From assembly GCA_963710355.1 (NCBI GenBank), contig CAVPZU010000001.1, positions 25,572 through 89,571 on the forward strand: DNA of 64,000 nucleotides. Direction: 5' to 3'. Positions 1 through 64,000 of this stretch are shown here, piece by piece (position 1 is the stretch's first letter; every line of letters begins with the position of its first letter). The notes beneath the pieces were generated by a model, which was not told the DNA's origin, did not search any database, and was given only the letters and a program-made list of their open reading frames with translations. The translations under genes were made by a program, and so were the position numbers. The DNA is from an uncultured Phycisphaerales bacterium. GTDB lineage: Bacteria; Planctomycetota; Phycisphaerae; Sedimentisphaerales; Anaerobacaceae.

Positions 1-1
1 C

Positions 2-439
2 AACGCAAGTTTTGAAGCCAACAGCTATTCAAAGTTTCTGGGAAAACCGTATGAACCGAATGCGATTATAAAAAATGATATCGAGTTTATTCTGATGCAG
101 AGAAAACCGGGCGGTTACCGTAGACCTTCTGATTTGCAGCGTCGCCTGAGCAAGATTAAGAAGGAAGATTTTAATATCTGGTTTCGTCAGATATGGAATA
201 CGACTGGTGAAATATCTCATAAGCATCCAGCGCCTTTCCCGCTGGAAATAGCGTCCCGGCTTGTTCAGATGTTTTCTTTTGAATCGGATACAGTACTTGA
301 TCCTTTTTGCGGAACAGGAACAACATCTGTTGCCGCATTGAAGACCTTCCGAAACAGTATATCGGTTGAAATCGATGCCTCTTATTGCCAAATGGCGGCG
401 ATGCGAAATCAGGAAGGAAACTCGTCAGCTTTTTACTGA
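2..439 (+). CDS. DNA methyltransferase (N4/N6 amino-MTase family), C-terminal part; the 5' end lies outside the window
   Basis: The frame stays open back to base 2. The translation contains HKHPAPFPLEIASRLV and the AdoMet loop LDPFCGTGTTSVAA (FxGxG motif). Confidence 0.75.
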   Translation, partial: NASFEANSYSKFLGKPYEPNAIIKNDIEFILMQRKPGGYRRPSDLQRRLSKIKKEDFNIWFRQIWNTTGEISHKHPAPFPLEIASRLVQMFSFESDTVLDPFCGTGTTSVAALKTFRNSISVEIDASYCQMAAMRNQEGNSSAFY

Positions 440-569
440 TGCGAGGTTGCTGTGTTACAAAGTTGTGTCTGATGGAGTCCGGTCTAATTTGGAAGAAACA
501 GAAGAATTTTCTGATGTTGATAAAGGAATAGTGATTGTTAAATAATTCAGGTTTTGTGAGTGTTTTTAT

Positions 570-779
570 ATGCCGATTTTTGAATATAAATGCCGAAAAT
601 GCGGTAATAACTTTGAGCTGCTTGAAAAAGCCTCTGATAAGAGTAAGAGAATATGTCCTTCTTGCGGCTGCGAAGATGTTGCAAAACAAATTTCGGTATT
701 CAGTGCTGTTGTCAAGGAAGGCGAATCGAAAAAATGTCACAGTTGCAGCGATTTCAAATGTCCCCATTCGGGACATTAG
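570..779 (+). CDS. FmdB-family zinc-ribbon protein (CxxC...CxxC putative regulatory protein)
   Basis: The 69-aa product starts MPIFEYKCRKCGNNFE and continues to CPSCG, the signature of the FmdB/CxxC_CxxC_SSSS family. Confidence 0.7.
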   Translation: MPIFEYKCRKCGNNFELLEKASDKSKRICPSCGCEDVAKQISVFSAVVKEGESKKCHSCSDFKCPHSGH

Positions 780-789
780 ATATGGTTAG

Positions 790-847
790 CCCCGCAATAA
801 ATTGCGGGGTGCGCTCGTTCCAAAAGCCCCCAACTTTATGTTGGGGG
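790..847 (+). terminator. Two tandem GC-rich hairpins downstream of the zinc-ribbon gene
   Basis: The hairpins are ccccgcaat-aa-attgcgggg (790-809) and cccccaa-ctttatg-ttggggg (827-847), followed by an A/T-rich tract. Confidence 0.4.
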
Positions 848-876
848 TTAAATATATAAAAAAGGCAAATGGATAA

Positions 877-3444
<2,568 letters not shown>

Positions 3445-3459
3445 AACGGAGTCATAGCA

Positions 3460-3957
3460 ATGAACAGTGAATGCAGCAGAAGATGCTTTCTTATGCGAGG
3501 CGCAGGCGTGGCAGCAGGATTGGCGCTGGGGGGCGTTGGACTTACCGGCTGTAATAATCAGTCCAAAAAAGGAGCAGATGAAAAGATGGCATCGGAAATG
3601 ATTGCTTATTGTGGGCTAAATTGTGTCACGTGCCAGATTTATCTTGCGACAAGAGAGACAGACCTCAAAAAACAAAGGCAAATGAGGGAGCAGATTGTCG
3701 TCGCTATCAAGAAATACCTCGGCGAGGAAAAGCGGGTAGAGGACATTACCGACTGCGACGGGTGCAAGGCACGGGGCGGAAGATTGTATTCCAACTGCCA
3801 GAAGTGCCAGATAAGGAAATGCGCGAGTGAAAAGCATCTTGAGAATTGTGCATATTGCAATGAATATGCCTGCGAGAAACTGAGCAAGTTTTTTGATTCT
3901 GAAGGTGAACAAGCGGGCGCCAAAAAACGGCTGGATGAGATAAAAGCCGGGTTCTAA
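3460..3957 (+). CDS. Cys-rich DUF3795-like protein with a Tat-type signal and a lipobox
   Basis: The N-terminus has SRRCFLM (twin-arginine pattern) and LTGC (lipobox). The body has repeated CxxC motifs (CGLNCVTCQ, CDGCK, CQKCQIRKC, CAYCNEYAC), as in DUF3795. Confidence 0.6.
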   Translation: MNSECSRRCFLMRGAGVAAGLALGGVGLTGCNNQSKKGADEKMASEMIAYCGLNCVTCQIYLATRETDLKKQRQMREQIVVAIKKYLGEEKRVEDITDCDGCKARGGRLYSNCQKCQIRKCASEKHLENCAYCNEYACEKLSKFFDSEGEQAGAKKRLDEIKAGF

Positions 3958-3986
3958 AAAGTCATTTTGTATTCTGTGGCTGTCTG

Positions 3987-4514
3987 ATGTATATCGAAAT
4001 CGAAGCAAAGTTAAAAGTCGATTCTCTCGAAAGTGTTGCAGAAAAGCTGCGCCGGAGCGCCGCCGACTTTATCTCGGAACAGCTCCAGAAAGATTACTAT
4101 TTTGATGATTCAAACTCTGCATTTGCCAAATCAGACAGTTGTCTGCGAATAAGACAGCAGAGAGATAGCAGCGGTGAAAAGGTATTTTTAGCTTACAAAG
4201 GGCCGAAACACAAAAGTAATTTCAAGAAAAGAGCCGAGATAGAAATTGAGGTAAGCAATCTTGAAAAGACGCAAAAGCTGTTGTCGGCTCTGGGATATAA
4301 GGAGTCTATAGTTGTCGAAAAAAAACGGAATCTTTGGCGATTTGGAGACTGCCTTGTGGCGATCGATGATGTTTCCGACCTCGGCAGTTTTGTGGAAATA
4401 GAAGGAAGCGATGACAAAAAAATTGCGGAGGTTCAGAAAAGGCTCGGGTTGGAAAATTTGCAGCATATTAGCAGAAGCTATGCGGAACTCCTGGCAGAGA
4501 AGCTGCGTTTATAG
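3987..4514 (+). CDS. CYTH-domain protein (class IV adenylate cyclase / triphosphatase family)
   Basis: The product starts MYIEIEAKLKV, which contains the ExExK signature of CYTH. Its size is 175 aa. Confidence 0.75.
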   Translation: MYIEIEAKLKVDSLESVAEKLRRSAADFISEQLQKDYYFDDSNSAFAKSDSCLRIRQQRDSSGEKVFLAYKGPKHKSNFKKRAEIEIEVSNLEKTQKLLSALGYKESIVVEKKRNLWRFGDCLVAIDDVSDLGSFVEIEGSDDKKIAEVQKRLGLENLQHISRSYAELLAEKLRL

Positions 4515-4532
4515 ACAGAAAGATTTTGCCGA

Positions 4533-5477
4533 ATGAAGCCCGAAGATGGTTATATCTTTTATATTGTAAATCCGAAAGCCGGTGCAAGCAGCCTCAAGAT
4601 GACCAGCCGCAAGTTTGCCGATTATCTTCGGGCCAAAGGATTCAGGGTTCAGAATTTATTTACCAGCTGCCTCAATGACGGATTTGAGTTTGCAAAATCG
4701 GCTGCTGAAGACAAAGATTGCGCAATGGTGGTTGTGGTGGGAGGCGACGGCGTCATTCGGGAGGTCGCCGACGGCCTGAAGGGAAGTGAAAAACCGCTTT
4801 TGATGATACCCGGCGGAACGGAAAACCTGCTGGCGAACGAGCTCGGCTTTGATGAAACGTTCGAAACGATAATAAAAACGTTCGAGGCTGGTTTTATAAG
4901 GAATATGGACCTCGGCTGCGCAAACGGCAGATCGTTCACTTCGGTCGCAGGTTTCGGATTTGACGGCCGCGTCATCGAACGCGTCAGCCTCCAGCGGTCG
5001 GGACATATTGATTATCTCGATTATATATGGCCTATTTGGCGAACGTTTTGGGATTACAAATTTGAGCCGATGAAGGTGCAGGTCGATGGCGAACTCGTCT
5101 ATCAGGGAAGCGGAATGGTTTTTGTCGGAAACATTTCGAGATATGCTGTGGGTCTCGAAATACTGCATAAAGCCGATTTCAGCGACGGGCTGCTGGATGT
5201 CTGTATTTATAAATGTTCGAACCGCCCTCATCTTATCAAACATTCGATTCTTACGGTTTTGAAAAAACATAGCGGCCGCAACGATGTAATTTATCGTCAG
5301 GGAAAGCTGATTCAGATAAGCTCCGATTGTCTGGATATTGCAACGGAAATCGACGGCGACCCCGGGCCTGCCCTGCCCGTCGAAATCAGGGTCATACAGC
5401 AGGCCATAAGGGTTATGGTGCCGAAAGACGCCAGACCCGCAGGTATAAGGACAAGGCTTATCAGGGCAATCGGATAA
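4533..5477 (+). CDS. Diacylglycerol/lipid kinase family protein (YegS/BmrU-like)
   Basis: Contains the DAGK catalytic-domain motifs VVVGGDGVIREVADGL and PGGTENLLANELG. Confidence 0.8.
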   Translation: MKPEDGYIFYIVNPKAGASSLKMTSRKFADYLRAKGFRVQNLFTSCLNDGFEFAKSAAEDKDCAMVVVVGGDGVIREVADGLKGSEKPLLMIPGGTENLLANELGFDETFETIIKTFEAGFIRNMDLGCANGRSFTSVAGFGFDGRVIERVSLQRSGHIDYLDYIWPIWRTFWDYKFEPMKVQVDGELVYQGSGMVFVGNISRYAVGLEILHKADFSDGLLDVCIYKCSNRPHLIKHSILTVLKKHSGRNDVIYRQGKLIQISSDCLDIATEIDGDPGPALPVEIRVIQQAIRVMVPKDARPAGIRTRLIRAIG

Positions 5478-5496
5478 TATAAATGAAATATTAAAG

Positions 5497-5627
5497 TACT
5501 CTGTAGAAAAGCAACCAATTTATTTGTCATACCTGCGAAAGCAGGTATCCAGAAACGAAAAAATCAAGTCTGGATTTTCGCTTGTGCGGGAATGACAGAA
5601 AGCAAACGCACGTTTTCTACAGAGCAG
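5497..5627. mobile_element. MITE-like nested palindromic element flanked by an 8-bp direct repeat
   Basis: Terminal inverted repeats are ctctgtagaaaa (5499-5510) and ttttctacagag (5614-5625). The direct repeat TATTAAAG occurs at 5489-5496 and 5628-5635. The inner arms tgtcat...atccaga (5525-5553) and tctggat...atgaca (5569-5597) each carry their own hairpin. Confidence 0.45.
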
Positions 5628-5654
5628 TATTAAAGATGAAAATGGAGTTATAAA

Positions 5655-6503
5655 GTGAGTATTATTATTGGTGACAGCGGCAAAGGGAGAACGAAGGCGT
5701 CGAGACCGGTAGAGGTTGGTTTAAATAAACCGTTGTTTGTAATGGCTGGCCCCTGCGTTATTGAGAGCAAAAAGCTGTGCCTCGATATTGCCGACAGCCT
5801 CGTTGCGATTGGACAAAGGCTCGGCATCGGCATAATCTTCAAGGCCAGTTTTGACAAGGCCAACCGTTCAAGCATATCGAGCTTCCGCGGTCTTGGTTTG
5901 AAAAAGGGTTTGGAGATTCTCGCCTCGGTCCGCAACCAGACGGGTTTGCCTGTTATGACCGATGTTCACGAGCCGGCACAGGTCCCGGCTGTCGCAAAAG
6001 TTGCCGATTGCCTTCAGGTGCCGGCCTTTTTGTGCAGACAGACAGACCTGCTTTGTGCCTGTGCAAAAACCGGCACGCCCGTAAATGTCAAAAAAGGCCA
6101 GTTCCTTTCGCCAGATGAAATGAAAAATGTTGTGAAAAAAATAAGGGCCTGCGGTAATGATAAAATAATCCTTACCGAGCGCGGCACGTTTTTCGGTTAT
6201 AACCGGCTGGTAAATGATATGACAGCTATTGAGGCTATGAAAAAACTCGGCTGTCCTGTGGTTTTCGATGCCACGCACAGCACCCAGCAGCCGGGCGGCC
6301 TCGGCAGTGTCTCCGGTGGCCGGAGGGAAATGGCTCCGCTTCTTGCCAAGGCGGCGGTCGCAGCTGGCGCTAACGGCCTGTTTATCGAAGTCCACACCGA
6401 CCCCGACCGGTCAAAATCAGACGCCGCCTTAATTATGCCTATCGACTGGCTCGAGGATTTGTTGATTGTATGTATGGACATTTTTAAGACAGTTCACGGA
6501 TAA
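5655..6503 (+). CDS. kdsA: 3-deoxy-8-phosphooctulonate (KDO8P) synthase
   Basis: 282 aa with KASFDKANRSS and ATHSTQQPGG motifs. GTG start. Confidence 0.93.
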   Translation: MSIIIGDSGKGRTKASRPVEVGLNKPLFVMAGPCVIESKKLCLDIADSLVAIGQRLGIGIIFKASFDKANRSSISSFRGLGLKKGLEILASVRNQTGLPVMTDVHEPAQVPAVAKVADCLQVPAFLCRQTDLLCACAKTGTPVNVKKGQFLSPDEMKNVVKKIRACGNDKIILTERGTFFGYNRLVNDMTAIEAMKKLGCPVVFDATHSTQQPGGLGSVSGGRREMAPLLAKAAVAAGANGLFIEVHTDPDRSKSDAALIMPIDWLEDLLIVCMDIFKTVHG

Positions 6504-6506
6504 ATA

Positions 6507-7457
6507 ATGACGCAAGAGCGGTATATTTTTGGGCCGGTGCCTTCGAGAAGGCTGGGACACAGCCTCGGCCTTGATATCGTGCCGGCGAAGGTCTGCTCCC
6601 TTGATTGCATTTATTGTCAGGTCGGCAGAACAACCCAAAAAACCATCGAACGCAAAGAATACGTCCCTGTACAAAAAGTTCTCGATGAGCTTAACGCCAG
6701 GATTGAAAAGGGTTTGCAGGCGGACTTCATTACCATAAGCGGTTCGGGAGAGCCGACGTTGAACTCGCGGCTGGGGTTTCTTATCGACGAAATTAAAAAA
6801 ATTACCGATATTCCGGTCGCTATTTTGACAAACGGGACATTGCTTTACAGGCAGGATGTAAGGATTGATTGTGCAAAGGCGGATGTGGTCCTGCCATCGC
6901 TCGATGCCGCCGATGAGCAGACCTTTGCAAAGATAAACCGGCCTCATCCCGATATCAGTATAGAAAAATGGGTTGCTGGCCTGGTTCAATTCAGAAAGGA
7001 ATACGCCGGACAAGTTTGGTTGGAGGTATTTATCGTTGATGGGGTCAATACCGGCGGTGCGGAAATTGCGGCAATTAAAAAGGCGATAGAGCGAATCGGG
7101 CCTGATAAGGTGCAGCTTAATACTGCCGTCAGGCCCACAGCAGAGCCGGGCGTCAAAAGAGTCAGCCCTGCCGCTTTGCTGAGAATCGCACACCTGATAG
7201 GCCCCAATTGCGAGGTAATAGCCGATTTTCCCAAAAAAGAGCGGCCTGACAAAGGCGGACAACCCCCCCACAAGGAAGGCGGGCAGGCTGAAGACCTGTT
7301 ATCAATGCTGAAACGCAGACCCTGTTCGCTTGAAGATATATGTAATGGCCTGGGACTCGAAAAAAATCAGGCCTCGGAATATATTAGCCGACTCCAGAGC
7401 AGGGGGCTTGTTTGTTCCGAGCAGAGAAACGGCGTAATGTTTTTCATCGCAAAGTAA
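6507..7457 (+). CDS. Radical SAM protein
   Basis: Contains the CSLDCIYCQ (CxxxCxxC) cluster motif after GPVPSRRLGHSLG, and the glycine-rich ISGSGEPT. Confidence 0.8.
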   Translation: MTQERYIFGPVPSRRLGHSLGLDIVPAKVCSLDCIYCQVGRTTQKTIERKEYVPVQKVLDELNARIEKGLQADFITISGSGEPTLNSRLGFLIDEIKKITDIPVAILTNGTLLYRQDVRIDCAKADVVLPSLDAADEQTFAKINRPHPDISIEKWVAGLVQFRKEYAGQVWLEVFIVDGVNTGGAEIAAIKKAIERIGPDKVQLNTAVRPTAEPGVKRVSPAALLRIAHLIGPNCEVIADFPKKERPDKGGQPPHKEGGQAEDLLSMLKRRPCSLEDICNGLGLEKNQASEYISRLQSRGLVCSEQRNGVMFFIAK

Positions 7458-7668
7458 ACAGACACGCCTTTTTGTTCACACACCAAAATTTTTGAATTTT
7501 CTTTTTTTCCTCCTCTTTTTGTAATCAGTTTTAGTAAAGCCCTAAACCGTATTGGCCGATAAAACCATAGTGGTTTCTTTGCGGATGGAGATTTTATCTA
7601 CTCTAAATTTTTTTTTGCTTAAGAGAACTCTTTTACGACCGATAATTAGATTATCAAAGACAACTTTT

Positions 7669-7908
7669 ATGGATGGAACGAAGAGACAATTAGTTCTGCA
7701 TAAGGGGGCGGAAAAGTATGTCTTTCGCTACGAAAAGGGTAGTGAGGACAAGCTGCTTGACGCCCTGATAGAGCAGGCCAAGGACAAAAGAACCAGTTTC
7801 GACTGGTTTGATGCGGCTGTTGTAAGTTTTAGACTCACACAGTCCCTCATCGGGCAGGCAGATGAAATTTTACGGCAAAATGCAAATATAAAAGTTCGCA
7901 CGAGTTAG
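7669..7908 (+). CDS. Hypothetical small protein
   Basis: This is an ORF only. I prefer the internal ATG at 7669 over the listed start at 7552, because the upstream part looks non-coding. I recognise no family. Confidence 0.3.
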   Translation: MDGTKRQLVLHKGAEKYVFRYEKGSEDKLLDALIEQAKDKRTSFDWFDAAVVSFRLTQSLIGQADEILRQNANIKVRTS

Positions 7909-7933
7909 CAGATTTTGTTTAGGATAGAAAATT

Positions 7934-8968
7934 ATGGAAAACACTCCGGTAATTCAGGAATTTCTAAACTATTTAAGCTTTGAGAAGAGATTTTCGGAGC
8001 ACACTGCAAAATGCTATGGAGCGGACCTGAGGCAGTTTGGCTTCTTTCTTGCAACAGGAACCGAGATAAACCATCAGGCTGGTGAGACCGCCTTCGGCGG
8101 GTCAGGAACCGCTCATCAGCAGGGCGGCGTCGCAACTGCAGTAGAAACCCATACCGAGACCGAAATCGACCACCTGCTCGTCGACGCTTCTATAGATTCT
8201 GTCAGAAACTATATGGTGCATCTGACCGGCAGGCAGCAGTCGAAGTCCACCATTGCACGCAAACTGGCGACACTGCGGAGCTTCTATAAATTCCTTGTCA
8301 AACGCAACCTCGTCAAGAGCAACCCAGTTCTGCTGATAAGAACGCCAAAACAGGAAAGAAAACTCCCCAAATTCCTCGAATATGAACAGGTCAAGAGGCT
8401 GCTCGAAACTCCGCCCGCCGACAATTGGCTCGGCGCCCGCGACAGGGCTATTATGGAAACCCTTTACAGCACAGGCGTAAGGGTCAGCGAGCTTGTGGCC
8501 CTCAATCTCGATGATGTCGATTTCCTCAGCGAGGTAACCCACATTCGCGGCAAAGGCAAAAAGGAAAGGATTGTTCCCATCGGCTCATCGGCTTTGCAGT
8601 CGATTCAGCATTATATGGAGTTCAGAAACAAAAGGGCACAGAGCAGCGATGGCTTCGATTCAAAGGTCTTGTTCGTAAATAAGCACGGAAAGCGCCTCAG
8701 CACCAGAAGCGTTCGCCGGAAAATGGATAAATACCTCCTGATGGCAGGCCTCGACCCCTCAATCAGCCCGCATACACTCCGGCACAGCTTTGCGACGCAT
8801 ATGCTAAACAACGGCGCAGACCTCCGCAGCGTTCAGGAGCTGCTCGGCCATCAGTCGCTCTCAACAACCCAGATTTATACTCACCTTACCACAAAGAAAC
8901 TCAAAGAGGTCTATGACATCGCCCATCCGCGGGATAGTCAGTCAAAACCCGAGCCGAATAACAACTGA
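7934..8968 (+). CDS. xerC: Tyrosine recombinase XerC/XerD family
   Basis: Contains ARDRAIMETLYSTGVRVSEL, HTLRHSFATHML and LGHQSLSTTQIYTH (the R-H-R-Y catalytic set). Confidence 0.9.
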   Translation: MENTPVIQEFLNYLSFEKRFSEHTAKCYGADLRQFGFFLATGTEINHQAGETAFGGSGTAHQQGGVATAVETHTETEIDHLLVDASIDSVRNYMVHLTGRQQSKSTIARKLATLRSFYKFLVKRNLVKSNPVLLIRTPKQERKLPKFLEYEQVKRLLETPPADNWLGARDRAIMETLYSTGVRVSELVALNLDDVDFLSEVTHIRGKGKKERIVPIGSSALQSIQHYMEFRNKRAQSSDGFDSKVLFVNKHGKRLSTRSVRRKMDKYLLMAGLDPSISPHTLRHSFATHMLNNGADLRSVQELLGHQSLSTTQIYTHLTTKKLKEVYDIAHPRDSQSKPEPNNN

Positions 8969-9029
8969 ATAAAACTGTAGAATTTATTCCCGCTGCTTTC
9001 TTACAAAGGCAGAAATGGGGCTTAAATCA

Positions 9030-9060
9030 AAAAAGACCGCTCAAAAGCGGTCTTTTTGTT
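9030..9060. terminator. Bidirectional intrinsic terminator between convergent genes
   Basis: The sequence is aaaaa-gaccgc-tcaaaa-gcggtc-ttttt, a stem flanked by an A-tract and a T-tract. It lies between xerC (+) and the capD-like gene (-). Confidence 0.6.
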
Positions 9061-9190
9061 TTATCAAAAATGGATATGGAAGTTATATGAAGTTATATTT
9101 TGAACAATTTGGCCTTATCCGGTTGAACGACAGGAAAGGCTTTGGTGGAGCTTTTTTGCGGGCAGGTATGATTTGTTGTATGTCTGTCGT

Positions 9191-11134
9191 TTAATTATGA
9201 TTATTATTGTTGCCGGCGTATTCCGGAACCAGTTCTTTGATTTTGCGGACTATTGCGGAACGATTCTGGGCCTTGGCGATATCGATTAGCTCATTTATGC
9301 CCGCCTCCAGCTTTTGCCGGTCGGTCGGGATATTTTTCCAGATGCTGATTTTCGGATGCCTTGTCGGCTGCATATTCTCGCCTTGTATGGAAAGCTCCTC
9401 GAAAAGTTTTTCCCCCGGGCGCATTCCCGTGAAGGCAATTTCAATATCCTCGCCCGGCCGAAAGCCGCTCAGGATTACAAGTTCTCTCGCAAGGTCGATG
9501 ATTTTTACCGGCTCACCCATATCGAGAACGAAAATCTCGCCGCCTTTACCCATAGAAGCCGCCTGCAGAACAAGCTGGCTGGCCTCCGGTATCGTCATAA
9601 AATACCGCTTCATTTCGGCATCGGTTACGGTCACAGGGCCGCCCTCCGCAATTTGCTGTTTGAAAATCGGTATCACAGAGCCGTTGGACCCGAGAACATT
9701 GCCGAAACGGACCGTTACAAAATTAGTTCTGCTGGTCTGACTTAGATTTTGGATATACATCTCCGCAATTCGCTTTGTAGAACCCATAATGCTCGTGGGG
9801 TTGACGGCCTTGTCGGTGCTTATCATAACGCAGTTGCTGCTGCCGAATTTATCGGCAGTATCGGCCACAATTTTGCTTCCGATTATATTGTTCTTGATGG
9901 CCTCGCCGGGATTTAGCTCCATCAGCGGAACGTGTTTGTGGGCGGCAGCGTGGATGACGACTTCAGGCCTGTATTCGGCGAATATCTGTTCTACCCTTGT
10001 TTTATCGGTTATATCGCAAATAAGAGTCGTCAGAGGAACATCAGGGTATGTTTTTTTCAGTTCTCTCTCGATATAGAACAATGGATTTTCCGCCTGCTCC
10101 ACCAGAAGAAGCAGCTTTGGCTTAAAGTTGCACAATTGCCTGCACATTTCGGAACCGATTGAGCCGCCTGCGCCGGTGACGAGAATAGTCTTGTTGGTGG
10201 CGAATTCGCCGATTAAATCGAGGTCGAGCTGGACGACTTCCCTGCCGAGCAGGTCATTAATATCGACATCGCGTATCTGTGAAACCTTGAACCTGCCCGA
10301 AGCAATATCGGTAATGGACGGCACCATGCGAAAGCGGATTTTTATGCCTTCGCAGACCCGGATTACATGTCTTAACTGCTGATGGGTTGCTGATGGTATC
10401 GCAATGGCAATTTCTTCGATGTTGTGGTCCGCACAAATCTTCGGCAGTTCGTCAATAGTGCCTAATACGGGTATGCTGTGAATGTTGATGCCCTGTTTCA
10501 TCGGGTCGTCATCGACGAAACCAACCACATCGTATTGGGTCACCGGCATACGATGAATTTCCCGCAGCAGCGCCTCGCCTGCGTTTCCTGCGCCGACGAT
10601 AAGGAATCGTTTCAGCCTTCCCCCCTCGATGGCGCGAAAGTCCTCATAATAGAGACGAATCACCATACGCAGGCCGCCTAACAGCAGGAATGTAAAGAAC
10701 ATATCAGAAACGAAAATGCTCTGGTTAATTTCCGTCAGGTTTGCCATCGAAGGAAATTTACGAAGCGTGCCCAAAAAAAGCACGAACCATAAGGCAACAA
10801 TGATGAATGTGCTTACAAGAGAGGCGGCGCCGATATCAAGCAGGTCGGATATGCCCACATACCGCCACCAGCCCCGATATTGTTTTGAAAAGCCGAACAC
10901 AGGCAGTTTGATTATGATGAAGAAAACAAGCAGTTTCGGGTATTGTTCGCCAAACCACGTGCGGTTGAACTGCATATTGTTGGCCAGTATGAAGGAGAGC
11001 ATCAGGGCCGCCGCAAAGCAAAGCAGATGTCCGCAGATAATCAGAATCTTGCGGAATTTCAGCAGCGTTGCGGGCGGCGGAGATATTATTGTTTGAAAGG
11101 TTTTGTCTTTCGTTTTTTTACTTGTTTTAGACAT
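9191..11134 (-). CDS. Polysaccharide biosynthesis protein, CapD/PglF/WbpM-like membrane NDP-sugar 4,6-dehydratase
   Basis: 647 aa with N-terminal TM helices, two Rossmann motifs (VGAGNAGEAL; LVTGAGGSIGSE), and a CapD-like C-terminal half. Confidence 0.85.
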   Translation of the reverse strand: MSKTSKKTKDKTFQTIISPPPATLLKFRKILIICGHLLCFAAALMLSFILANNMQFNRTWFGEQYPKLLVFFIIIKLPVFGFSKQYRGWWRYVGISDLLDIGAASLVSTFIIVALWFVLFLGTLRKFPSMANLTEINQSIFVSDMFFTFLLLGGLRMVIRLYYEDFRAIEGGRLKRFLIVGAGNAGEALLREIHRMPVTQYDVVGFVDDDPMKQGINIHSIPVLGTIDELPKICADHNIEEIAIAIPSATHQQLRHVIRVCEGIKIRFRMVPSITDIASGRFKVSQIRDVDINDLLGREVVQLDLDLIGEFATNKTILVTGAGGSIGSEMCRQLCNFKPKLLLLVEQAENPLFYIERELKKTYPDVPLTTLICDITDKTRVEQIFAEYRPEVVIHAAAHKHVPLMELNPGEAIKNNIIGSKIVADTADKFGSSNCVMISTDKAVNPTSIMGSTKRIAEMYIQNLSQTSRTNFVTVRFGNVLGSNGSVIPIFKQQIAEGGPVTVTDAEMKRYFMTIPEASQLVLQAASMGKGGEIFVLDMGEPVKIIDLARELVILSGFRPGEDIEIAFTGMRPGEKLFEELSIQGENMQPTRHPKISIWKNIPTDRQKLEAGINELIDIAKAQNRSAIVRKIKELVPEYAGNNNNHN

Positions 11135-11331
11135 ATCTTTTTATCGTCAAAACTGCCCGACAGGATTAGCTGCACCAGTTATTATAGCAGCAGATTAGGT
11201 CGGTTGTCAAACCTTCTGCGGTCCTTATTGTGTCCCAAAAACGGACAAAATGTCCTTATGGGCGGGGTTTTTAAAGACCTTTTTCGCTGCAGCGGCGACT
11301 TGTGGTGAGCCTGTCGAACCCACGGGATTAT

Positions 11332-12630
11332 TCAATCTTTATCCGCCATACGCATCGGCGGATTAAATTCGGCGCTAACCACCGTGTCTTCTTTGTGCAT
11401 ATAAACATCGCTTATGTCCGTTCCATCAACCTGTTTTCTGATAAGTGCGTAGATAACTGTATTGGCGGTAAAAAAGAAGCTTATTAAAAAAGACAGAACC
11501 AGGCCGCTTACAATCAAAAGATTAATCGAGACCAAAATTGCTGCTATGGATTCAGAAACGTTTCCCACATCGGGAGTTGAAAAACTGCTGAAGTTGGTAA
11601 AGCTTAAATCCGGCCAGAGGGCATTAAGAATATTTGCAGATTTATCGCTGTTGTTGGCGAATATGCTTATTTTCAGAAAGCCGCGAGTAATAAACAGCAG
11701 CAGGAAAGCAAAAAACCTTACGAAAAGATAGCAGGCAAGGCTGTAAATGATTGCGGTAAAACCGTAAAATAGCATTCGCCACGGCCTTGCAAATACGTAG
11801 CTGAAAGAGCGGCTGGCAGAATCAAAACTGTCAGTGCCTTCAAATGCGATAACGGGAAACATCAGACCGAACCCAGCAGCAGAACCAATGGCAATTGTCG
11901 CCGCCAAAAGCCCAAACAACAGGGCGAGCGGCATTAAAATGCCCAATATCAGCGAGCCGGTATAAGGAATGTTTGCCAACAAACCTGTTGCGGATATAAA
12001 AATACCGAAAAGAAGAATTATTCCGAATGGAACCAGCGGAGCGAAAAACAAGGAGCGGAACTTCCTTGTGCTGAACCGGATGGCCTCAAAAAGTCCCGGC
12101 TTTTCACCCCTGGCGAACTGCAGGGCGGCAATCCGGCAAATTGCCCCGCCCCCGATGGCGATAACCGCAAGATTAATTATCGAAAAAACAACCGCATAGA
12201 TCGGGTGATAAAGAAACGCCCACCGGATTATCTTGATGTAATTATACATCGTATTAAAAAATTGCGACATATCCGATTGTAAAAGCGAGATGATTGTGAA
12301 ATGACATTGCACCGGCAGAGTTTGCCAGACAGTCTCGAATACGCCGTGGTATAAGTATTGCTGCGTATTTTCACTGATAAAATCCGGCACTTGCTCGGGA
12401 TTTCGCAGATAAATATCCAGTTCTGTTGAGCCGTTGTTGTCGGTGACGACCGTGGGTTTGAGGTCTAAAAGCCTCCCACAACCCCAGATAATTGCCAGAG
12501 ACAGAAATGCGATTATCAGATTTTTGGGGTGAACGGCTATCTTGAAGGTCTGGAATATTTTCAGGAAAAGGAGGTTATTAAAAAACTGAACTGATTCCTT
12601 GTTGCTGTTCATATTAAATCCTTTCAACAT
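11332..12630 (-). CDS. Hypothetical polytopic membrane protein
   Basis: A 432-aa ORF with many hydrophobic segments. I recognise no family. Confidence 0.5.
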   Translation of the reverse strand: MLKGFNMNSNKESVQFFNNLLFLKIFQTFKIAVHPKNLIIAFLSLAIIWGCGRLLDLKPTVVTDNNGSTELDIYLRNPEQVPDFISENTQQYLYHGVFETVWQTLPVQCHFTIISLLQSDMSQFFNTMYNYIKIIRWAFLYHPIYAVVFSIINLAVIAIGGGAICRIAALQFARGEKPGLFEAIRFSTRKFRSLFFAPLVPFGIILLFGIFISATGLLANIPYTGSLILGILMPLALLFGLLAATIAIGSAAGFGLMFPVIAFEGTDSFDSASRSFSYVFARPWRMLFYGFTAIIYSLACYLFVRFFAFLLLFITRGFLKISIFANNSDKSANILNALWPDLSFTNFSSFSTPDVGNVSESIAAILVSINLLIVSGLVLSFLISFFFTANTVIYALIRKQVDGTDISDVYMHKEDTVVSAEFNPPMRMADKD

Positions 12631-12976
12631 CTTGCCGTAAAGGCGATTACCTTAACACGCTTAAATATATTGCTGTTGTGGGTGATTTTCAACAGATTTT
12701 AGAAGGTTTTTTTTGATTGTTGTTCGGCTGTCTTCTAATCGCTTTTTGTGTCAGCCGGTCTGCTAATTATTTTGTATTCGCTGTTCAGCCAGCTTCCGAG
12801 GTCCACAAGTTTGCATCGGGGCGAGTTCGCCTGCGGCGAATTTACGCCCCCTGTCTCTGATGATTTTTTTACAGACTGGACATCTGTATTTTATTTGTTT
12901 GTGCTTTTAAGACTTTTTCCGTTTGATAGGCTCACGGCTTTGGGCGAAGTCGAGAAGGGGTCCAGACTCTAAAAAA

Positions 12977-13435
12977 TTATTCTTTTTCTTCCGACGCCTG
13001 TCCCTTTTCGAGCATCTGTGCGTATTCCACGCTGTATCTTGCCCAGGGCTGGGCTTCGAGACGGGCATTTGGTATTGGTTTGTTCGACCCCTGGCAAATC
13101 CCGTAGGTGCCTTCCTCAATACGAGCAAGGGCATCGTCAATTTCTCGCAGCAGCTTCCTTTCGCTGTCCACCAGCCCGATGGCAAATTCCTGCTCAAAAT
13201 TGTCGCTGCCGAGGTCGGCCATGTGAATCGGCATGCTCGAAAGATTGCCCGACGCATCAAGCTGGGATTTTTTCAGAACCTCGCCTTCCATCTCGTTGAC
13301 GCTGCCGAGAATCTCTCCTCGCTTTTCTAAAAGCAGTTTCCTGAAATGTTCAATATCCTCGGTGGTCAGCTTCTCATTATCCGGTTTGACTGCCGGCTTC
13401 TTTTCTGTTGATGTTTTTTTGCTTTTTCTGTTCAC
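12977..13435 (-). CDS. dksA: DksA/TraR-family regulator with a degenerate (Cys-poor) zinc finger
   Basis: Has the coiled-coil region plus EEGTYGICQGSNKPIPNARLEAQPWARYSVEYAQ. Only 1 of the 4 canonical Cys positions is retained. Confidence 0.8.
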   Translation of the reverse strand: MNRKSKKTSTEKKPAVKPDNEKLTTEDIEHFRKLLLEKRGEILGSVNEMEGEVLKKSQLDASGNLSSMPIHMADLGSDNFEQEFAIGLVDSERKLLREIDDALARIEEGTYGICQGSNKPIPNARLEAQPWARYSVEYAQMLEKGQASEEKE

Positions 13436-13486
13436 GTTTAAACCATAATAAAAATACAGTTTTTGTCAAATTTCCCAAAACTCTGC

Positions 13487-13514
13487 ATTATAACAAATAC
13501 CAAAGTATTTGCAA
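13487..13514 (-). promoter_or_regulatory. Near-consensus sigma70-type promoter upstream of dksA
   Basis: The minus strand reads TTGCAA-16 nt-TGtTATAAT (extended -10), about 50 nt upstream of the GTG start at 13435. Confidence 0.5.
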
Positions 13515-13641
13515 GTTCTCTGTCCATATTTGTTTTAATTTCGGCTTCTATCGTTGATTTGTTTAGAATATTTAGAATATAAAGAGAATATGCCGTTTTA
13601 TCTGTTTTTTGGCTTGTCTGAAGCCTGACTTTTGTTCGACT

Positions 13642-14479
13642 TTAGGTGATTTTGCCGCTGTCTTTTGCGAGATTGCCCAGGGGAAGGAAGAAATTACCCT
13701 CATTTACCCTGCCCGAAAAAACCTTTACCCCGAAAAGGGCCTCAATTTGTGGCCTGGTAAGTATTTCTCCTGAGAGTCCGAATTGGTATCCGCCTTGTGG
13801 TCCGATAAGCAGTGCATAGTCGGCATATTGAGCCGCCAGATTGATGTCGTGCGTCACCGCTACTATCGTCTTGCCTTTTTCTATCTGGGCAGCCTTGAGC
13901 AGGTCAAAGATATTTATCTGATGTTTGATGTCCAGAAAATTGGTTGGTTCGTCGAGAAGCAGGATTGTTGTGTCCTGTGCGATGGCCCTTGCGATGAAGA
14001 CACGCTGCCTTTCTCCGCTGCTCAAATTTCTCATATTTCTGGATGCCAGACTGACTGGTATCCGTTATTTCGAGGGCTTCCTTGACAAGTTGTTTATCTG
14101 TTTTGTTTTCGAAGCCGAACGTGTCCGAGTAAGGCAGTCTGCCCATCGAGACAATCTCTGCAACGGTAAAATCGAATACGGGGACAAATTCCTGGCGGAC
14201 AACGGCGATTTTTTTGGCAAGTTTTTTTGCAGAGTAATTCTGTATCGGTGCTGAATCAATTTCAATGTAGCCGGCCTGCGCTTTGAGCAGTCCGCAGAGC
14301 AGATTAAGCAAAGTCGTTTTGCCCGCACCGTTGGGGCCGACAATGCTGACGAAGCTGCCGCGCGTCACTTCAAAGCTTAAATCCTTTAGCACCTGTCCGC
14401 CGTCCTTGTGGCGGAGCGGTTCCTCTGAGTAGCTGAATGTCAAATTGTGGACTTTAATTATACTGTTCATTGCAGCCAA
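13642..14479 (-). CDS. Iron-siderophore/cobalamin-type ABC transporter ATP-binding protein; reading frame interrupted near 14050
   Basis: Walker A (GPNGAGKTTLL) lies in ORF 13904-14479. The signature LSSGERQR and Walker B ILLLDEPT lie in ORF 13642-14034. The two frames join around EALEITDTSQ / LASRNMRNLS with an apparent extra base. Confidence 0.85.
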
Positions 14480-15495
14480 TAGACCTTTTTATTGTATTTA
14501 GCCAGCAGGATAAGAAAGAAAGGCCCGCCTGCCAGTGCGGTAATGACTCCCACCGGCAATTGTTCCTGCTGGAAAATAGTCCTTGCGATTGTGTCGGCAA
14601 CAACAAGAAATGCGGCGCCGATTATCGCGCTGGCCGGCAGGAGCTGTCGATGGTCAGGCCCGAAAATCAGGCGAACGCCGTGCGGAATTATCAGCCCGAT
14701 AAATCCGATAAGACCAGACAGACTTACGGCAATGGCGGTGATAAAGGCTGAAAGTGCGAAGGCGACAACCTTAACTTTGCTTATCTCCACGCCTAAATTT
14801 TGTGCCTCCTCTTCGCCGAGACTGAGGGCATTTAATTTATGGCTTATGGTAAGCAGCACAGTTTCTCCGCCGATAATGCAAATCGCAGCGATGATGAGGA
14901 CGGACCAGTCTTTGGCTGTTATGTTGCCCATCAGCCAGTATATTGTGGTTCTCAGTTCATCGCTTTTCGCTATCGATGTCAGGAACATAATGACCGCAGA
15001 GAAAAATGCGTTGATGACGACACCCGCCAGCAGCAGGCTCGTCACCTGCCGCCTGCCGGTGAATCTGCCGACCAGCCACACTAACCAGACCGTTCCGAGC
15101 GAGCCCGCGAACGCAAATAGGCTGATTGGCGAACCTCCCCAGACATTAAAACTTATTCCCGAAAGAATAGCGATGATAGTTCCCAGGCCTGCACCGCTTG
15201 ATATGCCTAATATATACGGGTCTGCCAGCGGATTTCGCAAAAGGGCCTGCAAGATAACACCGGCGCTGGCCAGCGCAGAGCCCACCAGTGCCGCCAGAAT
15301 TATCCTCTGGAGTCTGATGATAAAAATCTGGTAATCAATATTTTCTGTTGGCGCCTGTCCGCTTCCTTTGAAAACGTTGGCGACTGAAATCCTTTGTTGT
15401 CCTGTCAATGTGCACAAAATGACTGCTGCCGCCAGAATCAGCAGGCAAAGTGTAATGTTAAATAACATTTTTTTTGCCGTTAAGGTTTCAGTCAT
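14467..15495 (-). CDS. FecCD-family ABC transporter permease (BtuC/FhuB-like)
   Basis: A 342-aa polytopic protein with the typical FecCD sequence (LRNPLADPYILGISSGAGLG). Confidence 0.9.
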   Translation of the reverse strand: MTETLTAKKMLFNITLCLLILAAAVILCTLTGQQRISVANVFKGSGQAPTENIDYQIFIIRLQRIILAALVGSALASAGVILQALLRNPLADPYILGISSGAGLGTIIAILSGISFNVWGGSPISLFAFAGSLGTVWLVWLVGRFTGRRQVTSLLLAGVVINAFFSAVIMFLTSIAKSDELRTTIYWLMGNITAKDWSVLIIAAICIIGGETVLLTISHKLNALSLGEEEAQNLGVEISKVKVVAFALSAFITAIAVSLSGLIGFIGLIIPHGVRLIFGPDHRQLLPASAIIGAAFLVVADTIARTIFQQEQLPVGVITALAGGPFFLILLAKYNKKVYWLQ

Positions 15496-16432
15496 TTATG
15501 GTGGTCGAACCATTTTGCTCTTTATTTTCGTTTCTGTCGTTTTCTCCGGGCTGCTCCGGATGAAGAATACGGCCGACCTTTTCTATTCCCTGCGGCAGTC
15601 TCGGTCCCAATCGCAGCACGAGGTCCGAGTTGACAACATAAATTCTGCCCATCTTTACCGCCGGCAGATTGGTCTGTTTGGCCCAGATTTTTTTGGCCTC
15701 TTTCTGCTGCTCTGCGATGTCTGTTTTGCCCATAGCCGATTGTATTATTACTTCCGCAGGACACGCCAGAAGCTCTTCTTCGCCGATTTGCGGGTATTGC
15801 TGAATGGTTTGGCCTAAGCAATTTTCTCCGCCGGCAATCTCAATCAATTCATTGATAAAAGTATTGCGGCCGGCCACCCGGAGCGGTTCCGGCTGAACCA
15901 CCCACAGCGTTTTTGTCTTTTTTGCCCGGGCAAATTTCGACCTTAAGTTATTTATCTGGGTATCGATATCGATAGACACCTTTTCTGCCTCCTGCCGGCA
16001 GCGAGCAGCGCTTCCAATCTGCAATATAGCCTCCCGCATCTGGTCGATTGTATCAACCTGAAGCGTCAGAACGGCAATTCCGAGTCGGCCCAGATTGTCT
16101 GCGACAGTTTTTTGCTGCTCAAAGGCCTCTGTTATTACAAGGTCCGGCTTTGCTGCAATAATCGCCTCGATGTTCGGCTGCCAGAACGACCCGACCTGTA
16201 TCTTTTCCTTTGCTTGTGCCGGCCAGTCACTGTCGCTCGAAACTGCGATTATCCTCTTCCCCAGACCGAGCGAATAAGCTATCTCGGTAATGTTCGGCGA
16301 AAGTGTTATTATCCTGTCCGCTGCTGTTGCCTCTCCAGACCTTTTTGTTTTGCATGAAAAGACAACCAACACCAAAGCAGCAGCCAAAAGTAATATGATG
16401 AATGAATATAATCTGACTCTTGAATTCTTCAT
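15488..16432 (-). CDS. Periplasmic substrate-binding protein of the ABC importer (BtuF/FhuD-like)
   Basis: Has a signal peptide and ITLSPNITEIAYSLGLGKRIIAV, typical of class III binding proteins. It is the first gene of the three-gene operon. Confidence 0.85.
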   Translation of the reverse strand: MKNSRVRLYSFIILLLAAALVLVVFSCKTKRSGEATAADRIITLSPNITEIAYSLGLGKRIIAVSSDSDWPAQAKEKIQVGSFWQPNIEAIIAAKPDLVITEAFEQQKTVADNLGRLGIAVLTLQVDTIDQMREAILQIGSAARCRQEAEKVSIDIDTQINNLRSKFARAKKTKTLWVVQPEPLRVAGRNTFINELIEIAGGENCLGQTIQQYPQIGEEELLACPAEVIIQSAMGKTDIAEQQKEAKKIWAKQTNLPAVKMGRIYVVNSDLVLRLGPRLPQGIEKVGRILHPEQPGENDRNENKEQNGSTTIND

Positions 16433-16456
16433 TCTACATTCTTCATTCTACATTCA

Positions 16457-18232
16457 TTAGGTTCTCTTGAACTGTTTTTCTAATTCTGCCCTCGAAAATT
16501 TTATCATCGTTGGTCTTCCGTGCGGGCAGCGGCCTGGCTGTTCGAGCTTTTCTCGGTCGGCCAGAAGTTGTTCGATTTCATTGTCGCCAAGTTTCTCGCC
16601 CGCCTTCACCGCCGCCTTGCAAGCCGCCTTATATAAAACATTATCCATAAGCTGCGTATCGCCGGATTGTTTTTCTTTGTCCCTAACAATCTCTATCAGG
16701 TCTTTTACCAATTCCGCAGGCGACGCCTTCGCCAGCAGGGCGGGGAACGATTGTATCGCAAACGTCTTCGGCCCGAAAGGTGTCAATTCTATGCCGAGCC
16801 TTTCAAAAATCTCCGCATTATTTTTTATTACCTCCGCCTCGACCGCCGTCACCTCGAAGCTTTCCGGTATCAAAAGTTTCTGCGATTCGAGGCTTCCTGC
16901 CTGCAATCGGCTGCGCAAGTTTTCATACATTATCCTCTCGTGAAGGGCGTGCTGGTCGATTATCACAAAGCCGTCCTCCGTCTCTGTTATAATGAACGTA
17001 TCGTGAATCTGGATATAATTTCTCGGCTTAAAATATTGCTCGTATCCGGTTTCTGCATAAGGTTTATTCTGGTGGTAGCTTTTTTCTGCTGACGGCCTTG
17101 AAGCCTGTTCAAAGCCGAGATGCTGCTCTTGTTTTGACGCCCCGTGTTTTCTAAAAAAATCCGCCATCGCATCGGTTATCTGCTGACCGGGTGCTTTTTG
17201 CATAGGCATTTTCCCATCAATGCCGATGTCGGTTGATAATATCTTTTCCCGCAGAACCGCCAGTATTTGCGAATGCACCAGATTTGCGTTGTAGAAACGG
17301 ACCTCAATCTTCGAGGGATGCACATTTACATCGTAATCTTCGAAGGGCATCTGAATGAATAAAAATACGACCGGAAATCTGCTTTCGTCGATTGTCCCGC
17401 GATAGGCCTCCCTGATTGCATGCGAGATAAATTTGTCGCGGATGAACCTGCCGTTAAGGAATATATATTGAAATTTATTGCTGGATTTTGCCAGTTCCGG
17501 TCTGCCGATAATCGCACGGATTTGCAGGCCCGTTTTTTTCTCTATGATCTCGGTCTCAATCAAATTGTCGGCAATTTCCGGCGAAAGCAGTTCGCTTATT
17601 CTCTGCCGCAGGCCGCAGCCGCTCTCAAGATGAAGCAATTCCTTATTGTTTGACGACAAAATCATTTCTATTTTTTCGTTCGGCAAAGCAATACGGGTGA
17701 ATGTCTCAATAATGTGCGACAATTCGGTATTTGCGGTCTTGAGGAATTTTCGCCTCGCGGGCAGCTTATAAAACAGGTCTCGCACCTGAATTGTCGTGCC
17801 GTAATCGCTGCTGCATTCTAAACCCGCCGCAGGCGAACCTTTCTCGCCGCAGTCTATATTTATGCAATGGCCGCTTTCATTCTCTTTTGTCCGGCTTATT
17901 GCCTTTACCTGTGCTACCGCTGCAATGCTCGCCAGCGCCTCGCCCCTGAAACCCAGCGTGGCAATTGTTTGCAGGTCTTTTTCGCTCTTGATTTTACTTG
18001 TAGCGTGCGGCTCGAATGCAAACCGCAAATCCTCAGCGTCCATTCCGCCGCCGTTATCGCTTACCGATATTAGTTTCGCTCCTCCCTGCTCGACCGAGAT
18101 GGTAATTTTCGTTGCGCCTGCGTCGATGCTGTTTTCCATCAGTTCTTTTACGATGCTGGCTGGCCTTTCTATTACCTCGCCTGCGGCTATCATATTGACT
18201 AAATTGCGGTCGAGTATCTTTATCTGTCCCAT
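16457..18232 (-). CDS. mutL: DNA mismatch repair protein MutL
   Basis: 591 aa with a GHKL ATPase N-terminus (MIAAGEVIERPASIVKELMENSIDA, GFRGEALASI) and a MutL C-terminal dimerisation domain. Confidence 0.95.
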   Translation of the reverse strand: MGQIKILDRNLVNMIAAGEVIERPASIVKELMENSIDAGATKITISVEQGGAKLISVSDNGGGMDAEDLRFAFEPHATSKIKSEKDLQTIATLGFRGEALASIAAVAQVKAISRTKENESGHCINIDCGEKGSPAAGLECSSDYGTTIQVRDLFYKLPARRKFLKTANTELSHIIETFTRIALPNEKIEMILSSNNKELLHLESGCGLRQRISELLSPEIADNLIETEIIEKKTGLQIRAIIGRPELAKSSNKFQYIFLNGRFIRDKFISHAIREAYRGTIDESRFPVVFLFIQMPFEDYDVNVHPSKIEVRFYNANLVHSQILAVLREKILSTDIGIDGKMPMQKAPGQQITDAMADFFRKHGASKQEQHLGFEQASRPSAEKSYHQNKPYAETGYEQYFKPRNYIQIHDTFIITETEDGFVIIDQHALHERIMYENLRSRLQAGSLESQKLLIPESFEVTAVEAEVIKNNAEIFERLGIELTPFGPKTFAIQSFPALLAKASPAELVKDLIEIVRDKEKQSGDTQLMDNVLYKAACKAAVKAGEKLGDNEIEQLLADREKLEQPGRCPHGRPTMIKFSRAELEKQFKRT

Positions 18233-18474
18233 ACCCGCCCATTGTATTCATTTCTCCCCGCATTTCCAGCTTTTCGTCAAGTGTATAGGAAGAGAGAAAA
18301 AGCAGAGGACAGAGTTCATGGAGCGACTTAACCACAGGTTTCATAACAAAGAATTTGTTTAATGCCCTTTACTAATTATACTGATTGATAGTAATATGTA
18401 TCTTGTAGAAAATAGTCTAGATTATGATAGTTATTTAATTTTATTGGTTAATTCTTTTTGAAGAAGCAAGAATA

Positions 18475-19608
18475 TTGATTATGAAGGCGAATTTGTGTTC
18501 GAGAAATTTTATACAATTTCATCCGCTCAATAGGTTAAATAGAGGGTTAATTCAATTAGATATATTTAACAGAGAAAATTCTAAGCCATTTCAGCGGAGT
18601 GTTAGAGAACAAAGATTCGCAGCTTGTATGGAATCATTTTACCGGAATGTTATTCGATTGCATCGATTACTTGATTCAATTGCGGGACATCTTAACGTAT
18701 CTTATGATTCAAAAGATAGGAAGCAGCCGTACCAATACCATATTGTTAAGAATTCAATTACGTTGGGTAATGATCTCTTTTTATTTTTCGTTGTTATGAA
18801 AGTATTATTGGATGATATGGCGTTTTTCGTCCCCTTTTATTTTCCCGAACCTATAAAGTACGGTAAAAAAGTTCAAGACTTGCGGGACGAAGAATCCTCT
18901 CTTTCTTTTAGTCAGTTTGAATATTTTTTCTTTCAGAATGAAGACCTTGATAAGGATTTTGCAAATATTTTGAAAGCAAATGATGAATGGACTAAAGAGA
19001 TATGTAATACACGAAATTTTTTAGTCCATCAATTTCATGATATATCTTTGTACGATGATTATTGGACGCATTCATGTTGTGCCCTACTTTACGAATTCTA
19101 TAAACTAAAGACTTTTATTCCTAATATGTTGACATATGTAGCAAAAACGTATTTTTGTTTTGTCAGGTTTACGCATCAATACGAAGAACATTTTAAAAAG
19201 ATGTGTGAAATCCGATTTCCTAAATTTGAATACTTTTCTTCAGGCCATGCGTATTCTAGTGGTTTAGGAAAAACGCATTTGTTTTTTTCAGGTCTAGGAC
19301 GGTTATTGCAAAACGGCATTCTAATCAGGATTCACCCTGCACAGAGAATGCGTATCCCTAAAATACTGGAATATTTTATGCGTGAGGAAAGAATTGTTTG
19401 TGGTATATGCTCTCGCTATGAAATCAAAATCAAGCCTTTCATAGAAAATTATGTAATCATCTTCTCATATTGCGGTTGCGGTAATCCTTTATCAATACCT
19501 TTGAGAGTCGAGAGAAATTTTTACCCTCATTTTATGGATCAAAATCAAAAACATATAATTGACAGTTTGATCCCATATGAATTGAAAATGAAAATATTAG
19601 CCTTATAG
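18475..19608 (+). CDS. Orphan hypothetical protein in an AT-rich islet (RNxxxH motif, C-terminal CxxC...CxC)
   Basis: A 377-aa ORF on the strand opposite its neighbours. It contains CNTRNFLVHQF and CGICSRYE...YCGCGNP. I recognise no confident family. Confidence 0.55.
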   Translation: MIMKANLCSRNFIQFHPLNRLNRGLIQLDIFNRENSKPFQRSVREQRFAACMESFYRNVIRLHRLLDSIAGHLNVSYDSKDRKQPYQYHIVKNSITLGNDLFLFFVVMKVLLDDMAFFVPFYFPEPIKYGKKVQDLRDEESSLSFSQFEYFFFQNEDLDKDFANILKANDEWTKEICNTRNFLVHQFHDISLYDDYWTHSCCALLYEFYKLKTFIPNMLTYVAKTYFCFVRFTHQYEEHFKKMCEIRFPKFEYFSSGHAYSSGLGKTHLFFSGLGRLLQNGILIRIHPAQRMRIPKILEYFMREERIVCGICSRYEIKIKPFIENYVIIFSYCGCGNPLSIPLRVERNFYPHFMDQNQKHIIDSLIPYELKMKILAL

Positions 19609-19791
19609 TCATATAAGAAAGTCGAGAATTATATTACTACTGCAAAACCCGTTGCTGGTGTGACTTTCCCGAACGATATCTGGGTCAAGATGACAACCGT
19701 TTGGCAGAGGTGTTAAATGTAGGTGGAAATATGAACCCCGTCAAGTCGTGGCAGTGTTAACCAAAATGTAAATGGGAATTTTGTTTATGAG

Positions 19792-21366
19792 TCATGGCAG
19801 TAGCAGGCTTTTGCCCGTCATCTCTTCAGGCTGCGGCAGACCCATTATTTCGAGCATAGTCGGCCCGATGTCGGCCAGGCAGCCGCCCTGACGAAGTTGC
19901 CTGCCTTTATAGCGTTCGTCAAAAATGATGAACGGCACATCGCCAATCGTATGGGCTGTATGCGGCTGATTTTCCTTAAAGTCCCACATCTTTTCGAAGT
20001 TGCCGTGGTCGGCGGTGATAATCGCCGAACCGCCCATCTCTTTTACCTTATCGAGAATTTTGCCGACACAACTATCGACGGCCTCGGCGGCCTTTATCGC
20101 CGCCTCCAGAACTCCCGTATGCCCGACCATATCCGGATTGGCAAAATTGATTACCATCACGTCATATTTATCCGAAGCCAATCTTTCCAGCACGACCTCG
20201 CAAACCTCGAAAGCTGACATCTCGGGTTTTAAATCATAAGTTCGAACTCGCGGTGAAGGAACTATCTGTCTGTCCTCACCCGGGAACGGCTTTTCCGCAT
20301 AGTCGTTGAAAAAGAATGTCACGTGGGCATATTTTTCCGTCTCTGCACAGCGGAACTGCGCCAGGCCGAGGCTGCTCCAATATGCGGCGAGGATGTTTTT
20401 CATTTTCGGCGGCTTCGGGAACGCCACAGGCGCAGGTATTGTGGCGTCATATTCTGTCAAACACACATAGTAAATGTCCGGTTTCGTTGCCCTGTTGAAT
20501 TCCTTGAAGTCTGTTTGAACGAGTGCGCGGGTAATCTCTCGCGGCCTGTCCCCGCGGAAGTTGAAGAAAATCACCCCGTCGCCGTCATCTATTGTGGCTA
20601 TCGGCATACCTTCGTCATTGACGATTGCCGTCGGCTCAATGAATTCATCGGTCACTTGCTTGCCGTAGCTTTGTGCAACGGCCTCGGCGGCGCTCTTTGC
20701 CTTATTGCCTTTGCCGTTTCGCATACACTCGTAAGCCTTCTGCACTCGCTCCCATCGGCTGTCCCGGTCCATCGCATAGAATCTGCCTATCACGGATGCA
20801 ATTTTGCCTACGCCGATTTGCTTTGCCTTCGCCTCGATTTGGGCAATGTAGCCTGCGCCGCTGTCGGGCGGTGAATCCCGGCCATCTGTGAATGCGTGGA
20901 TAAAGACCTTTGCCACATTGTTTCTTTTGGCAAGTTCGAGCAGCCCGTATAAATGCTCTAAAAATGAATGAACGCCGATATCGCTGCAAAGACCCAATAA
21001 GTGCATCTTCCCGTTGCGTTTTTTTACAAATTCGATGAGGTTCAGGAATTCGGAATTCTTGAAAAATGAGCCGTCGGCAATTGCAAGGCTGATTCGCACC
21101 GATTCCTGCGGCACCATTCTGCCGGCGCCGATATTCTGGTGGCCTACTTCGCTGTTTCCCATCGTCCCTTTTGGCAGGCCGACATATTCTCCATAGGTAT
21201 GAATCAGGCAATTCGGGAACTCGGCCATCAGCATATCGTTCACTGGAACTTTTGCACATTTTGGGGTGTTGAATTTGTCTTCATCGGGGTTGGGGTTATA
21301 GCCCCACCCGTCGCGGATGATTAAAACGAATGGTTTTCTTTCCAGAAGTGCCTTTTTCTTTGCCAT
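19792..21366 (-). CDS. gpmI: 2,3-bisphosphoglycerate-independent phosphoglycerate mutase
   Basis: 524 aa with the GNSEVGHQNIGAGR and ITADHGN motifs. Confidence 0.95.
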   Translation of the reverse strand: MAKKKALLERKPFVLIIRDGWGYNPNPDEDKFNTPKCAKVPVNDMLMAEFPNCLIHTYGEYVGLPKGTMGNSEVGHQNIGAGRMVPQESVRISLAIADGSFFKNSEFLNLIEFVKKRNGKMHLLGLCSDIGVHSFLEHLYGLLELAKRNNVAKVFIHAFTDGRDSPPDSGAGYIAQIEAKAKQIGVGKIASVIGRFYAMDRDSRWERVQKAYECMRNGKGNKAKSAAEAVAQSYGKQVTDEFIEPTAIVNDEGMPIATIDDGDGVIFFNFRGDRPREITRALVQTDFKEFNRATKPDIYYVCLTEYDATIPAPVAFPKPPKMKNILAAYWSSLGLAQFRCAETEKYAHVTFFFNDYAEKPFPGEDRQIVPSPRVRTYDLKPEMSAFEVCEVVLERLASDKYDVMVINFANPDMVGHTGVLEAAIKAAEAVDSCVGKILDKVKEMGGSAIITADHGNFEKMWDFKENQPHTAHTIGDVPFIIFDERYKGRQLRQGGCLADIGPTMLEIMGLPQPEEMTGKSLLLP

Positions 21367-21609
21367 AGCTAAGAAACCTTTCCTGTGCTACTCTGCAAAG
21401 CGCCTACTACGCCGAAGTCCGCCGCAGGTGGACGAAGGCCGGAAGCGAGGCTTCTTTGCTATGTAGCACGAGCACAAACGACACAGACGCTCTCCACCCT
21501 CGTCATCGTTAAAACTTTAGCTAAATTAACAATTCAGTATCATATAAGATTAAGCAGGTTTTGTCAAACATTACCATCAGGAAACAATTTAGTTGACCTG
21601 CTGAAATTT

Positions 21610-21637
21610 TTGACAATAATTTGTTCAAACTTATAAT
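21610..21637 (+). promoter_or_regulatory. Consensus sigma70-type promoter upstream of the TPR lipoprotein gene
   Basis: Reads TTGACA (21610-21615), a 16-nt spacer, then TATAAT (21632-21637). Confidence 0.6.
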
Positions 21638-21711
21638 TCTAAAAGGCCGATAATTGTATGAATGCAGCTGCCAGCGTTCAGAACAGGGATGGATTAGTGG
21701 AAAGGCGATTT

Positions 21712-22720
21712 TCTATGTCTAAAAAGACAAATATCCTTCTTGTGATATTCATTTTTCCCCTTGGTCTTTTTTTATTTTCAGGATGCCGCAGTCTGCCTTT
21801 ATTTTCAGGAAGCCACAGGGCAGGCAGGGCTCGGGATTTGTATGTCGAGGCGGTTATGCATTCCGAGCTTAACCAAAAAGAGGAGGCGATAGCCAAGCTC
21901 AATGCCGCTGTGCAGATAAATAACAGATATTCGATTGCTTATTCATTGCTCGGCGATATTTATCAGGAGATAAAGGAATACGAGAAAAGTGCGGCCGCTT
22001 ACGAAAAGGCGACGAGGCTTTTCCCGTGGTCGTTTGATGATTATTTCAATCTCGGCAAGGTTTATCAGTTAATGGAGCGGTTTGACAGGGCGGTGCCGGC
22101 CTACTCCAGGGCCTGTGAGCTTAACCCCACCCATCTCCAGGCTCATCTTAATAATGCTCAATGCTGCTATATGCTCGAAGATTACGACAACGCCCTTAAA
22201 TACGGCTTGCTCGCAGAGCAGTTAGACCCCAATGCCCCACAGATTCAGAAAATGCTGGGGGGTATTTATGAGCTGAAAAAGGATTATGAGCAGGCCATCC
22301 GTTATTATAAGCGGTTGCTTGAAAACCAGACCGACAACACCGAAGTTATGACCTCGCTCGCTCTTGCCTATGTAAAGACTAATCGAAACGACCCCGCAAA
22401 GGAGCTTTTGAATTCTATTATCCAGAAAGAACCGGATAATGGAATGGCCTATCGGTATCTCGGCTACTGTTATCTGAAACTCGATGACAGAGATAATGCC
22501 GTTGCCAGTTACAGCAGGGCGGTTCAGATTGACGACACAGACTGGGATGCGCAGAGGCCTTGGTGTTGCTTATATATTCAAGGGTATGAAAGAGGACGGC
22601 ACGGTTGATGAACAAATGAGAACGAAGGCGGTTGAGCAGTGGAATATGTCCCTCAAACTCAAACCTGACCAGCCGAATGCGGAAAGGCTGGTTAGACTAA
22701 TCAACGGATATTCACAATAA
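21712..22720 (+). CDS. TPR-repeat lipoprotein; reading frame interrupted near 22550
   Basis: Has a signal peptide with lipobox (LFLFSGC) and multiple TPR units. ORF 21658-22608 continues in ORF 22484-22720 (DWDA / RGLGVAYIFKG). Confidence 0.75.
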
Positions 22721-22744
22721 GCCAAAAGTTGGTTAAGAAAGTTA

Positions 22745-23356
22745 ATGAGTGAGCCTCTGCACAAACAAACAAATGCCCGGCCAAAAAACGGTCGGGTTTT
22801 TTTGTCCCGTCTTTATTCGCCGGATGCACGGCGGATTACCTTAAAGCCAACTGCCGACCCCCCTGCACACCTAATTTTCTGGCTGTCCTTCGCTGCAGGG
22901 CTAATTCTCGATTTGTGGACTAAAAGTGCCGCATTTAAATATTTGCAGAGTGGACATATCAACGGTATTTCTGTGATAAACGGCTTTTTGCAGATAGTCC
23001 GCACCGAAAATACCGGAGCCGCCTTTGGAATCGCATCAGGTATGTACCGCCTTCTGACGGCTGTATCATTTGCTGCGATGATAATAGTCCTTTTGATATT
23101 TTTATTTGGCAGGGTAAAGTGCGGCTCTTTTTATCTTGCGATGGGTTTTCTTGCCGCCGGAATAAGCGGAAATCTATATGACAGAATTTTTAATAATGGG
23201 AGGGTGCGGGATTTCATTGATGTTGTCTATTGGCCGGGAAGACACTGGCCCGCCTTTAATGTCGCCGACAGTTTATTGTGTATCGCTGTAGGTATCATCC
23301 TTTTACTGAGCTTCACTGGGAAGCTTTATCAAAAACATGGTCAGCAACAAAAATAG
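22745..23356 (+). CDS. lspA: Lipoprotein signal peptidase (signal peptidase II)
   Basis: Contains the NTGAAFG and FNVADS motifs and four TM segments. The N-terminal extension is of uncertain reality. Confidence 0.85.
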   Translation: MSEPLHKQTNARPKNGRVFLSRLYSPDARRITLKPTADPPAHLIFWLSFAAGLILDLWTKSAAFKYLQSGHINGISVINGFLQIVRTENTGAAFGIASGMYRLLTAVSFAAMIIVLLIFLFGRVKCGSFYLAMGFLAAGISGNLYDRIFNNGRVRDFIDVVYWPGRHWPAFNVADSLLCIAVGIILLLSFTGKLYQKHGQQQK

Positions 23357-23708
23357 GGATATTTGACGCAGCAGCCAGTGCAATGGCATCGGACGGCCTC
23401 GAATCGATTTCTTTTTTTTCGCCGTTCAGGATAAGTGTTATCTTTGCAAAAAAAGTATGATGACGCAGGTCGTTTACAACGACTTTCTCGACCTTTGCCC
23501 CGAGGCTTGCGATTATGCTCTCCAGCAGCTCGTGCGTCATTGGCCGGGGCGGCTTAATCCCCTTTATCCTCCGGTCTATTGCAAAAATCTCCGCAATTCC
23601 TATCACAATCGGCAGCGTCCGCTCGCCGTCGATCTCCTTCAGGACGATTACCTGCTGGTCGCTCGTCTCATTGATAATGATTCGGGATAATTCTACCCTT
23701 GTTTCCAT
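23313..23708 (-). CDS. Bifunctional nuclease family protein (DUF151/BFN)
   Basis: 131 aa, with VIVLKE...LPIVIG...PPRPMTHELL typical of BFN-domain proteins. Confidence 0.8.
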   Translation of the reverse strand: METRVELSRIIINETSDQQVIVLKEIDGERTLPIVIGIAEIFAIDRRIKGIKPPRPMTHELLESIIASLGAKVEKVVVNDLRHHTFFAKITLILNGEKKEIDSRPSDAIALAAASNIPIFVADHVFDKASQ

Positions 23709-23728
23709 ATTTTTCTTAAAAACAGTGT

Positions 23729-23834
23729 TAATCCGTGTCTAATTTTTCTCTTTTTTAATCCGTGTCAATCCGTGTAATTCGTTGTCCGCCTTCGGCGGAT
23801 TGTTTTTTACACTTCTCACTACATCAATCCGTGG
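23729..23834. promoter_or_regulatory. Four direct copies of AATCCGTG in the BFN-valS intergenic region
   Basis: taatccgtgt occurs at 23729-23738 and 23756-23765, caatccgtgt at 23766-23775, and caatccgtgg at 23825-23834. All lie upstream of the BFN gene start (23708). Confidence 0.3.
23785..23808 (+). terminator. Terminator-like hairpin with a T-run on the plus strand (no obvious plus-strand gene to terminate)
   Basis: Reads tccgc-cttcg-gcgga, followed by ttgtttttt. On the minus strand the run is an A-tract preceding the stem, just after the valS stop. Confidence 0.4.
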
Positions 23835-23843
23835 TAAAACAAC

Positions 23844-26800
23844 TTATTTCTCCAGTCCCCGCAGGTGCTTTTCGATTTGTTTGAGCTGTTCTGTTAGTTC
23901 CGCCACTTTCTCTTTTGCCTGTTTTACCACGGCAGGCTTCGCCTTTGCAACAAAATTCTCGTTTGCCAATTTCGCCTCAGCGGCTTTTATCCAGTTTTCA
24001 ACCTGTTCCTTTTGCTTGTTGAGTTTGGAACGCTCGGTTTCAATATCGAGGGCGTAATGGACATAAATTGCCATTACATCAGTGATTGAAACAGTGGCAT
24101 TATCAGGTTTGACAACAGAGATACCTGCTTGGAGACCTTTTACGCCGGCTGATTGTTCAATCAGTTTTACATTTTTATTAAGTATGTCGGCGTTTTCCTT
24201 CAATGTTTTTATGGATACTTGTAATAGTTCTTTCGGGGGTATATTTTGGTTGCTTCGAATATCCCGAATAGTGCGAACTGCCGTTTGCACAAGGTCTATC
24301 TCTTTTTCCGCCTGTTCGTAAACTAAAGCATCGATTTGTCTCGGCCATTGCGCAATCACAAGTGCATCAGCTTTTGTGCCGTCAGCTATGCCGGCCAGTT
24401 TCCTTACAGGAGCGATTTTCTTAAGTTTCTGAAATATGCCCTCTGTGATAAACGGCACGAACGGATGCAAAAGCCGCAGCGTCTGGTCAAGCACAAACGC
24501 CAGAACATTTTGCACAATTGGCCTTTGCTCCTCATCTTGCAGCCTTTTTTTAATCCATTCGAGGTACCAATCGCAAAAATCATTCCAGAAAAATTTGTAT
24601 AACTGCGACAACGGCTCGCTGAACTGATAATTCTCCAGCGACCCTGTCGTCTCTGAAATGGTCTTTGCCAGGCGGGACAGAATCCATTTATCGACCACTG
24701 TTAACTTGTCTTTGTCGAATTTGTCGGCATCGATGCCTTCGAGGTTCATCATCGCAAATCGCGATGCGTTCCAGAGTTTGTTGCAAAAATTCCTGCCGAT
24801 ATCGAATTTCGGCGATGTATTTGCACACCTGCCGTCCGGCAAAGTCATTGAGACAACCGGCATTCTGATGTCCTGCGTCTCGGTTGTCATACTTGCAAGC
24901 GTAAATCGCATCGCATCTGCGCCGTGGCTGTCAATCACAACCAGCGGGTCGATGCCGTTGCCCAAACTTTTACTCATCTTTCTGCCTTCGCCGTCCTGTA
25001 TCATCGCGTGAATATAAACATCGCTAAAAGGTATATCGCCCGCACAGTATTGGCCCATCATAACCATTCGCGACACCCAAAGCGTTATGATTTCGCGAGC
25101 GGTGCAGAGGAGATTGCCGGGATAAAAAGTTTTCAATTCAGCCGTCTCTTCCGGCCACCCCATCGTACTGAACGGCCACAACGCAGAACTAAACCACGTA
25201 TCCAGAACATCAGCGTCACGTGTGCAGGTTTTAATTCGCTGGTGAAGATTTATGATATATTTGAACGCATCCTCTCCGAATTTCTTCCTGAATTCGTTGT
25301 TGTCGGCCACATCTTTCTTCAGTTGCTCTCTTGTTCTGCTTCCGCTTTTGTGGCTGAGAATCTTACTTAGAAGTTCTAATATCTCATCTACCTTCTCGAT
25401 TTTCCCACAGACATAAAATGGATAAGTCCCTTCGATAAGCCGAGGAGAACGATAATATGCAACTTCTTTATCAACATCAACACCACACTTCCTCAAGAAC
25501 TCAAGTACATGAGTTTCACATTCTTTGTCATGTTTGTTGTCTGGTTCGCCTATTTTTCTATAATGGGCAGACGAGAATGTGATTGTCCAAGCTGGTATTC
25601 TGTGCCCCCACCATAGTTGTCTGCTTATTGGCCAGTCGCGAAGGTTCTCTAACCAGCTTTTATAAGTATTCGCATATCTTTCCGGTATGAATCGCAATCT
25701 GCCATCGAGCAGCGGCGCCAACGCCAGACCTGCAAGTGAATTTACCGGCACATCAGTGCCTTCGATAAGGCCAGAGCCGAATTTTTCAGCCAGATGCTCA
25801 ATCGGTTTTTTTACCGCTATATACCACTGGTCTGAAAGATACGGCTCAATCGGCACGTGACTGCGATAACTATGGCCTACCTCGTGAGTGTATTCTTTAA
25901 CATCCTCAAGAAGGTTTTCATTTCTAAACCATTCGACAACTGCCTCGCGGGCCTCGAAACGGTCCATACCAATAAGATTTTCCACGTCAGGATTTTTAAT
26001 CTGCTCCCAGTCCTCCCAGCCGAATTTGTCGCTTATTGAGCCATCCAGCGCCATTATATTTATAACAGGCAGGTTATGTCGCAGACCGATTTCCCAGTCG
26101 TCCGGGTCGTGCGCAGGCGTCACCTTCAAAAAGCCTGTCGAATATCTCGCCTTTTCATCTTCACTTTCAGAATTCGGCAAAGCAACATGTTCATCAGCAA
26201 TAATCGGAATAATCCTGCCGACAATCGGCAGCCGAACAGTTTTACCCACCAGATATTTCGCACGTTTATCCGCCGGATTCATCGCAACCGCCGTATCGCC
26301 CAGCATTGTTTCCGGCCTTGTCGTCGCAACCGTCACATACTCTATCGTCTTGCCGCCGATTTTAACGGGTTCAACCAATGGATATTGCAGATACCAGAAA
26401 TGCCCCTTGACCGTTTCGTGCTCAACCTCATCGTCTGCAAGCACCGTTTGCGTGGCGGGGTCCCAGTTGACAAGCCTCTTGCCGCGGTAAATCAGTTCGT
26501 CTTTGAATAATTTAAAGAACGCTGCCCGCACCGCCTTTGCACAAACCTCATCCATTGTAAAGCGTGTCCGCTGCCAGTCGCACGAGCAGCCCATTGCCTT
26601 TAGCTGCTCCAATATCCTCGCCTCGTATTCATCCTTCCACGCCTGAACGCGGGCGACAAAATCCTGCCGTGAAAAATCGGTGCGCCTTTTGCCTTCTTCG
26701 GCCAGAATCTGTTTTTCCACTACCGTCTGCGTTGCGATGCCTGCGTGGTCTGTGCCAGGCATCCAGAGGGTATTGAACTGCCGCATCCTATGGAAACGAA

Positions 26801-27095
26801 TCAGTATATCCTGAAGGGTATTGTTAAGGGCGTGGCCCAGATGCAGCGGGGCGGTGACATTCGGCGGCGGAATCACGATACAATATGATGGTGAGCTTGT
26901 CGAACCATAGGTCTTGTCGGAACGGCCGGCCTTTGCGTGAAAAAGATTGCCCTCCTCCCAGATTTCTTGTGCAAACTCCTCCGTTATTTTCGGCTCATAA
27001 ACCTTTGACAGCTCTTCGCTCATTTTCCCTGCTAATTCAAAACTCCCTGTGCCTTTGCTCCTTTGCGCCTTTATACTATCCGCTCTACGCTCCAC
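23844..27095 (-). CDS. valS: Valyl-tRNA synthetase (with an extra in-frame insertion)
   Basis: Has a HIGH-type motif (PLHLGHALN), KMSKS (RKMSKSLGN) and a C-terminal coiled coil. ATG 27023 (MSEELSKVYEPK, preceded by aggga) is an alternative start to GTG 27095. Confidence 0.95.
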   Translation of the reverse strand: MERRADSIKAQRSKGTGSFELAGKMSEELSKVYEPKITEEFAQEIWEEGNLFHAKAGRSDKTYGSTSSPSYCIVIPPPNVTAPLHLGHALNNTLQDILIRFHRMRQFNTLWMPGTDHAGIATQTVVEKQILAEEGKRRTDFSRQDFVARVQAWKDEYEARILEQLKAMGCSCDWQRTRFTMDEVCAKAVRAAFFKLFKDELIYRGKRLVNWDPATQTVLADDEVEHETVKGHFWYLQYPLVEPVKIGGKTIEYVTVATTRPETMLGDTAVAMNPADKRAKYLVGKTVRLPIVGRIIPIIADEHVALPNSESEDEKARYSTGFLKVTPAHDPDDWEIGLRHNLPVINIMALDGSISDKFGWEDWEQIKNPDVENLIGMDRFEAREAVVEWFRNENLLEDVKEYTHEVGHSYRSHVPIEPYLSDQWYIAVKKPIEHLAEKFGSGLIEGTDVPVNSLAGLALAPLLDGRLRFIPERYANTYKSWLENLRDWPISRQLWWGHRIPAWTITFSSAHYRKIGEPDNKHDKECETHVLEFLRKCGVDVDKEVAYYRSPRLIEGTYPFYVCGKIEKVDEILELLSKILSHKSGSRTREQLKKDVADNNEFRKKFGEDAFKYIINLHQRIKTCTRDADVLDTWFSSALWPFSTMGWPEETAELKTFYPGNLLCTAREIITLWVSRMVMMGQYCAGDIPFSDVYIHAMIQDGEGRKMSKSLGNGIDPLVVIDSHGADAMRFTLASMTTETQDIRMPVVSMTLPDGRCANTSPKFDIGRNFCNKLWNASRFAMMNLEGIDADKFDKDKLTVVDKWILSRLAKTISETTGSLENYQFSEPLSQLYKFFWNDFCDWYLEWIKKRLQDEEQRPIVQNVLAFVLDQTLRLLHPFVPFITEGIFQKLKKIAPVRKLAGIADGTKADALVIAQWPRQIDALVYEQAEKEIDLVQTAVRTIRDIRSNQNIPPKELLQVSIKTLKENADILNKNVKLIEQSAGVKGLQAGISVVKPDNATVSITDVMAIYVHYALDIETERSKLNKQKEQVENWIKAAEAKLANENFVAKAKPAVVKQAKEKVAELTEQLKQIEKHLRGLEK

Positions 27096-27103
27096 GCTAT
27101 ACG

Positions 27104-28346
27104 CTAATCAATATTCATAGTCATCAGGAACTCGGCGTTTGTCTTGGTCTTTGCAAGCCTGTTTTTCAGAAGCTCTACCGCCTCAACAGGATTCAGGTCG
27201 CTTAGAACCCTTCGCAGCCGATAGACCAGTTCAAGCTCTTTCTTGTCTAACAGTAATTCCTCTCTTCTTGTGCCGCTTCGGCTGATATCAATAGCAGGCC
27301 AGATTCTTTTATCGACCAGCCGCCTGTCCAAATGCAGCTCCATATTACCCGTTGCCTTGAACTCCTCGAAAATGACTTCATCCATCTTCGAACCCGTATC
27401 AATCAGTGCCGTTGCAAAGATGGTAAGCGACCCGCCGTGTTCGATGTTTCGGGCGGCACCGAAGAATTTTTTCGGCATCTGCATTGCGCCTGCGTCAACG
27501 CCGCCCGTCAGAATCTTGCCGGAGTGCGGCATCTCCGAGTTATATGCCCGAGCAAGCCGTGTAATCGAATCCAGCAGGATAACAACATCGTGGCCGTATT
27601 CGACCATACGCTTTGCCTTTTCGATTACCACCTCGGCGATCTGACAGTGCCGTGCAGCCGGCTCGTCAAATGTTGAGCTGATGACTTCAACATCGTCGGC
27701 GGTCTTGCGTTCCATCTCTGTCACCTCTTCCGGCCTTTCGTCAATCAGCAGCACTATCAGTTTTATATCCGGGAAATTTGTGCTGATGGCATTTGCCATT
27801 TTCTGCAGCAGAATGGTTTTGCCTGTTCTCGGCGAAGCGACAATCAGGCCGCGCTGACCCTTGCCTACAGGTGTTATCAGGTCGATTATCCGCATATTCA
27901 GCTGCGTCAGGCGATGTCTCCATAATTATCCTTTGCTCGGGGTGAAGCGGCGTCAGGTCGCTGAATACTATCTTTTCTGAAAGATTGTCCGGGTTTTCGA
28001 AGTTGATGGCCTCAACACGCAATAACGCAAAGTATTTTTCCGAATCCTTCGGTGGACGAATCTGGCCTGATACAGTATTGCCTGTCCGCAGTCCGAACCG
28101 CCTTATCTGCGATGGCGAAACATATATGTCGTCCGGACTCGACAGGTAATTGTAATCCGGGTTTCGCAGGAAGCCGTAGCCGTCCGGCAGCACCTCCAGC
28201 ACTCCTTCGCCATACAACAGCCCGTTCTGCTGAATCCGCTCTTTGAGGATTCTGAATATAAGGTCCTGCTTTTTCAACGCTATGAATTCGGAGATTTTTT
28301 CATTCTTGGCTATCTCGTGAAGTTCGGCTACGGTAAGTTTTTGCAA
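27104..28346 (-). CDS. rho: Transcription termination factor Rho; reading frame interrupted near 27908
   Basis: The N-terminal RNA-binding part ([15 protein letters not shown]) is in ORF 27741-28346. The ATPase part ([19 protein letters not shown]) is in ORF 27104-27895. The frame also stays open upstream to about 28640. Confidence 0.9.
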
Positions 28347-28803
28347 ATCCGTCAGATACAGGCTGCCGCGTTTGATTCGTTCGTATTTGTCATGAGTGGA
28401 TTCTTCGATTTCTGCCTTGGTTTTGGCCTCAGCCGGTTCCGTTTCCTTTGTCTCCTGAACGGCTGTTGCTGTTTCGGCAGATTCCTTGGGTTTTGCCTGC
28501 TGTTCAGCCTCGACACTCGCTTCTTCGGCAGCCTCAACCTCTGCGCTCGCCGGCCGCTCATCCGAAATTTGCTGCTCGGTTTCGGGATTTTTCCTTGCGC
28601 TCTGCGTTTTTGGACTCCGTATTTTCTTGGTTTTGAAGACCCCTTAACCATAATTGCTCCTTTGCTACAGTAAAAAATTCCGTCAATTTACGGGATTTGC
28701 TATTCTGTTGTGATTTCCTGCGATTTGATTTTGAATAGCAGAAAGAACTCTAATTTGTCAAAAATAGGGTTTAACAGATAGATTGTTCTATAACAAGCCC
28801 CAC

Positions 28804-29421
28804 TTACCCATTTTCCATAATATTTGAGAAGATTTCCGCGATTTGTCTTTCCACGCCTGTCAGGTTCACATTGTTATCGACAATATAGTCGGCGATTTTC
28901 TTCTTCCTGTCCAGAGAAATCTGAAATTTTTCCCGAATTTTTATTTTATATTCATCCAAAAGGCCGTTTTTTTGAGACCTTTGAAGCCTCTTTTCTCGCC
29001 CGCACTCGACAAATATAAGCTTGTCGCAGCGTTTTGTCCAGTCAATTTCAGCCAAAAGCGGCATATCAAGAACAATCGCCTTTATACCAGGCTGCCTGTT
29101 ATATTCTTTAATAAGCTGCTCGATTTGCGCCAACACAGGCGGGTGGGTTATCCTGTTGAGCTGGGCAACTTTTGCAGGGCTTTTGAAAGCAATTTCTGCG
29201 ACCTTCCGGCGGTCTATTTTACTACTGGCGTTTATTATATCATTGCCGAATAGTTTAAGCAACTCTTTTTTTATTTTAGGCTTCTCAACAATCTCGTGGG
29301 TAATCTTGTCGGCGTCGATTACTCCGCAGCCGTGTTTGCCGAAACCGGCTGCAACCGTGCTTTTGCCGCAACCTATTCCGCCTAAAATGCCGATGATTTT
29401 TTTCCTCACTTTTCTGTTCAC
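28804..29421 (-). CDS. coaE: Dephospho-CoA kinase
   Basis: Has the P-loop GILGGIGCGKST, is 205 aa, and shows CoaE-like sequence throughout. Confidence 0.9.
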   Translation of the reverse strand: MNRKVRKKIIGILGGIGCGKSTVAAGFGKHGCGVIDADKITHEIVEKPKIKKELLKLFGNDIINASSKIDRRKVAEIAFKSPAKVAQLNRITHPPVLAQIEQLIKEYNRQPGIKAIVLDMPLLAEIDWTKRCDKLIFVECGREKRLQRSQKNGLLDEYKIKIREKFQISLDRKKKIADYIVDNNVNLTGVERQIAEIFSNIMENG

Positions 29422-29605
29422 TCCTGCAAATTTAATACCTTCTCCTTATATAGTCAATACCCTGTTGTGAAATCTGTGGACAAATCTGGGATGTTTACCA
29501 GTCTTGGGATAATAGGGGGGCAGCGGTGTTGCGATTTTTTTTCCTGTGCGTTCCCTGCGGTGAATTTGTCGTTAGTCTGGTGTCTGGCGTCTGGCGTCCG
29601 TCTTC

Positions 29606-31414
29606 CTAAGCGGCGGAGTATGTTTTTTCGCTGATTTGTTTATTCGACGGTTTTTGCAAGGCGGGCAATATGTAATTCTGCACCACTGCATCCCAGCTCA
29701 TATTTTTTGCAATCTCATAGCCGCTCTCTGTCATCTTTTCGATATCATAATCGTTTGAAGTAAGCTGCTGATGTATCTGATTGGCGATTTGTTCCGCCAC
29801 GCAGCATTCTATCTTTTCCCGCACCGTCTTGTCGATTTGAACTATTGTTTCAACGCTGTCGCAGCCGCAGCGACGCAGATTTGTATAGTCGGCTATTATT
29901 ACATTTCCGATTTTTTCAACCGGTGGTGAGCCTGTCGAATCCACGCAGGTCACATCGCGGACAAACCCTGCACAGCCGCAGACGTTGCTGACTACGCAGA
30001 TTCCGCCGAATGTCAGAGGCTCCAATTGTGAAATTCCGAACGGCTCATAAATGCTCATTCCAAATTCCACGTCCGTTCCCATTCGAAGGTCTGTAAATGT
30101 CAAATCCTGCGGCATTTTGTTTCCGCAGCAGTGTTGACAGAAGCCGAACTGGTTTATGAAGACTACCTTGACGTTTTTGCTCTGCGCGTTGAATTTCTGG
30201 ATTAGTGTGTAGAGGTCTGCCTCGCCTCCGGACAGGTCAGGCCAGCCTTCGCGGTGTGCCACAGGCCAGTTGTATCTTGATTCCATTTCATAAATAGCAC
30301 TGCCCGGCCTTTTCGAAACCTCGGTTGAAAGCAGGAACATAATGGCTGTTTTGCCGTCCTTCTGGAAATTTTTCTCGATATTCGAAAGAACCTGCAAATC
30401 CCGCCACAGCCCCTTGCTTTTGACAAGTCTTGTCACGTGTGTAAAAACGAAATCGGGACTAAAGCCCAGCAGATTTTCGCAGTATCTTTGCAGCTTGGCC
30501 TTTGACCGCAGCTTCTCCGCACCGCTGATTTTGTGTGCCGGTATTCCGTTATAGACGATGTTGATGTTTGCCGTCCCAAATTCCGGCGCAAGAAACCGCA
30601 GTTCATCGGCAACAAAGTCACCGACCGCAAAAATATAATCGCAGTGCTTTGACGCTTCAACGAGCGGATGCTTAAAGTAATCGCTCTGGTCGCCGAACGC
30701 CTCATTGATATAAAATTTGTTTTTCTGGCAGTATTTCATTACGTTGTAAAACATTGTGTCATAGCCGCTGTGCTTCTCGACAATGTTGCGGATTGTCGCC
30801 GCTTCGTGAGCGTAAAAGACGGTTTTGAAAGAGCAATTTTTTTCGAGAATGCCTGCCAGCGCCGTCGGCATTCCCATAAATTCGTGTGCGATTATAATCG
30901 TATTGTTCACAGCCCCTATCGCCTTCAGTGCAGCGATTGCAACAGGTGCAAGTCTTACATATTCCTCATAATCCCAGATATGCTCGTAAAGGTCGCTGCG
31001 GATGCCGAACTGCTCGAACAGTGCCTTTTTGAATCTGTTTATCGGCTCCTTGTTGACTATTCTTACGTCGATAAGCAGTATTTCAGGATAGCTTGTGATG
31101 CCTGTTTGCGGATTTTGGAATGTTCTTTTGCCGTAAATAATTGCTGCGCTGAAATCTCTTTCGATTTGCCGAAAAGCGCCTGTATATTGTGTCTGTGCCA
31201 GTCCGTCGCGCGAAGAATAAAGAACCTCAATATCCCCTCCGAATTGGCCCTGTATCGCTCCTTCGTATGAAAATAGCGGCCCGATGAGGATGGTGCGCCC
31301 GATTGCCTCCAGATATGTTTTGCTGGTCAGCAGGCCTTCTAAAACAGCGCCGATACCGCCGATTTTACCGGCGGCTTCGTGGGTGATATGAACAATTGTT
31401 TTATCATCTGCCAT
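29606..31414 (-). CDS. Glycosyltransferase related to GT3-type (eukaryote-like) glycogen synthases
   Basis: The N-terminus THEAAGKIGGIGAVLEGL resembles the E-x-A-x-K-x-GGI motif of GT3 glycogen synthases. I prefer ATG 31414, preceded by ggagag. The ORF track starts at 31459. Confidence 0.65.
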   Translation of the reverse strand: MADDKTIVHITHEAAGKIGGIGAVLEGLLTSKTYLEAIGRTILIGPLFSYEGAIQGQFGGDIEVLYSSRDGLAQTQYTGAFRQIERDFSAAIIYGKRTFQNPQTGITSYPEILLIDVRIVNKEPINRFKKALFEQFGIRSDLYEHIWDYEEYVRLAPVAIAALKAIGAVNNTIIIAHEFMGMPTALAGILEKNCSFKTVFYAHEAATIRNIVEKHSGYDTMFYNVMKYCQKNKFYINEAFGDQSDYFKHPLVEASKHCDYIFAVGDFVADELRFLAPEFGTANINIVYNGIPAHKISGAEKLRSKAKLQRYCENLLGFSPDFVFTHVTRLVKSKGLWRDLQVLSNIEKNFQKDGKTAIMFLLSTEVSKRPGSAIYEMESRYNWPVAHREGWPDLSGGEADLYTLIQKFNAQSKNVKVVFINQFGFCQHCCGNKMPQDLTFTDLRMGTDVEFGMSIYEPFGISQLEPLTFGGICVVSNVCGCAGFVRDVTCVDSTGSPPVEKIGNVIIADYTNLRRCGCDSVETIVQIDKTVREKIECCVAEQIANQIHQQLTSNDYDIEKMTESGYEIAKNMSWDAVVQNYILPALQKPSNKQISEKTYSAA

Positions 31415-31617
31415 ACCCAATTTCTCTCCAGTATCAAACACGTCTATTACAAAATTCAATTTCTCTCTATTTAAAATCTACGATACAGATTTGATATGTG
31501 CAAAGTGGATGGTTCTTTTGGGACTTTAATTATTTGCAGGCCGATAAGAACAGCATTTTCGGGGGAACTGTTTATTTTTTTTAGGACTGACCCGATTTGT
31601 TAAAGGGATTTTTTCCG

Positions 31618-32115
31618 TCAGCTGATCTTGCTTCTGATGTTTCTTATCAACGTTAAAAGAATCGCACGCGGTATATCAGCCAGTTCCGGCTCCGGTATTT
31701 CGCTTGAAGCAATTTTATCGAGTAATTGGAGCGACTGTTGGCCGTAAGGGGTTATCTGATTTTCAAGCTCCTTTGCCTCCGTCAGTTTGCCGTCTCTCAT
31801 CTTTCGCAGGTAAGAGATGATTCTCGCCTGAAGTTTCTTGTCGTCAATGAGCGATGAAAACGTCCCCCCCTTTGCAGCGTTTTCTCTTTCCTGCAGAATG
31901 TCCCGCGTAAGCTGGTAAGTTTCTGCCATAAGCCGTTTCTGTTTCATTTCATCTTCTTCATTAACCGGTGCGAGTTTCAGGTCGTCTATCTCGGCGTTTA
32001 AATCAGGTATGTAGACTTTGTTGTGGCAGACAGGGCATAGCCCCCATTTGCCCGCAGCCTCATCCTTCGCAGTTATTTTGTTGTTGCAATGTACGCAGTG
32101 AAATGTTATGCTCAT
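31618..32115 (-). CDS. Hypothetical protein with an N-terminal zinc ribbon
   Basis: Contains CVHCNNK...CPVCHNK followed by a helical region. I recognise no family. Confidence 0.45.
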   Translation of the reverse strand: MSITFHCVHCNNKITAKDEAAGKWGLCPVCHNKVYIPDLNAEIDDLKLAPVNEEDEMKQKRLMAETYQLTRDILQERENAAKGGTFSSLIDDKKLQARIISYLRKMRDGKLTEAKELENQITPYGQQSLQLLDKIASSEIPEPELADIPRAILLTLIRNIRSKIS

Positions 32116-32166
32116 TTTCGTCTCCCCTGAAAAAAATTTGAAAATTTTCTCCCTAAATAAATCTTT

Positions 32167-32517
32167 TTACCTTTTATGTTCTGCAAAAACCTCTGTTGTT
32201 ATGCCGCCGCGGGACGCAAAACGGCAGGTGATCTTCATCCAGCGGGGTTTGCAGACCTTTGTTAAATCGTCAAGAATTTCGTTGGTAAGGGCCTCGTAAA
32301 AAATGCCTCTGCTCCGGTAGCTTTGCATATAAAATTTCAGGCTTTTTAACTCGATGCAGAGCTTGTCGGGGCAGTATTCAATTGTAATCTCGCCAAAATC
32401 GGGCTGGCTCGTCCTCGGGCAGAGACTCGTAAATTCAGGACACCTTATGGTGAGAAAATAGTCCCGCTTTGCCTTCGGGTTCTTGAACAACTCAAGCTGG
32501 GGCTTTTGATTTTTCAT
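32167..32517 (-). CDS. queF: NADPH-dependent 7-cyano-7-deazaguanine (preQ0) reductase, type I
   Basis: Contains EFTSLCPRTSQPDFGEITIEY and the catalytic Cys context. I prefer ATG 32517, with AGAGG 6 nt upstream, over the listed TTG at 32577. Confidence 0.9.
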   Translation of the reverse strand: MKNQKPQLELFKNPKAKRDYFLTIRCPEFTSLCPRTSQPDFGEITIEYCPDKLCIELKSLKFYMQSYRSRGIFYEALTNEILDDLTKVCKPRWMKITCRFASRGGITTEVFAEHKR

Positions 32518-32571
32518 ATCAGACCTCTGGCAAAAATTCGCTAAACTGAGTATAATAGATTTTACTCGTTT

Positions 32572-33291
32572 TTGCAAGGTGGATTTATACTAAATCAAAA
32601 TAAAAAAGCAATCGTGTTATTGAGCGGCGGGCTCGATTCGGCTACGACACTGGCAATCGCAAAAGATGAGGGCTTTGACTGCTTTGCCCTTACCTTCAGC
32701 TATGGCCAGCGCCATTCCGTCGAAATCCGCTCCGCAACCCGCGTCGCAGCAGCATTGGCCATCCTCGAACATCGTATTATTGATATTGATTTACGCTCCT
32801 TTGGCGGCTCGGCCTTGACCGACTTCGTTATCACTGTTCCAAAAGACAGAGTCGTTTATGGGCAGGCCGGCGGCATACCAGTTACTTATGTCCCTGCCCG
32901 AAACACGATTTTTTTAAGCTACGCCCTCGCCTGGGCAGAGGTGCTGGGGTGTTTTGACATCTTTTTAGGCGTCAATTCCACCGATTACAGCGGCTACCCG
33001 GACTGCAGGCCGGAATTTATCGATGCCTTTGAAAAACTTTCAAACCTTGCCACAGCGGCAGCCGTTCAAGGAAAAGGCAAATTTAAGATTCACACACCGA
33101 TTATCAATATGTCCAAAGCCCAGATTATATTAACGGGGACAAAACTCGGCGTCGATTTCTCCTTAACTCACAGTTGTTACGACCCTGACGAAAAGGGCAG
33201 ACCCTGCGGCGGATGCGATGCCTGCAAACTCCGCTTAAAAGGTTTCGCCGAGGCTGGCCTCGATGACCCGATTGAATATGTAAGGAAATAG
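32572..33291 (+). CDS. queC: 7-cyano-7-deazaguanine synthase
   Basis: Has the PP-loop VLLSGGLDS and the C-terminal Zn-site [10 protein letters not shown]. It is divergent from queF. Confidence 0.93.
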
Positions 33292-33322
33292 TGAATATCG
33301 AAATCCTAATTTTGCGGGAGTT

Positions 33323-33842
33323 CCCCGCCTGTGAAGGCGGGGGTGAGAGCCGTTTCCTGTGTCTTCCGGTTTATGATATATTATATGGATGCGATTAATA
33401 AAGTCGGCACATTCAGTATACAAGACGCAGTATCATATTGTGTGGGTGACAAGGTACAGACGAAAAGTCCTGAATTTTGGTGTACGGGAGTATCTGGAAA
33501 CGAAACTTCGGGAAGCCAGGAAATACTATCCGGATTGGGAATATATTGCGATTGGTATCGCAGAGGACCATATACATTTACATATGGTTATTCCACCGAA
33601 ATATGCAGTAAGTACGGTTGAGGAGACTTTAAAGAAGAACACGAGCAGGGAACTAATCCAGAAGTTTCGTTTCCTCAAGCAGGTGTATTGGGACAATGAA
33701 GGTATATGGTCTACAGGATTTTTCGTTTCCACGGTCGGTATAAATGAAGCGATTGTCAGGAAATACGTTCAGCAACAGGAAAAGGAAGACACAGGACAAG
33801 CGCAGCTTGAAATTTAAAGAACCACGCCTGTAAAGGCGTGGG
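33323..33842 (+). mobile_element. IS200/IS605-family element (tnpA only) bounded by related subterminal hairpins
   Basis: The left hairpin is ccccgcc-tgtgaa-ggcgggg (33323-33342). The right hairpin is ccacgcc-tgtaaa-ggcgtgg (33822-33842). Exact ends were not determined. Confidence 0.7.
33389..33817 (+). CDS. tnpA: IS200/IS605 family Y1 (HUH) transposase TnpA
   Basis: Contains YHIVWVTRYRRK, the HUH motif HIHLHMVI and a C-terminal catalytic Tyr region (IVRKYVQQQE). 142 aa. Confidence 0.9.
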   Translation: MRLIKSAHSVYKTQYHIVWVTRYRRKVLNFGVREYLETKLREARKYYPDWEYIAIGIAEDHIHLHMVIPPKYAVSTVEETLKKNTSRELIQKFRFLKQVYWDNEGIWSTGFFVSTVGINEAIVRKYVQQQEKEDTGQAQLEI

Positions 33843-33866
33843 TATCTAACAAAATTTATCAGGGAT

Positions 33867-34373
33867 GTGCAGAGTAGGTTTCAAGCGATTCCAGCTCCTG
33901 CCGCTATTTTTTACGATTGGCTACCGGCAAGGATTCTTAAAAAGCCGGAAAACAAAATAGTTGACGACATAGTTGAGAAAATAGCCAGTGGGATCATCGT
34001 AGATTTAGGTTCAGGAACGGGCTATTTATCAATAGAGATTGCCAAGAGAGTACCAGGCACACGGGTTTATGGCATCGACCTGAGCAGGCAAATGGTCAAG
34101 ATTGCAAAAAGGCATGCAAAGGGCATTGAAAATGTTCAATTTTTATTTGGCGATGCTGCTGACCTTATCTTTGAGAATGAATCCGTTGACTTTATAGTTA
34201 GTACAGGCTCCTTATATCACTGGAAGAGACCAGCAAAAGTATTCGATGAATGTTATCGCGTTTTAAAAAACGGCAAAGAAGCTTGGGTATATGATCCATG
34301 CTGTGATGCCCTCAAATACGAAGCCGACAAAGCAAAGGAAGAATATGGCTTTGTACGCCACAAAATGCTATAA
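33867..34373 (+). CDS. Class I SAM-dependent methyltransferase
   Basis: Has motif I, VDLGSGTGYLSIEIA, and a post-I acidic residue (YGIDLS). Confidence 0.8.
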   Translation: MQSRFQAIPAPAAIFYDWLPARILKKPENKIVDDIVEKIASGIIVDLGSGTGYLSIEIAKRVPGTRVYGIDLSRQMVKIAKRHAKGIENVQFLFGDAADLIFENESVDFIVSTGSLYHWKRPAKVFDECYRVLKNGKEAWVYDPCCDALKYEADKAKEEYGFVRHKML

Positions 34374-34525
34374 TAAAACTCGGCGAATACCCAGATAGTC
34401 TTTGGAGAAAGGGTGGTGTCAAGGATCTTTAGCACATTTATAGGTAAGTCCACCGTTTGGTAACTATCTGCTTTCTCGACCACGAAGGGCTTTAAATGCT
34501 TTAACCCCTAAGATTAATCCGCCAT

Positions 34526-35557
34526 TTATCTAGCGGATAAATTTGCCGCAGGCGGACAAACCTTGTGGTTTCCGTACGCCGCGATCAGGTTGTCCATAAT
34601 TCGGTTGTATTCGTCATCCACAGTGCAGCGTTTCGAGTCGGCCTCGAACCACTCAATCGAGCGTTTGACACCCTGTGCGAAAGTCACTGTTGCGGCAAAA
34701 TCGGGGACAAAGCGTTTTATCTTGCTGTTGTCGAAAATAGTGCACCAAGATTTGTCGCCCAGCAAAGTGCCAGCGAGGTCGGGGTTGATTTTGGCGATGA
34801 AATCGGAGGGGATATAGACTGGCCTTAGTTTCGCTCTGGCGGCGTTGGCTATCACATTGTATATCTGATTCCATGTCAGTACTTCATCGGAGGTAATGTG
34901 AAACGCGTGTCCAATGGCCTGTATATTGCTGAGAAGGCCGACAAAACCTTTGGCGAAATCTGTATTGTGCGTCATCGGCCAAAGAGTAGTGCCATCGCCG
35001 TGAATGATAATCTTTTTCCCCTTTCGCATCCGGTCAACCAGCGTCCAAGGCTTAGTCCGACTGTTAATCGCAGCCGGTATCGTATTGACGCCGTATGTGA
35101 ACGATGGCCGGACGATTGTGATGGGAAAGCCGGTGTTGCGGTATTCGGCCATAAGGCGGTCTTCGCAGGCGATTTTGTCGCGAGAATACTGCCAGTACGG
35201 GTTGGCCAGAGGAGTCGATTCGGTGATGAGCCAGTGCGTCGGAGGCTTTTGATAGGCAGATGCGGAGCTGATGAATATGTATTGGCCGACATTGCCTCTG
35301 AAAAGTTTGATGTCAGTTTCGACATCCTTAGGCACAAAGGCGAGCCAATCAACGACGACATCGAAGGTTTTGCCTTTTAACATCTTGGTGAAGGCCGATT
35401 TATCTTTGATATCGCCTTTAATGACTTTGGCACCTTTTGGGACGAATTCTTTGTGTTGCCCACGATTGAAAAGGAACAACTCGATTCCATCTTCCACCGC
35501 TAGTTTCGATACCGCGGCGCTGATTATTCCCGTCCCGCCGATGAATAATACCTTCAT
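34526..35557 (-). CDS. NAD-dependent epimerase/dehydratase (extended SDR)
   Basis: Has an N-terminal Rossmann motif (MKVLFIGGTGIISAAV), is 343 aa, and shows a YxxxK-type SDR layout. Confidence 0.85.
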   Translation of the reverse strand: MKVLFIGGTGIISAAVSKLAVEDGIELFLFNRGQHKEFVPKGAKVIKGDIKDKSAFTKMLKGKTFDVVVDWLAFVPKDVETDIKLFRGNVGQYIFISSASAYQKPPTHWLITESTPLANPYWQYSRDKIACEDRLMAEYRNTGFPITIVRPSFTYGVNTIPAAINSRTKPWTLVDRMRKGKKIIIHGDGTTLWPMTHNTDFAKGFVGLLSNIQAIGHAFHITSDEVLTWNQIYNVIANAARAKLRPVYIPSDFIAKINPDLAGTLLGDKSWCTIFDNSKIKRFVPDFAATVTFAQGVKRSIEWFEADSKRCTVDDEYNRIMDNLIAAYGNHKVCPPAANLSAR

Positions 35558-35986
35558 CCCCTGATCCTCCCCGTACCCGCCACATGTGACTGGTTGTAAA
35601 TCATACGTCTAAAATATACTTCTTCAAAAGGATGCTCCCAAGCATAAGGATTGTAGTCGATACAATCTTCACAGGGACCTGAGTACTTTCCATTCAACTG
35701 TTCTTTCCTTAAACGATTGAACTGTACGTCATCAGCCAAAATAAGACAAATTCGCCTTTGAATTAGGAGACGGTTTCAACTCCTGTTACTGTATACCAAC
35801 ATCCCGTTTGTGCTAAGCATCCTACCACAAATCCCCGCCCATGCAAGCAATTTCGATTTCGAAAACTCTTTATCCCGTAGGGTACAAATATTATTTCGGC
35901 ATAATTCATTGCCATAACAAGAGTTAAAGCTGTCCCTGATGAAAGTTATTGCATGCACGCAAGAGTTCTTATAGCATTTCCTGACT

Positions 35987-37063
35987 ATGAAACAGAAATT
36001 ATGGATTACATTACTGACGTATTTGGCCTATTGTATTGATAAAGAGCTTTACAAAGTCATCGATTATCTTAAAGAACAGGTCCTGGTAGTTCTTGAGCAG
36101 CAGGAAAAACAGAACAAACGGATTTTGCTGACCAACCGCCAACGGATGAGAGTGGCTGCTAAGGCAAAGAAGCTTACCCGAAAGCTTCTTGAGGAAACCA
36201 CAGTACTGTTTAGTCCAGACACAGTTCTTGGCTGGTACCGCAACCTCATCGCTGAAAAATATAATGGAAGTAAAAATCGCGGCAAAGTTGGAAGACCACA
36301 AATCAGCCAGGAAATAGTAAATCTTGTAATAAGATTTAAAGAAGAAAATCCTCGCTGGGGTTATCAGAAAATCACAGATCGGGTTGTTTACCTGGGATAT
36401 AATATCAGTACATCAACCGTTAAAAACATCCTCATCGAAAACGGCTGTGATCCTGAACCTGACTTAACCGTAAAAACTACATGGTGGGAGTTTATCAAAA
36501 GCCACTGGGATGTCCTGGCTGCCTGTGACTTCTTTACCGTGGAACTTCTCATAGGTCGAAAGCTGATAAGATGCACGCTCTTCTTTGTCATAGAGCTTTC
36601 CACAAGAAAAGTGTTCTTTGCGTCAATTAAACCTCAGCCTGACGGTGATTATATGAAGCAGGCAGCAAAGATTCTAACGGATTACGAAGATGGATTTCTA
36701 AAAGGCAAGAGATACCTGATCCATGACAGGGATCCACTTTACACGTCTGAATTTCACAGCATCTTAAAAAGCACTGGAGTAAAACCGGTGAAGCTCCCGC
36801 CGCGAAGCCCGGATTTGAATCCTTACGCGGAACGCTTTGTAAAATCCGTAAAATCGGAGTGTCTGGATCATCTGATACTGGCTTCAGTTAAACAGCTTGA
36901 GTATGCCGTAAATCAGTATTGCGAGTATTATCACCACGAGAGAATTCACCAATCCCTGGGAAGAATAATTGAACCGATTTACAAAACAAATAAAGATGCT
37001 GAAATTGTTTGTATCGAACGACTTGGCGGATTGCTCAAATCATATCACAGATTAGCTGCGTAA
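35987..37063 (+). CDS. Transposase with an rve (integrase core, DDE) domain
   Basis: Has an HTH region (GRPQISQEIVNLVIRFKEENPRWGYQKI) and a DDE triad context (AACDFF; IHDRDPLY; NPYAERFV). Terminal repeats were not resolved. Confidence 0.85.
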   Translation: MKQKLWITLLTYLAYCIDKELYKVIDYLKEQVLVVLEQQEKQNKRILLTNRQRMRVAAKAKKLTRKLLEETTVLFSPDTVLGWYRNLIAEKYNGSKNRGKVGRPQISQEIVNLVIRFKEENPRWGYQKITDRVVYLGYNISTSTVKNILIENGCDPEPDLTVKTTWWEFIKSHWDVLAACDFFTVELLIGRKLIRCTLFFVIELSTRKVFFASIKPQPDGDYMKQAAKILTDYEDGFLKGKRYLIHDRDPLYTSEFHSILKSTGVKPVKLPPRSPDLNPYAERFVKSVKSECLDHLILASVKQLEYAVNQYCEYYHHERIHQSLGRIIEPIYKTNKDAEIVCIERLGGLLKSYHRLAA

Positions 37064-37348
37064 TACAAGTTGCTGCCCCTGACATTTCAACAGAGACAGT
37101 ATGCACATTATGGGAATCTCTACGCAAGAGACTGTCAAGTTCAAGAGCTTCTAAGCAAAACTGAAACGCGAATCACAGACATTCGGATTTATCGCTGACG
37201 AAAATCAGAATATTAACTCGTTAAAGAGCAAAGAGTTAATAGCTGATTAATATTTGCACCGCACGCGGTTATATAAAATGTTCACCTTTTCTAAATCTTT
37301 GCCGTATGGTAATCCGCAGAGACGCCAAATTTGACATGACTCTCATTA

Positions 37349-38779
37349 TTAGAACAAAAAGGACTGTGAAGATTTTATCCAATTTAAGAAGGGGGTAAGG
37401 TAAAGGCCTGCGATAAGGACACCAGCCAGAACAACGGCGAGTGCGAACTGGAGAGGCACTGATTTTTGGCCGATGTCTTTTATTTTCGGCTCATCCAGAT
37501 ACATAAATTTGATAACCCGCATATAATAATAAGCTGCTATGACGCTATTTATGACCCCTACAATCGCAAGAAGAATGAACTTCGACTGGATGGCGGCGGT
37601 AAATACTAGGAATTTGCCCCAAAATCCAGCGAGCGGAGGGACGCCCAAGAGGGACAGCAAAAAGATGGTCATCAGGAATGACGTTACGGGGTCTTTTTTA
37701 TAAAGGCCTGCGTAATCCTCGATAGCATCGCTTTTTATGGAGTTGGAGACGAGAACAACGCATCCAAAGGCCCCCAGATTCATAAGTGCGTATGCAAGGA
37801 TGTAATATAAGACGCCTTCTATGCCGGCAGCGGTGCCGACGACAAAGCCAATGAGCATATAGCCAGCCTGTGCGATGGATGAATACGCCAGCATACGCTT
37901 TATATCTGTCTGCGATATGGCGATGATGTTTCCGATGGTCATAGTGAAAATTGAGATGAGCGTCATCAAGTCAACCCAGTTTACATAGAGAGGGAAGAAA
38001 TTATTTGCGAATATGCGCAAGAGTAAGGCAAAGCCGACGGCCTTTGGGCCGACCGAAATGAAAGCCGTGACGGAGGTAGGCGCACCCTGATAGACGTCGG
38101 GCGCCCACATATGGAAAGGGACGAGCGTGCATTTAAAGCCAATGCCTGCCAACAGCAATACGAGCAGAATAAGCAAGACCATGCCATTTATCTGGCCGGT
38201 GTTTATAGTTTTCGAGATGGCGGAGAGGTCCGTAGTGCCGAACAATCCGTAAATGAGCGAGATGCCATAGAGCATTATGCCGGTTGAGAGGGCGCCAAAC
38301 AGGAAGTATTTCAAGGCACCTTCACTCGAGAGGGGGTTATTTTTAAGGAAGGCCACGAGGATGTATGAAACAAGTGAGAGCATCTCGATAGATAAATATA
38401 TCATAAGCAGGTTGTTGGAGGACACGGCCAGTAACATGGCGATTGTGCCGTTCAGGAGGAGAAAATAGTATTCGCCTATAGTCTTTTCCGATAGCTCCTT
38501 ATAACCCATAGAGAACAGTATGACGATGCTGGTGATGAACAGGGAGATTTGCTTAAAGAACAGGGAGAAGGAGTCATTTGTAAGCATATTGAAAAATAGG
38601 GTGGTGTCTGTTTTGCGGCTCTGGGGCAGGTATAAGGAGGCAACCACAACGGCGGACAAGGCCAATACGCCGAGGATATTTTTATTGCTGACGAAAAGCG
38701 AAAGAATGAGGATTATAATCGCAGCAACAAGCAATATAATTTCCGGCGTTATAAATCTTATGTTTTCGGTAATGTTCAA
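37349..38779 (-). CDS. nuoN: NADH-quinone oxidoreductase subunit N
   Basis: A 476-aa antiporter-like polytopic protein and the last gene of the nuo operon. Its start overlaps the nuoM stop. Confidence 0.9.
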   Translation of the reverse strand: MNITENIRFITPEIILLVAAIIILILSLFVSNKNILGVLALSAVVVASLYLPQSRKTDTTLFFNMLTNDSFSLFFKQISLFITSIVILFSMGYKELSEKTIGEYYFLLLNGTIAMLLAVSSNNLLMIYLSIEMLSLVSYILVAFLKNNPLSSEGALKYFLFGALSTGIMLYGISLIYGLFGTTDLSAISKTINTGQINGMVLLILLVLLLAGIGFKCTLVPFHMWAPDVYQGAPTSVTAFISVGPKAVGFALLLRIFANNFFPLYVNWVDLMTLISIFTMTIGNIIAISQTDIKRMLAYSSIAQAGYMLIGFVVGTAAGIEGVLYYILAYALMNLGAFGCVVLVSNSIKSDAIEDYAGLYKKDPVTSFLMTIFLLSLLGVPPLAGFWGKFLVFTAAIQSKFILLAIVGVINSVIAAYYYMRVIKFMYLDEPKIKDIGQKSVPLQFALAVVLAGVLIAGLYLTPFLNWIKSSQSFLF

Positions 38780-40257
38780 AATGAGAGGCCTCCAAGTTTT
38801 TGTATAAGGGCTTCAATAGAGGGCGCCTGGTACCTGAGCGCCAATAAAGGATATACGCCGATTAGTATAATAATCAGCATAAGGGGAACCAGAGTGAGAA
38901 GCTCACGTTTATTTATGTCAGGAAGGCCGACCCATTTTTCGTTCATGGGGCCCATCAGCACACGCTGAAGCATATATAAGAAATATGCCGCGGTTATGAC
39001 TATCCCCAGGACAGAGACGATGGTCGTTAATCTGAAGACGGCATACGCCCCCAGCAGGGACATAAATTCGCTTACGAAGCCGCTCAAGCCTGGCAGGCCG
39101 AGAGAGGCAAGGGTGAAAACGGTCAATACGCCGGCATAGACGGGCATTTTGACGCCAAGACCGCCGAATTTATCGAGGTCTCTTGTGTGTGCGCGGTTGT
39201 AAAGGACGCCGACCAGCAAGAACATCCCGCCGGTGATGATTCCGTGGTTGAACATTTGGAGAAGCGCACCGTTAAAGCCGGTGACGGTCATACTCGCCAG
39301 GCCGAGCATTACGAATCCCATGTGGCTTACGGACGAGTAGGCGACCATCTTTTTGAAATCGGTTTGTGCCATCGCTACAATGGCGCCGTAGACTATGTTG
39401 ATAAGGCCGAGGAGGGCAAAGGGCAGGGCGAAATAGTGAGCCGCATCTTTTAACAGGGGGAAACTTATCCTGAAGAAGCCGTAACCACCCATTTTGAGCA
39501 GGACGCCGGCCAGTAAGACGCTTATGGGGGTCGGCGCTTCGACATGCGCATCGGGCAGCCAGGTATGAAAGGGGAAGACGGGGACTTTCACGGCAAACCC
39601 CAGATAGAAAGCTATAAAGATGATTATTTGCAAAGGCACGGTCAGGGTGCTGGTTGTTTTGCCAAGCTCCAATATGCTGAAGGTGTGTGGCGTAGACGTG
39701 AAGTAGAAGGCCAATATCCCCAGCAGCATAAAGACTGAGCCTGCGAGGGTATATATGAAGAACTTGATGGCGGCATATTCTTTTCTCGGACCGCCCCAGA
39801 TGCCTATTAAGAAATACATCGGGACCAGCACTATTTCCCAGAGGGCGTAGAACAAAACAAGGTCAAGAGCGACGAAGGTGCCGAGCATACCTGTTGCGAG
39901 GAGGAGATATAAAAAGAAATATTCTTTTTGGCGGGTATCTATGCCATAAGAACCTATGCACGCGAGGAAGCTCAACAAGGTGGTTAAAAATACGAGGCCG
40001 ATGCTTAAGCCGTCTATTCCCAGATGATAAGAGATGCCGATGGACGGTATCCAGGGCAGATTTTCCTCGAATTGCATCGAAGAGCTTGAATAGTCGAAAT
40101 TGAGCAACAGGACGACCGCAAGTATCAAGGCAACTGCGGTGACAGTTGTGGCGAGCGCCTTTATCAAGCCTATATTTTTTTTAGGGGTGAATAGTATCAG
40201 CAGGCCGCCTGCGAGCGGCAGAAAAACAATAAAGGTCAAAATGGGGAAAGACATCAT
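38776..40257 (-). CDS. nuoM: NADH-quinone oxidoreductase subunit M
   Basis: A 493-aa antiporter-like protein (ND4 family; HTWLPDAHVEAPT motif). Confidence 0.92.
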   Translation of the reverse strand: MMSFPILTFIVFLPLAGGLLILFTPKKNIGLIKALATTVTAVALILAVVLLLNFDYSSSSMQFEENLPWIPSIGISYHLGIDGLSIGLVFLTTLLSFLACIGSYGIDTRQKEYFFLYLLLATGMLGTFVALDLVLFYALWEIVLVPMYFLIGIWGGPRKEYAAIKFFIYTLAGSVFMLLGILAFYFTSTPHTFSILELGKTTSTLTVPLQIIIFIAFYLGFAVKVPVFPFHTWLPDAHVEAPTPISVLLAGVLLKMGGYGFFRISFPLLKDAAHYFALPFALLGLINIVYGAIVAMAQTDFKKMVAYSSVSHMGFVMLGLASMTVTGFNGALLQMFNHGIITGGMFLLVGVLYNRAHTRDLDKFGGLGVKMPVYAGVLTVFTLASLGLPGLSGFVSEFMSLLGAYAVFRLTTIVSVLGIVITAAYFLYMLQRVLMGPMNEKWVGLPDINKRELLTLVPLMLIIILIGVYPLLALRYQAPSIEALIQKLGGLSF

Positions 40258-42176
40258 AAACCTCCTATCAATTTAACAAAGAGGATAATTACCAGGCTAA
40301 AGAACGCAATAAGCAGATAGGTCTGAATGTAACCTGTCTGGATTCGACGCAACGCCAGCGAAAATAGTCCGACGACCTTTGCCGTCATATTCACGGCACC
40401 ATCGACTATATAACGGTCTATCCAGGATGCAATCTTACTAAGTATTACGGCGGTACTGGCGACGTTATCAACCGTGCCGTCTATCACTCCCAAATCGAAT
40501 TTGAATGCGAGACGCGACAGGCGGACAGTTGGCTGGATGAACAGGAAGTTATAAAGCTCATCGATGTAATACTTATTATATACGAGATTATATAACCAGG
40601 CGAAATGCTGCCGAAATCGCTGAGGCAATATGTTTATGTTCAGCACATACAGCAGATAAGCTATGGCGATTCCGAAAGAGGCCAAAAACGTAGAAAGTCC
40701 CATTACCAGATAATCCGGCTCCAAACTGCCGGATTCGTGCGCCTGGCCGAGATGCAGGAAATCCTGAAAGGCGTAGTTCATAAAGGGAGAGCCAACCAAC
40801 CCTATAAATATCGCAAATACGGCCAATATCCCCAGAGGGACCGTCATAACGCCGGGGGATTCGTGCGGATGAATTTCCGAACGAGGTCTGCCGAACAAAA
40901 CCAGGAATATCAGCCTGAACATATAGAAGGCGGTCAGGAAGCTTGTTACTGCGGCTATGGTAAACAAGACCGGATGGCCGTTGTGCAGAATTTCGGACAA
41001 TATCTCATCTTTCGACCAGAAGCCTGAGAAGGGGGGTATGCCGGAAATAGCCAGAGATGCTATCACAAAAGTTGTACCTGTGACTTTCATTTTTTGAAAT
41101 ATGCCGCCCATTTTCTGTATGTCCTGAATGTGGATAGAGTGGATGACGCTGCCGGCACACAAGAAAAGGAGCGCCTTGAAAAATGCGTGGGTCATCAGGT
41201 GAAAAGTCCCTGCGGAATACCCGCCGACGCCCAGACCCATCATCATAAATCCCAACTGGCTTATCGTCGAATACGCGAGCACCCGTTTTATATCGTTGTT
41301 TACGACGGCGATAGAGGCGGCGAGAACAGCGGTGATACCGCCGATATACGCAACCCAGATGAGGGCTGGGCCGTGTGCGGAAAAGAAGGTAAAGCACCTG
41401 GCGACCAGATATACGCCTGCGGCGACCATAGTCGCTGCGTGAATCAATGCCGAAACGGGGGTCGGGCCTTCCATTGCATCGGGCATCCATACGTGAAGCG
41501 GGAACTGTGCGGATTTCCCGACTGCGCCGCAGAATATCAATAAAGCCGCTACGGTAAACAAGGGGCGAGCGTCAGTAAGGTTTGCAAGGTCGCTGAAATA
41601 AATGGTATGTGCGGAGAAAACCAGGATGAAGATTCCAATCAAAAGGCCCGTGTCACCGATTCTTGTCGTTATGAAGGCTTTCATACCTGCCCTGGCGGCA
41701 GAGGGTCTTTCGAACCAGAATGAGATTAAAAGATATGAGCAAAGGCCGACGCCTTCCCAGAAGATGTAAAGCGTGATGAAATTGTCGGCGAGGAGAAGCC
41801 CCAGCATCGAACTCATAAAGAGCGACATATAGGCGAAGAACCGTGAGAAGCGCACATCATCCTTCATATAGCCTATCGAGTATATCTGGATAAGCGTGCC
41901 GATGGCCGATACGACAACGAGCATCATACAGGTCAGGGGGTCTACTATTACGCCGATGTTTAACGATGTGCCGCCGAAGATGAGCCACTTGAACAAAGTA
42001 TATGACCCCTGTCCCTTCAGAAACCAAATGAGGGTATAGACAGACAGGCACAATGATATGACAGAGGCCGAGACTGAGACGAGCGCACTGGATTTTCTGA
42101 GCTTTCGGCCAAACAGGATGTTTGTCACAAACGCTATAACAGGAAAAACAGGGATTAAATGCGCCAGGTTTACCAT
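40254..42176 (-). CDS. nuoL: NADH-quinone oxidoreductase subunit L
   Basis: A 640-aa ND5-family protein (HVWMPDAMEGPTPVSALIHAATMV) with a long C-terminal amphipathic extension. Confidence 0.92.
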   Translation of the reverse strand: MVNLAHLIPVFPVIAFVTNILFGRKLRKSSALVSVSASVISLCLSVYTLIWFLKGQGSYTLFKWLIFGGTSLNIGVIVDPLTCMMLVVVSAIGTLIQIYSIGYMKDDVRFSRFFAYMSLFMSSMLGLLLADNFITLYIFWEGVGLCSYLLISFWFERPSAARAGMKAFITTRIGDTGLLIGIFILVFSAHTIYFSDLANLTDARPLFTVAALLIFCGAVGKSAQFPLHVWMPDAMEGPTPVSALIHAATMVAAGVYLVARCFTFFSAHGPALIWVAYIGGITAVLAASIAVVNNDIKRVLAYSTISQLGFMMMGLGVGGYSAGTFHLMTHAFFKALLFLCAGSVIHSIHIQDIQKMGGIFQKMKVTGTTFVIASLAISGIPPFSGFWSKDEILSEILHNGHPVLFTIAAVTSFLTAFYMFRLIFLVLFGRPRSEIHPHESPGVMTVPLGILAVFAIFIGLVGSPFMNYAFQDFLHLGQAHESGSLEPDYLVMGLSTFLASFGIAIAYLLYVLNINILPQRFRQHFAWLYNLVYNKYYIDELYNFLFIQPTVRLSRLAFKFDLGVIDGTVDNVASTAVILSKIASWIDRYIVDGAVNMTAKVVGLFSLALRRIQTGYIQTYLLIAFFSLVIILFVKLIGGL

Positions 42177-42478
42177 TTCATTAAATTGATTTTATTTACC
42201 AATATAGTTTTTGAGTTTCTGTATATCGAGATAACCAGACACAATCCTACCACGGCTGAAGCGGCGGCTATCGCTATCACGAAAAGGGCGAAAATCTGGC
42301 CCGAACCATCGGGGTCTGCGGAAAATTTGCTAAATGCTATCAGGTTTATGTTTGCGGCGTTCAGTATCAGTTCGATAGACATAAGAATTCCGATAGCGTT
42401 CCTGCGAGTAAAAACGCCGAATATACCTATCGAAAATAACGCGGCACCAAGCAGCAAAAAGTGGCTTTGCGGTATCAT
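42170..42478 (-). CDS. nuoK: NADH-quinone oxidoreductase subunit K
   Basis: A 102-aa, three-TM ND4L-like protein (SIELILNAANINL). Confidence 0.9.
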   Translation of the reverse strand: MIPQSHFLLLGAALFSIGIFGVFTRRNAIGILMSIELILNAANINLIAFSKFSADPDGSGQIFALFVIAIAAASAVVGLCLVISIYRNSKTILVNKINLMKW

Positions 42479-43032
42479 TTCTTCTCCGCCTTTCCTATAA
42501 CTATGGCGCCAATCAGCGAGGCCAGTGAAATCAGGGATATAACTTCGAATGGCAGGGCGTATTGCAGCATTAGAGATTTCCCTAACTGCGACAGACTGAT
42601 GACTGCCTCCGCCGACAGGGCAGCCTTCCAGGCGGTCATAGTTATTACCTTCGTAAGAATAAAAAAGATTGCCAGCGAGGCCAATGCGGACACCGATATG
42701 CGCCGGAACATTTCGCGGATAGGGCCGGTATCGATGTCTGCGGTCAACATTACGGTAAAGATAAACAAGGTCACGATAGCACCGACATAAATCAAGACCT
42801 GAACGACAGCCAAAAACTCCGCGTCCAAATATAAATAGACACTGGCTATGCCGAGCAACACCATAGCAAGATACACTGCGGCGTGAAATATGTTGCGGGA
42901 AAGCACAACGGAAAGAGCGAACAGCACAGTCAGGCCTGCTGTGGAATAGAAGGCAGCCTTTATAATAAAGTCGTGCGAGATGCCGTGACTACTTAACAGA
43001 TGTATGAGTCCATTCATCATATTTTTTCGCAT
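42475..43032 (-). CDS. nuoJ: NADH-quinone oxidoreductase subunit J
   Basis: A 185-aa ND6-like membrane protein in the operon position between nuoI and nuoK. The listed start overlaps nuoI by 44 nt, so a later Met is possible. Confidence 0.85.
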   Translation of the reverse strand: MRKNMMNGLIHLLSSHGISHDFIIKAAFYSTAGLTVLFALSVVLSRNIFHAAVYLAMVLLGIASVYLYLDAEFLAVVQVLIYVGAIVTLFIFTVMLTADIDTGPIREMFRRISVSALASLAIFFILTKVITMTAWKAALSAEAVISLSQLGKSLMLQYALPFEVISLISLASLIGAIVIGKAEKK

Positions 43033-43303
43033 CCAAAAGGTTTATATCCAGCTTCTTGCGGTCGTATACGCTTATCTCGTATATATCAGTCATTACTATC
43101 GCGCCGGTAGGGCAGACCTGCGCACACATCCCGCAAAAGCAGCAAAGCTCCATATTGTATTTGAATGTTTCGAGCGTTTTTTTCTTATCTTCCTGCTTAT
43201 GAGTAATGGCAAGGCAGGCGGTGGGGCACATCTTCATACATTGATAACAGACGATACATTTCTCCGGATGAAGGCCGACCAAGCCTCTGAAACGCTCGCT
43301 CAT
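42989..43303 (-). CDS. nuoI: NADH-quinone oxidoreductase subunit I (2x[4Fe-4S]); homology continues upstream of the listed ATG
   Basis: Contains CIVCYQCMKMCP and CCFCGMCAQVCP. The in-frame upstream translation, WSLIKGLAVTLKYIFRPAVTLQYPTEKQP (to 43408), matches the conserved NuoI N-terminus but has no ATG/GTG/TTG. Confidence 0.85.
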   Translation of the reverse strand: MSERFRGLVGLHPEKCIVCYQCMKMCPTACLAITHKQEDKKKTLETFKYNMELCCFCGMCAQVCPTGAIVMTDIYEISVYDRKKLDINLLDAKKYDEWTHTSVK

Positions 43304-43421
43304 AGGCTGTTTCTCTGTCGGATACTGGAGAGTGACAGCAGGCCTGAATATATACTTTAAAGTAACGGCAAGCCCTTTTATAAGGCTCCAGTGCCGATAA
43401 CGAAATTTTTAGTGTACTTTA

Positions 43422-44384
43422 TCATTTTAATAACAGCCATCCCGTTATTGTCAGATTAAAAAGCGATACCGGTGTCAAGACTTTCCACGCAAATCCCATC
43501 AGCTGGTCCACCCTTAACCGTGGGAATGTCCACCTGACCCACATCAGTATAAACACTATACCATACGTCTTGCCCAGAAACCATACGACCGGAGGGAGGA
43601 TTGGGCCGAGCCAGCCGCCGAAGAAGAGGGTTGTTGCGATGGCCGAGACGATGAAAAGGTTGGTATACTCGCCGATGAAGAACATCGCGAACTTCATCCC
43701 CGAATATTCGGTATGAAACCCTGCAACAAGTTCCGACTCGGCTTCGGGTATATCGAACGGCACACGGTTCACCTCCGCAGTGGCAGATATTATATAGACA
43801 ATGAAAGCCAACATCATATTGGGATGAAGAATATTCCAGTGTCCGGACTGTGCCGCAACTATCTTTTGCATAGAAAGAGAATTAGCCTGCATTGAGACAA
43901 TAATCATTGAGAGTATCAGGGGAAGCTCATAACTTATTATCTGGGCTGCGGACCTCATACCACCCAGCAAAGAGTATTTGTTGTTCGAGCCCCAGCCTGC
44001 CATAAAAATTCCGAGGACGCATACGGAAGAGACCGCCATAATATACAGGATGCCGACATTCAAGTCCTTTACAATTAAATTTTTTCCGAATGGTATCACT
44101 ACGAATGCCATTACAGGCGGCACTACGGCAAAGAAAGGGGCGAGCCACCATACCATTTTATCCGCTCCGGCGGGTATTATGTTCTCCTTAAGCAGAAGTT
44201 TTATGGTATCGGCTACGGATTGTAAAAAACCGTGCCATCCCACACGCATAGGGCCGAATCTTGACTGGATATGCGCAGAGACCTTTCTTTCCCACCATAT
44301 CAAAAACATAGCCGAGATGGCGATAAATCCCAGCACTATAAGCCCGCTTATCAGTACCCAGATAAAATCCAGTATACTTAACAT
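43422..44384 (-). CDS. nuoH: NADH-quinone oxidoreductase subunit H
   Basis: A 320-aa ND1 family protein (WWERKVSAHIQSRFGPMRVG). Confidence 0.93.
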   Translation of the reverse strand: MLSILDFIWVLISGLIVLGFIAISAMFLIWWERKVSAHIQSRFGPMRVGWHGFLQSVADTIKLLLKENIIPAGADKMVWWLAPFFAVVPPVMAFVVIPFGKNLIVKDLNVGILYIMAVSSVCVLGIFMAGWGSNNKYSLLGGMRSAAQIISYELPLILSMIIVSMQANSLSMQKIVAAQSGHWNILHPNMMLAFIVYIISATAEVNRVPFDIPEAESELVAGFHTEYSGMKFAMFFIGEYTNLFIVSAIATTLFFGGWLGPILPPVVWFLGKTYGIVFILMWVRWTFPRLRVDQLMGFAWKVLTPVSLFNLTITGWLLLK

Positions 44385-45505
44385 TACCTGTCTATCTCTC
44401 CCATCAGGATATCGAAACTTCCCAACACACAGACTATGTCCGCTACTTTTATGCCCTTTACCAATTCAGGAAGAACTGCGAGGTTCGAAAACGAAGGCGC
44501 TCTTATCTTCAACCTGTAGGGGTACATAGAGCCGTCGCTTACGATATAAAATCCCAGTTCGCCCCGGGGATTTTCCGTCCTGAAATATGCTTCAGAAGCA
44601 GCAGGTTTATGGATGCGTCCTACTTTGACCGCAGGCTCACCCTCTGGTAATGCGTCTATCGCCTGCTCTACAATTCTCAGACTTTGTCTTATCTCTTCAA
44701 TCCTGATTTTATACCTGTCCCACGCATCGCCGTTTTCCCCGACAGGTATATCGAATTCAAATTTATCGTAAACCAGATACGGCTCATCTTTCCTTAAATC
44801 CCATTTGACGCCGGACGCCCGCAGATTAGGGCCGGTAACACTGTAATTTATTGCAAGGTCTTTCGGTAATATACCTACGTGTTTTGACCTTGCGAGGAAT
44901 ATCGTATTGTAAGTCAGCAAACCATCGTAATCATCAACTTTCGGCCTCATATAGTTGACAAATTCTTTTATCTTCTCATCTATGCCCACGGGAAAATCGA
45001 ACTGCACCCCCCCTATCCGTATGTAGTTATAGGTGAGCCGGTTTCCACATATCTGGTCAAATATATCTACTATCTTTTCTCTCTCCCGGAAGCAATAGAA
45101 CAGCGGGGTCGCGAAAGCGCCCAGGTCCTGTGCGAATGTGCCGACAGCTATAAGATGGCTCGCTATCCTGTTTAGCTCAGCGACTATTACCCGAATATAT
45201 TTTGCACGTTCCGACACCTCCAGCTTCAATAGTTTTTCAACGGCCATTACATACCCTAAGTTGTTGTTCATAGATGCGACATAATCAAGCCTGTCGGTAT
45301 AGGGTATAAACTGCGTATACGTGCGGTTTTCGGCTATTTTTTCAATTGAACGGTGCAGATAACCAATGTGCGGAGTGCATTCCCTGATGATTTCGCCATC
45401 CAGCTTTAATTCGAGGGACAGGACACCGTGCGTGGAAGGGTGCTGTGGCCCCATATTTATGAGGAACTCTTCGGTATATATGTCTTTTGTCTGGCTTGTA
45501 TCCAT
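44384..45505 (-). CDS. nuoD: NADH-quinone oxidoreductase subunit D
   Basis: 373 aa with the MGPQHPSTHGVL motif, a 49-kDa subunit homolog. Confidence 0.94.
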   Translation of the reverse strand: MDTSQTKDIYTEEFLINMGPQHPSTHGVLSLELKLDGEIIRECTPHIGYLHRSIEKIAENRTYTQFIPYTDRLDYVASMNNNLGYVMAVEKLLKLEVSERAKYIRVIVAELNRIASHLIAVGTFAQDLGAFATPLFYCFREREKIVDIFDQICGNRLTYNYIRIGGVQFDFPVGIDEKIKEFVNYMRPKVDDYDGLLTYNTIFLARSKHVGILPKDLAINYSVTGPNLRASGVKWDLRKDEPYLVYDKFEFDIPVGENGDAWDRYKIRIEEIRQSLRIVEQAIDALPEGEPAVKVGRIHKPAASEAYFRTENPRGELGFYIVSDGSMYPYRLKIRAPSFSNLAVLPELVKGIKVADIVCVLGSFDILMGEIDR

Positions 45506-45514
45506 AAAGTTTAA

Positions 45515-45967
45515 TTACAATCTGGGTTTAGGGATAAACTCCGGGTCGGAATAATCTTTCCGCAAAGGATAATCTTTCCAATCGTAAGGATTTAATATCC
45601 TGCGTAAATCCGGATGGCCTAAAAAAGTAATGCCAAATAAATCGTATACTTCCCGCTCCAGCCAGTTTGCAGATTTCCAAATCGCCGACAAGCTCGCTAC
45701 ATTTAAGTCTTCAGGTGTTAAATATACTTTGAGGGTCACGCCATGATGTTCGCAAATGGAATACAAAATGTAGACCAGTTCCATCTTCTCTTTTCTGTCT
45801 ACTGCCGTTATACAGTGTAAATTATCAAAGGCCAGCGGAGGATTTTTTAAATATTGGGACACCTCCAAAAGAGACTCTCTGGGGACAATGATGTTATTAA
45901 TTCCTGCCTCTTCTTTGGCCTGCGGGAACCTGGCTTTTATAACTCCGGATATTTTATCTGGCTGCAT
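45515..45967 (-). CDS. nuoC: NADH-quinone oxidoreductase subunit C
   Basis: A 150-aa 30-kDa subunit homolog ([24 protein letters not shown]). Confidence 0.9.
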
Positions 45968-46469
45968 CTTTTTCGTTCCTTATTTTTTCCTGCAGTTTCA
46001 TCAGCCCAAAGAGCAAATTTTCCGGACGGGGCGGGCAACCGGGTATAAACACATCCACAGCGATGCCAAGCGACTCCGTTCCCTTTACGACCGAATAGGT
46101 GTCATAATAGAAGATGCCTCCCGAAATGGCGCAATTTCCCATAGCGATTACATATTTAGGTTCGGGCATTTGTGCATAAAGTCGCCGGACGCAGTCGCTC
46201 ATTTTGATACATATTGTTCCCGCTACAATCATAACGTCGCACTGCCTGGGACTTGCGCGGAACACTCCTGCGCCGAACCGGTCAATATCGAAACGCGGAG
46301 CGCCCGCAGCAATCATCTCAAAGGCGCAGCAGGCCAGTCCGAAGGTCATAGGCCACAGGGAGGACGCCTTTCCCCATTTTAAGAGGCTTTCACTTGTTGT
46401 CAGAAACAAACCTCCACCCGGGAACTTGCATATCAATTTTGCTGCGGGGATTTTTTCTATTACTACCAT
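45954..46469 (-). CDS. nuoB: NADH-quinone oxidoreductase subunit B
   Basis: A 171-aa PSST homolog ([22 protein letters not shown]). Confidence 0.93.
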
Positions 46470-46819
46470 TCGAAAATTCCTTTTTTCCAGGCATATATTA
46501 GGCCGACTGCCAGAATCGCGATAAAAACCATCATCTCTACATACGAAACCATACCAAGTTCGCGGAATATGGTAATCCAGGGGACCAGAAACAAAGCTTC
46601 TATATCGAATATTACAAAGAGAAGCGCTACGAGGTAGTAGCCAACGTTAAATTGTATCCTAGAATCGCCTTTGACTATCTCACCGCATTCGTAGGGGGAT
46701 GTTTTGACGGCGTTCGGGTCGCGCGGACGAAGCAGCCAGGATACAATGAATGCGCTTCCCACAAAAGCGATGCCTATAACGAAAAACAGGCCAACAACTC
46801 CATAGTCCTGAATGATCAT
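46463..46819 (-). CDS. nuoA: NADH-quinone oxidoreductase subunit A
   Basis: A 118-aa ND3 homolog ([18 protein letters not shown]) and the first gene of the operon. Confidence 0.9.
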
Positions 46820-46874
46820 TTTGAGTTACATAAAAACTAATCTTTTATCAATCTGTTACAGTTTAAAAATTGGA

Positions 46875-46903
46875 TTTATACGCATTTTGTGCGTTATATG
46901 CAA
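46875..46903 (-). promoter_or_regulatory. Candidate sigma70-type promoter for the nuo operon, with a small palindrome in the spacer
   Basis: The minus strand reads TTGCAT-17 nt-TATAAA, about 55 nt upstream of nuoA. The spacer contains the inverted repeat acgca-caaaa-tgcgt (46880-46894). Confidence 0.4.
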
Positions 46904-47120
46904 GTGTTAAAAGTTGTCATTTCCAAAAATCCAAAAATCGTAACACCTAGCTACCGCTCCGTGGAACTTCGCTGATTCGGGAGTTTTAGCTTACACAATA
47001 ATCCAGCATGGTCTGCCCCATTTTTATATACAACAGGTATCTGAAAAAGTTCTAAAGCTCCCAGAGCAGAGCCCGAATATTGGAGGTAACGGTTAACTAG
47101 TACGCCTTTTTCAGTCTGTA

Positions 47121-47676
47121 CTATCCATTAATCTGACAGATATATGTCCTGCTATTTTGAATCACTCTATCGGTTTGTTCTGAAACATCCTGCACATACC
47201 TCGTTGCCATTTGTAAATCTGTATGGCCAAGGAGCCGTTGAACAGCAAACGGATCGCCTGATCTCAGCTGCAATAGTGGCAGCAGTCCTTCGCAGTGCAT
47301 AGAAACCCGTTCCTTTGGGAACCTCAAGAGCTGATTTATTTATCAGCCTTGAAAATTTTGTGGTTATTGTATTTAGGGTCGTATATTTGCCATTCCCTTT
47401 ACCATCAGTCTGTAAAAGCGTCTGCATATATGGGTTACCTCTGGAAGTATAGAAAACGAGTTTGCCTGCCCTTGGAATCTTTTCAAGTGATTCAACGGTT
47501 TCCGGCCATAAGGGCAAATCCCTTGAAATCCCCGTCTTTCTTCTTGGCAGTTTTACCAGTTCCCTTGAATGTTTGAAGAACTTGTTCAAGCAAATGGTTT
47601 TGCAGGTCAAAGTCTGCTGTTCCAAACGCTTCAGATAGCTTAACTCGGCGTAACTGGTTATCATCAGGGTATTCAA
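47121..47676 (-). pseudogene. Tyrosine-recombinase (phage integrase family) remnant: C-terminal catalytic half only, frameshifted near 47255
   Basis: LPRRKTGISRDLPLWPETV...GFYALRRTAATIAAEI (ORF 47167-47676) continues in another frame as DPFAVQRLLGHTDLQMATRYV (ORF 47121-47327). The N-terminal domain is absent. Confidence 0.7.
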
Positions 47677-47851
47677 AATCTACATTTAGCTTGCCTGGTT
47701 CTCCTTTAACCTCTTTGAACTTTACAGGTTTTCTTTTGGCCAACTCTTGATATTTGGCAATACTTGCTTTCTCCTCCTCGGTGTATTCCCTTTTTACCAA
47801 GTTCTCTGTCTTAGTTTCAGTTTCATTCTTTTTGGTCGTTTCTTTTGCCAT
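47492..47851 (-). CDS. Hypothetical K/E-rich protein adjoining the integrase remnant
   Basis: An ATG-started 119-aa ORF whose 3' end overlaps the integrase fragment in another frame. I recognise no family, and it may be part of the decayed element. Confidence 0.3.
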   Translation of the reverse strand: MAKETTKKNETETKTENLVKREYTEEEKASIAKYQELAKRKPVKFKEVKGEPGKLNVDFEYPDDNQLRRVKLSEAFGTADFDLQNHLLEQVLQTFKGTGKTAKKKDGDFKGFALMAGNR

Positions 47852-48073
47852 TTACTTTTTCTCCGTTTTGTTAGTTTGGATTAACGCCACAATTGCCGCC
47901 TTGATATACTCTGGCAGTTTAGGCCAAACAGCTACGACTTTCGCTAAATCATCGGACAGGTTTTCTGCTTGATTTTCAGCTATTTTCGGATTATTTTTGT
48001 AAGCTGATTTGTAAGCACTGGATTGCTGTTGTTGTAAGTCTTTGCTTTTAATAGAGTTATTGTTTTTGGTCAA
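47852..48073 (-). CDS. Hypothetical small protein (low confidence)
   Basis: A 73-aa ORF with a TTG start that overlaps the tRNA fragment. No supporting features. Confidence 0.2.
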   Translation of the reverse strand: MTKNNNSIKSKDLQQQQSSAYKSAYKNNPKIAENQAENLSDDLAKVVAVWPKLPEYIKAAIVALIQTNKTEKK

Positions 48074-48119
48074 CGGATTTCTAATCCGTAGGTCACAGGT
48101 TCGAATCCTGTCGGGCGTG
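48073..48119 (+). tRNA. Truncated tRNA-Arg(UCU): 3' 47 nt only (anticodon arm, T-arm, 3' acceptor strand); att-site-like remnant
   Basis: Anticodon arm: acgga-ttTCTaa-tccgt. Variable loop: aggtc. T-arm: acagg-ttcgaat-cctgt. The 3' acceptor strand is cgggcgt, followed by g. There is no D-arm or 5' acceptor strand upstream. Confidence 0.7.
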
Positions 48120-48213
48120 TTTCACAGGCTGCTGACTGTTGAGAAGGAACATCGGTGTTCAGTGCCATCCTCCCGGACACAGATTTAATGCAAAAATCCC
48201 GAAAGACAGTATA

Positions 48214-49365
48214 ATACCAATTCCATAAATTAATTGCGCTCGATGTAGTTAGCTCGACATATACTTTTAACCAATTCAGCGGTAAGACAAACCCTTTGCC
48301 ACGCCTCGCATGCGGCCTCGCGAAGGTCATCATAATCTCGATAACTTCGATTTGACCAAAAATGGCTGCGAAGATATTGCCACAAATTCTCAACAGGATT
48401 CAATTCCGGACTATAGGCTGGTAGTTCTATTATGGTAACGTTTTCGGGTACGACAAGTTCCTTAGACTTGTGAAAACCAGCCTGATCCCAAATCAGAACC
48501 GCATGAACATCCGCAGCAATCTCCGTTGCGAACTGCTTAAGATAAACATTCATAACCTCTGTACTGATATACGGTGATAACATACCTACCGATTGTCCGG
48601 TCTGCGGACATACTGCTGATATTACATACAACCACTCATATTGAGTCTGCTTAACAGCAGCCGGGCGACTGCCGCGTCTTGCCCAAACCCTTGCCAATGT
48701 CCCCTGCTGACCGAAACGAGCTTCATCCTCGAACCATACCTCTAACCGTTTGTAAGGATGAGATGCAGCTATGACTTCCAGCCTCCCGCCGATGTTTTTT
48801 TAAAATCCTGCTGTGCTTTAATGTCCGCCCTCTGATGCCGAGGTCGCGGAGCCAAATAACTATACCCCAGACGATGCAGCAGCTGATAAACACCGTTGAG
48901 ACTGTAAACTACGCCAAACTCCTTGTTCAAGATTTTTTGAATGTCCTTGCCGTACAGTGTTGCTACTGCATCGTTCTTTGTAGGACCAGCATCGATACGG
49001 GATGAAAAGTGTTCATAACTGGCTGCAGGCAGATTCGGCTTTCGACCTGAATGGTGCTGTTCCTTCAGACCATCGATGCCATGGGTGTTATACTTTGCTA
49101 CCCAGCTTTGAATCGCCCTTCGAGAATATGCGGTCATTTGTGCAATCTCGACACAAGTATATCCCTGCTGGGCGAGCGCAACAGCCTGGATTCTTCCTGC
49201 GAGGCGGGCGTTTGTTTGAGATTTTGCTGATTTTAACAACTCTTTTACGCTTTTGTATTCCTTTACTGTCATAATAACCTCCATATCAATCATTTTTATA
49301 AATCAGGTTACTATGGTATGTATCGGAATATCCTATAAAGCGCATTTAATTATTGTAATTGGTAT
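48214..49365 (-). mobile_element. IS630-family insertion sequence
   Basis: The imperfect terminal inverted repeats ataccaattccataaattaattgcgct (48214-48240) and agcgcatttaattattgtaattggtat (49339-49365) enclose the two-frame transposase. Confidence 0.8.
48230..49293 (-). CDS. IS630-family transposase, encoded in two frames joined at an A7 slippery run
   Basis: The HTH part is in ORF 48769-49293 and the DDE part in ORF 48230-48697 (EVWFEDEARFGQQG just upstream, LIWDQAGFH, PAYSPELNPVENLW). The -1 frame opens exactly at the run of seven A at 48795-48801. Confidence 0.85.
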
Positions 49366-49578
49366 AAGTAACTCTTTTGGCAAGAGTTATATTACATTAA
49401 AATAGAAGGGGTTTTTGTATCCCATGAAAACTTAGCATGGTATTATATAAGCAATTTAAATACAACCACAAGTCTTTCTTATAGCTCGTATTAACCGAAT
49501 GACTTAGTATATTCGGGTTATTAAGTGTATAATTGAGATTATGCAGGACAAAATAGATAAAACGTAAGGATAAGTTTT

Positions 49579-49986
49579 ATGAATAATCAAGGTTTGAAAA
49601 TATATGTTTTTTATTGTTCAAACAGCCTTGAACAAGACCAGTTAGCAGGTTTTAGTGGACTGGACAGAATTACTGTTAAGACAATCGGTTTGCCGTGTTC
49701 TGGAAAAGTGGATATCCCTTATTTAGTCAAAGCGTTTGAGACCGGTGCAGACGGGGTCGTAATCGTGACTTGCAAACAAAACGAGTGCCGTTACCCTGAG
49801 GGAAATATGCGGGCACAAAAAAGAGCCGAAGCGGTCGAATCGCTGCTCGAAGAAATCGGGATGGACAAAGGACGGATGGCGGTTATTGAGTTGCAAAAAG
49901 ACGGTGTTGAACAGGCCATTTCAGAAATCAAGGATTTCTTTGACAGCATAAGAAAACTGCCTCAAGCCCAAAGCAGCAACGTATAG
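49579..49986 (+). CDS. mvhD: MvhD/FlpD-like iron-sulfur protein (methyl-viologen-reducing hydrogenase delta subunit family)
   Basis: 135 aa with YVFYCSNS...IGLPCSGKVD...AFETGADGVVIVTCKQNEC...GN, the FlpD pattern. Confidence 0.85.
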   Translation: MNNQGLKIYVFYCSNSLEQDQLAGFSGLDRITVKTIGLPCSGKVDIPYLVKAFETGADGVVIVTCKQNECRYPEGNMRAQKRAEAVESLLEEIGMDKGRMAVIELQKDGVEQAISEIKDFFDSIRKLPQAQSSNV

Positions 49987-50000
49987 GAGAACGGGATAGT

Positions 50001-50905
50001 ATGAAGGTTGACAGCAAACTGGGAAAGAAAATAGCAAGTGGGGACTTTATTGTTACGGCGGAGCTTCTGCCGAGTGCAGCTGGGGATGGTGCGGGAACCG
50101 AGTCGGCTTTGAAGGCAATGGGTAACGGGCTTACAGCGGTCAACGTGGCCGACAACTGCCACGGTATAGGAATGTCTTCCATTGCGGCATCCGTCGCGGT
50201 GCTCAAATCCGGGGCCGAGCCGATTTGCCAGATAGTTACACGCGACCGAAACCGCATCGCACTTCAATCCGATTTGCTCGGGGCGGCATATCTTGGAATC
50301 AGGAACGTGCTGTGCCTGTCCGGTTATCATCAAACACTGACGGGATGTCCGGAATCAGCCAACGTTTATGATATTGATTCGACCCAGTTTATCGGAATGG
50401 CAACGAATATGTCCGAGAAGGGCGTTCTGGCCGACGGGACAAAGATTGAAGGGCAATTTTCAATGCTTGTGGGGGCAGTTGCTAATCCGTTTTTGAAACC
50501 GCTGGAATTAAATATGCTCCGGCTGCACAAGAAGGTTGAGGCGGCGCAAAATTTATTCAGACCGGCGCGATATTTGATATTGAGACATTCGGCCACTGGT
50601 TAGACGCCGCGATAAGTGAGGGCGTTACTGCAAAGGCGGCGATACTGGCGGGCGTTATACCTTTGGATTGTGCCGCTGAAGCCCAGAGACTGCGAGATAC
50701 TTACACCGATTATTGCATCCCAGACAACGTGATTGACCGGCTGAAAAAAGCAGGCGGTGAAGCGGCACAGAAAAAAGAAGGAATTGCAATCTGCATTGAA
50801 GCAATCAAGAAGCTCAAAAAGATGAAGGGTCTGAGAGGAATACACATACTTTGCGGCTGCAAAGGGAAAGTGGCGATTGAGGTTGTTGCCGCGGCCGGGT
50901 CGTAA
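50001..50905 (+). CDS. metF: MetF-type 5,10-methylenetetrahydrofolate reductase; frame interrupted at 50543-50544
   Basis: Contains IVTAELLP, QIVTRDRNRIALQSDLLGAAYLGIRNVLCLSG and KKVEA|GAKFIQTGAIFDIETF. The junction is restored by adding one G to gcggc. Confidence 0.85.
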
Positions 50906-50917
50906 CGGGAAAGAATT

Positions 50918-52348
50918 ATGCCGGAAAAATATCATATTAAGACACAGCCAGTTCCGCCTCGTCGGCCTCGTATAGGTAAATACGGCGTGGTGGACTGGCG
51001 TGAAGATTGCGCACGGTGCCACAACTGCGTCAAGAAGGCGTGTGTTTACGACCGCTACAGGCAGGAGGCGGACTATATTCGCAATCTCAGTGACGTAGAT
51101 GCCTTGTTTTTCGATTGTATGGGATGTTTTTCGTGCGTTCAGGATTGCACGAAGGGGCTTCTATGTATGTCAATCAATCCTGAATACGAAAAGATGGGTG
51201 ACAATTACTGGACGCCTGATATTATCAAGACGACGTGGCTTCAGGCGGAGACCGCGAAAATCCCGGTTTCGGCGCCGGTTATCGGGGGCCATTTGCTGGC
51301 AAGGGTTTCGATTCGATGTGGACGGATATGTCGGAGATTGTTCGCCCGACCCGCGACGGCATCCACGGGCGAGAGTACATCAGCACCTCGGTGGATATCG
51401 GCAGGAAACTTCCATATTTGGCTTTTAATGGCGTTAAGACGCCGGCAAATCCGCTGGTCTCGATTCCGATGCCGCTGATAATAGATATGACTTCGCCCTC
51501 GCATACGCTACCGCAGCTTGATGCGATTATTAAACAGACCGCCGAGAACACCGGCCTGATAGCAATAATTGATTCTCGCCAATGGTCAGGGGATGACAAG
51601 CAGCTTGAGAACATAGCGTTTTATTTAGGTACTGACAGTAAGGATGTCCCGAAGGAGGCAATGAGGAAAACTCGCCTCGTGGAAATAGCCGACCTTCCTC
51701 CGCCCGCCGGAGCGGGCTACGGGAAGGCGGGCAGCAGCAAGGTGATAGAACATATAAAGGAAATCAAAAAAATACATCCGCAAATAGTCGTGGCCGTAAG
51801 AGTTGAGTCTGATGGCGGCAGGGGTTGAGCGTGCTATAGAACTCGCGGAGCTTGAAGAAGTTGAGGTTATACACGTCGTGGCGGACGCCAACGGCAATGA
51901 ATTGGGTTCGAAGAAGCCGCGGTTTGTGAAGGATATGGTGCGTCAGATTCATACGACCCTGATAGAAAAAGGAAACAGGGACGAGATTACGCTTATGGCT
52001 GGTGGCGGAGTTGCGCTGCCGGAGCATTTGGCAAAAGCGATTATATGCGGCGCGGACTTAGTAACAATCAACCTGCCACTTTTGATAGCACTGGAATGTC
52101 ATCTGTGCAATAGTTGCAAGCGGGGTATGCCGTGCCCGGCCAAGCTTGAGAAAATAGATTTTGATTACGGCGTGGGCAGGATGACCAATCTTATCGCCGC
52201 CTGGCACGACCAGTTAGTGGAAGTTATGGGGGCGATGGGAATGCGTGAGGTCCGTCGTCTTAGAGGCGACATCGGCCGTGCGATGTTTTTTGAAAATCTT
52301 GAGGATGAAACCTTTGGCAAGCTTTTCGGTTCAAGAAAAAATGATTAA
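50918..52348 (+). CDS. Glutamate-synthase FMN-domain-like protein with an N-terminal Cys-rich region; degenerate paralog of the next gene; two frame interruptions (51271-51272, about 51811-51822)
   Basis: Three ORFs (50918-51478, 51235-51828, 51803-52348) join into one paralog-like sequence: CARCHNCVKKAC, WLQAETAKIPVS|GAGYRGPFAGKGFD, LMAGGGVALPEHLAKAIICGADLV. It lacks the GGMSFGS, QGAKPGxGG and GGTGA motifs. Confidence 0.7.
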
Positions 52349-53894
52349 GGAAATCCTGCCTGAGAAGACGCTGAAGACGCGCGTGCCGCAGGAAGGGGTG
52401 GCCCGGGTTATTAAGCCGGCGCCGTCGCGATATCGCAATGAAATTGCCAAGTATATCGTCCATCGTAACCTGAATTGCAAGCGATGCGGCAGGTGTGCCC
52501 AGGTGTGTCCATACAAAGTTCACGTGCTGAAACCCGGGTACAAGTATTTCGGCGAGCCGAGAAATCATTTGTGCATTGGCCCATCCTGTGAAAAGACCGA
52601 GCATTACTGCGCGGCAAAATGCCCCGAGGGGGCATTAGAGGTCAAAGAAAATCCAATGTATAAAACGCTTGGCGATTATCGCTGGCCTGCTGATTTGATA
52701 TTGGCGACGTGGAAAATGGCCGAGACCGGCGATGTCCCACCCGAAGAATACGGCTACGATTACGAATGCGGCAATTCCGGCGGCGGGTTCGATAAGCTCA
52801 TGTTCAGATTTCCCGACAAGCCGGCCGTAAAGCTCAACGAGAACCAGATAGATACAAGTATATCGCTGAATAAGCGTGACGATGGCCGGCCTAAAATCAA
52901 GATTGACGTCCCATGGTACGGCGGCGGAATGTCGTTCGGGTCGGTCAGCAATGTAACTCAATTATCAAAGGCTAGGGCGGCGGTAGCGTGGAACACGTTC
53001 ACCTGCACCGGCGAGGGCGGATATATGGAGCGGATGAGGCCTTATGACGACCACGTGATTACGCAAGTTGCCACGGGCCTTTTCGGCGTGCGTGAGGAGA
53101 CGATACAGCGGGTGCCGATAGTGGAATTCAAGTATGCCCAGGGCGCAAAACCCGGTCTTGGCGGGCATCTGTTGGGCGACAAAAACACGCCGGCGGTGGC
53201 GAAGATGCGCGAGGCGGTATTTGGGATTTCGCTGTTTTCGCCGTTCCCGTTCCACAGCGTCTATTCCATCGAAGACCACGCCAAGCATATCGACTGGATA
53301 AAGCACGTGAACAGGCGTGCCCTAATATCAACCAAGGTATCGACGCCGACGGATGTTGATATGGTCGCGGTCGGCAGTTACTCCGCCGGCACTCATATTG
53401 TCCACATAGACGGCGGGTATGGCGGAACCGGCGCCGCACCTGACATAGCAAAGAAGAACATTGCGATGCCGATTGAATACGCCATCGGCAAGGTTCATAA
53501 TTTTCTTACGGATGAGGGCGTTCGCGACAAGGTTACGCTTATAGCCAGCGGCGGGATACGCTCGGCCCACGACATGGCCAAGGCAATTGCTCTTGGTGCA
53601 GATGGAGTTGTAATAGGGACGGTGGAATTAGTGGCTCTTGGATGTGTGCGGTGCAGTCGCTGCGAGAGCGGGCGGGGGTGTCCACGCGGCATTGCCACAA
53701 CCGATGTTGAGCTGTCAAAGAAAATGGACATCGACTGGGGCACGCAGCGGCTTATTAACCTCTACAATGCCTGGCGAAAGGGGCTTGTCAGAATTCTTCA
53801 ACGTTTTGGAATGCGTAGTATCACCGAATTGCGAGGGCGCACCGACCTTTTGATGCATCTTGACTATACGAACGACGTGAGGGCGAAAAAATGA
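52341..53894 (+). CDS. Glutamate synthase FMN-binding domain protein (archaeal-type GltB domain 2) with an N-terminal ferredoxin-like 2x[4Fe-4S] region
   Basis: Contains CKRCGRCAQVCP / CAAKCPEG, then GGMSFGSVS, YAQGAKPGLGGHL, DGGYGGTGAAP and LIASGGIRSAHDMAKAIALGADGV. I prefer ATG 52341 (MIKEIL). The ORF track starts at 52245. Confidence 0.85.
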   Translation: MIKEILPEKTLKTRVPQEGVARVIKPAPSRYRNEIAKYIVHRNLNCKRCGRCAQVCPYKVHVLKPGYKYFGEPRNHLCIGPSCEKTEHYCAAKCPEGALEVKENPMYKTLGDYRWPADLILATWKMAETGDVPPEEYGYDYECGNSGGGFDKLMFRFPDKPAVKLNENQIDTSISLNKRDDGRPKIKIDVPWYGGGMSFGSVSNVTQLSKARAAVAWNTFTCTGEGGYMERMRPYDDHVITQVATGLFGVREETIQRVPIVEFKYAQGAKPGLGGHLLGDKNTPAVAKMREAVFGISLFSPFPFHSVYSIEDHAKHIDWIKHVNRRALISTKVSTPTDVDMVAVGSYSAGTHIVHIDGGYGGTGAAPDIAKKNIAMPIEYAIGKVHNFLTDEGVRDKVTLIASGGIRSAHDMAKAIALGADGVVIGTVELVALGCVRCSRCESGRGCPRGIATTDVELSKKMDIDWGTQRLINLYNAWRKGLVRILQRFGMRSITELRGRTDLLMHLDYTNDVRAKK

Positions 53895-56557
53895 GCGGCG
53901 AATTGATAAAACGGCTTGCAGATTCAAGAAGACAGTTAGCCGAAAATCTCAACTACTCTACGCAAATAAAGAAAGAGGCGGAGGAAGGCGGCTGCGGCGT
54001 TGTGGGTTTTTGCTGCAGTGAGGTGGTGCCCGGCAAGCATATCTACGAACCGTCTCGGCAGATGCACAATCGCGGAAACGGCAAAGGCGGAGGTATTGCC
54101 GCCCTCGGATTTGTGCCGGAGCAGCTTGGGGTGAGCCGGGAGGTGCTCGATAGTCATTATATGCTTCACGTGGCATTCCTCGATGAGAAAGCCCGTCCTG
54201 AAATCGAGAAACAATTTATTACGCCGAACTTCGATATTTCGGCCTCCTGCCAGCTCGAAAAAGCCGACGACTGGAAATCAATCCCGGGACTGGAGGTAAA
54301 GCCGCCGGACGTATGCCGATACTTTGTTCGCGTCAAGCCGAAGGTGCTTGATACTTTCATCGCAAAGAACAACCTGCAAAAGCTCGACAGGCGCGAGGTC
54401 GAAGATGAATTTGTCAATCAGAACAGCTTCAGCTTGAATCAGAAATATTACGCGTCTTTAGGCGAAAAAAGGGCCTTTGTGCTCTCTCACGGCAGAGATA
54501 TTATGATACTCAAGGTCGTTGGCTTCGCTGAAGCGATTGTAAAGTATTACAAAATCGAAGACCTCCGTGCCCACGTATGGATTGCCCATCAGCGATTCCC
54601 GACGAAGGGCCGGGTGTGGCATCCCGGCGGGGCGCATCCTTTTGCGGCCATCGATATGGCGCTGGTACACAACGGCGACTTTGCCAATTACCATTCCGTA
54701 ACCGAATACCTCAAGCAGCGTAATATTTATCCGCAGTTTCTCACCGATACGGAAGTTTCCGCCCTTTTATTTGATTTGCTCAGTCGGACTTACCACTATC
54801 CGCTCGAGTATATCATCGAGGCGCTGGCGCCGACCACGGAACTGGATTTTGACCGGTTGGATGAGGAAAAGCAAAAGGTTTACCGTGCCATACAGGCGAC
54901 CCATATACACGGCTCGCCGGACGGCCCGTGGTTTTTCATTATTGCCCGCAACGTTGCCCGTGAGAACAAATTACAGTTGATGGGTATAACCGACACGGCG
55001 ATGCTTCGACCTCAGGTGTTCGCGTTCTGCAACGGCGAGGTTCAGGTGGGCCTGATTTGCTCGGAAAAACAGGCCATAGACGCCACGCTTTTGAGTTTGT
55101 CGAAAGACGATAAGCGGATATGCCCGATTGCGGACCGATACTGGAACGCACGAGGTGGCAGCCATACCGACGGTGGAGCGTTTATATTCAACCTGGAAAA
55201 AGATTCCTCTGCTAAAATAAAGATTACCTGCACGGACAAATTCGGCACATCGGTCACTATGCCGGGAGGAACTGAGCAGTGTGATTTTTCCCAGAAACCG
55301 TCTCTGCCATCCGAATCGGAGGAAGACATACAGACAATAATCAATGAGAGATTTGTCCCCGGCAACGGCTTTGTGATTTTTGAAATGATTCGCGACCTGA
55401 TACCTGAATGGTCGTTTGATGAGTTTCGTTTTGCGTGCCGGCAAATCACCAACCAGGCCAAAGACGCTTCCAAGACGGCTATCGCGATAGAGGTCTTTTC
55501 TCTGCTCAATGACCGCAAATACTCAACCGGCTCAAAGAAACGCAGCCATATTCTTCATATTGTGCGAGGTGAATTGAACCTGTTGTTCTGGAATGTCCCC
55601 AATATAGGCGTGAAGAATTCATACGAGGGGGCGTATCGTCTCATTGATTTTGAGACGCGAGGTAATTTGAGGGGACCGCAGGGCAATGAAACAACTCTTG
55701 TAATCGACGCCGCCCATTTTCCGCCGGAAGGAAACGATTGCGATGCAGCCCTTCTGGTTGATGCATATATGAAGGGCTGGCGACATTTTATCAGCTTCAA
55801 TTGTATTGGTCAGCGATATGTTGGCTGCGGCTTAGGCCCGGAAACGGATGACGTTACAATAGACGTTTACGGCAGCAGCGGCGATTATCTCGGCTCCGGC
55901 CTGGACGGCCTGACCATCACCGTGCACGGCAATGCCCAGGACCAGCTTGGCCAAATCATAAAAAGAGGAAAATTGGTCATTCACGGCGACGTCGGGCAGA
56001 CGTTTTTATATGGCGCCAAAGGCGGCAGTGTTTATGTGCTGGGTAATGCAGCGGGAAGACCTCTTATCAACTCCGTCGGCAAACCCAAGGTTGTGATAAA
56101 CGGAACCTGTCTGGATTTTCTTGCCGAGTCCTTTATGGCGGGCGACCCGCATAACGGCGGCGGCTTTGTGGTATTAAACGGAGTCAAATTCGATGATGAC
56201 GGACAATTAGTAACGCTATCGCTGCCTTATCCCGGCAGCAACCTGTTCTCTTTAGCTTCGGGCGGAGCAATTTTTGTCCGCGACCCGAAAAATACCCTGG
56301 TCAAGCAGCAATTAAACGGCGGCCAGTTTGCCAAATTAACCGACGAGGACTGGGACCTGATACTGCCTTACCTTGAAGAAAATCAAAAGCTTTTTGGGAT
56401 AACAATAAAGCAGCTTTTGACCGTGGACGGCGAGCGGCACGACCCGGCGGAGGTTTATTGTAAAGTTGTTCCCGGCAACATTGCTGCCATCGCGTCGGAG
56501 GAGACCGACGAAGCCGACGAGGCCTCTGAAGAGGTGGCTGTGAAACAGGGCAAATAG
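53891..56557 (+). CDS. Fusion of a class II (Ntn) glutamine amidotransferase domain and a GXGXG domain (GltB domains 1 and 3)
   Basis: Contains CGVVGF...MHNRGNGKGGGIAA...AHQRFPTKG...LVHNGDFANY...TDTEVSALL (GATase II). The C-terminal part has GSSGDYLGSGLDGLTITVHGNAQDQLGQ...GKLVIHGDVGQTFLYGAKGGSVYVLGNAAGR (GXGXG repeats). Confidence 0.85.
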   Translation: MSGELIKRLADSRRQLAENLNYSTQIKKEAEEGGCGVVGFCCSEVVPGKHIYEPSRQMHNRGNGKGGGIAALGFVPEQLGVSREVLDSHYMLHVAFLDEKARPEIEKQFITPNFDISASCQLEKADDWKSIPGLEVKPPDVCRYFVRVKPKVLDTFIAKNNLQKLDRREVEDEFVNQNSFSLNQKYYASLGEKRAFVLSHGRDIMILKVVGFAEAIVKYYKIEDLRAHVWIAHQRFPTKGRVWHPGGAHPFAAIDMALVHNGDFANYHSVTEYLKQRNIYPQFLTDTEVSALLFDLLSRTYHYPLEYIIEALAPTTELDFDRLDEEKQKVYRAIQATHIHGSPDGPWFFIIARNVARENKLQLMGITDTAMLRPQVFAFCNGEVQVGLICSEKQAIDATLLSLSKDDKRICPIADRYWNARGGSHTDGGAFIFNLEKDSSAKIKITCTDKFGTSVTMPGGTEQCDFSQKPSLPSESEEDIQTIINERFVPGNGFVIFEMIRDLIPEWSFDEFRFACRQITNQAKDASKTAIAIEVFSLLNDRKYSTGSKKRSHILHIVRGELNLLFWNVPNIGVKNSYEGAYRLIDFETRGNLRGPQGNETTLVIDAAHFPPEGNDCDAALLVDAYMKGWRHFISFNCIGQRYVGCGLGPETDDVTIDVYGSSGDYLGSGLDGLTITVHGNAQDQLGQIIKRGKLVIHGDVGQTFLYGAKGGSVYVLGNAAGRPLINSVGKPKVVINGTCLDFLAESFMAGDPHNGGGFVVLNGVKFDDDGQLVTLSLPYPGSNLFSLASGGAIFVRDPKNTLVKQQLNGGQFAKLTDEDWDLILPYLEENQKLFGITIKQLLTVDGERHDPAEVYCKVVPGNIAAIASEETDEADEASEEVAVKQGK

Positions 56558-56570
56558 CGAAAGGATACAA

Positions 56571-57137
56571 GTGATAACAATCAAAAAAACGAGAGCGGGC
56601 GACGTCCTGAAAGACACGGTTGAGAAAATATCAGGCGTGGACCTGAGCGTGTGCCTGCAGTGCAGGAAATGCTCCAGCGGCTGTCCGGTGGCCAAGCTTG
56701 CAAAGTCCCGGCCTTCGGAGATTATGCGCCGGCTGCATCTGGACGCAGGCAACGAGCTGCTGGAAAGCGATATTCTCTGGATGTGTGTCTCGTGCGAGAC
56801 CTGTTCGGCCCGATGCCCGATGGGTATCGACGTTGCAGTGGTAATGGACGCATTACGCAAGCTCGCATTGGTTAGAGGAGCATCGAAGCAGGAAGGTAAT
56901 GTGCCTCTGTTTAACAGGGCATTTTTGAAGACGGTTGAGATATTCGGCAGGACTTATGAAATTGCGATGATAGCCGCTTACAAATTAGGCACCGGGAAAT
57001 TTATGAACGACACGGAAAAATTCCCGACGATGCTGAAGAAAGGGAAAATCTCATTGATACCGTCGCTTGGCGGCGACAGAAAAACGGTGAGACGTATTTT
57101 CAAAAAAACGAAACAGAATAAAGGGGTCGAGATATGA
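56571..57137 (+). CDS. hdrC: Heterodisulfide reductase subunit C-like protein
   Basis: Has two ferredoxin-type motifs, CLQCRKCSSGCP and CVSCETCSARCP. 188 aa, immediately upstream of hdrB. Confidence 0.85.
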   Translation: MITIKKTRAGDVLKDTVEKISGVDLSVCLQCRKCSSGCPVAKLAKSRPSEIMRRLHLDAGNELLESDILWMCVSCETCSARCPMGIDVAVVMDALRKLALVRGASKQEGNVPLFNRAFLKTVEIFGRTYEIAMIAAYKLGTGKFMNDTEKFPTMLKKGKISLIPSLGGDRKTVRRIFKKTKQNKGVEI

Positions 57138-58012
57138 GATACGCCTACTATCCTGGATGTTCGGCTGAATCGACGGCCCGCGATATGCACCAGTCAACTT
57201 TGGCCGTCGCCGGCGCGCTCGGAATTGAAATGGTCGAGCCGAAGGGCTGGACCTGCTGCGGCGCTACCGCCGGGCACCAGACCGACCGCGTGTTGGCCGC
57301 ATCGCTGCCCGCCGCCAATTTAATCAAGGTCCGGGATATGGGGCTTGATATGGTGGTAAATTGCGCGGCCTGCTACAACAGGATGAAGGTGGCAAACCAC
57401 GAAATTTCAACGGATTCAGGAATCCGCAAAAGCGTTTGCGATGCGATTGGCAGGGACTATGACGGTTCGGTCAAAGTCAGGCATTTTATTGAGGTGCTTC
57501 TCGAAGACGTTGGACTCCAGACAATCGGCAACGCCGTCAAGCGTTCGCTTAATGGTCTCAAGGTGGCTTGTTATTACGGGTGTCTGCTTGTTCGCCCGCC
57601 GAAGGTTGTGAAATTTGACGACCCGGAGAATCCGACGTCGCTCGATAAGCTGGTGAAAACCATTGGCGGCAGAAGCATTGACTGGCCATATAAAACCGAA
57701 TGCTGCGGCGGAGGTCTGTCGCTTTCGAGAACCGACGTTGTAGTCAATCTCACGGATTCGATTCTGAGTATGGCCCAAAGTGCGGGTGCAGATTGTATTG
57801 CGGTAAGCTGCCCGATGTGCCAGGTCAATCTCGACTTGCGGCAGCAGGATATAAAAAAACAGAGTGGCAGGGATTATCAAATGCCGATTGTGTATATCAC
57901 GCAGCTTCTGGGAATTAGTTTCGGTATCAGTTCGCGATTGCTCGGATTCAATAAGCTTATGGTTTCGCCATCGAGCGTTTTTGAAAAGGTAAAAGTGACC
58001 AGCAATGGGTAA
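57134..58012 (+). CDS. hdrB: Heterodisulfide reductase subunit B-like protein (two CCG domains)
   Basis: Contains YYPGCS...WTCCGATAG and YYGCLLVRP...ECCGGGLS. Confidence 0.9.
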   Translation: MRYAYYPGCSAESTARDMHQSTLAVAGALGIEMVEPKGWTCCGATAGHQTDRVLAASLPAANLIKVRDMGLDMVVNCAACYNRMKVANHEISTDSGIRKSVCDAIGRDYDGSVKVRHFIEVLLEDVGLQTIGNAVKRSLNGLKVACYYGCLLVRPPKVVKFDDPENPTSLDKLVKTIGGRSIDWPYKTECCGGGLSLSRTDVVVNLTDSILSMAQSAGADCIAVSCPMCQVNLDLRQQDIKKQSGRDYQMPIVYITQLLGISFGISSRLLGFNKLMVSPSSVFEKVKVTSNG

Positions 58013-61000
58013 ATATGATGACAAGAGGATTGGCGCAGTGCTTGTGCAGGGCGGTGGTATTGCCGGCGTTCAGGCATCCCTCGATTTAGCCAACAGCGGT
58101 TTTAAGGTTTACCTGGTCGAGCGTGACGCCGCCATAGGCGGTATGATGGCCCATTTGGACAAGACCTTTCCGACTGGTGATTGTGCCACCTGCATTGTCT
58201 CGCCCAAGCTCGTCGAATGCGCGAGAAATTTGAATATCGAGATACTGACCCTTTCGGAGCTGGTGGACCTTCAGGGCGAGCCGGGTAATTTCAAAGCTAC
58301 GGTCAGGCGGCATCCGCGATACGTGGACGAGGACAAATGCACCGGCTGCAGCGAATGCACGCAGGTCTGCCCGGTGGACGTGCCGGACGAATTCAACCGG
58401 TGTCTCGGAACCAGAAAAGGCATCGCCAAACTCTACGCTCAGGCCACCCCGAATATATTCGGCATTCTGAAAAATGGCCATGCGCCTTGTAAGATAAAAT
58501 GCCCCGCGAAGGTAAACGTCCAGGGCTACGTCCAGCTCATAAAGAAAAAGGAATACGTCAAGGCGGTCAATCTCATTCGCCAGAGAAATCCGCTTTCGGC
58601 AATTTGCGGCCGGGTGTGCACGCATCCTTGCGAAGCCGAGTGCATGCGAGGTAAAGCAGACGACCCAATTGCTATCCGGCTATTGAAACGGTTTGCGTCG
58701 GATAAAGAGATGGAAATGGTCGAGGCGGGCCAACTGACCCTGCCCGAAGAGAAATATCCTTCGCCTGATGCGGAGAAGGTGGTCATAATCGGCGCAGGCC
58801 CGGCGGGACTAACCGCGGCCGACGACCTTGCCGATGCCGGTTTTGCGGTGACCGTATATGAAGCCCTCGATAAGGCAGGCGGTATGCTCCACTATGCTAT
58901 CCCTGAGTATCGACTGCCCAAGAAAGTATTGGATTACGAAATAGAGCTTATTCGCCGAAAGGGCGTTAAGTTCGTTTATAACACTCGCGTCGGCAAAGAT
59001 ATTACCATTCAGAAACTTCGTCAGGACAACGAGGCGGTATTCATCTCTGCCGGGCGCAAAAAAGCCGCAAACTCGGCGTAACAGGCGAGCAAACCAGCGG
59101 AGTTCTTTACGGCGTTGAATTCCTCAGGGACGCGGCCTCTGCCGGAAAACCCGTTGTGAAAAACAAAGTCATAGTCATTGGCGGCGGCAATGTCGCGGTT
59201 GACGTCGCCAGGACCGCCCTGCGACTCGGCGCCAAAGATGTCGAAATGGTCTGCCTCGAACAGAGAGACGAGATGCCCGCCTATAAGGAGGAAGTCGAAG
59301 CGACATTGGCTGAAGGCATCAGGATTCGAAACGGCTGGGGACCAATGGGTATTCTGGGCAACGGTTCGGTCACGGGCGTAGAGTTCAAACGCTGCACAAG
59401 GGTCTTCGATGACCAGAAACGTTTCAAGCCGACATTTGACGAAAACGACCTTATCAAAGTTGATGCAGAGCAAATTATCATTGCAATCGGCCAGATGACC
59501 GATGAGCAGTTCGTCGGCCACGTAGAGGTAGAAAGCCAGCGTGGCTGTTTCAAAACCGACCCTGTAACCTGCCAAACTTCAATAGAAGGTGTTTTTGCCG
59601 GTGGTGACAACGCTTCCGGCCCTGTGTCTGTTATTGAGGCGGTGGCAGCAGGCAAACGGGCGGCGGAATCCATTGAACTGTATTTGAACGATAAAGATTT
59701 GCTGGCCGGCCGTTTCGAGGAAACCATTAAACCGATTCCCGAAGAGTTGCTTCCTTCGATAGAGAAGGTGGAGAAAAAAGCCCGGAACAGGCCCGAAGAA
59801 TTGGCACCGGCAAACCGGCTAAAGAATTTCGAAGAGGTCGAAAAAGGACTCACCGAAGAGCAGGCCCTTGCGGAGGCCGAACGTTGTCTTAATTGTGCCC
59901 TGTGCTCGGAGTGTAACCAATGCGTCGAGGTCTGTGAGCAGCATGCAATCGACCACGCTATGAAAGAGCGCACGGTCAAATTGGAGGTCGGCTCGGTTAT
60001 CCTCACCCCAGGATTTGAAGAGTTCGACGCCACGCGGAAAGGCGAATTCGGCTACGGCCGGTATCCCAATGTCGTTACAAGCGTTCAATTCGAGCGAATG
60101 CTTAGCGCCGCCGGCCCGTTTGAAGGCCACGTCATACGTCTTTCGGACGGCCAGCCGGCCAAAAGCATAGCGTGGATTCAGTGCGTCGGCTCGCGTGATT
60201 CGGAATGCGGCAACGAATACTGCTCCTCGATTTGCTGTATGATGGCGACCAAGCAGGCAATGGTCGCCGGCGACCACGTCGTCGGGCTTGACGCAACCAT
60301 CTTCTATATGGACATCCGCGCCTACGGCAAGGATTTCGACCAGTATTATGAGCGTGCCAAAGCACAGAAAAACATACATTACATCAAGAGCATTCCGTCG
60401 CGGGCAATTCAGCTTCCCTGCAGCAAAGACCTTCGTCTTAACTATCTTGATGAGAACAATCAGATTCAGCAGAAGGACTTTGACCTTGTAGTGTTGTCGG
60501 TGGGAATGGAACCGCCGGCCTCTATGGTGGAGTTTACATCTCGTCTCGATATAAAACTCAATGACTTTGGCTTCTGCTGGACGGACCGGCTGTCGCCGTT
60601 GTCAACCTCAATACCGGGTGTATTCGTCGGCGGGGCGTTCCAGGAACCCAAGGACATCCCCGAAACGGTAACACAGGCCAGTGCCGCTGCTTCAATGGCA
60701 ATGGAACTTTTGGCACCGGCGCGTAATACTCTTATTACCAAAAAAACCTACCCCGATGAGCACGACGTTACCGATGAACAGCCGCGGATAGGCGTATTCG
60801 TCTGCCACTGCGGAATGAATATCGGCTCGGTAGTTGACGTCGAACGGGTGGTCAAAAATATCGAGAACCAGCCCGACGTCGTTTTCGCGTCTCATACGAT
60901 GTTTACCTGTTCCGATACGAGCTTGTCGAACATCAAGGATATGATTCACGAGCATCGGCTCAACCGTGTCGTGGTCGCCTCCTGCACCCCGCGAACACAT

Positions 61001-62502
61001 GAGCCGTTGTTCCGCGAGACGCTGCGAGAGGCGGGCCTCAACCCATACCTGTTCGAAATGGCCAACATACGAGACCAATGCTCCTGGGTTCACTCAGCGG
61101 TTCCCCAGTCGGCCACCGAAAAATCAACCGAACTCGTGAAAATGGCCATCGCTAGGGCGAGGCTGCTCACGCCTCTTGAAAGCGGCACTTTGGCAGTTGA
61201 CCAGACGGGCCTTGTTATTGGCGGGGGCCTGAGTGGTATGACCGCCGCGCTGGCGCTGGCAAACCAGGGATTCAAGGTGCATCTGGTGGAGCGAGACAAT
61301 CGTCTGGGGGGACTCTCCACGATATTTACCACACATTTGAACACGATGACATCGCCGAGTTTACAAAAGCCCTCGTAAAGCAGGTTGAAAAACATCCCGA
61401 CATCGAGCTTCATCTGGGGACCGAGGTTGCCGGCGTTGCAGGCCACATCGGCAAATTCAAAATTACGCTTGCCAAAGAGGGCTCGAAATCCGAAATCACG
61501 GGCGGCACAATAATTGTTGCCACCGGCGCCCGAAAGGCCCAGACAACCGAATTTATGTATAGCCAGTCCGACCGTGTTTTAACACAGGTCGAACTGGAAA
61601 AACTGCTGTTCGATAAAGCGTATCCTGCAAAAGGGCAAAATGTGGTTATGATTCAATGCGTCGGCTCACGCAACGATGAACATCCCTATTGCAGCCGAAT
61701 CTGCTGCTCGATGGCCATCAAAAACGCAATTGAAATTAAAAAACGCGACCCCAACGCAAATATTTATGTTCTTTACAGAGACGTCAGAACTTACGGCTTC
61801 AGGGAAACATATTACAAACAGGCCCGCGAGCAGGGCGTCGTCTTTATCCGCTACACGCCTGATACACCGCCACAGGTAAGTCAAAATAACGGTTTGGTGG
61901 TGACTCTCAAAAGCCCCGACCTGCCTGAAGCGATTGAAATTGAAGCCGATAACGTCGTGCTGAGCACGGGTGTTGTTGCTGATATAGAAAACAACAAGCG
62001 CATCTCAGATATGCTCAAAGTGCCGCTCAATGCCGATGGCTTCTATGTCGAGGCGCATATGAAATTGCGTCCCGTGGATTTTACCACGGAAGGCATTTTC
62101 CTTTGCGGACTCGCGCATTCGCCGAAGTTCATCGATGAGAACATCTCGCAGGCACGGGCCGCCGCCGCACGAGCGGCTACGGTGCTTTCGAAACCGCACT
62201 TAGACGTCAGTGCCCAGGTTTCATACGTTGACCAGCAGAAGTGTATATCCTGTATGACCTGTGTTAATACCTGTCCCTATTCGGCGCCTTTCTGCAACAA
62301 GGACGGCAAGGGTCAGATTGAGGCCGCCAAGTGTATGGGCTGCGGTATATGCGCATCGGAATGTCCGGCACGGGCCATACAACTGCATCATTTTGAGACC
62401 GACCAGTTCAACGTGATGATTCGGCAGTTGTTCGCCAGCGGGGACGGTGAAATATCGGCAGGAGTACCCACACAAGTAAAGGAGTTAACGGAAAAAGTAT
62501 AA
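58005..62502 (+). CDS. hdrA: Giant HdrA-like flavoprotein: HdrA unit carrying an inserted GltD/NfnB-like module, followed by a second HdrA unit; two frame interruptions (59052-59063, 61306-61311)
   Basis: VLVQGGGIAGVQASLDLANSGFKVYLVE and DKTFPTGDCATC are HdrA-type. CGRVCTHPCEAEC, VVIIGAGPAGLTAADDLADAGFAVTVYE and VIVIGGGNVAVDVART are GltD-like. GLVIGGGLSGMTAALALANQGFKVHLVE, CISCMTCVNTCP and CMGCGICASECP belong to the second HdrA unit. ORFs 58005-59081, 59156-61378 and 61555-62502 are contiguous once single bases are restored. Confidence 0.85.
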
Positions 62503-62505
62503 GCT

Positions 62506-62967
62506 ATGAAACAGGAAACCTTCGAGCCCAAAATCGTTGCCTTTTGCTGCCACTATTGTGCGTATTCCTCGGCGGATTTGGCGGGGTCTATGCGCATCCA
62601 GTATCCGCCCAACGTGCGAATAATCCGCACACCCTGCACCGGCCGGCTCGAGACCGAATACTTTATGAAGGCATTTGAAAACGGCGCAGACGGCGTCCTC
62701 GTCGCTGGCTGTCTCGAAGGCGGCTGCCACTTTGTCGAGGGTAACCTTTGCGCAAAACGCCGGGTCAATTACACAAGGGAAATGCTCGAAGAAATCGGGA
62801 TGGAAAAGGAACGGCTGCGTATGGTAAACGTTTCCGCCGCGATGGCGCGTCCTTTGGCTGATATTATTACTGATATGGTGGAGACCGTTCGCAAACTGGG
62901 CCCAAGCCCCCTGAAACTATCCGCCGCGGCGGATAAAAATGGTTTATCTAAACAGGAGAGCCGATAA
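62506..62967 (+). CDS. mvhD: MvhD/FlpD-like iron-sulfur protein (second copy)
   Basis: Contains IVAFCCHYCAY...IRTPCTGRLE...AFENGADGVLVAGCLEGGCHFVEGN. Confidence 0.88.
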   Translation: MKQETFEPKIVAFCCHYCAYSSADLAGSMRIQYPPNVRIIRTPCTGRLETEYFMKAFENGADGVLVAGCLEGGCHFVEGNLCAKRRVNYTREMLEEIGMEKERLRMVNVSAAMARPLADIITDMVETVRKLGPSPLKLSAAADKNGLSKQESR

Positions 62968-63635
62968 TGATAGTCGCTCAAAGAAAAAGTATCCCCGACC
63001 TGCTGGCAATAATAAAAAATCACAAAAAGATTCTCGTGCTCGGCTGCGGCACCTGCGTTACCGTATGCCTTGCAGGCGGACAGTGTGAGGTAAGCATCAT
63101 TGCTTCTGCATTACGAATGGCCGCAAAATTGAAAGGCCTGCCGCTCCAGGTTGAGGAGTTGACGATAGAGTGCCAGTGCGACAACGTCTTTCTTGAGCAG
63201 GCGGCCGAAGCGATAGAGAGAAACGATGCCGTTCTTTCACTTGGTTGCGGCGCTGGCGTTCAGGCCATTGCCGAGCGTTATGCCAGCAAGCCTGTTTACG
63301 CGGGCCTTGATACGACTTTTATCGGCATCCTCGAAGAAAGAGGCGTCTGGACCGAAAAATGCGCGGCCTGTGGCGCCTGTGTGCTCCACCAGTATGGCGG
63401 TATTTGTCCGGTTACTCGCTGTGCCAAACGTATGCTTAACGGCCCGTGCAGCGGCTCACGCGAAGACCGATGCGAAGTCAATCCGCAGCGCCAGTGCGCT
63501 TGGCAGCTTATATATAAGCGTCTCAAAGAAATCGGCCAGCTCGACAGACTAAAAGAGATCAAACCACCGAAGAATCGGAGTCTGAGCCATGATGGTGGCT
63601 ACCGTACTATAATCCGTGAAGACCACAGAATTTGA
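62967..63635 (+). CDS. metV: MetV-like protein (methylene-THF reductase C-terminal domain, Cys-rich)
   Basis: Contains LGCGTCVTVCLAGG, CAACGACVL...GICP and MLNGPCSGS (the NGPCGG-type motif of the MTHFR_C family). The start overlaps the mvhD stop. Confidence 0.8.
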   Translation: MIVAQRKSIPDLLAIIKNHKKILVLGCGTCVTVCLAGGQCEVSIIASALRMAAKLKGLPLQVEELTIECQCDNVFLEQAAEAIERNDAVLSLGCGAGVQAIAERYASKPVYAGLDTTFIGILEERGVWTEKCAACGACVLHQYGGICPVTRCAKRMLNGPCSGSREDRCEVNPQRQCAWQLIYKRLKEIGQLDRLKEIKPPKNRSLSHDGGYRTIIREDHRI

Positions 63636-63925
63636 TAATCAAATGGAGAATATAATTATTTTAATAGTGACCTAAAGAGTGGAACATTGGCTCGCCTTTG
63701 TGACTTCAATGAAAAAATATCAAGTATGTGATCTGGTTCAGACAGATACAAATATGGGCAGGCCACCTAGGCTCGCACCAAAATTTGCACCAAAGGGTCT
63801 CTGTTGGTCTTCGGTTCGCTCTCGGTTGCTTGTCGGCCGGCTTCATAAGTTTTTATTTTGCAAGTATAAACCGTTTATTCAGAAACACTTACAAGCCTTC
63901 AGTTCGGACTGTCGATTCTAAGGTT

Positions 63926-63950
63926 GAGGGTTCGAGCCCCTTCGGCCTCG
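63926..63950 (+). other. tRNA-like T-arm plus 3' acceptor strand with no matching 5' half
   Basis: Reads gaggg-ttcgagc-ccctt followed by cggcctc-g and a T-run. No complementary 5' acceptor strand (gRggYYg) or anticodon arm could be found upstream. Confidence 0.3.
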
Positions 63951-64000
63951 TTTTTATAAGTTAAAGACCGTCAGTCTTCACGTGAGAGCAACTTATTAAC

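Follow-up and report, generated by a model that had tools for sequence, protein, structure and literature searches.

In the solved Hdr complexes (5ODC, 7BKB), MvhD serves as the adaptor through which partner modules dock onto HdrA, and the module joined to HdrA in this way is an electron donor. In archaeal-type split glutamate synthases the GltB domains are separate polypeptides, and the FMN subunit bears an Fe-S domain. MvhD is also part of the MetFV-HdrABC-MvhD methylene-tetrahydrofolate (methylene-THF) reductase of Moorella thermoacetica, reportedly characterised by Mock and colleagues in 2014. That complex oxidises NADH, has 2 FAD in HdrA and uses a second acceptor that is unidentified (PMC5861303); its gene set, hdrABC, mvhD, metV and metF, has been reviewed (PMC5861303, PMC6085437). 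The E0' of the methylene-THF/methyl-THF couple is -200 mV (PMC5861303). HdrA proteins carrying a GltD-like insert have been named HdrL in Desulfobacterium autotrophicum (PMC2702500); in ANME-1, HdrA-NfnB fusions are known as HdrA9-11 (PMC9012536).

The window analysed here is a stretch of 64,000 nucleotides from an uncultured Phycisphaerales bacterium. It contains ten co-directional, tightly packed genes (Table 1), in the order given by the first-pass annotation, and a Pfam domain search backs every assignment. The intergenic gaps do not exceed 14 nt (mvhD1/metF, 14 nt; metF/glu1, 12 nt; fusion/hdrC, 13 nt; hdrA/mvhD2, 3 nt), and the other junctions are overlaps (glu1/glu2, ~44 nt; glu2/fusion, 4 nt; hdrC/hdrB, 4 nt; hdrB/hdrA, 8 nt; mvhD2/metV, 1 nt). 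Within the cluster, sites resembling promoters or terminators were no commoner than in shuffled sequence. All ten genes are under purifying selection (dN/dS 0.05-0.2).

Table 1. Coordinates of the ten genes and their subregions within the window.
Feature	Coordinates	Strand	Sequence support
Ten-gene cluster	49579..63635	+	
mvhD1, FlpD/MvhD-like [2Fe-2S] adaptor, four Cys	49579..49986	+	Pfam FlpD E 1.7e-27
metF, methylene-THF reductase, acetogen/MetFV type	50001..50905	+	Pfam MTHFR
glu1, degenerate GltB FMN-domain paralog	50918..52348	+	Pfam Fer4_9, Glu_synthase (C-terminal part only), on fragments
glu2, catalytic FMN/Fe-S glutamate synthase subunit, N-terminal ferredoxin-like domain	~52305..53894	+	Pfam Glu_synthase E 1.9e-90
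GATase (class II/Ntn)+GXGXG fusion, 888 aa	53891..56557	+	Pfam GATase_6 E 1.5e-6, GXGXG E 1.8e-17
Fusion, GATase	~53993-55210	+	
Fusion, helical linker	~55300-55600	+	
Fusion, GXGXG beta-helix	~55748-56470	+	
hdrC, 2x[4Fe-4S] subunit	56571..57137	+	Pfam Fer4_8/Fer4_17
hdrB, two CCG domains (non-cubane cluster sites)	57134..58012	+	Pfam CCG E 2.5e-22, two stretches
hdrA (HdrL type), 1499 aa corrected	58005..62502	+	PDB 5ODC HdrA E 4e-178, NCBIfam HdrA2 E 8e-296, each in four stretches
NfnB/GltD-like NAD(P)H:FAD domain inside hdrA	58473..59923	+	Pfam Fer4_20, Pyr_redox_2, NAD_binding_8
mvhD2, canonical MvhD/FlpD	62506..62967	+	Pfam FlpD E 2.4e-50; NCBIfam VhuD E 7e-45
metV, MTHFR C-terminal-domain Fe-S subunit	62967..63635	+	Pfam DUF5981 (Methylene-tetrahydrofolate reductase C terminal) E 9.2e-37

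Six of the genes (hdrC, hdrB, hdrA, mvhD, metV and metF) correspond to the Moorella-type reductase set, all six families of which are present, as had been proposed from the sequence at first sight. In NCBIfam, the MetF ortholog on contig L001 was matched best by PRK08645, in its MTHFR half (E 5.6e-47); a PDB sequence search with the metV product gave no relative. A presumed NADH link and a presumed bifurcating enzyme based on an HdrA with more than one FAD are further likenesses. Unlike the Moorella set, the cluster always includes mvhD1, glu1, glu2 and the GATase-GXGXG fusion, interleaved with the other genes, so that it has one MvhD more than Moorella. MvhD1, the most divergent of the ten subunits, is 34 % identical to MvhD2. 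The HdrA encoded here is a tandem protein with an NfnB/GltD-like insert (the architecture of the Moorella HdrA was not compared), and the carriers are mostly non-acetogens.

Of the 86 loci fetched, 49 have the identical ten-gene order; they belong to Sedimentisphaerales/Phycisphaerae (Planctomycetota), Verrucomicrobiota, Desulfomonilia (Desulfobacterota), Dehalococcoidia/Chloroflexia (Chloroflexota) and FCPU426. Because the same genes recur in the same order over several phyla, the arrangement is far above chance expectation. In eight Desulfobacterota loci the order is cyclically permuted without separating any member from the rest; the Hdr and Met genes there run hdrC-hdrB-hdrA-mvhD-metV-(mvhD1)-metF, an order that we take to match that of Moorella. 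Most of the loci lacking either full order stop at contig edges, and in the single apparent exception (L024) the cluster is interrupted by a defence/mobile island. The block thus occurs in at least four bacterial phyla and its adjacency is not lineage-specific. The pairwise distance matrices of the ten subunits correlate with r values of 0.71-0.96 (0.96 for the fusion versus HdrA), and correlations between the Glt and Hdr/Met sets are as high as those within them. By this sequence-based measure all ten subunits have one common evolutionary history and the genes are co-inherited over phyla. Co-transfer alone can produce co-inheritance of neighbouring genes. The parts had initially been called interleaved; they do lie together, but considering the Desulfobacterota rotation the cluster is better read as a circle of two units, mvhD1-(metF)-glu1-glu2-fusion and hdrCBA-mvhD2-metV-(metF).

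Three of the genes are interrupted. Compared with the L001 contig (89.8 % identical), the sequence contains five 1-nt indels: deletions at 50543 (metF), 51273 (glu1), 59054 and 61309 (both hdrA), and an insertion at 51808 (glu1). Correcting them restores a MetF of 301 aa, a Glu1 of 476 aa and an HdrA of 1499 aa, none with an in-frame stop. The segments downstream of the shifts have dN/dS values of 0.05-0.15, the same as in the intact genes; the broken genes metF, glu1 and hdrA give 0.083, 0.075 and 0.085, respectively. A housekeeping gene at another place in the window, rho, is likewise split by a frameshift. For these three reasons the indels are, judging from the sequence, most likely assembly errors. 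All five frameshifts could instead be real and the cluster a decaying pseudogene array in this genome, given that so many indels fall in three genes, none of them in a long homopolymer, while the ORFs of a nearby 9-kb nuo operon are intact. Decay would leave unexplained, however, the stop-free corrected frames, the low dN/dS past the shifts and the frameshift in rho; moreover, four other long-read-style MAG loci (L030, L062, L078 and L085) show comparable split matches. We therefore regard decay as very improbable.

The two GltB-domain paralogs recognised initially are real, but only one retains its catalytic motifs. Glu2 aligns to Azospirillum brasilense GltB (1EA0/2VDC, E 1.7e-50) with conservation of the QGAKPG and GEGG motifs, the AKMR Arg, the residues of the 2-oxoglutarate/FMN site, including the 2-oxoglutarate-binding Lys and Arg, and the GltS Fe-S cluster cysteines. 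Glu1, which shares 26 % full-length identity with Glu2, lacks the catalytic loop and the QGAKPG and GGTGA motifs; it has a 2x[4Fe-4S]-type Cys region at its N-terminus and a C-x2-C-x2-C-x5-C cluster at its C-terminus. Having kept only Fe-S ligands, it is probably an Fe-S electron-wire subunit. The fusion, for which PDB sequence matches were FwdC, GlmS and Fd-GltS, starts with a putative propeptide (aa 1-34) followed by the nucleophile Cys35. This C35 and the H59-N60-R61-G62, H260-N261-G262-D263 and T285-D286-T287-E288 motifs are invariant in all 42 homologs aligned. Glu2 and the GATase domain thus look catalytically competent. The monomer structure model of the fusion was poor (pLDDT 57.7). 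The label archaeal-type describes only the splitting of the large-subunit domains. The lack of a separate GltD is a further likeness to the archaeal form, as are the ferredoxin-like domain at the N-terminus of the FMN subunit and its 4-Cys cluster motif. Other features differ: this Glt family is bacterial, GATase and GXGXG are fused via a helical linker of ~150-200 aa, and a catalytically degenerate second paralog and an associated MvhD gene are present.

MgsABC are also homologs of GltB domains. The trio might then catalyse another amide- or amine-transfer reaction tied to C1 metabolism, for example one resembling that of N-methylglutamate synthase; its company with a folate C1 enzyme would fit, as would the divergence of the GATase (recognised only by GATase_6, at 28.7 bits against a cutoff of 27) and the fact that all NCBIfam equivalogs fall under their cutoffs. 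The Fe-S input domains and GltS cluster cysteines of Glu2, on the other hand, imply net electron transfer to FMN, which would be superfluous for a redox-neutral exchange of amines, and the 2-oxoglutarate ligands are kept. In addition, relatives of the trio adjoin glnA, aconitase or a LeuA-like gene, and neither N-methylglutamate dehydrogenase nor gamma-glutamylmethylamide synthetase is present. A function other than glutamate synthesis consequently has only a slim chance of being correct.

HdrC and HdrB matched the NCBIfam families for CoB-CoM heterodisulfide reductase subunit C (E 4.5e-18) and HdrB (E 2.6e-60), both under the curated cutoffs. Motif mapping divides HdrA into an HdrA-like first half, with an FAD fold and a ferredoxin insert, and a second half that is a complete HdrA, made up of a CxCG N-domain, an FAD fold and, at the C-terminus, a 2x[4Fe-4S] domain. 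The NfnB/GltD-like domain is placed between two CX2CX2CX3C motifs of the ferredoxin insert. It matched PRK12771 (NCBIfam, E 1e-168), and PDB matches to aa 160-640 were Nfn-Bfu NfnA, the Stn family, NfnB (5JCA) and GltD (6S6S). As the first-pass annotation had noted, this is the only small-subunit-like module of the cluster, which contains no stand-alone gltD; it is also the only NAD(P)H-binding one. The type itself is known: in HdrL and HdrA9-11 an NAD(P)H flavin domain of ~480-500 aa, likewise NfnB/GltD-like, sits at the same place, and mvhD follows. Those proteins, however, were described beside dsr, fdh or other genes, without GltB-like genes, and lack the extra HdrA-like half. The module, FAD plus 2x[4Fe-4S], is the pyridine-nucleotide entry of GltBD and NfnAB, and the FMN-site chemistry of NADPH-dependent GltB is conserved here; but instead of being a free subunit that docks onto GltB it is embedded in HdrA. 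Any electron route to the FMN site would therefore have to cross the Hdr, MvhD and Glu1 clusters.

Relatives of the Glt trio occur with other partners. In a sister clade of 57 % identity, an mvhD directly precedes glu1-glu2-fusion; in L091 its product resembles MvhD1 in having a single N-terminal Cys, and glnA adjoins. In L092 the Glt unit stands alone, without downstream hdr, and can presumably function without a co-encoded Hdr set. At other loci (L088, L089, L090; proteins P0143, P0159, P0195, P0204 and P0253) Glu1-like, Glu2 and GATase-GXGXG parts (38-51 % identity to the fusion) follow in the same order, but a FAD_binding_4/FAD-oxidase_C flavoprotein with Fer4 domains, GlcD-like, replaces Hdr, MvhD and MetFV, in some cases within one polypeptide of 2200-3150 aa. 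We know of no description of these GlcD-like-Glt fusions. From these sister clades the trio looks like a portable glutamate synthase, or acceptor, module that may accept different electron donor modules.

This portability and the stand-alone unit of L092 leave room for two separate enzymes, co-encoded through co-regulation or co-transfer without a common electron path. One would be a Moorella-type MetFV-HdrABC-MvhD, for which the gene set is complete (PMC6085437, PMC5861303), and the other a ferredoxin- or MvhD-dependent split glutamate synthase, since the ferredoxin-like domains of Glu1 and Glu2 could themselves take electrons from soluble ferredoxin. Strict co-occurrence through gene-order rearrangement in at least four phyla argues against this, as do the equal distance correlations between and within the sets, the 4-nt glu2/fusion overlap and the mere 13 nt before hdrC. 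The sets are never cleanly separable, metF lying between mvhD1 and glu1 in every case, and an MvhD without hydrogenase or Fdh has HdrA as its sole known partner. We consider two independent enzymes possible, though unlikely.

We read the ten genes as one operon. At a probability of roughly one half, and without biochemical, structural or expression data, we propose instead that its products form one Hdr-centred complex, electron-bifurcating and flavin-based, which is shared by two substrate reductases. NADH would enter at the NfnB/GltD-like flavin and pass electrons to the HdrA flavin(s). Of the two MvhD [2Fe-2S] adaptors, one would connect HdrA to MetV/MetF, reducing methylene-THF to methyl-THF; the other would lead via the Glu1 clusters to the FMN of Glu2, where 2-oxoglutarate and ammonia channelled from the glutaminase domain would be reduced to glutamate. 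The second electron would be pushed onto an acceptor of low potential: ferredoxin, reached through the 2x[4Fe-4S] domain at the C-terminus of HdrA, or else a partner of HdrBC whose identity is unknown. With an estimated redox value for the GOGAT couple, both reductions are well downhill from NADH, so that the surplus would be usable at the bifurcating flavin; for the same reason bifurcation is not thermodynamically required. Sequence alone does not reveal which arm connects where, which way electrons flow or what HdrBC does. Counting against a single complex are the unexplained role of HdrBC, the small MetF flux for methionine synthesis in organisms without a Wood-Ljungdahl pathway, and the hdr-less Glt unit of L092.

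Electrons might also run the opposite way through the same complex, with methyl-THF (E0' about -200 mV; PMC5861303) as mid-potential donor and MetFV feeding MvhD and a bifurcating HdrA flavin, from which one path would lead uphill to NAD+ via the NfnB/GltD-like domain and the other downhill into glutamate synthase as sink. Methyl-group oxidation (reverse Wood-Ljungdahl pathway, methylotrophy) would then be feasible. The donor-side position of MvhD in 5ODC, whose HdrA is homologous, and in 7BKB is in line with this, as are the GlcD-like oxidases joined to the trio in sister clades, from a family of substrate-oxidising dehydrogenases with similarly high-potential donors, and carriers from complete-oxidiser or reverse-pathway lineages (a Desulfosudis oleivorans MAG, ORM2a, Desulfobacterales, Syntrophaceae). 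Stoichiometric glutamate, however, is no catabolic sink unless GDH and GS recycle it at ATP cost, and their genes are absent from the cluster. Fermentative Planctomycetota and Verrucomicrobiota, for which a Wood-Ljungdahl pathway has not been shown, make up many of the carriers, and the flanks examined contain no recurrent gene for a corrinoid methyltransferase, folD or fhs. Reversed flow thus appears improbable.

The first-pass annotation had suggested a glutamate synthase or a GltB-like enzyme fed by, or sharing, a bifurcating Hdr module with methylene-THF reductase. Loss of adjacency in related genomes, internal promoters and terminators, missing catalytic residues or genuine frame interruptions had been set beforehand as refuting it; none was met. 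The reading is thus supported, although physical coupling of Glt and Hdr remains inferred, not shown. As had been supposed, no system with this wiring seems to have been described: our literature search found no published account of the ten-gene cluster. Its recurrence over at least four phyla suggests an undescribed enzyme complex in which an energy-saving module for electron splitting is tied to both nitrogen assimilation and one-carbon metabolism. If the single-complex proposal is true, biosynthetic formation of glutamate and methyl-THF would yield reduced ferredoxin, regaining some of the ATP that glutamine synthetase consumes.

The ten ORFs of the cluster lie on the plus strand at 49579-63635, and neighbouring ORFs either overlap or are separated by gaps of at most 14 nt. 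Profile searches against Pfam and NCBIfam bore out the gene assignments of the first-pass annotation (see Table). Thus, metF and metV are co-localised (Pfam MTHFR and DUF5981), and hdrA, hdrB, hdrC and mvhD are all present in the same cluster. None of the ten proteins reached an NCBIfam equivalog cutoff; for the Hdr and MvhD families these cutoffs are based on methanogen enzymes. Internal promoters or terminators had been named as something that could split the cluster, and promoter- and terminator-like sites within it were no commoner than in shuffled sequence. We are confident that this is a conserved operon encoding an Hdr-type methylene-THF reductase (MTHFR) together with an MvhD-linked glutamate synthase (GOGAT).

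Table. Coordinates of the features discussed. L numbers are homologous loci fetched from other genomes or contigs; P numbers are fetched proteins; GATGX is the GATase-GXGXG fusion gene; the Glt trio is glu1, glu2 and GATGX; in the rows that pair it with a GlcD-like gene, the two are either separate or fused.
Feature	Location	Coordinates	Strand	Remarks
mvhD1	window	49579-49986	+	FlpD, E 1.7e-27
metF	window	50001-50905	+	MTHFR
glu1	window	50918-52348	+	Fer4 and C-terminal part of Glu_synthase
glu2	window	about 52305-53894	+	Fer4 and Glu_synthase, E 1.9e-90
GATGX	window	53891-56557	+	888 aa; GATase_6 and GXGXG
hdrC	window	56571-57137	+	Fer4
hdrB	window	57134-58012	+	two CCG domains
hdrA	window	58005-62502	+	HdrA and GltD/NfnB-like domains
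mvhD2	window	62506-62967	+	FlpD, E 2.4e-50
metV	window	62967-63635	+	DUF5981 (MTHFR C-terminal), E 9.2e-37
1-nt deletion in metF	window	50543		
1-nt deletion in glu1	window	51273		
1-nt insertion in glu1	window	51808		
1-nt deletions in hdrA	window	59054 and 61309		
rho, part with Rho_N and Rho_RNA_bind	window	27741-28346	-	
rho, part with ATPase domain	window	27104-27895	-	
IS630-like, HTH ORF	window	48769-49293	-	
IS630-like, DDE_3 ORF	window	48230-48697	-	
tRNA-like fragment	window	48052-48111	+	Rfam 30.7 bits, model positions 8-63
Complex I-type operon	window	37349-46469	-	
GAF and sigma-54 activator	L051	255-2585		also L052, L055, L059, L062, L063, L065-L068, L070, L072 and others
Leader upstream of mvhD1	L003	5512-5712		
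Leader upstream of mvhD1	L027	5529-5704		
Leader upstream of mvhD1	L028	5357-5532		also 11 further Verrucomicrobiota loci
Stand-alone GltD/NfnB-like gene	L054	13145-14566		after metV
Stand-alone GltD/NfnB-like gene	L056	14417-15652		after metV
Stand-alone GltD/NfnB-like gene	L059	19834-21261		after metV
GlcD-like gene with Glt trio	L088	4877-12313		
GlcD-like gene with Glt trio	L090	2403-10205		
GlcD-like gene with Glt trio	L089	10001-19459		
GlcD-like and Glt trio family proteins	P0143, P0159, P0195, P0204, P0253			
mvhD-glu1-glu2-GATGX	L091	1-7175		
mvhD-glu1-glu2-GATGX	L092	294-4624		
Defence/mobile island	L024	12770-22748		
Further Glu_synthase-domain protein	L025	1163-2794	-	544 aa

Indels were called against L001, a metagenomic contig with 89.8 % identity across 14.1 kb, and the alignment contains exactly five frame-breaking 1-nt indels in the cluster region. 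Once these are reverted, MetF, Glu1 and HdrA have 301, 476 and 1499 aa, lengths that match those of their orthologs, and the corrected reading frames contain no stop codons. Relative to L001, dN/dS is 0.05-0.2 in every gene of the ten, and this includes the stretches that follow each shift. The rho gene (27104-28346, minus strand) is likewise broken by a frameshift into two overlapping ORFs, which indicates indel errors in the assembly beyond the ten-gene cluster, and several other MAG loci gave hits split in a comparable manner. Because stops are absent, dN/dS is low and rho is also frameshifted, the five indels are most probably assembly errors, although, in the absence of reads, the cluster might still have been inactivated very recently. 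The same evidence speaks against a decaying cluster, the outcome that real frameshifts would have implied, and we rejected pseudogene decay as the main reading, leaving it only a slight chance. Selenocysteine read-through of the HdrA interruptions was also discarded, the breaks being frame changes and not in-frame TGA codons.

Among 90 %-identity clusters, upwards of 7600 are related to the fusion protein at E<=1e-10. Its top 120 relatives are 76-95 % identical to it and are named as Sedimentisphaerales, Verrucomicrobiota, Limisphaerales and Deltaproteobacteria MAGs; three that were looked up have the identical ten-gene order with every gene intact. Sequence identity across phyla is 67-95 %, and a scan of one genome per species found a relative encoded in 247 genomes. 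When all ten proteins were mapped by tblastn onto 86 loci, all ten genes in the order seen in the window were found in 49, so that the synteny is conserved in other genomes. Eight Desulfobacterota loci, whose carriers include ORM2a, a Desulfosudis oleivorans MAG and a Desulfonema MAG, have the cyclic permutation GATGX-hdrC-hdrB-hdrA-mvhD2-metV-mvhD1-metF-glu1(-glu2), and nearly all remaining loci are truncated at contig ends. Locus L068 resembles the permuted form in that its cluster begins at the fusion gene without glu genes upstream; its contig stops inside hdrA. In L024 no hdr gene follows the fusion gene despite 10 kb of flank, and the cluster is interrupted there by a defence/mobile island encoding a PLD-like nuclease, an SNF2 helicase, an Eco57I-like methylase, DruA and a DDE_Tnp_1-associated domain.

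The permuted form bears on the claim that the glutamate synthase genes are interleaved with the Hdr/Met genes. Here hdrCBA-mvhD-metV-metF, the Moorella order, is contiguous except for an inserted mvhD1, and glt genes flank it on either side. The arrangement noted in the window is real, but it is better described as one rotation of a circle of two units. Pairwise distance matrices of the ten proteins, computed over 39 non-redundant complete loci, correlated with r values of 0.71-0.96, reaching 0.96 for GATGX versus HdrA and 0.95 for Glu1 versus HdrA.

Recent horizontal transfer into this genome was considered in view of the GC content (0.52 in the cluster versus 0.46 in the remainder of the window), the split IS630-like transposase immediately upstream (48230-49293, minus strand) and the tRNA-like fragment beside it, at which ARAGORN found no tRNA. 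Over 62 loci, however, cluster GC follows that of the host (0.42-0.65) and exceeds it by only 3.5 points on average, which speaks against such a transfer. Since GC tracks the host in this way, long residence in most lineages is suggested, the exception being Desulfomonilia (L030 and L031); outside that group the data argue for long residence under strong constraint and not for a recent sweep. A candidate tRNA at 63921-63948 was dismissed as a terminator-like hit not confirmed as a tRNA.

Missing catalytic residues would have counted against a glutamate synthase. Glu2 aligned to residues 857-1170 of Azospirillum GltB (1EA0/2VDC; E 1.7e-50), and it retains QGAKPG, GEGG and the Arg of AKMR. The three cluster cysteines are also kept, joined by a fourth Cys (C-x2-C-x2-C-x5-C); the Gln of GGQL is replaced by His. 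The GXGXG beta-helix domain of the fusion protein is well supported (Pfam E 1.8e-17; PDB matches to FwdC and Fd-GltS). Residue roles in Glu2 are assigned from GltS structures, the QGAKPG Lys being the 2-oxoglutarate Lys. Of the elements of the GltS core, the FMN domain with the 2-oxoglutarate Lys/Arg, the Fe-S cysteines and the GXGXG domain are thus present in the cluster. In the GATase domain, C35, HNRG, HNGD and TDTE, a class-II/Ntn signature, are invariant in 42 homologs, and a Cys35 nucleophile would need removal of a 34-aa propeptide. The Pfam match of this domain (GATase_6) is marginal (28.7 vs 27 bits), and in the AlphaFold2 model of the fusion protein, with a mean pLDDT of 57.7, the GATase core falls below 50 and is poorly modelled. 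Two GltB-domain paralogs had been recognised previously. Both are present, and Glu1 matches Glu2 over its full length at 26 % identity, but the alignment shows that it has lost QGAKPG and GGTGA while keeping its Cys-rich N-terminal domain and the cysteine cluster near its C terminus; from its sequence we read Glu1 as a putative Fe-S electron-wire subunit. Five loci (L025, L029, L041, L078, L082) have yet another gene for a Glu_synthase-domain protein upstream of the cluster, in the opposite orientation.

Chemistry other than that of GOGAT has the marginal GATase match on its side and the retained Glu2 motifs against it, and we give it little credence. MgsABC (N-methylglutamate synthase) is a GltB-domain trio without net redox, whereas Glu1 and Glu2 carry electron-input Fe-S domains, and gmaS/mgdABCD-type neighbours of MgsABC were found neither in the window nor in 80 loci. 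This discrimination rests on neighbours and Fe-S domains and not on an Mgs-specific profile.

That the sole GltD-like module of the cluster is embedded in HdrA was confirmed by Pfam, PDB matches and a motif map; the ten-gene cluster has no free gltD, whereas GltBD systems encode GltD as a small subunit of its own alongside gltB. The first half of HdrA comprises an HdrA-like FAD part and a ferredoxin insert split by an NfnB/GltD-like NAD(P)H-FAD domain (aa ~157-640; PDB and NCBIfam matches), with CX2CX2CX3C motifs at aa 112 and 634 flanking the insert. The second half is a complete HdrA with the N-domain CxCG, the FAD fold and two C-terminal CX2CX2CX3C motifs, so that HdrA may hold up to three flavins in total. 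Such inserts are known as HdrL in Desulfobacterium autotrophicum (PMC2702500) and as HdrA-NfnB fusions in ANME-1 (PMC9012536). The cluster shares with these the NfnB/GltD-like domain in the HdrA ferredoxin insert and an mvhD next to it, mvhD2 starting 3 nt after hdrA. Three Planctomycetota loci have in addition a stand-alone GltD/NfnB-like gene directly 3' of metV (475 aa; Fer4_20 and Pyr_redox_2).

Searching with the fusion protein among 50 %-identity representatives gave 298 clusters at E<=1e-30. In a clade at 57 % identity the unit is mvhD-glu1-glu2-GATGX. One of its loci (L091) has no metF, a glnA directly upstream and an IS4-like transposase after the fusion gene; another (L092) has no hdr downstream of the Glt unit. 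The reading of two independent enzymes that are merely co-encoded, which we consider unlikely, is favoured by these loci and opposed by the correlated distance matrices of the ten proteins. In clades at 38-51 % identity (L088, L090) the trio accompanies a GlcD-like FAD_binding_4/FAD-oxidase_C plus Fer4 protein, and GlcD-like protein and trio also occur fused in single polypeptides of 2200-3150 aa (longest 3152 aa), one of them from a Brocadiia MAG. This combination, of which we know no description, may be a 2-hydroxyacid-driven glutamate synthase. In other relatives the fusion gene adjoins an aconitase or LeuA-like gene, and the neighbours of the trio point to 2-oxoglutarate and nitrogen metabolism. 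Its occurrence in such differing settings makes the trio a portable unit, joined to different electron modules in the course of evolution; the sister families show it as an acceptor module on at least two donor modules, the MvhD-linked Hdr set and the GlcD-like flavoprotein.

The flanks differ between lineages. A gene for a GAF plus sigma-54-interaction activator of NifA-like architecture is present near the cluster in 14 loci, ~0.9 kb away on the same strand and upstream in 13 of them; in eight others the upstream position is taken by genes for a CheB/CheR-PAS-histidine kinase and a response regulator. This activator and sigma-54-like TGGCA-N6-TGGCA elements are confined to other lineages, and no sigma-54 promoter was found upstream of mvhD1 in the window. 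In 14 Verrucomicrobiota loci a conserved leader of ~155-175 nt lies upstream of mvhD1. It starts with TGGCAAACAAATGGCAATAAT and finishes in a hairpin and T-run ~30 nt ahead of the start codon; a promoter combined with an attenuator or riboswitch is one possibility. A riboswitch did not find support: Rfam gave nothing at the gathering threshold for six loci, neither the L028 leader nor the upstream region of the window had a match at E<=5, and RNAalifold on the 14 leaders, which are close in sequence, detected almost no covariation. Elsewhere in the window, a complex I-type operon of ~9 kb, with all its ORFs intact, contains nuoB, C, D, H, J, L and M and a further large antiporter-like ORF; no nuoE/F/G module was present in the ORFs examined there.

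All six families of the Moorella MetFV-HdrABC-MvhD complex are present in the cluster. The purified hexameric Moorella complex catalyses NADH-dependent methylene-THF reduction (PMC5861303), and its second acceptor is unknown (PMC5861303, PMC6085437). Gene content, co-inheritance, catalytic motifs, a single pyridine-nucleotide module in HdrA and an extra MvhD are observed, and from these we infer an Hdr-centred complex, a reading to which we assign a probability of roughly 0.5. NADH would enter at the NfnB/GltD-like flavin of HdrA, two MvhD adaptors would tether MetFV and Glu1/Glu2/GATGX to the HdrA flavins, and the energy of two downhill reductions would drive reduction of ferredoxin or an unknown HdrBC partner. 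By our own estimate the GOGAT couple is more positive than the methylene-THF couple. The latter has an E0' of -200 mV (PMC5861303). That the Glt and Hdr/Met parts form one physical complex is mildly favoured; bifurcation that reduces ferredoxin is possible but doubtful. The same complex might be run from methyl-THF, which appears improbable; no Wood-Ljungdahl or methyltransferase gene recurs in the cluster flanks.

The closest known systems to the cluster are the Moorella reductase, archaeal-style split GltS, HdrL/HdrA-NfnB fusions, GltBD and NfnAB. Full-text literature searches returned HdrL, HdrA-NfnB and Moorella papers and none describing glt genes in this cluster; the first-pass annotation, too, had been aware of no described system of this kind. 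Every module belongs to a known family, and the combination, not described in the papers found, is common and strongly conserved. The cluster belongs among Hdr-based modular redox complexes, and a new bifurcating enzyme class is plausible but unproven. It remains tentative that a ten-subunit enzyme with an HdrA(L)BC-MvhD2 core, HdrA being of the HdrL type, links the oxidation of NADH both to glutamine-dependent glutamate formation and to methylene-THF reduction, with ferredoxin being reduced at the same time.

If the parts do form one complex, glutamate synthase would be added to the few reactions known to power electron bifurcation, and nitrogen assimilation through glutamine synthetase and GOGAT would be partly energy-recovering. 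The cluster would also contain within itself a candidate for the partner reaction that has long been missing from Moorella-type MTHFR, so that the identity of the second redox partner of the HdrABC-MvhD-MetFV enzyme, a matter unresolved since 2014, could be put to a concrete test. The enzyme class would be widespread among anaerobic members of the Planctomycetota, Verrucomicrobiota, Desulfobacterota and Chloroflexota that live in peat, wetlands and sediments, and it would change the ATP bookkeeping of nitrogen assimilation for energy-limited anaerobes, which dominate carbon turnover in peat and sediment.
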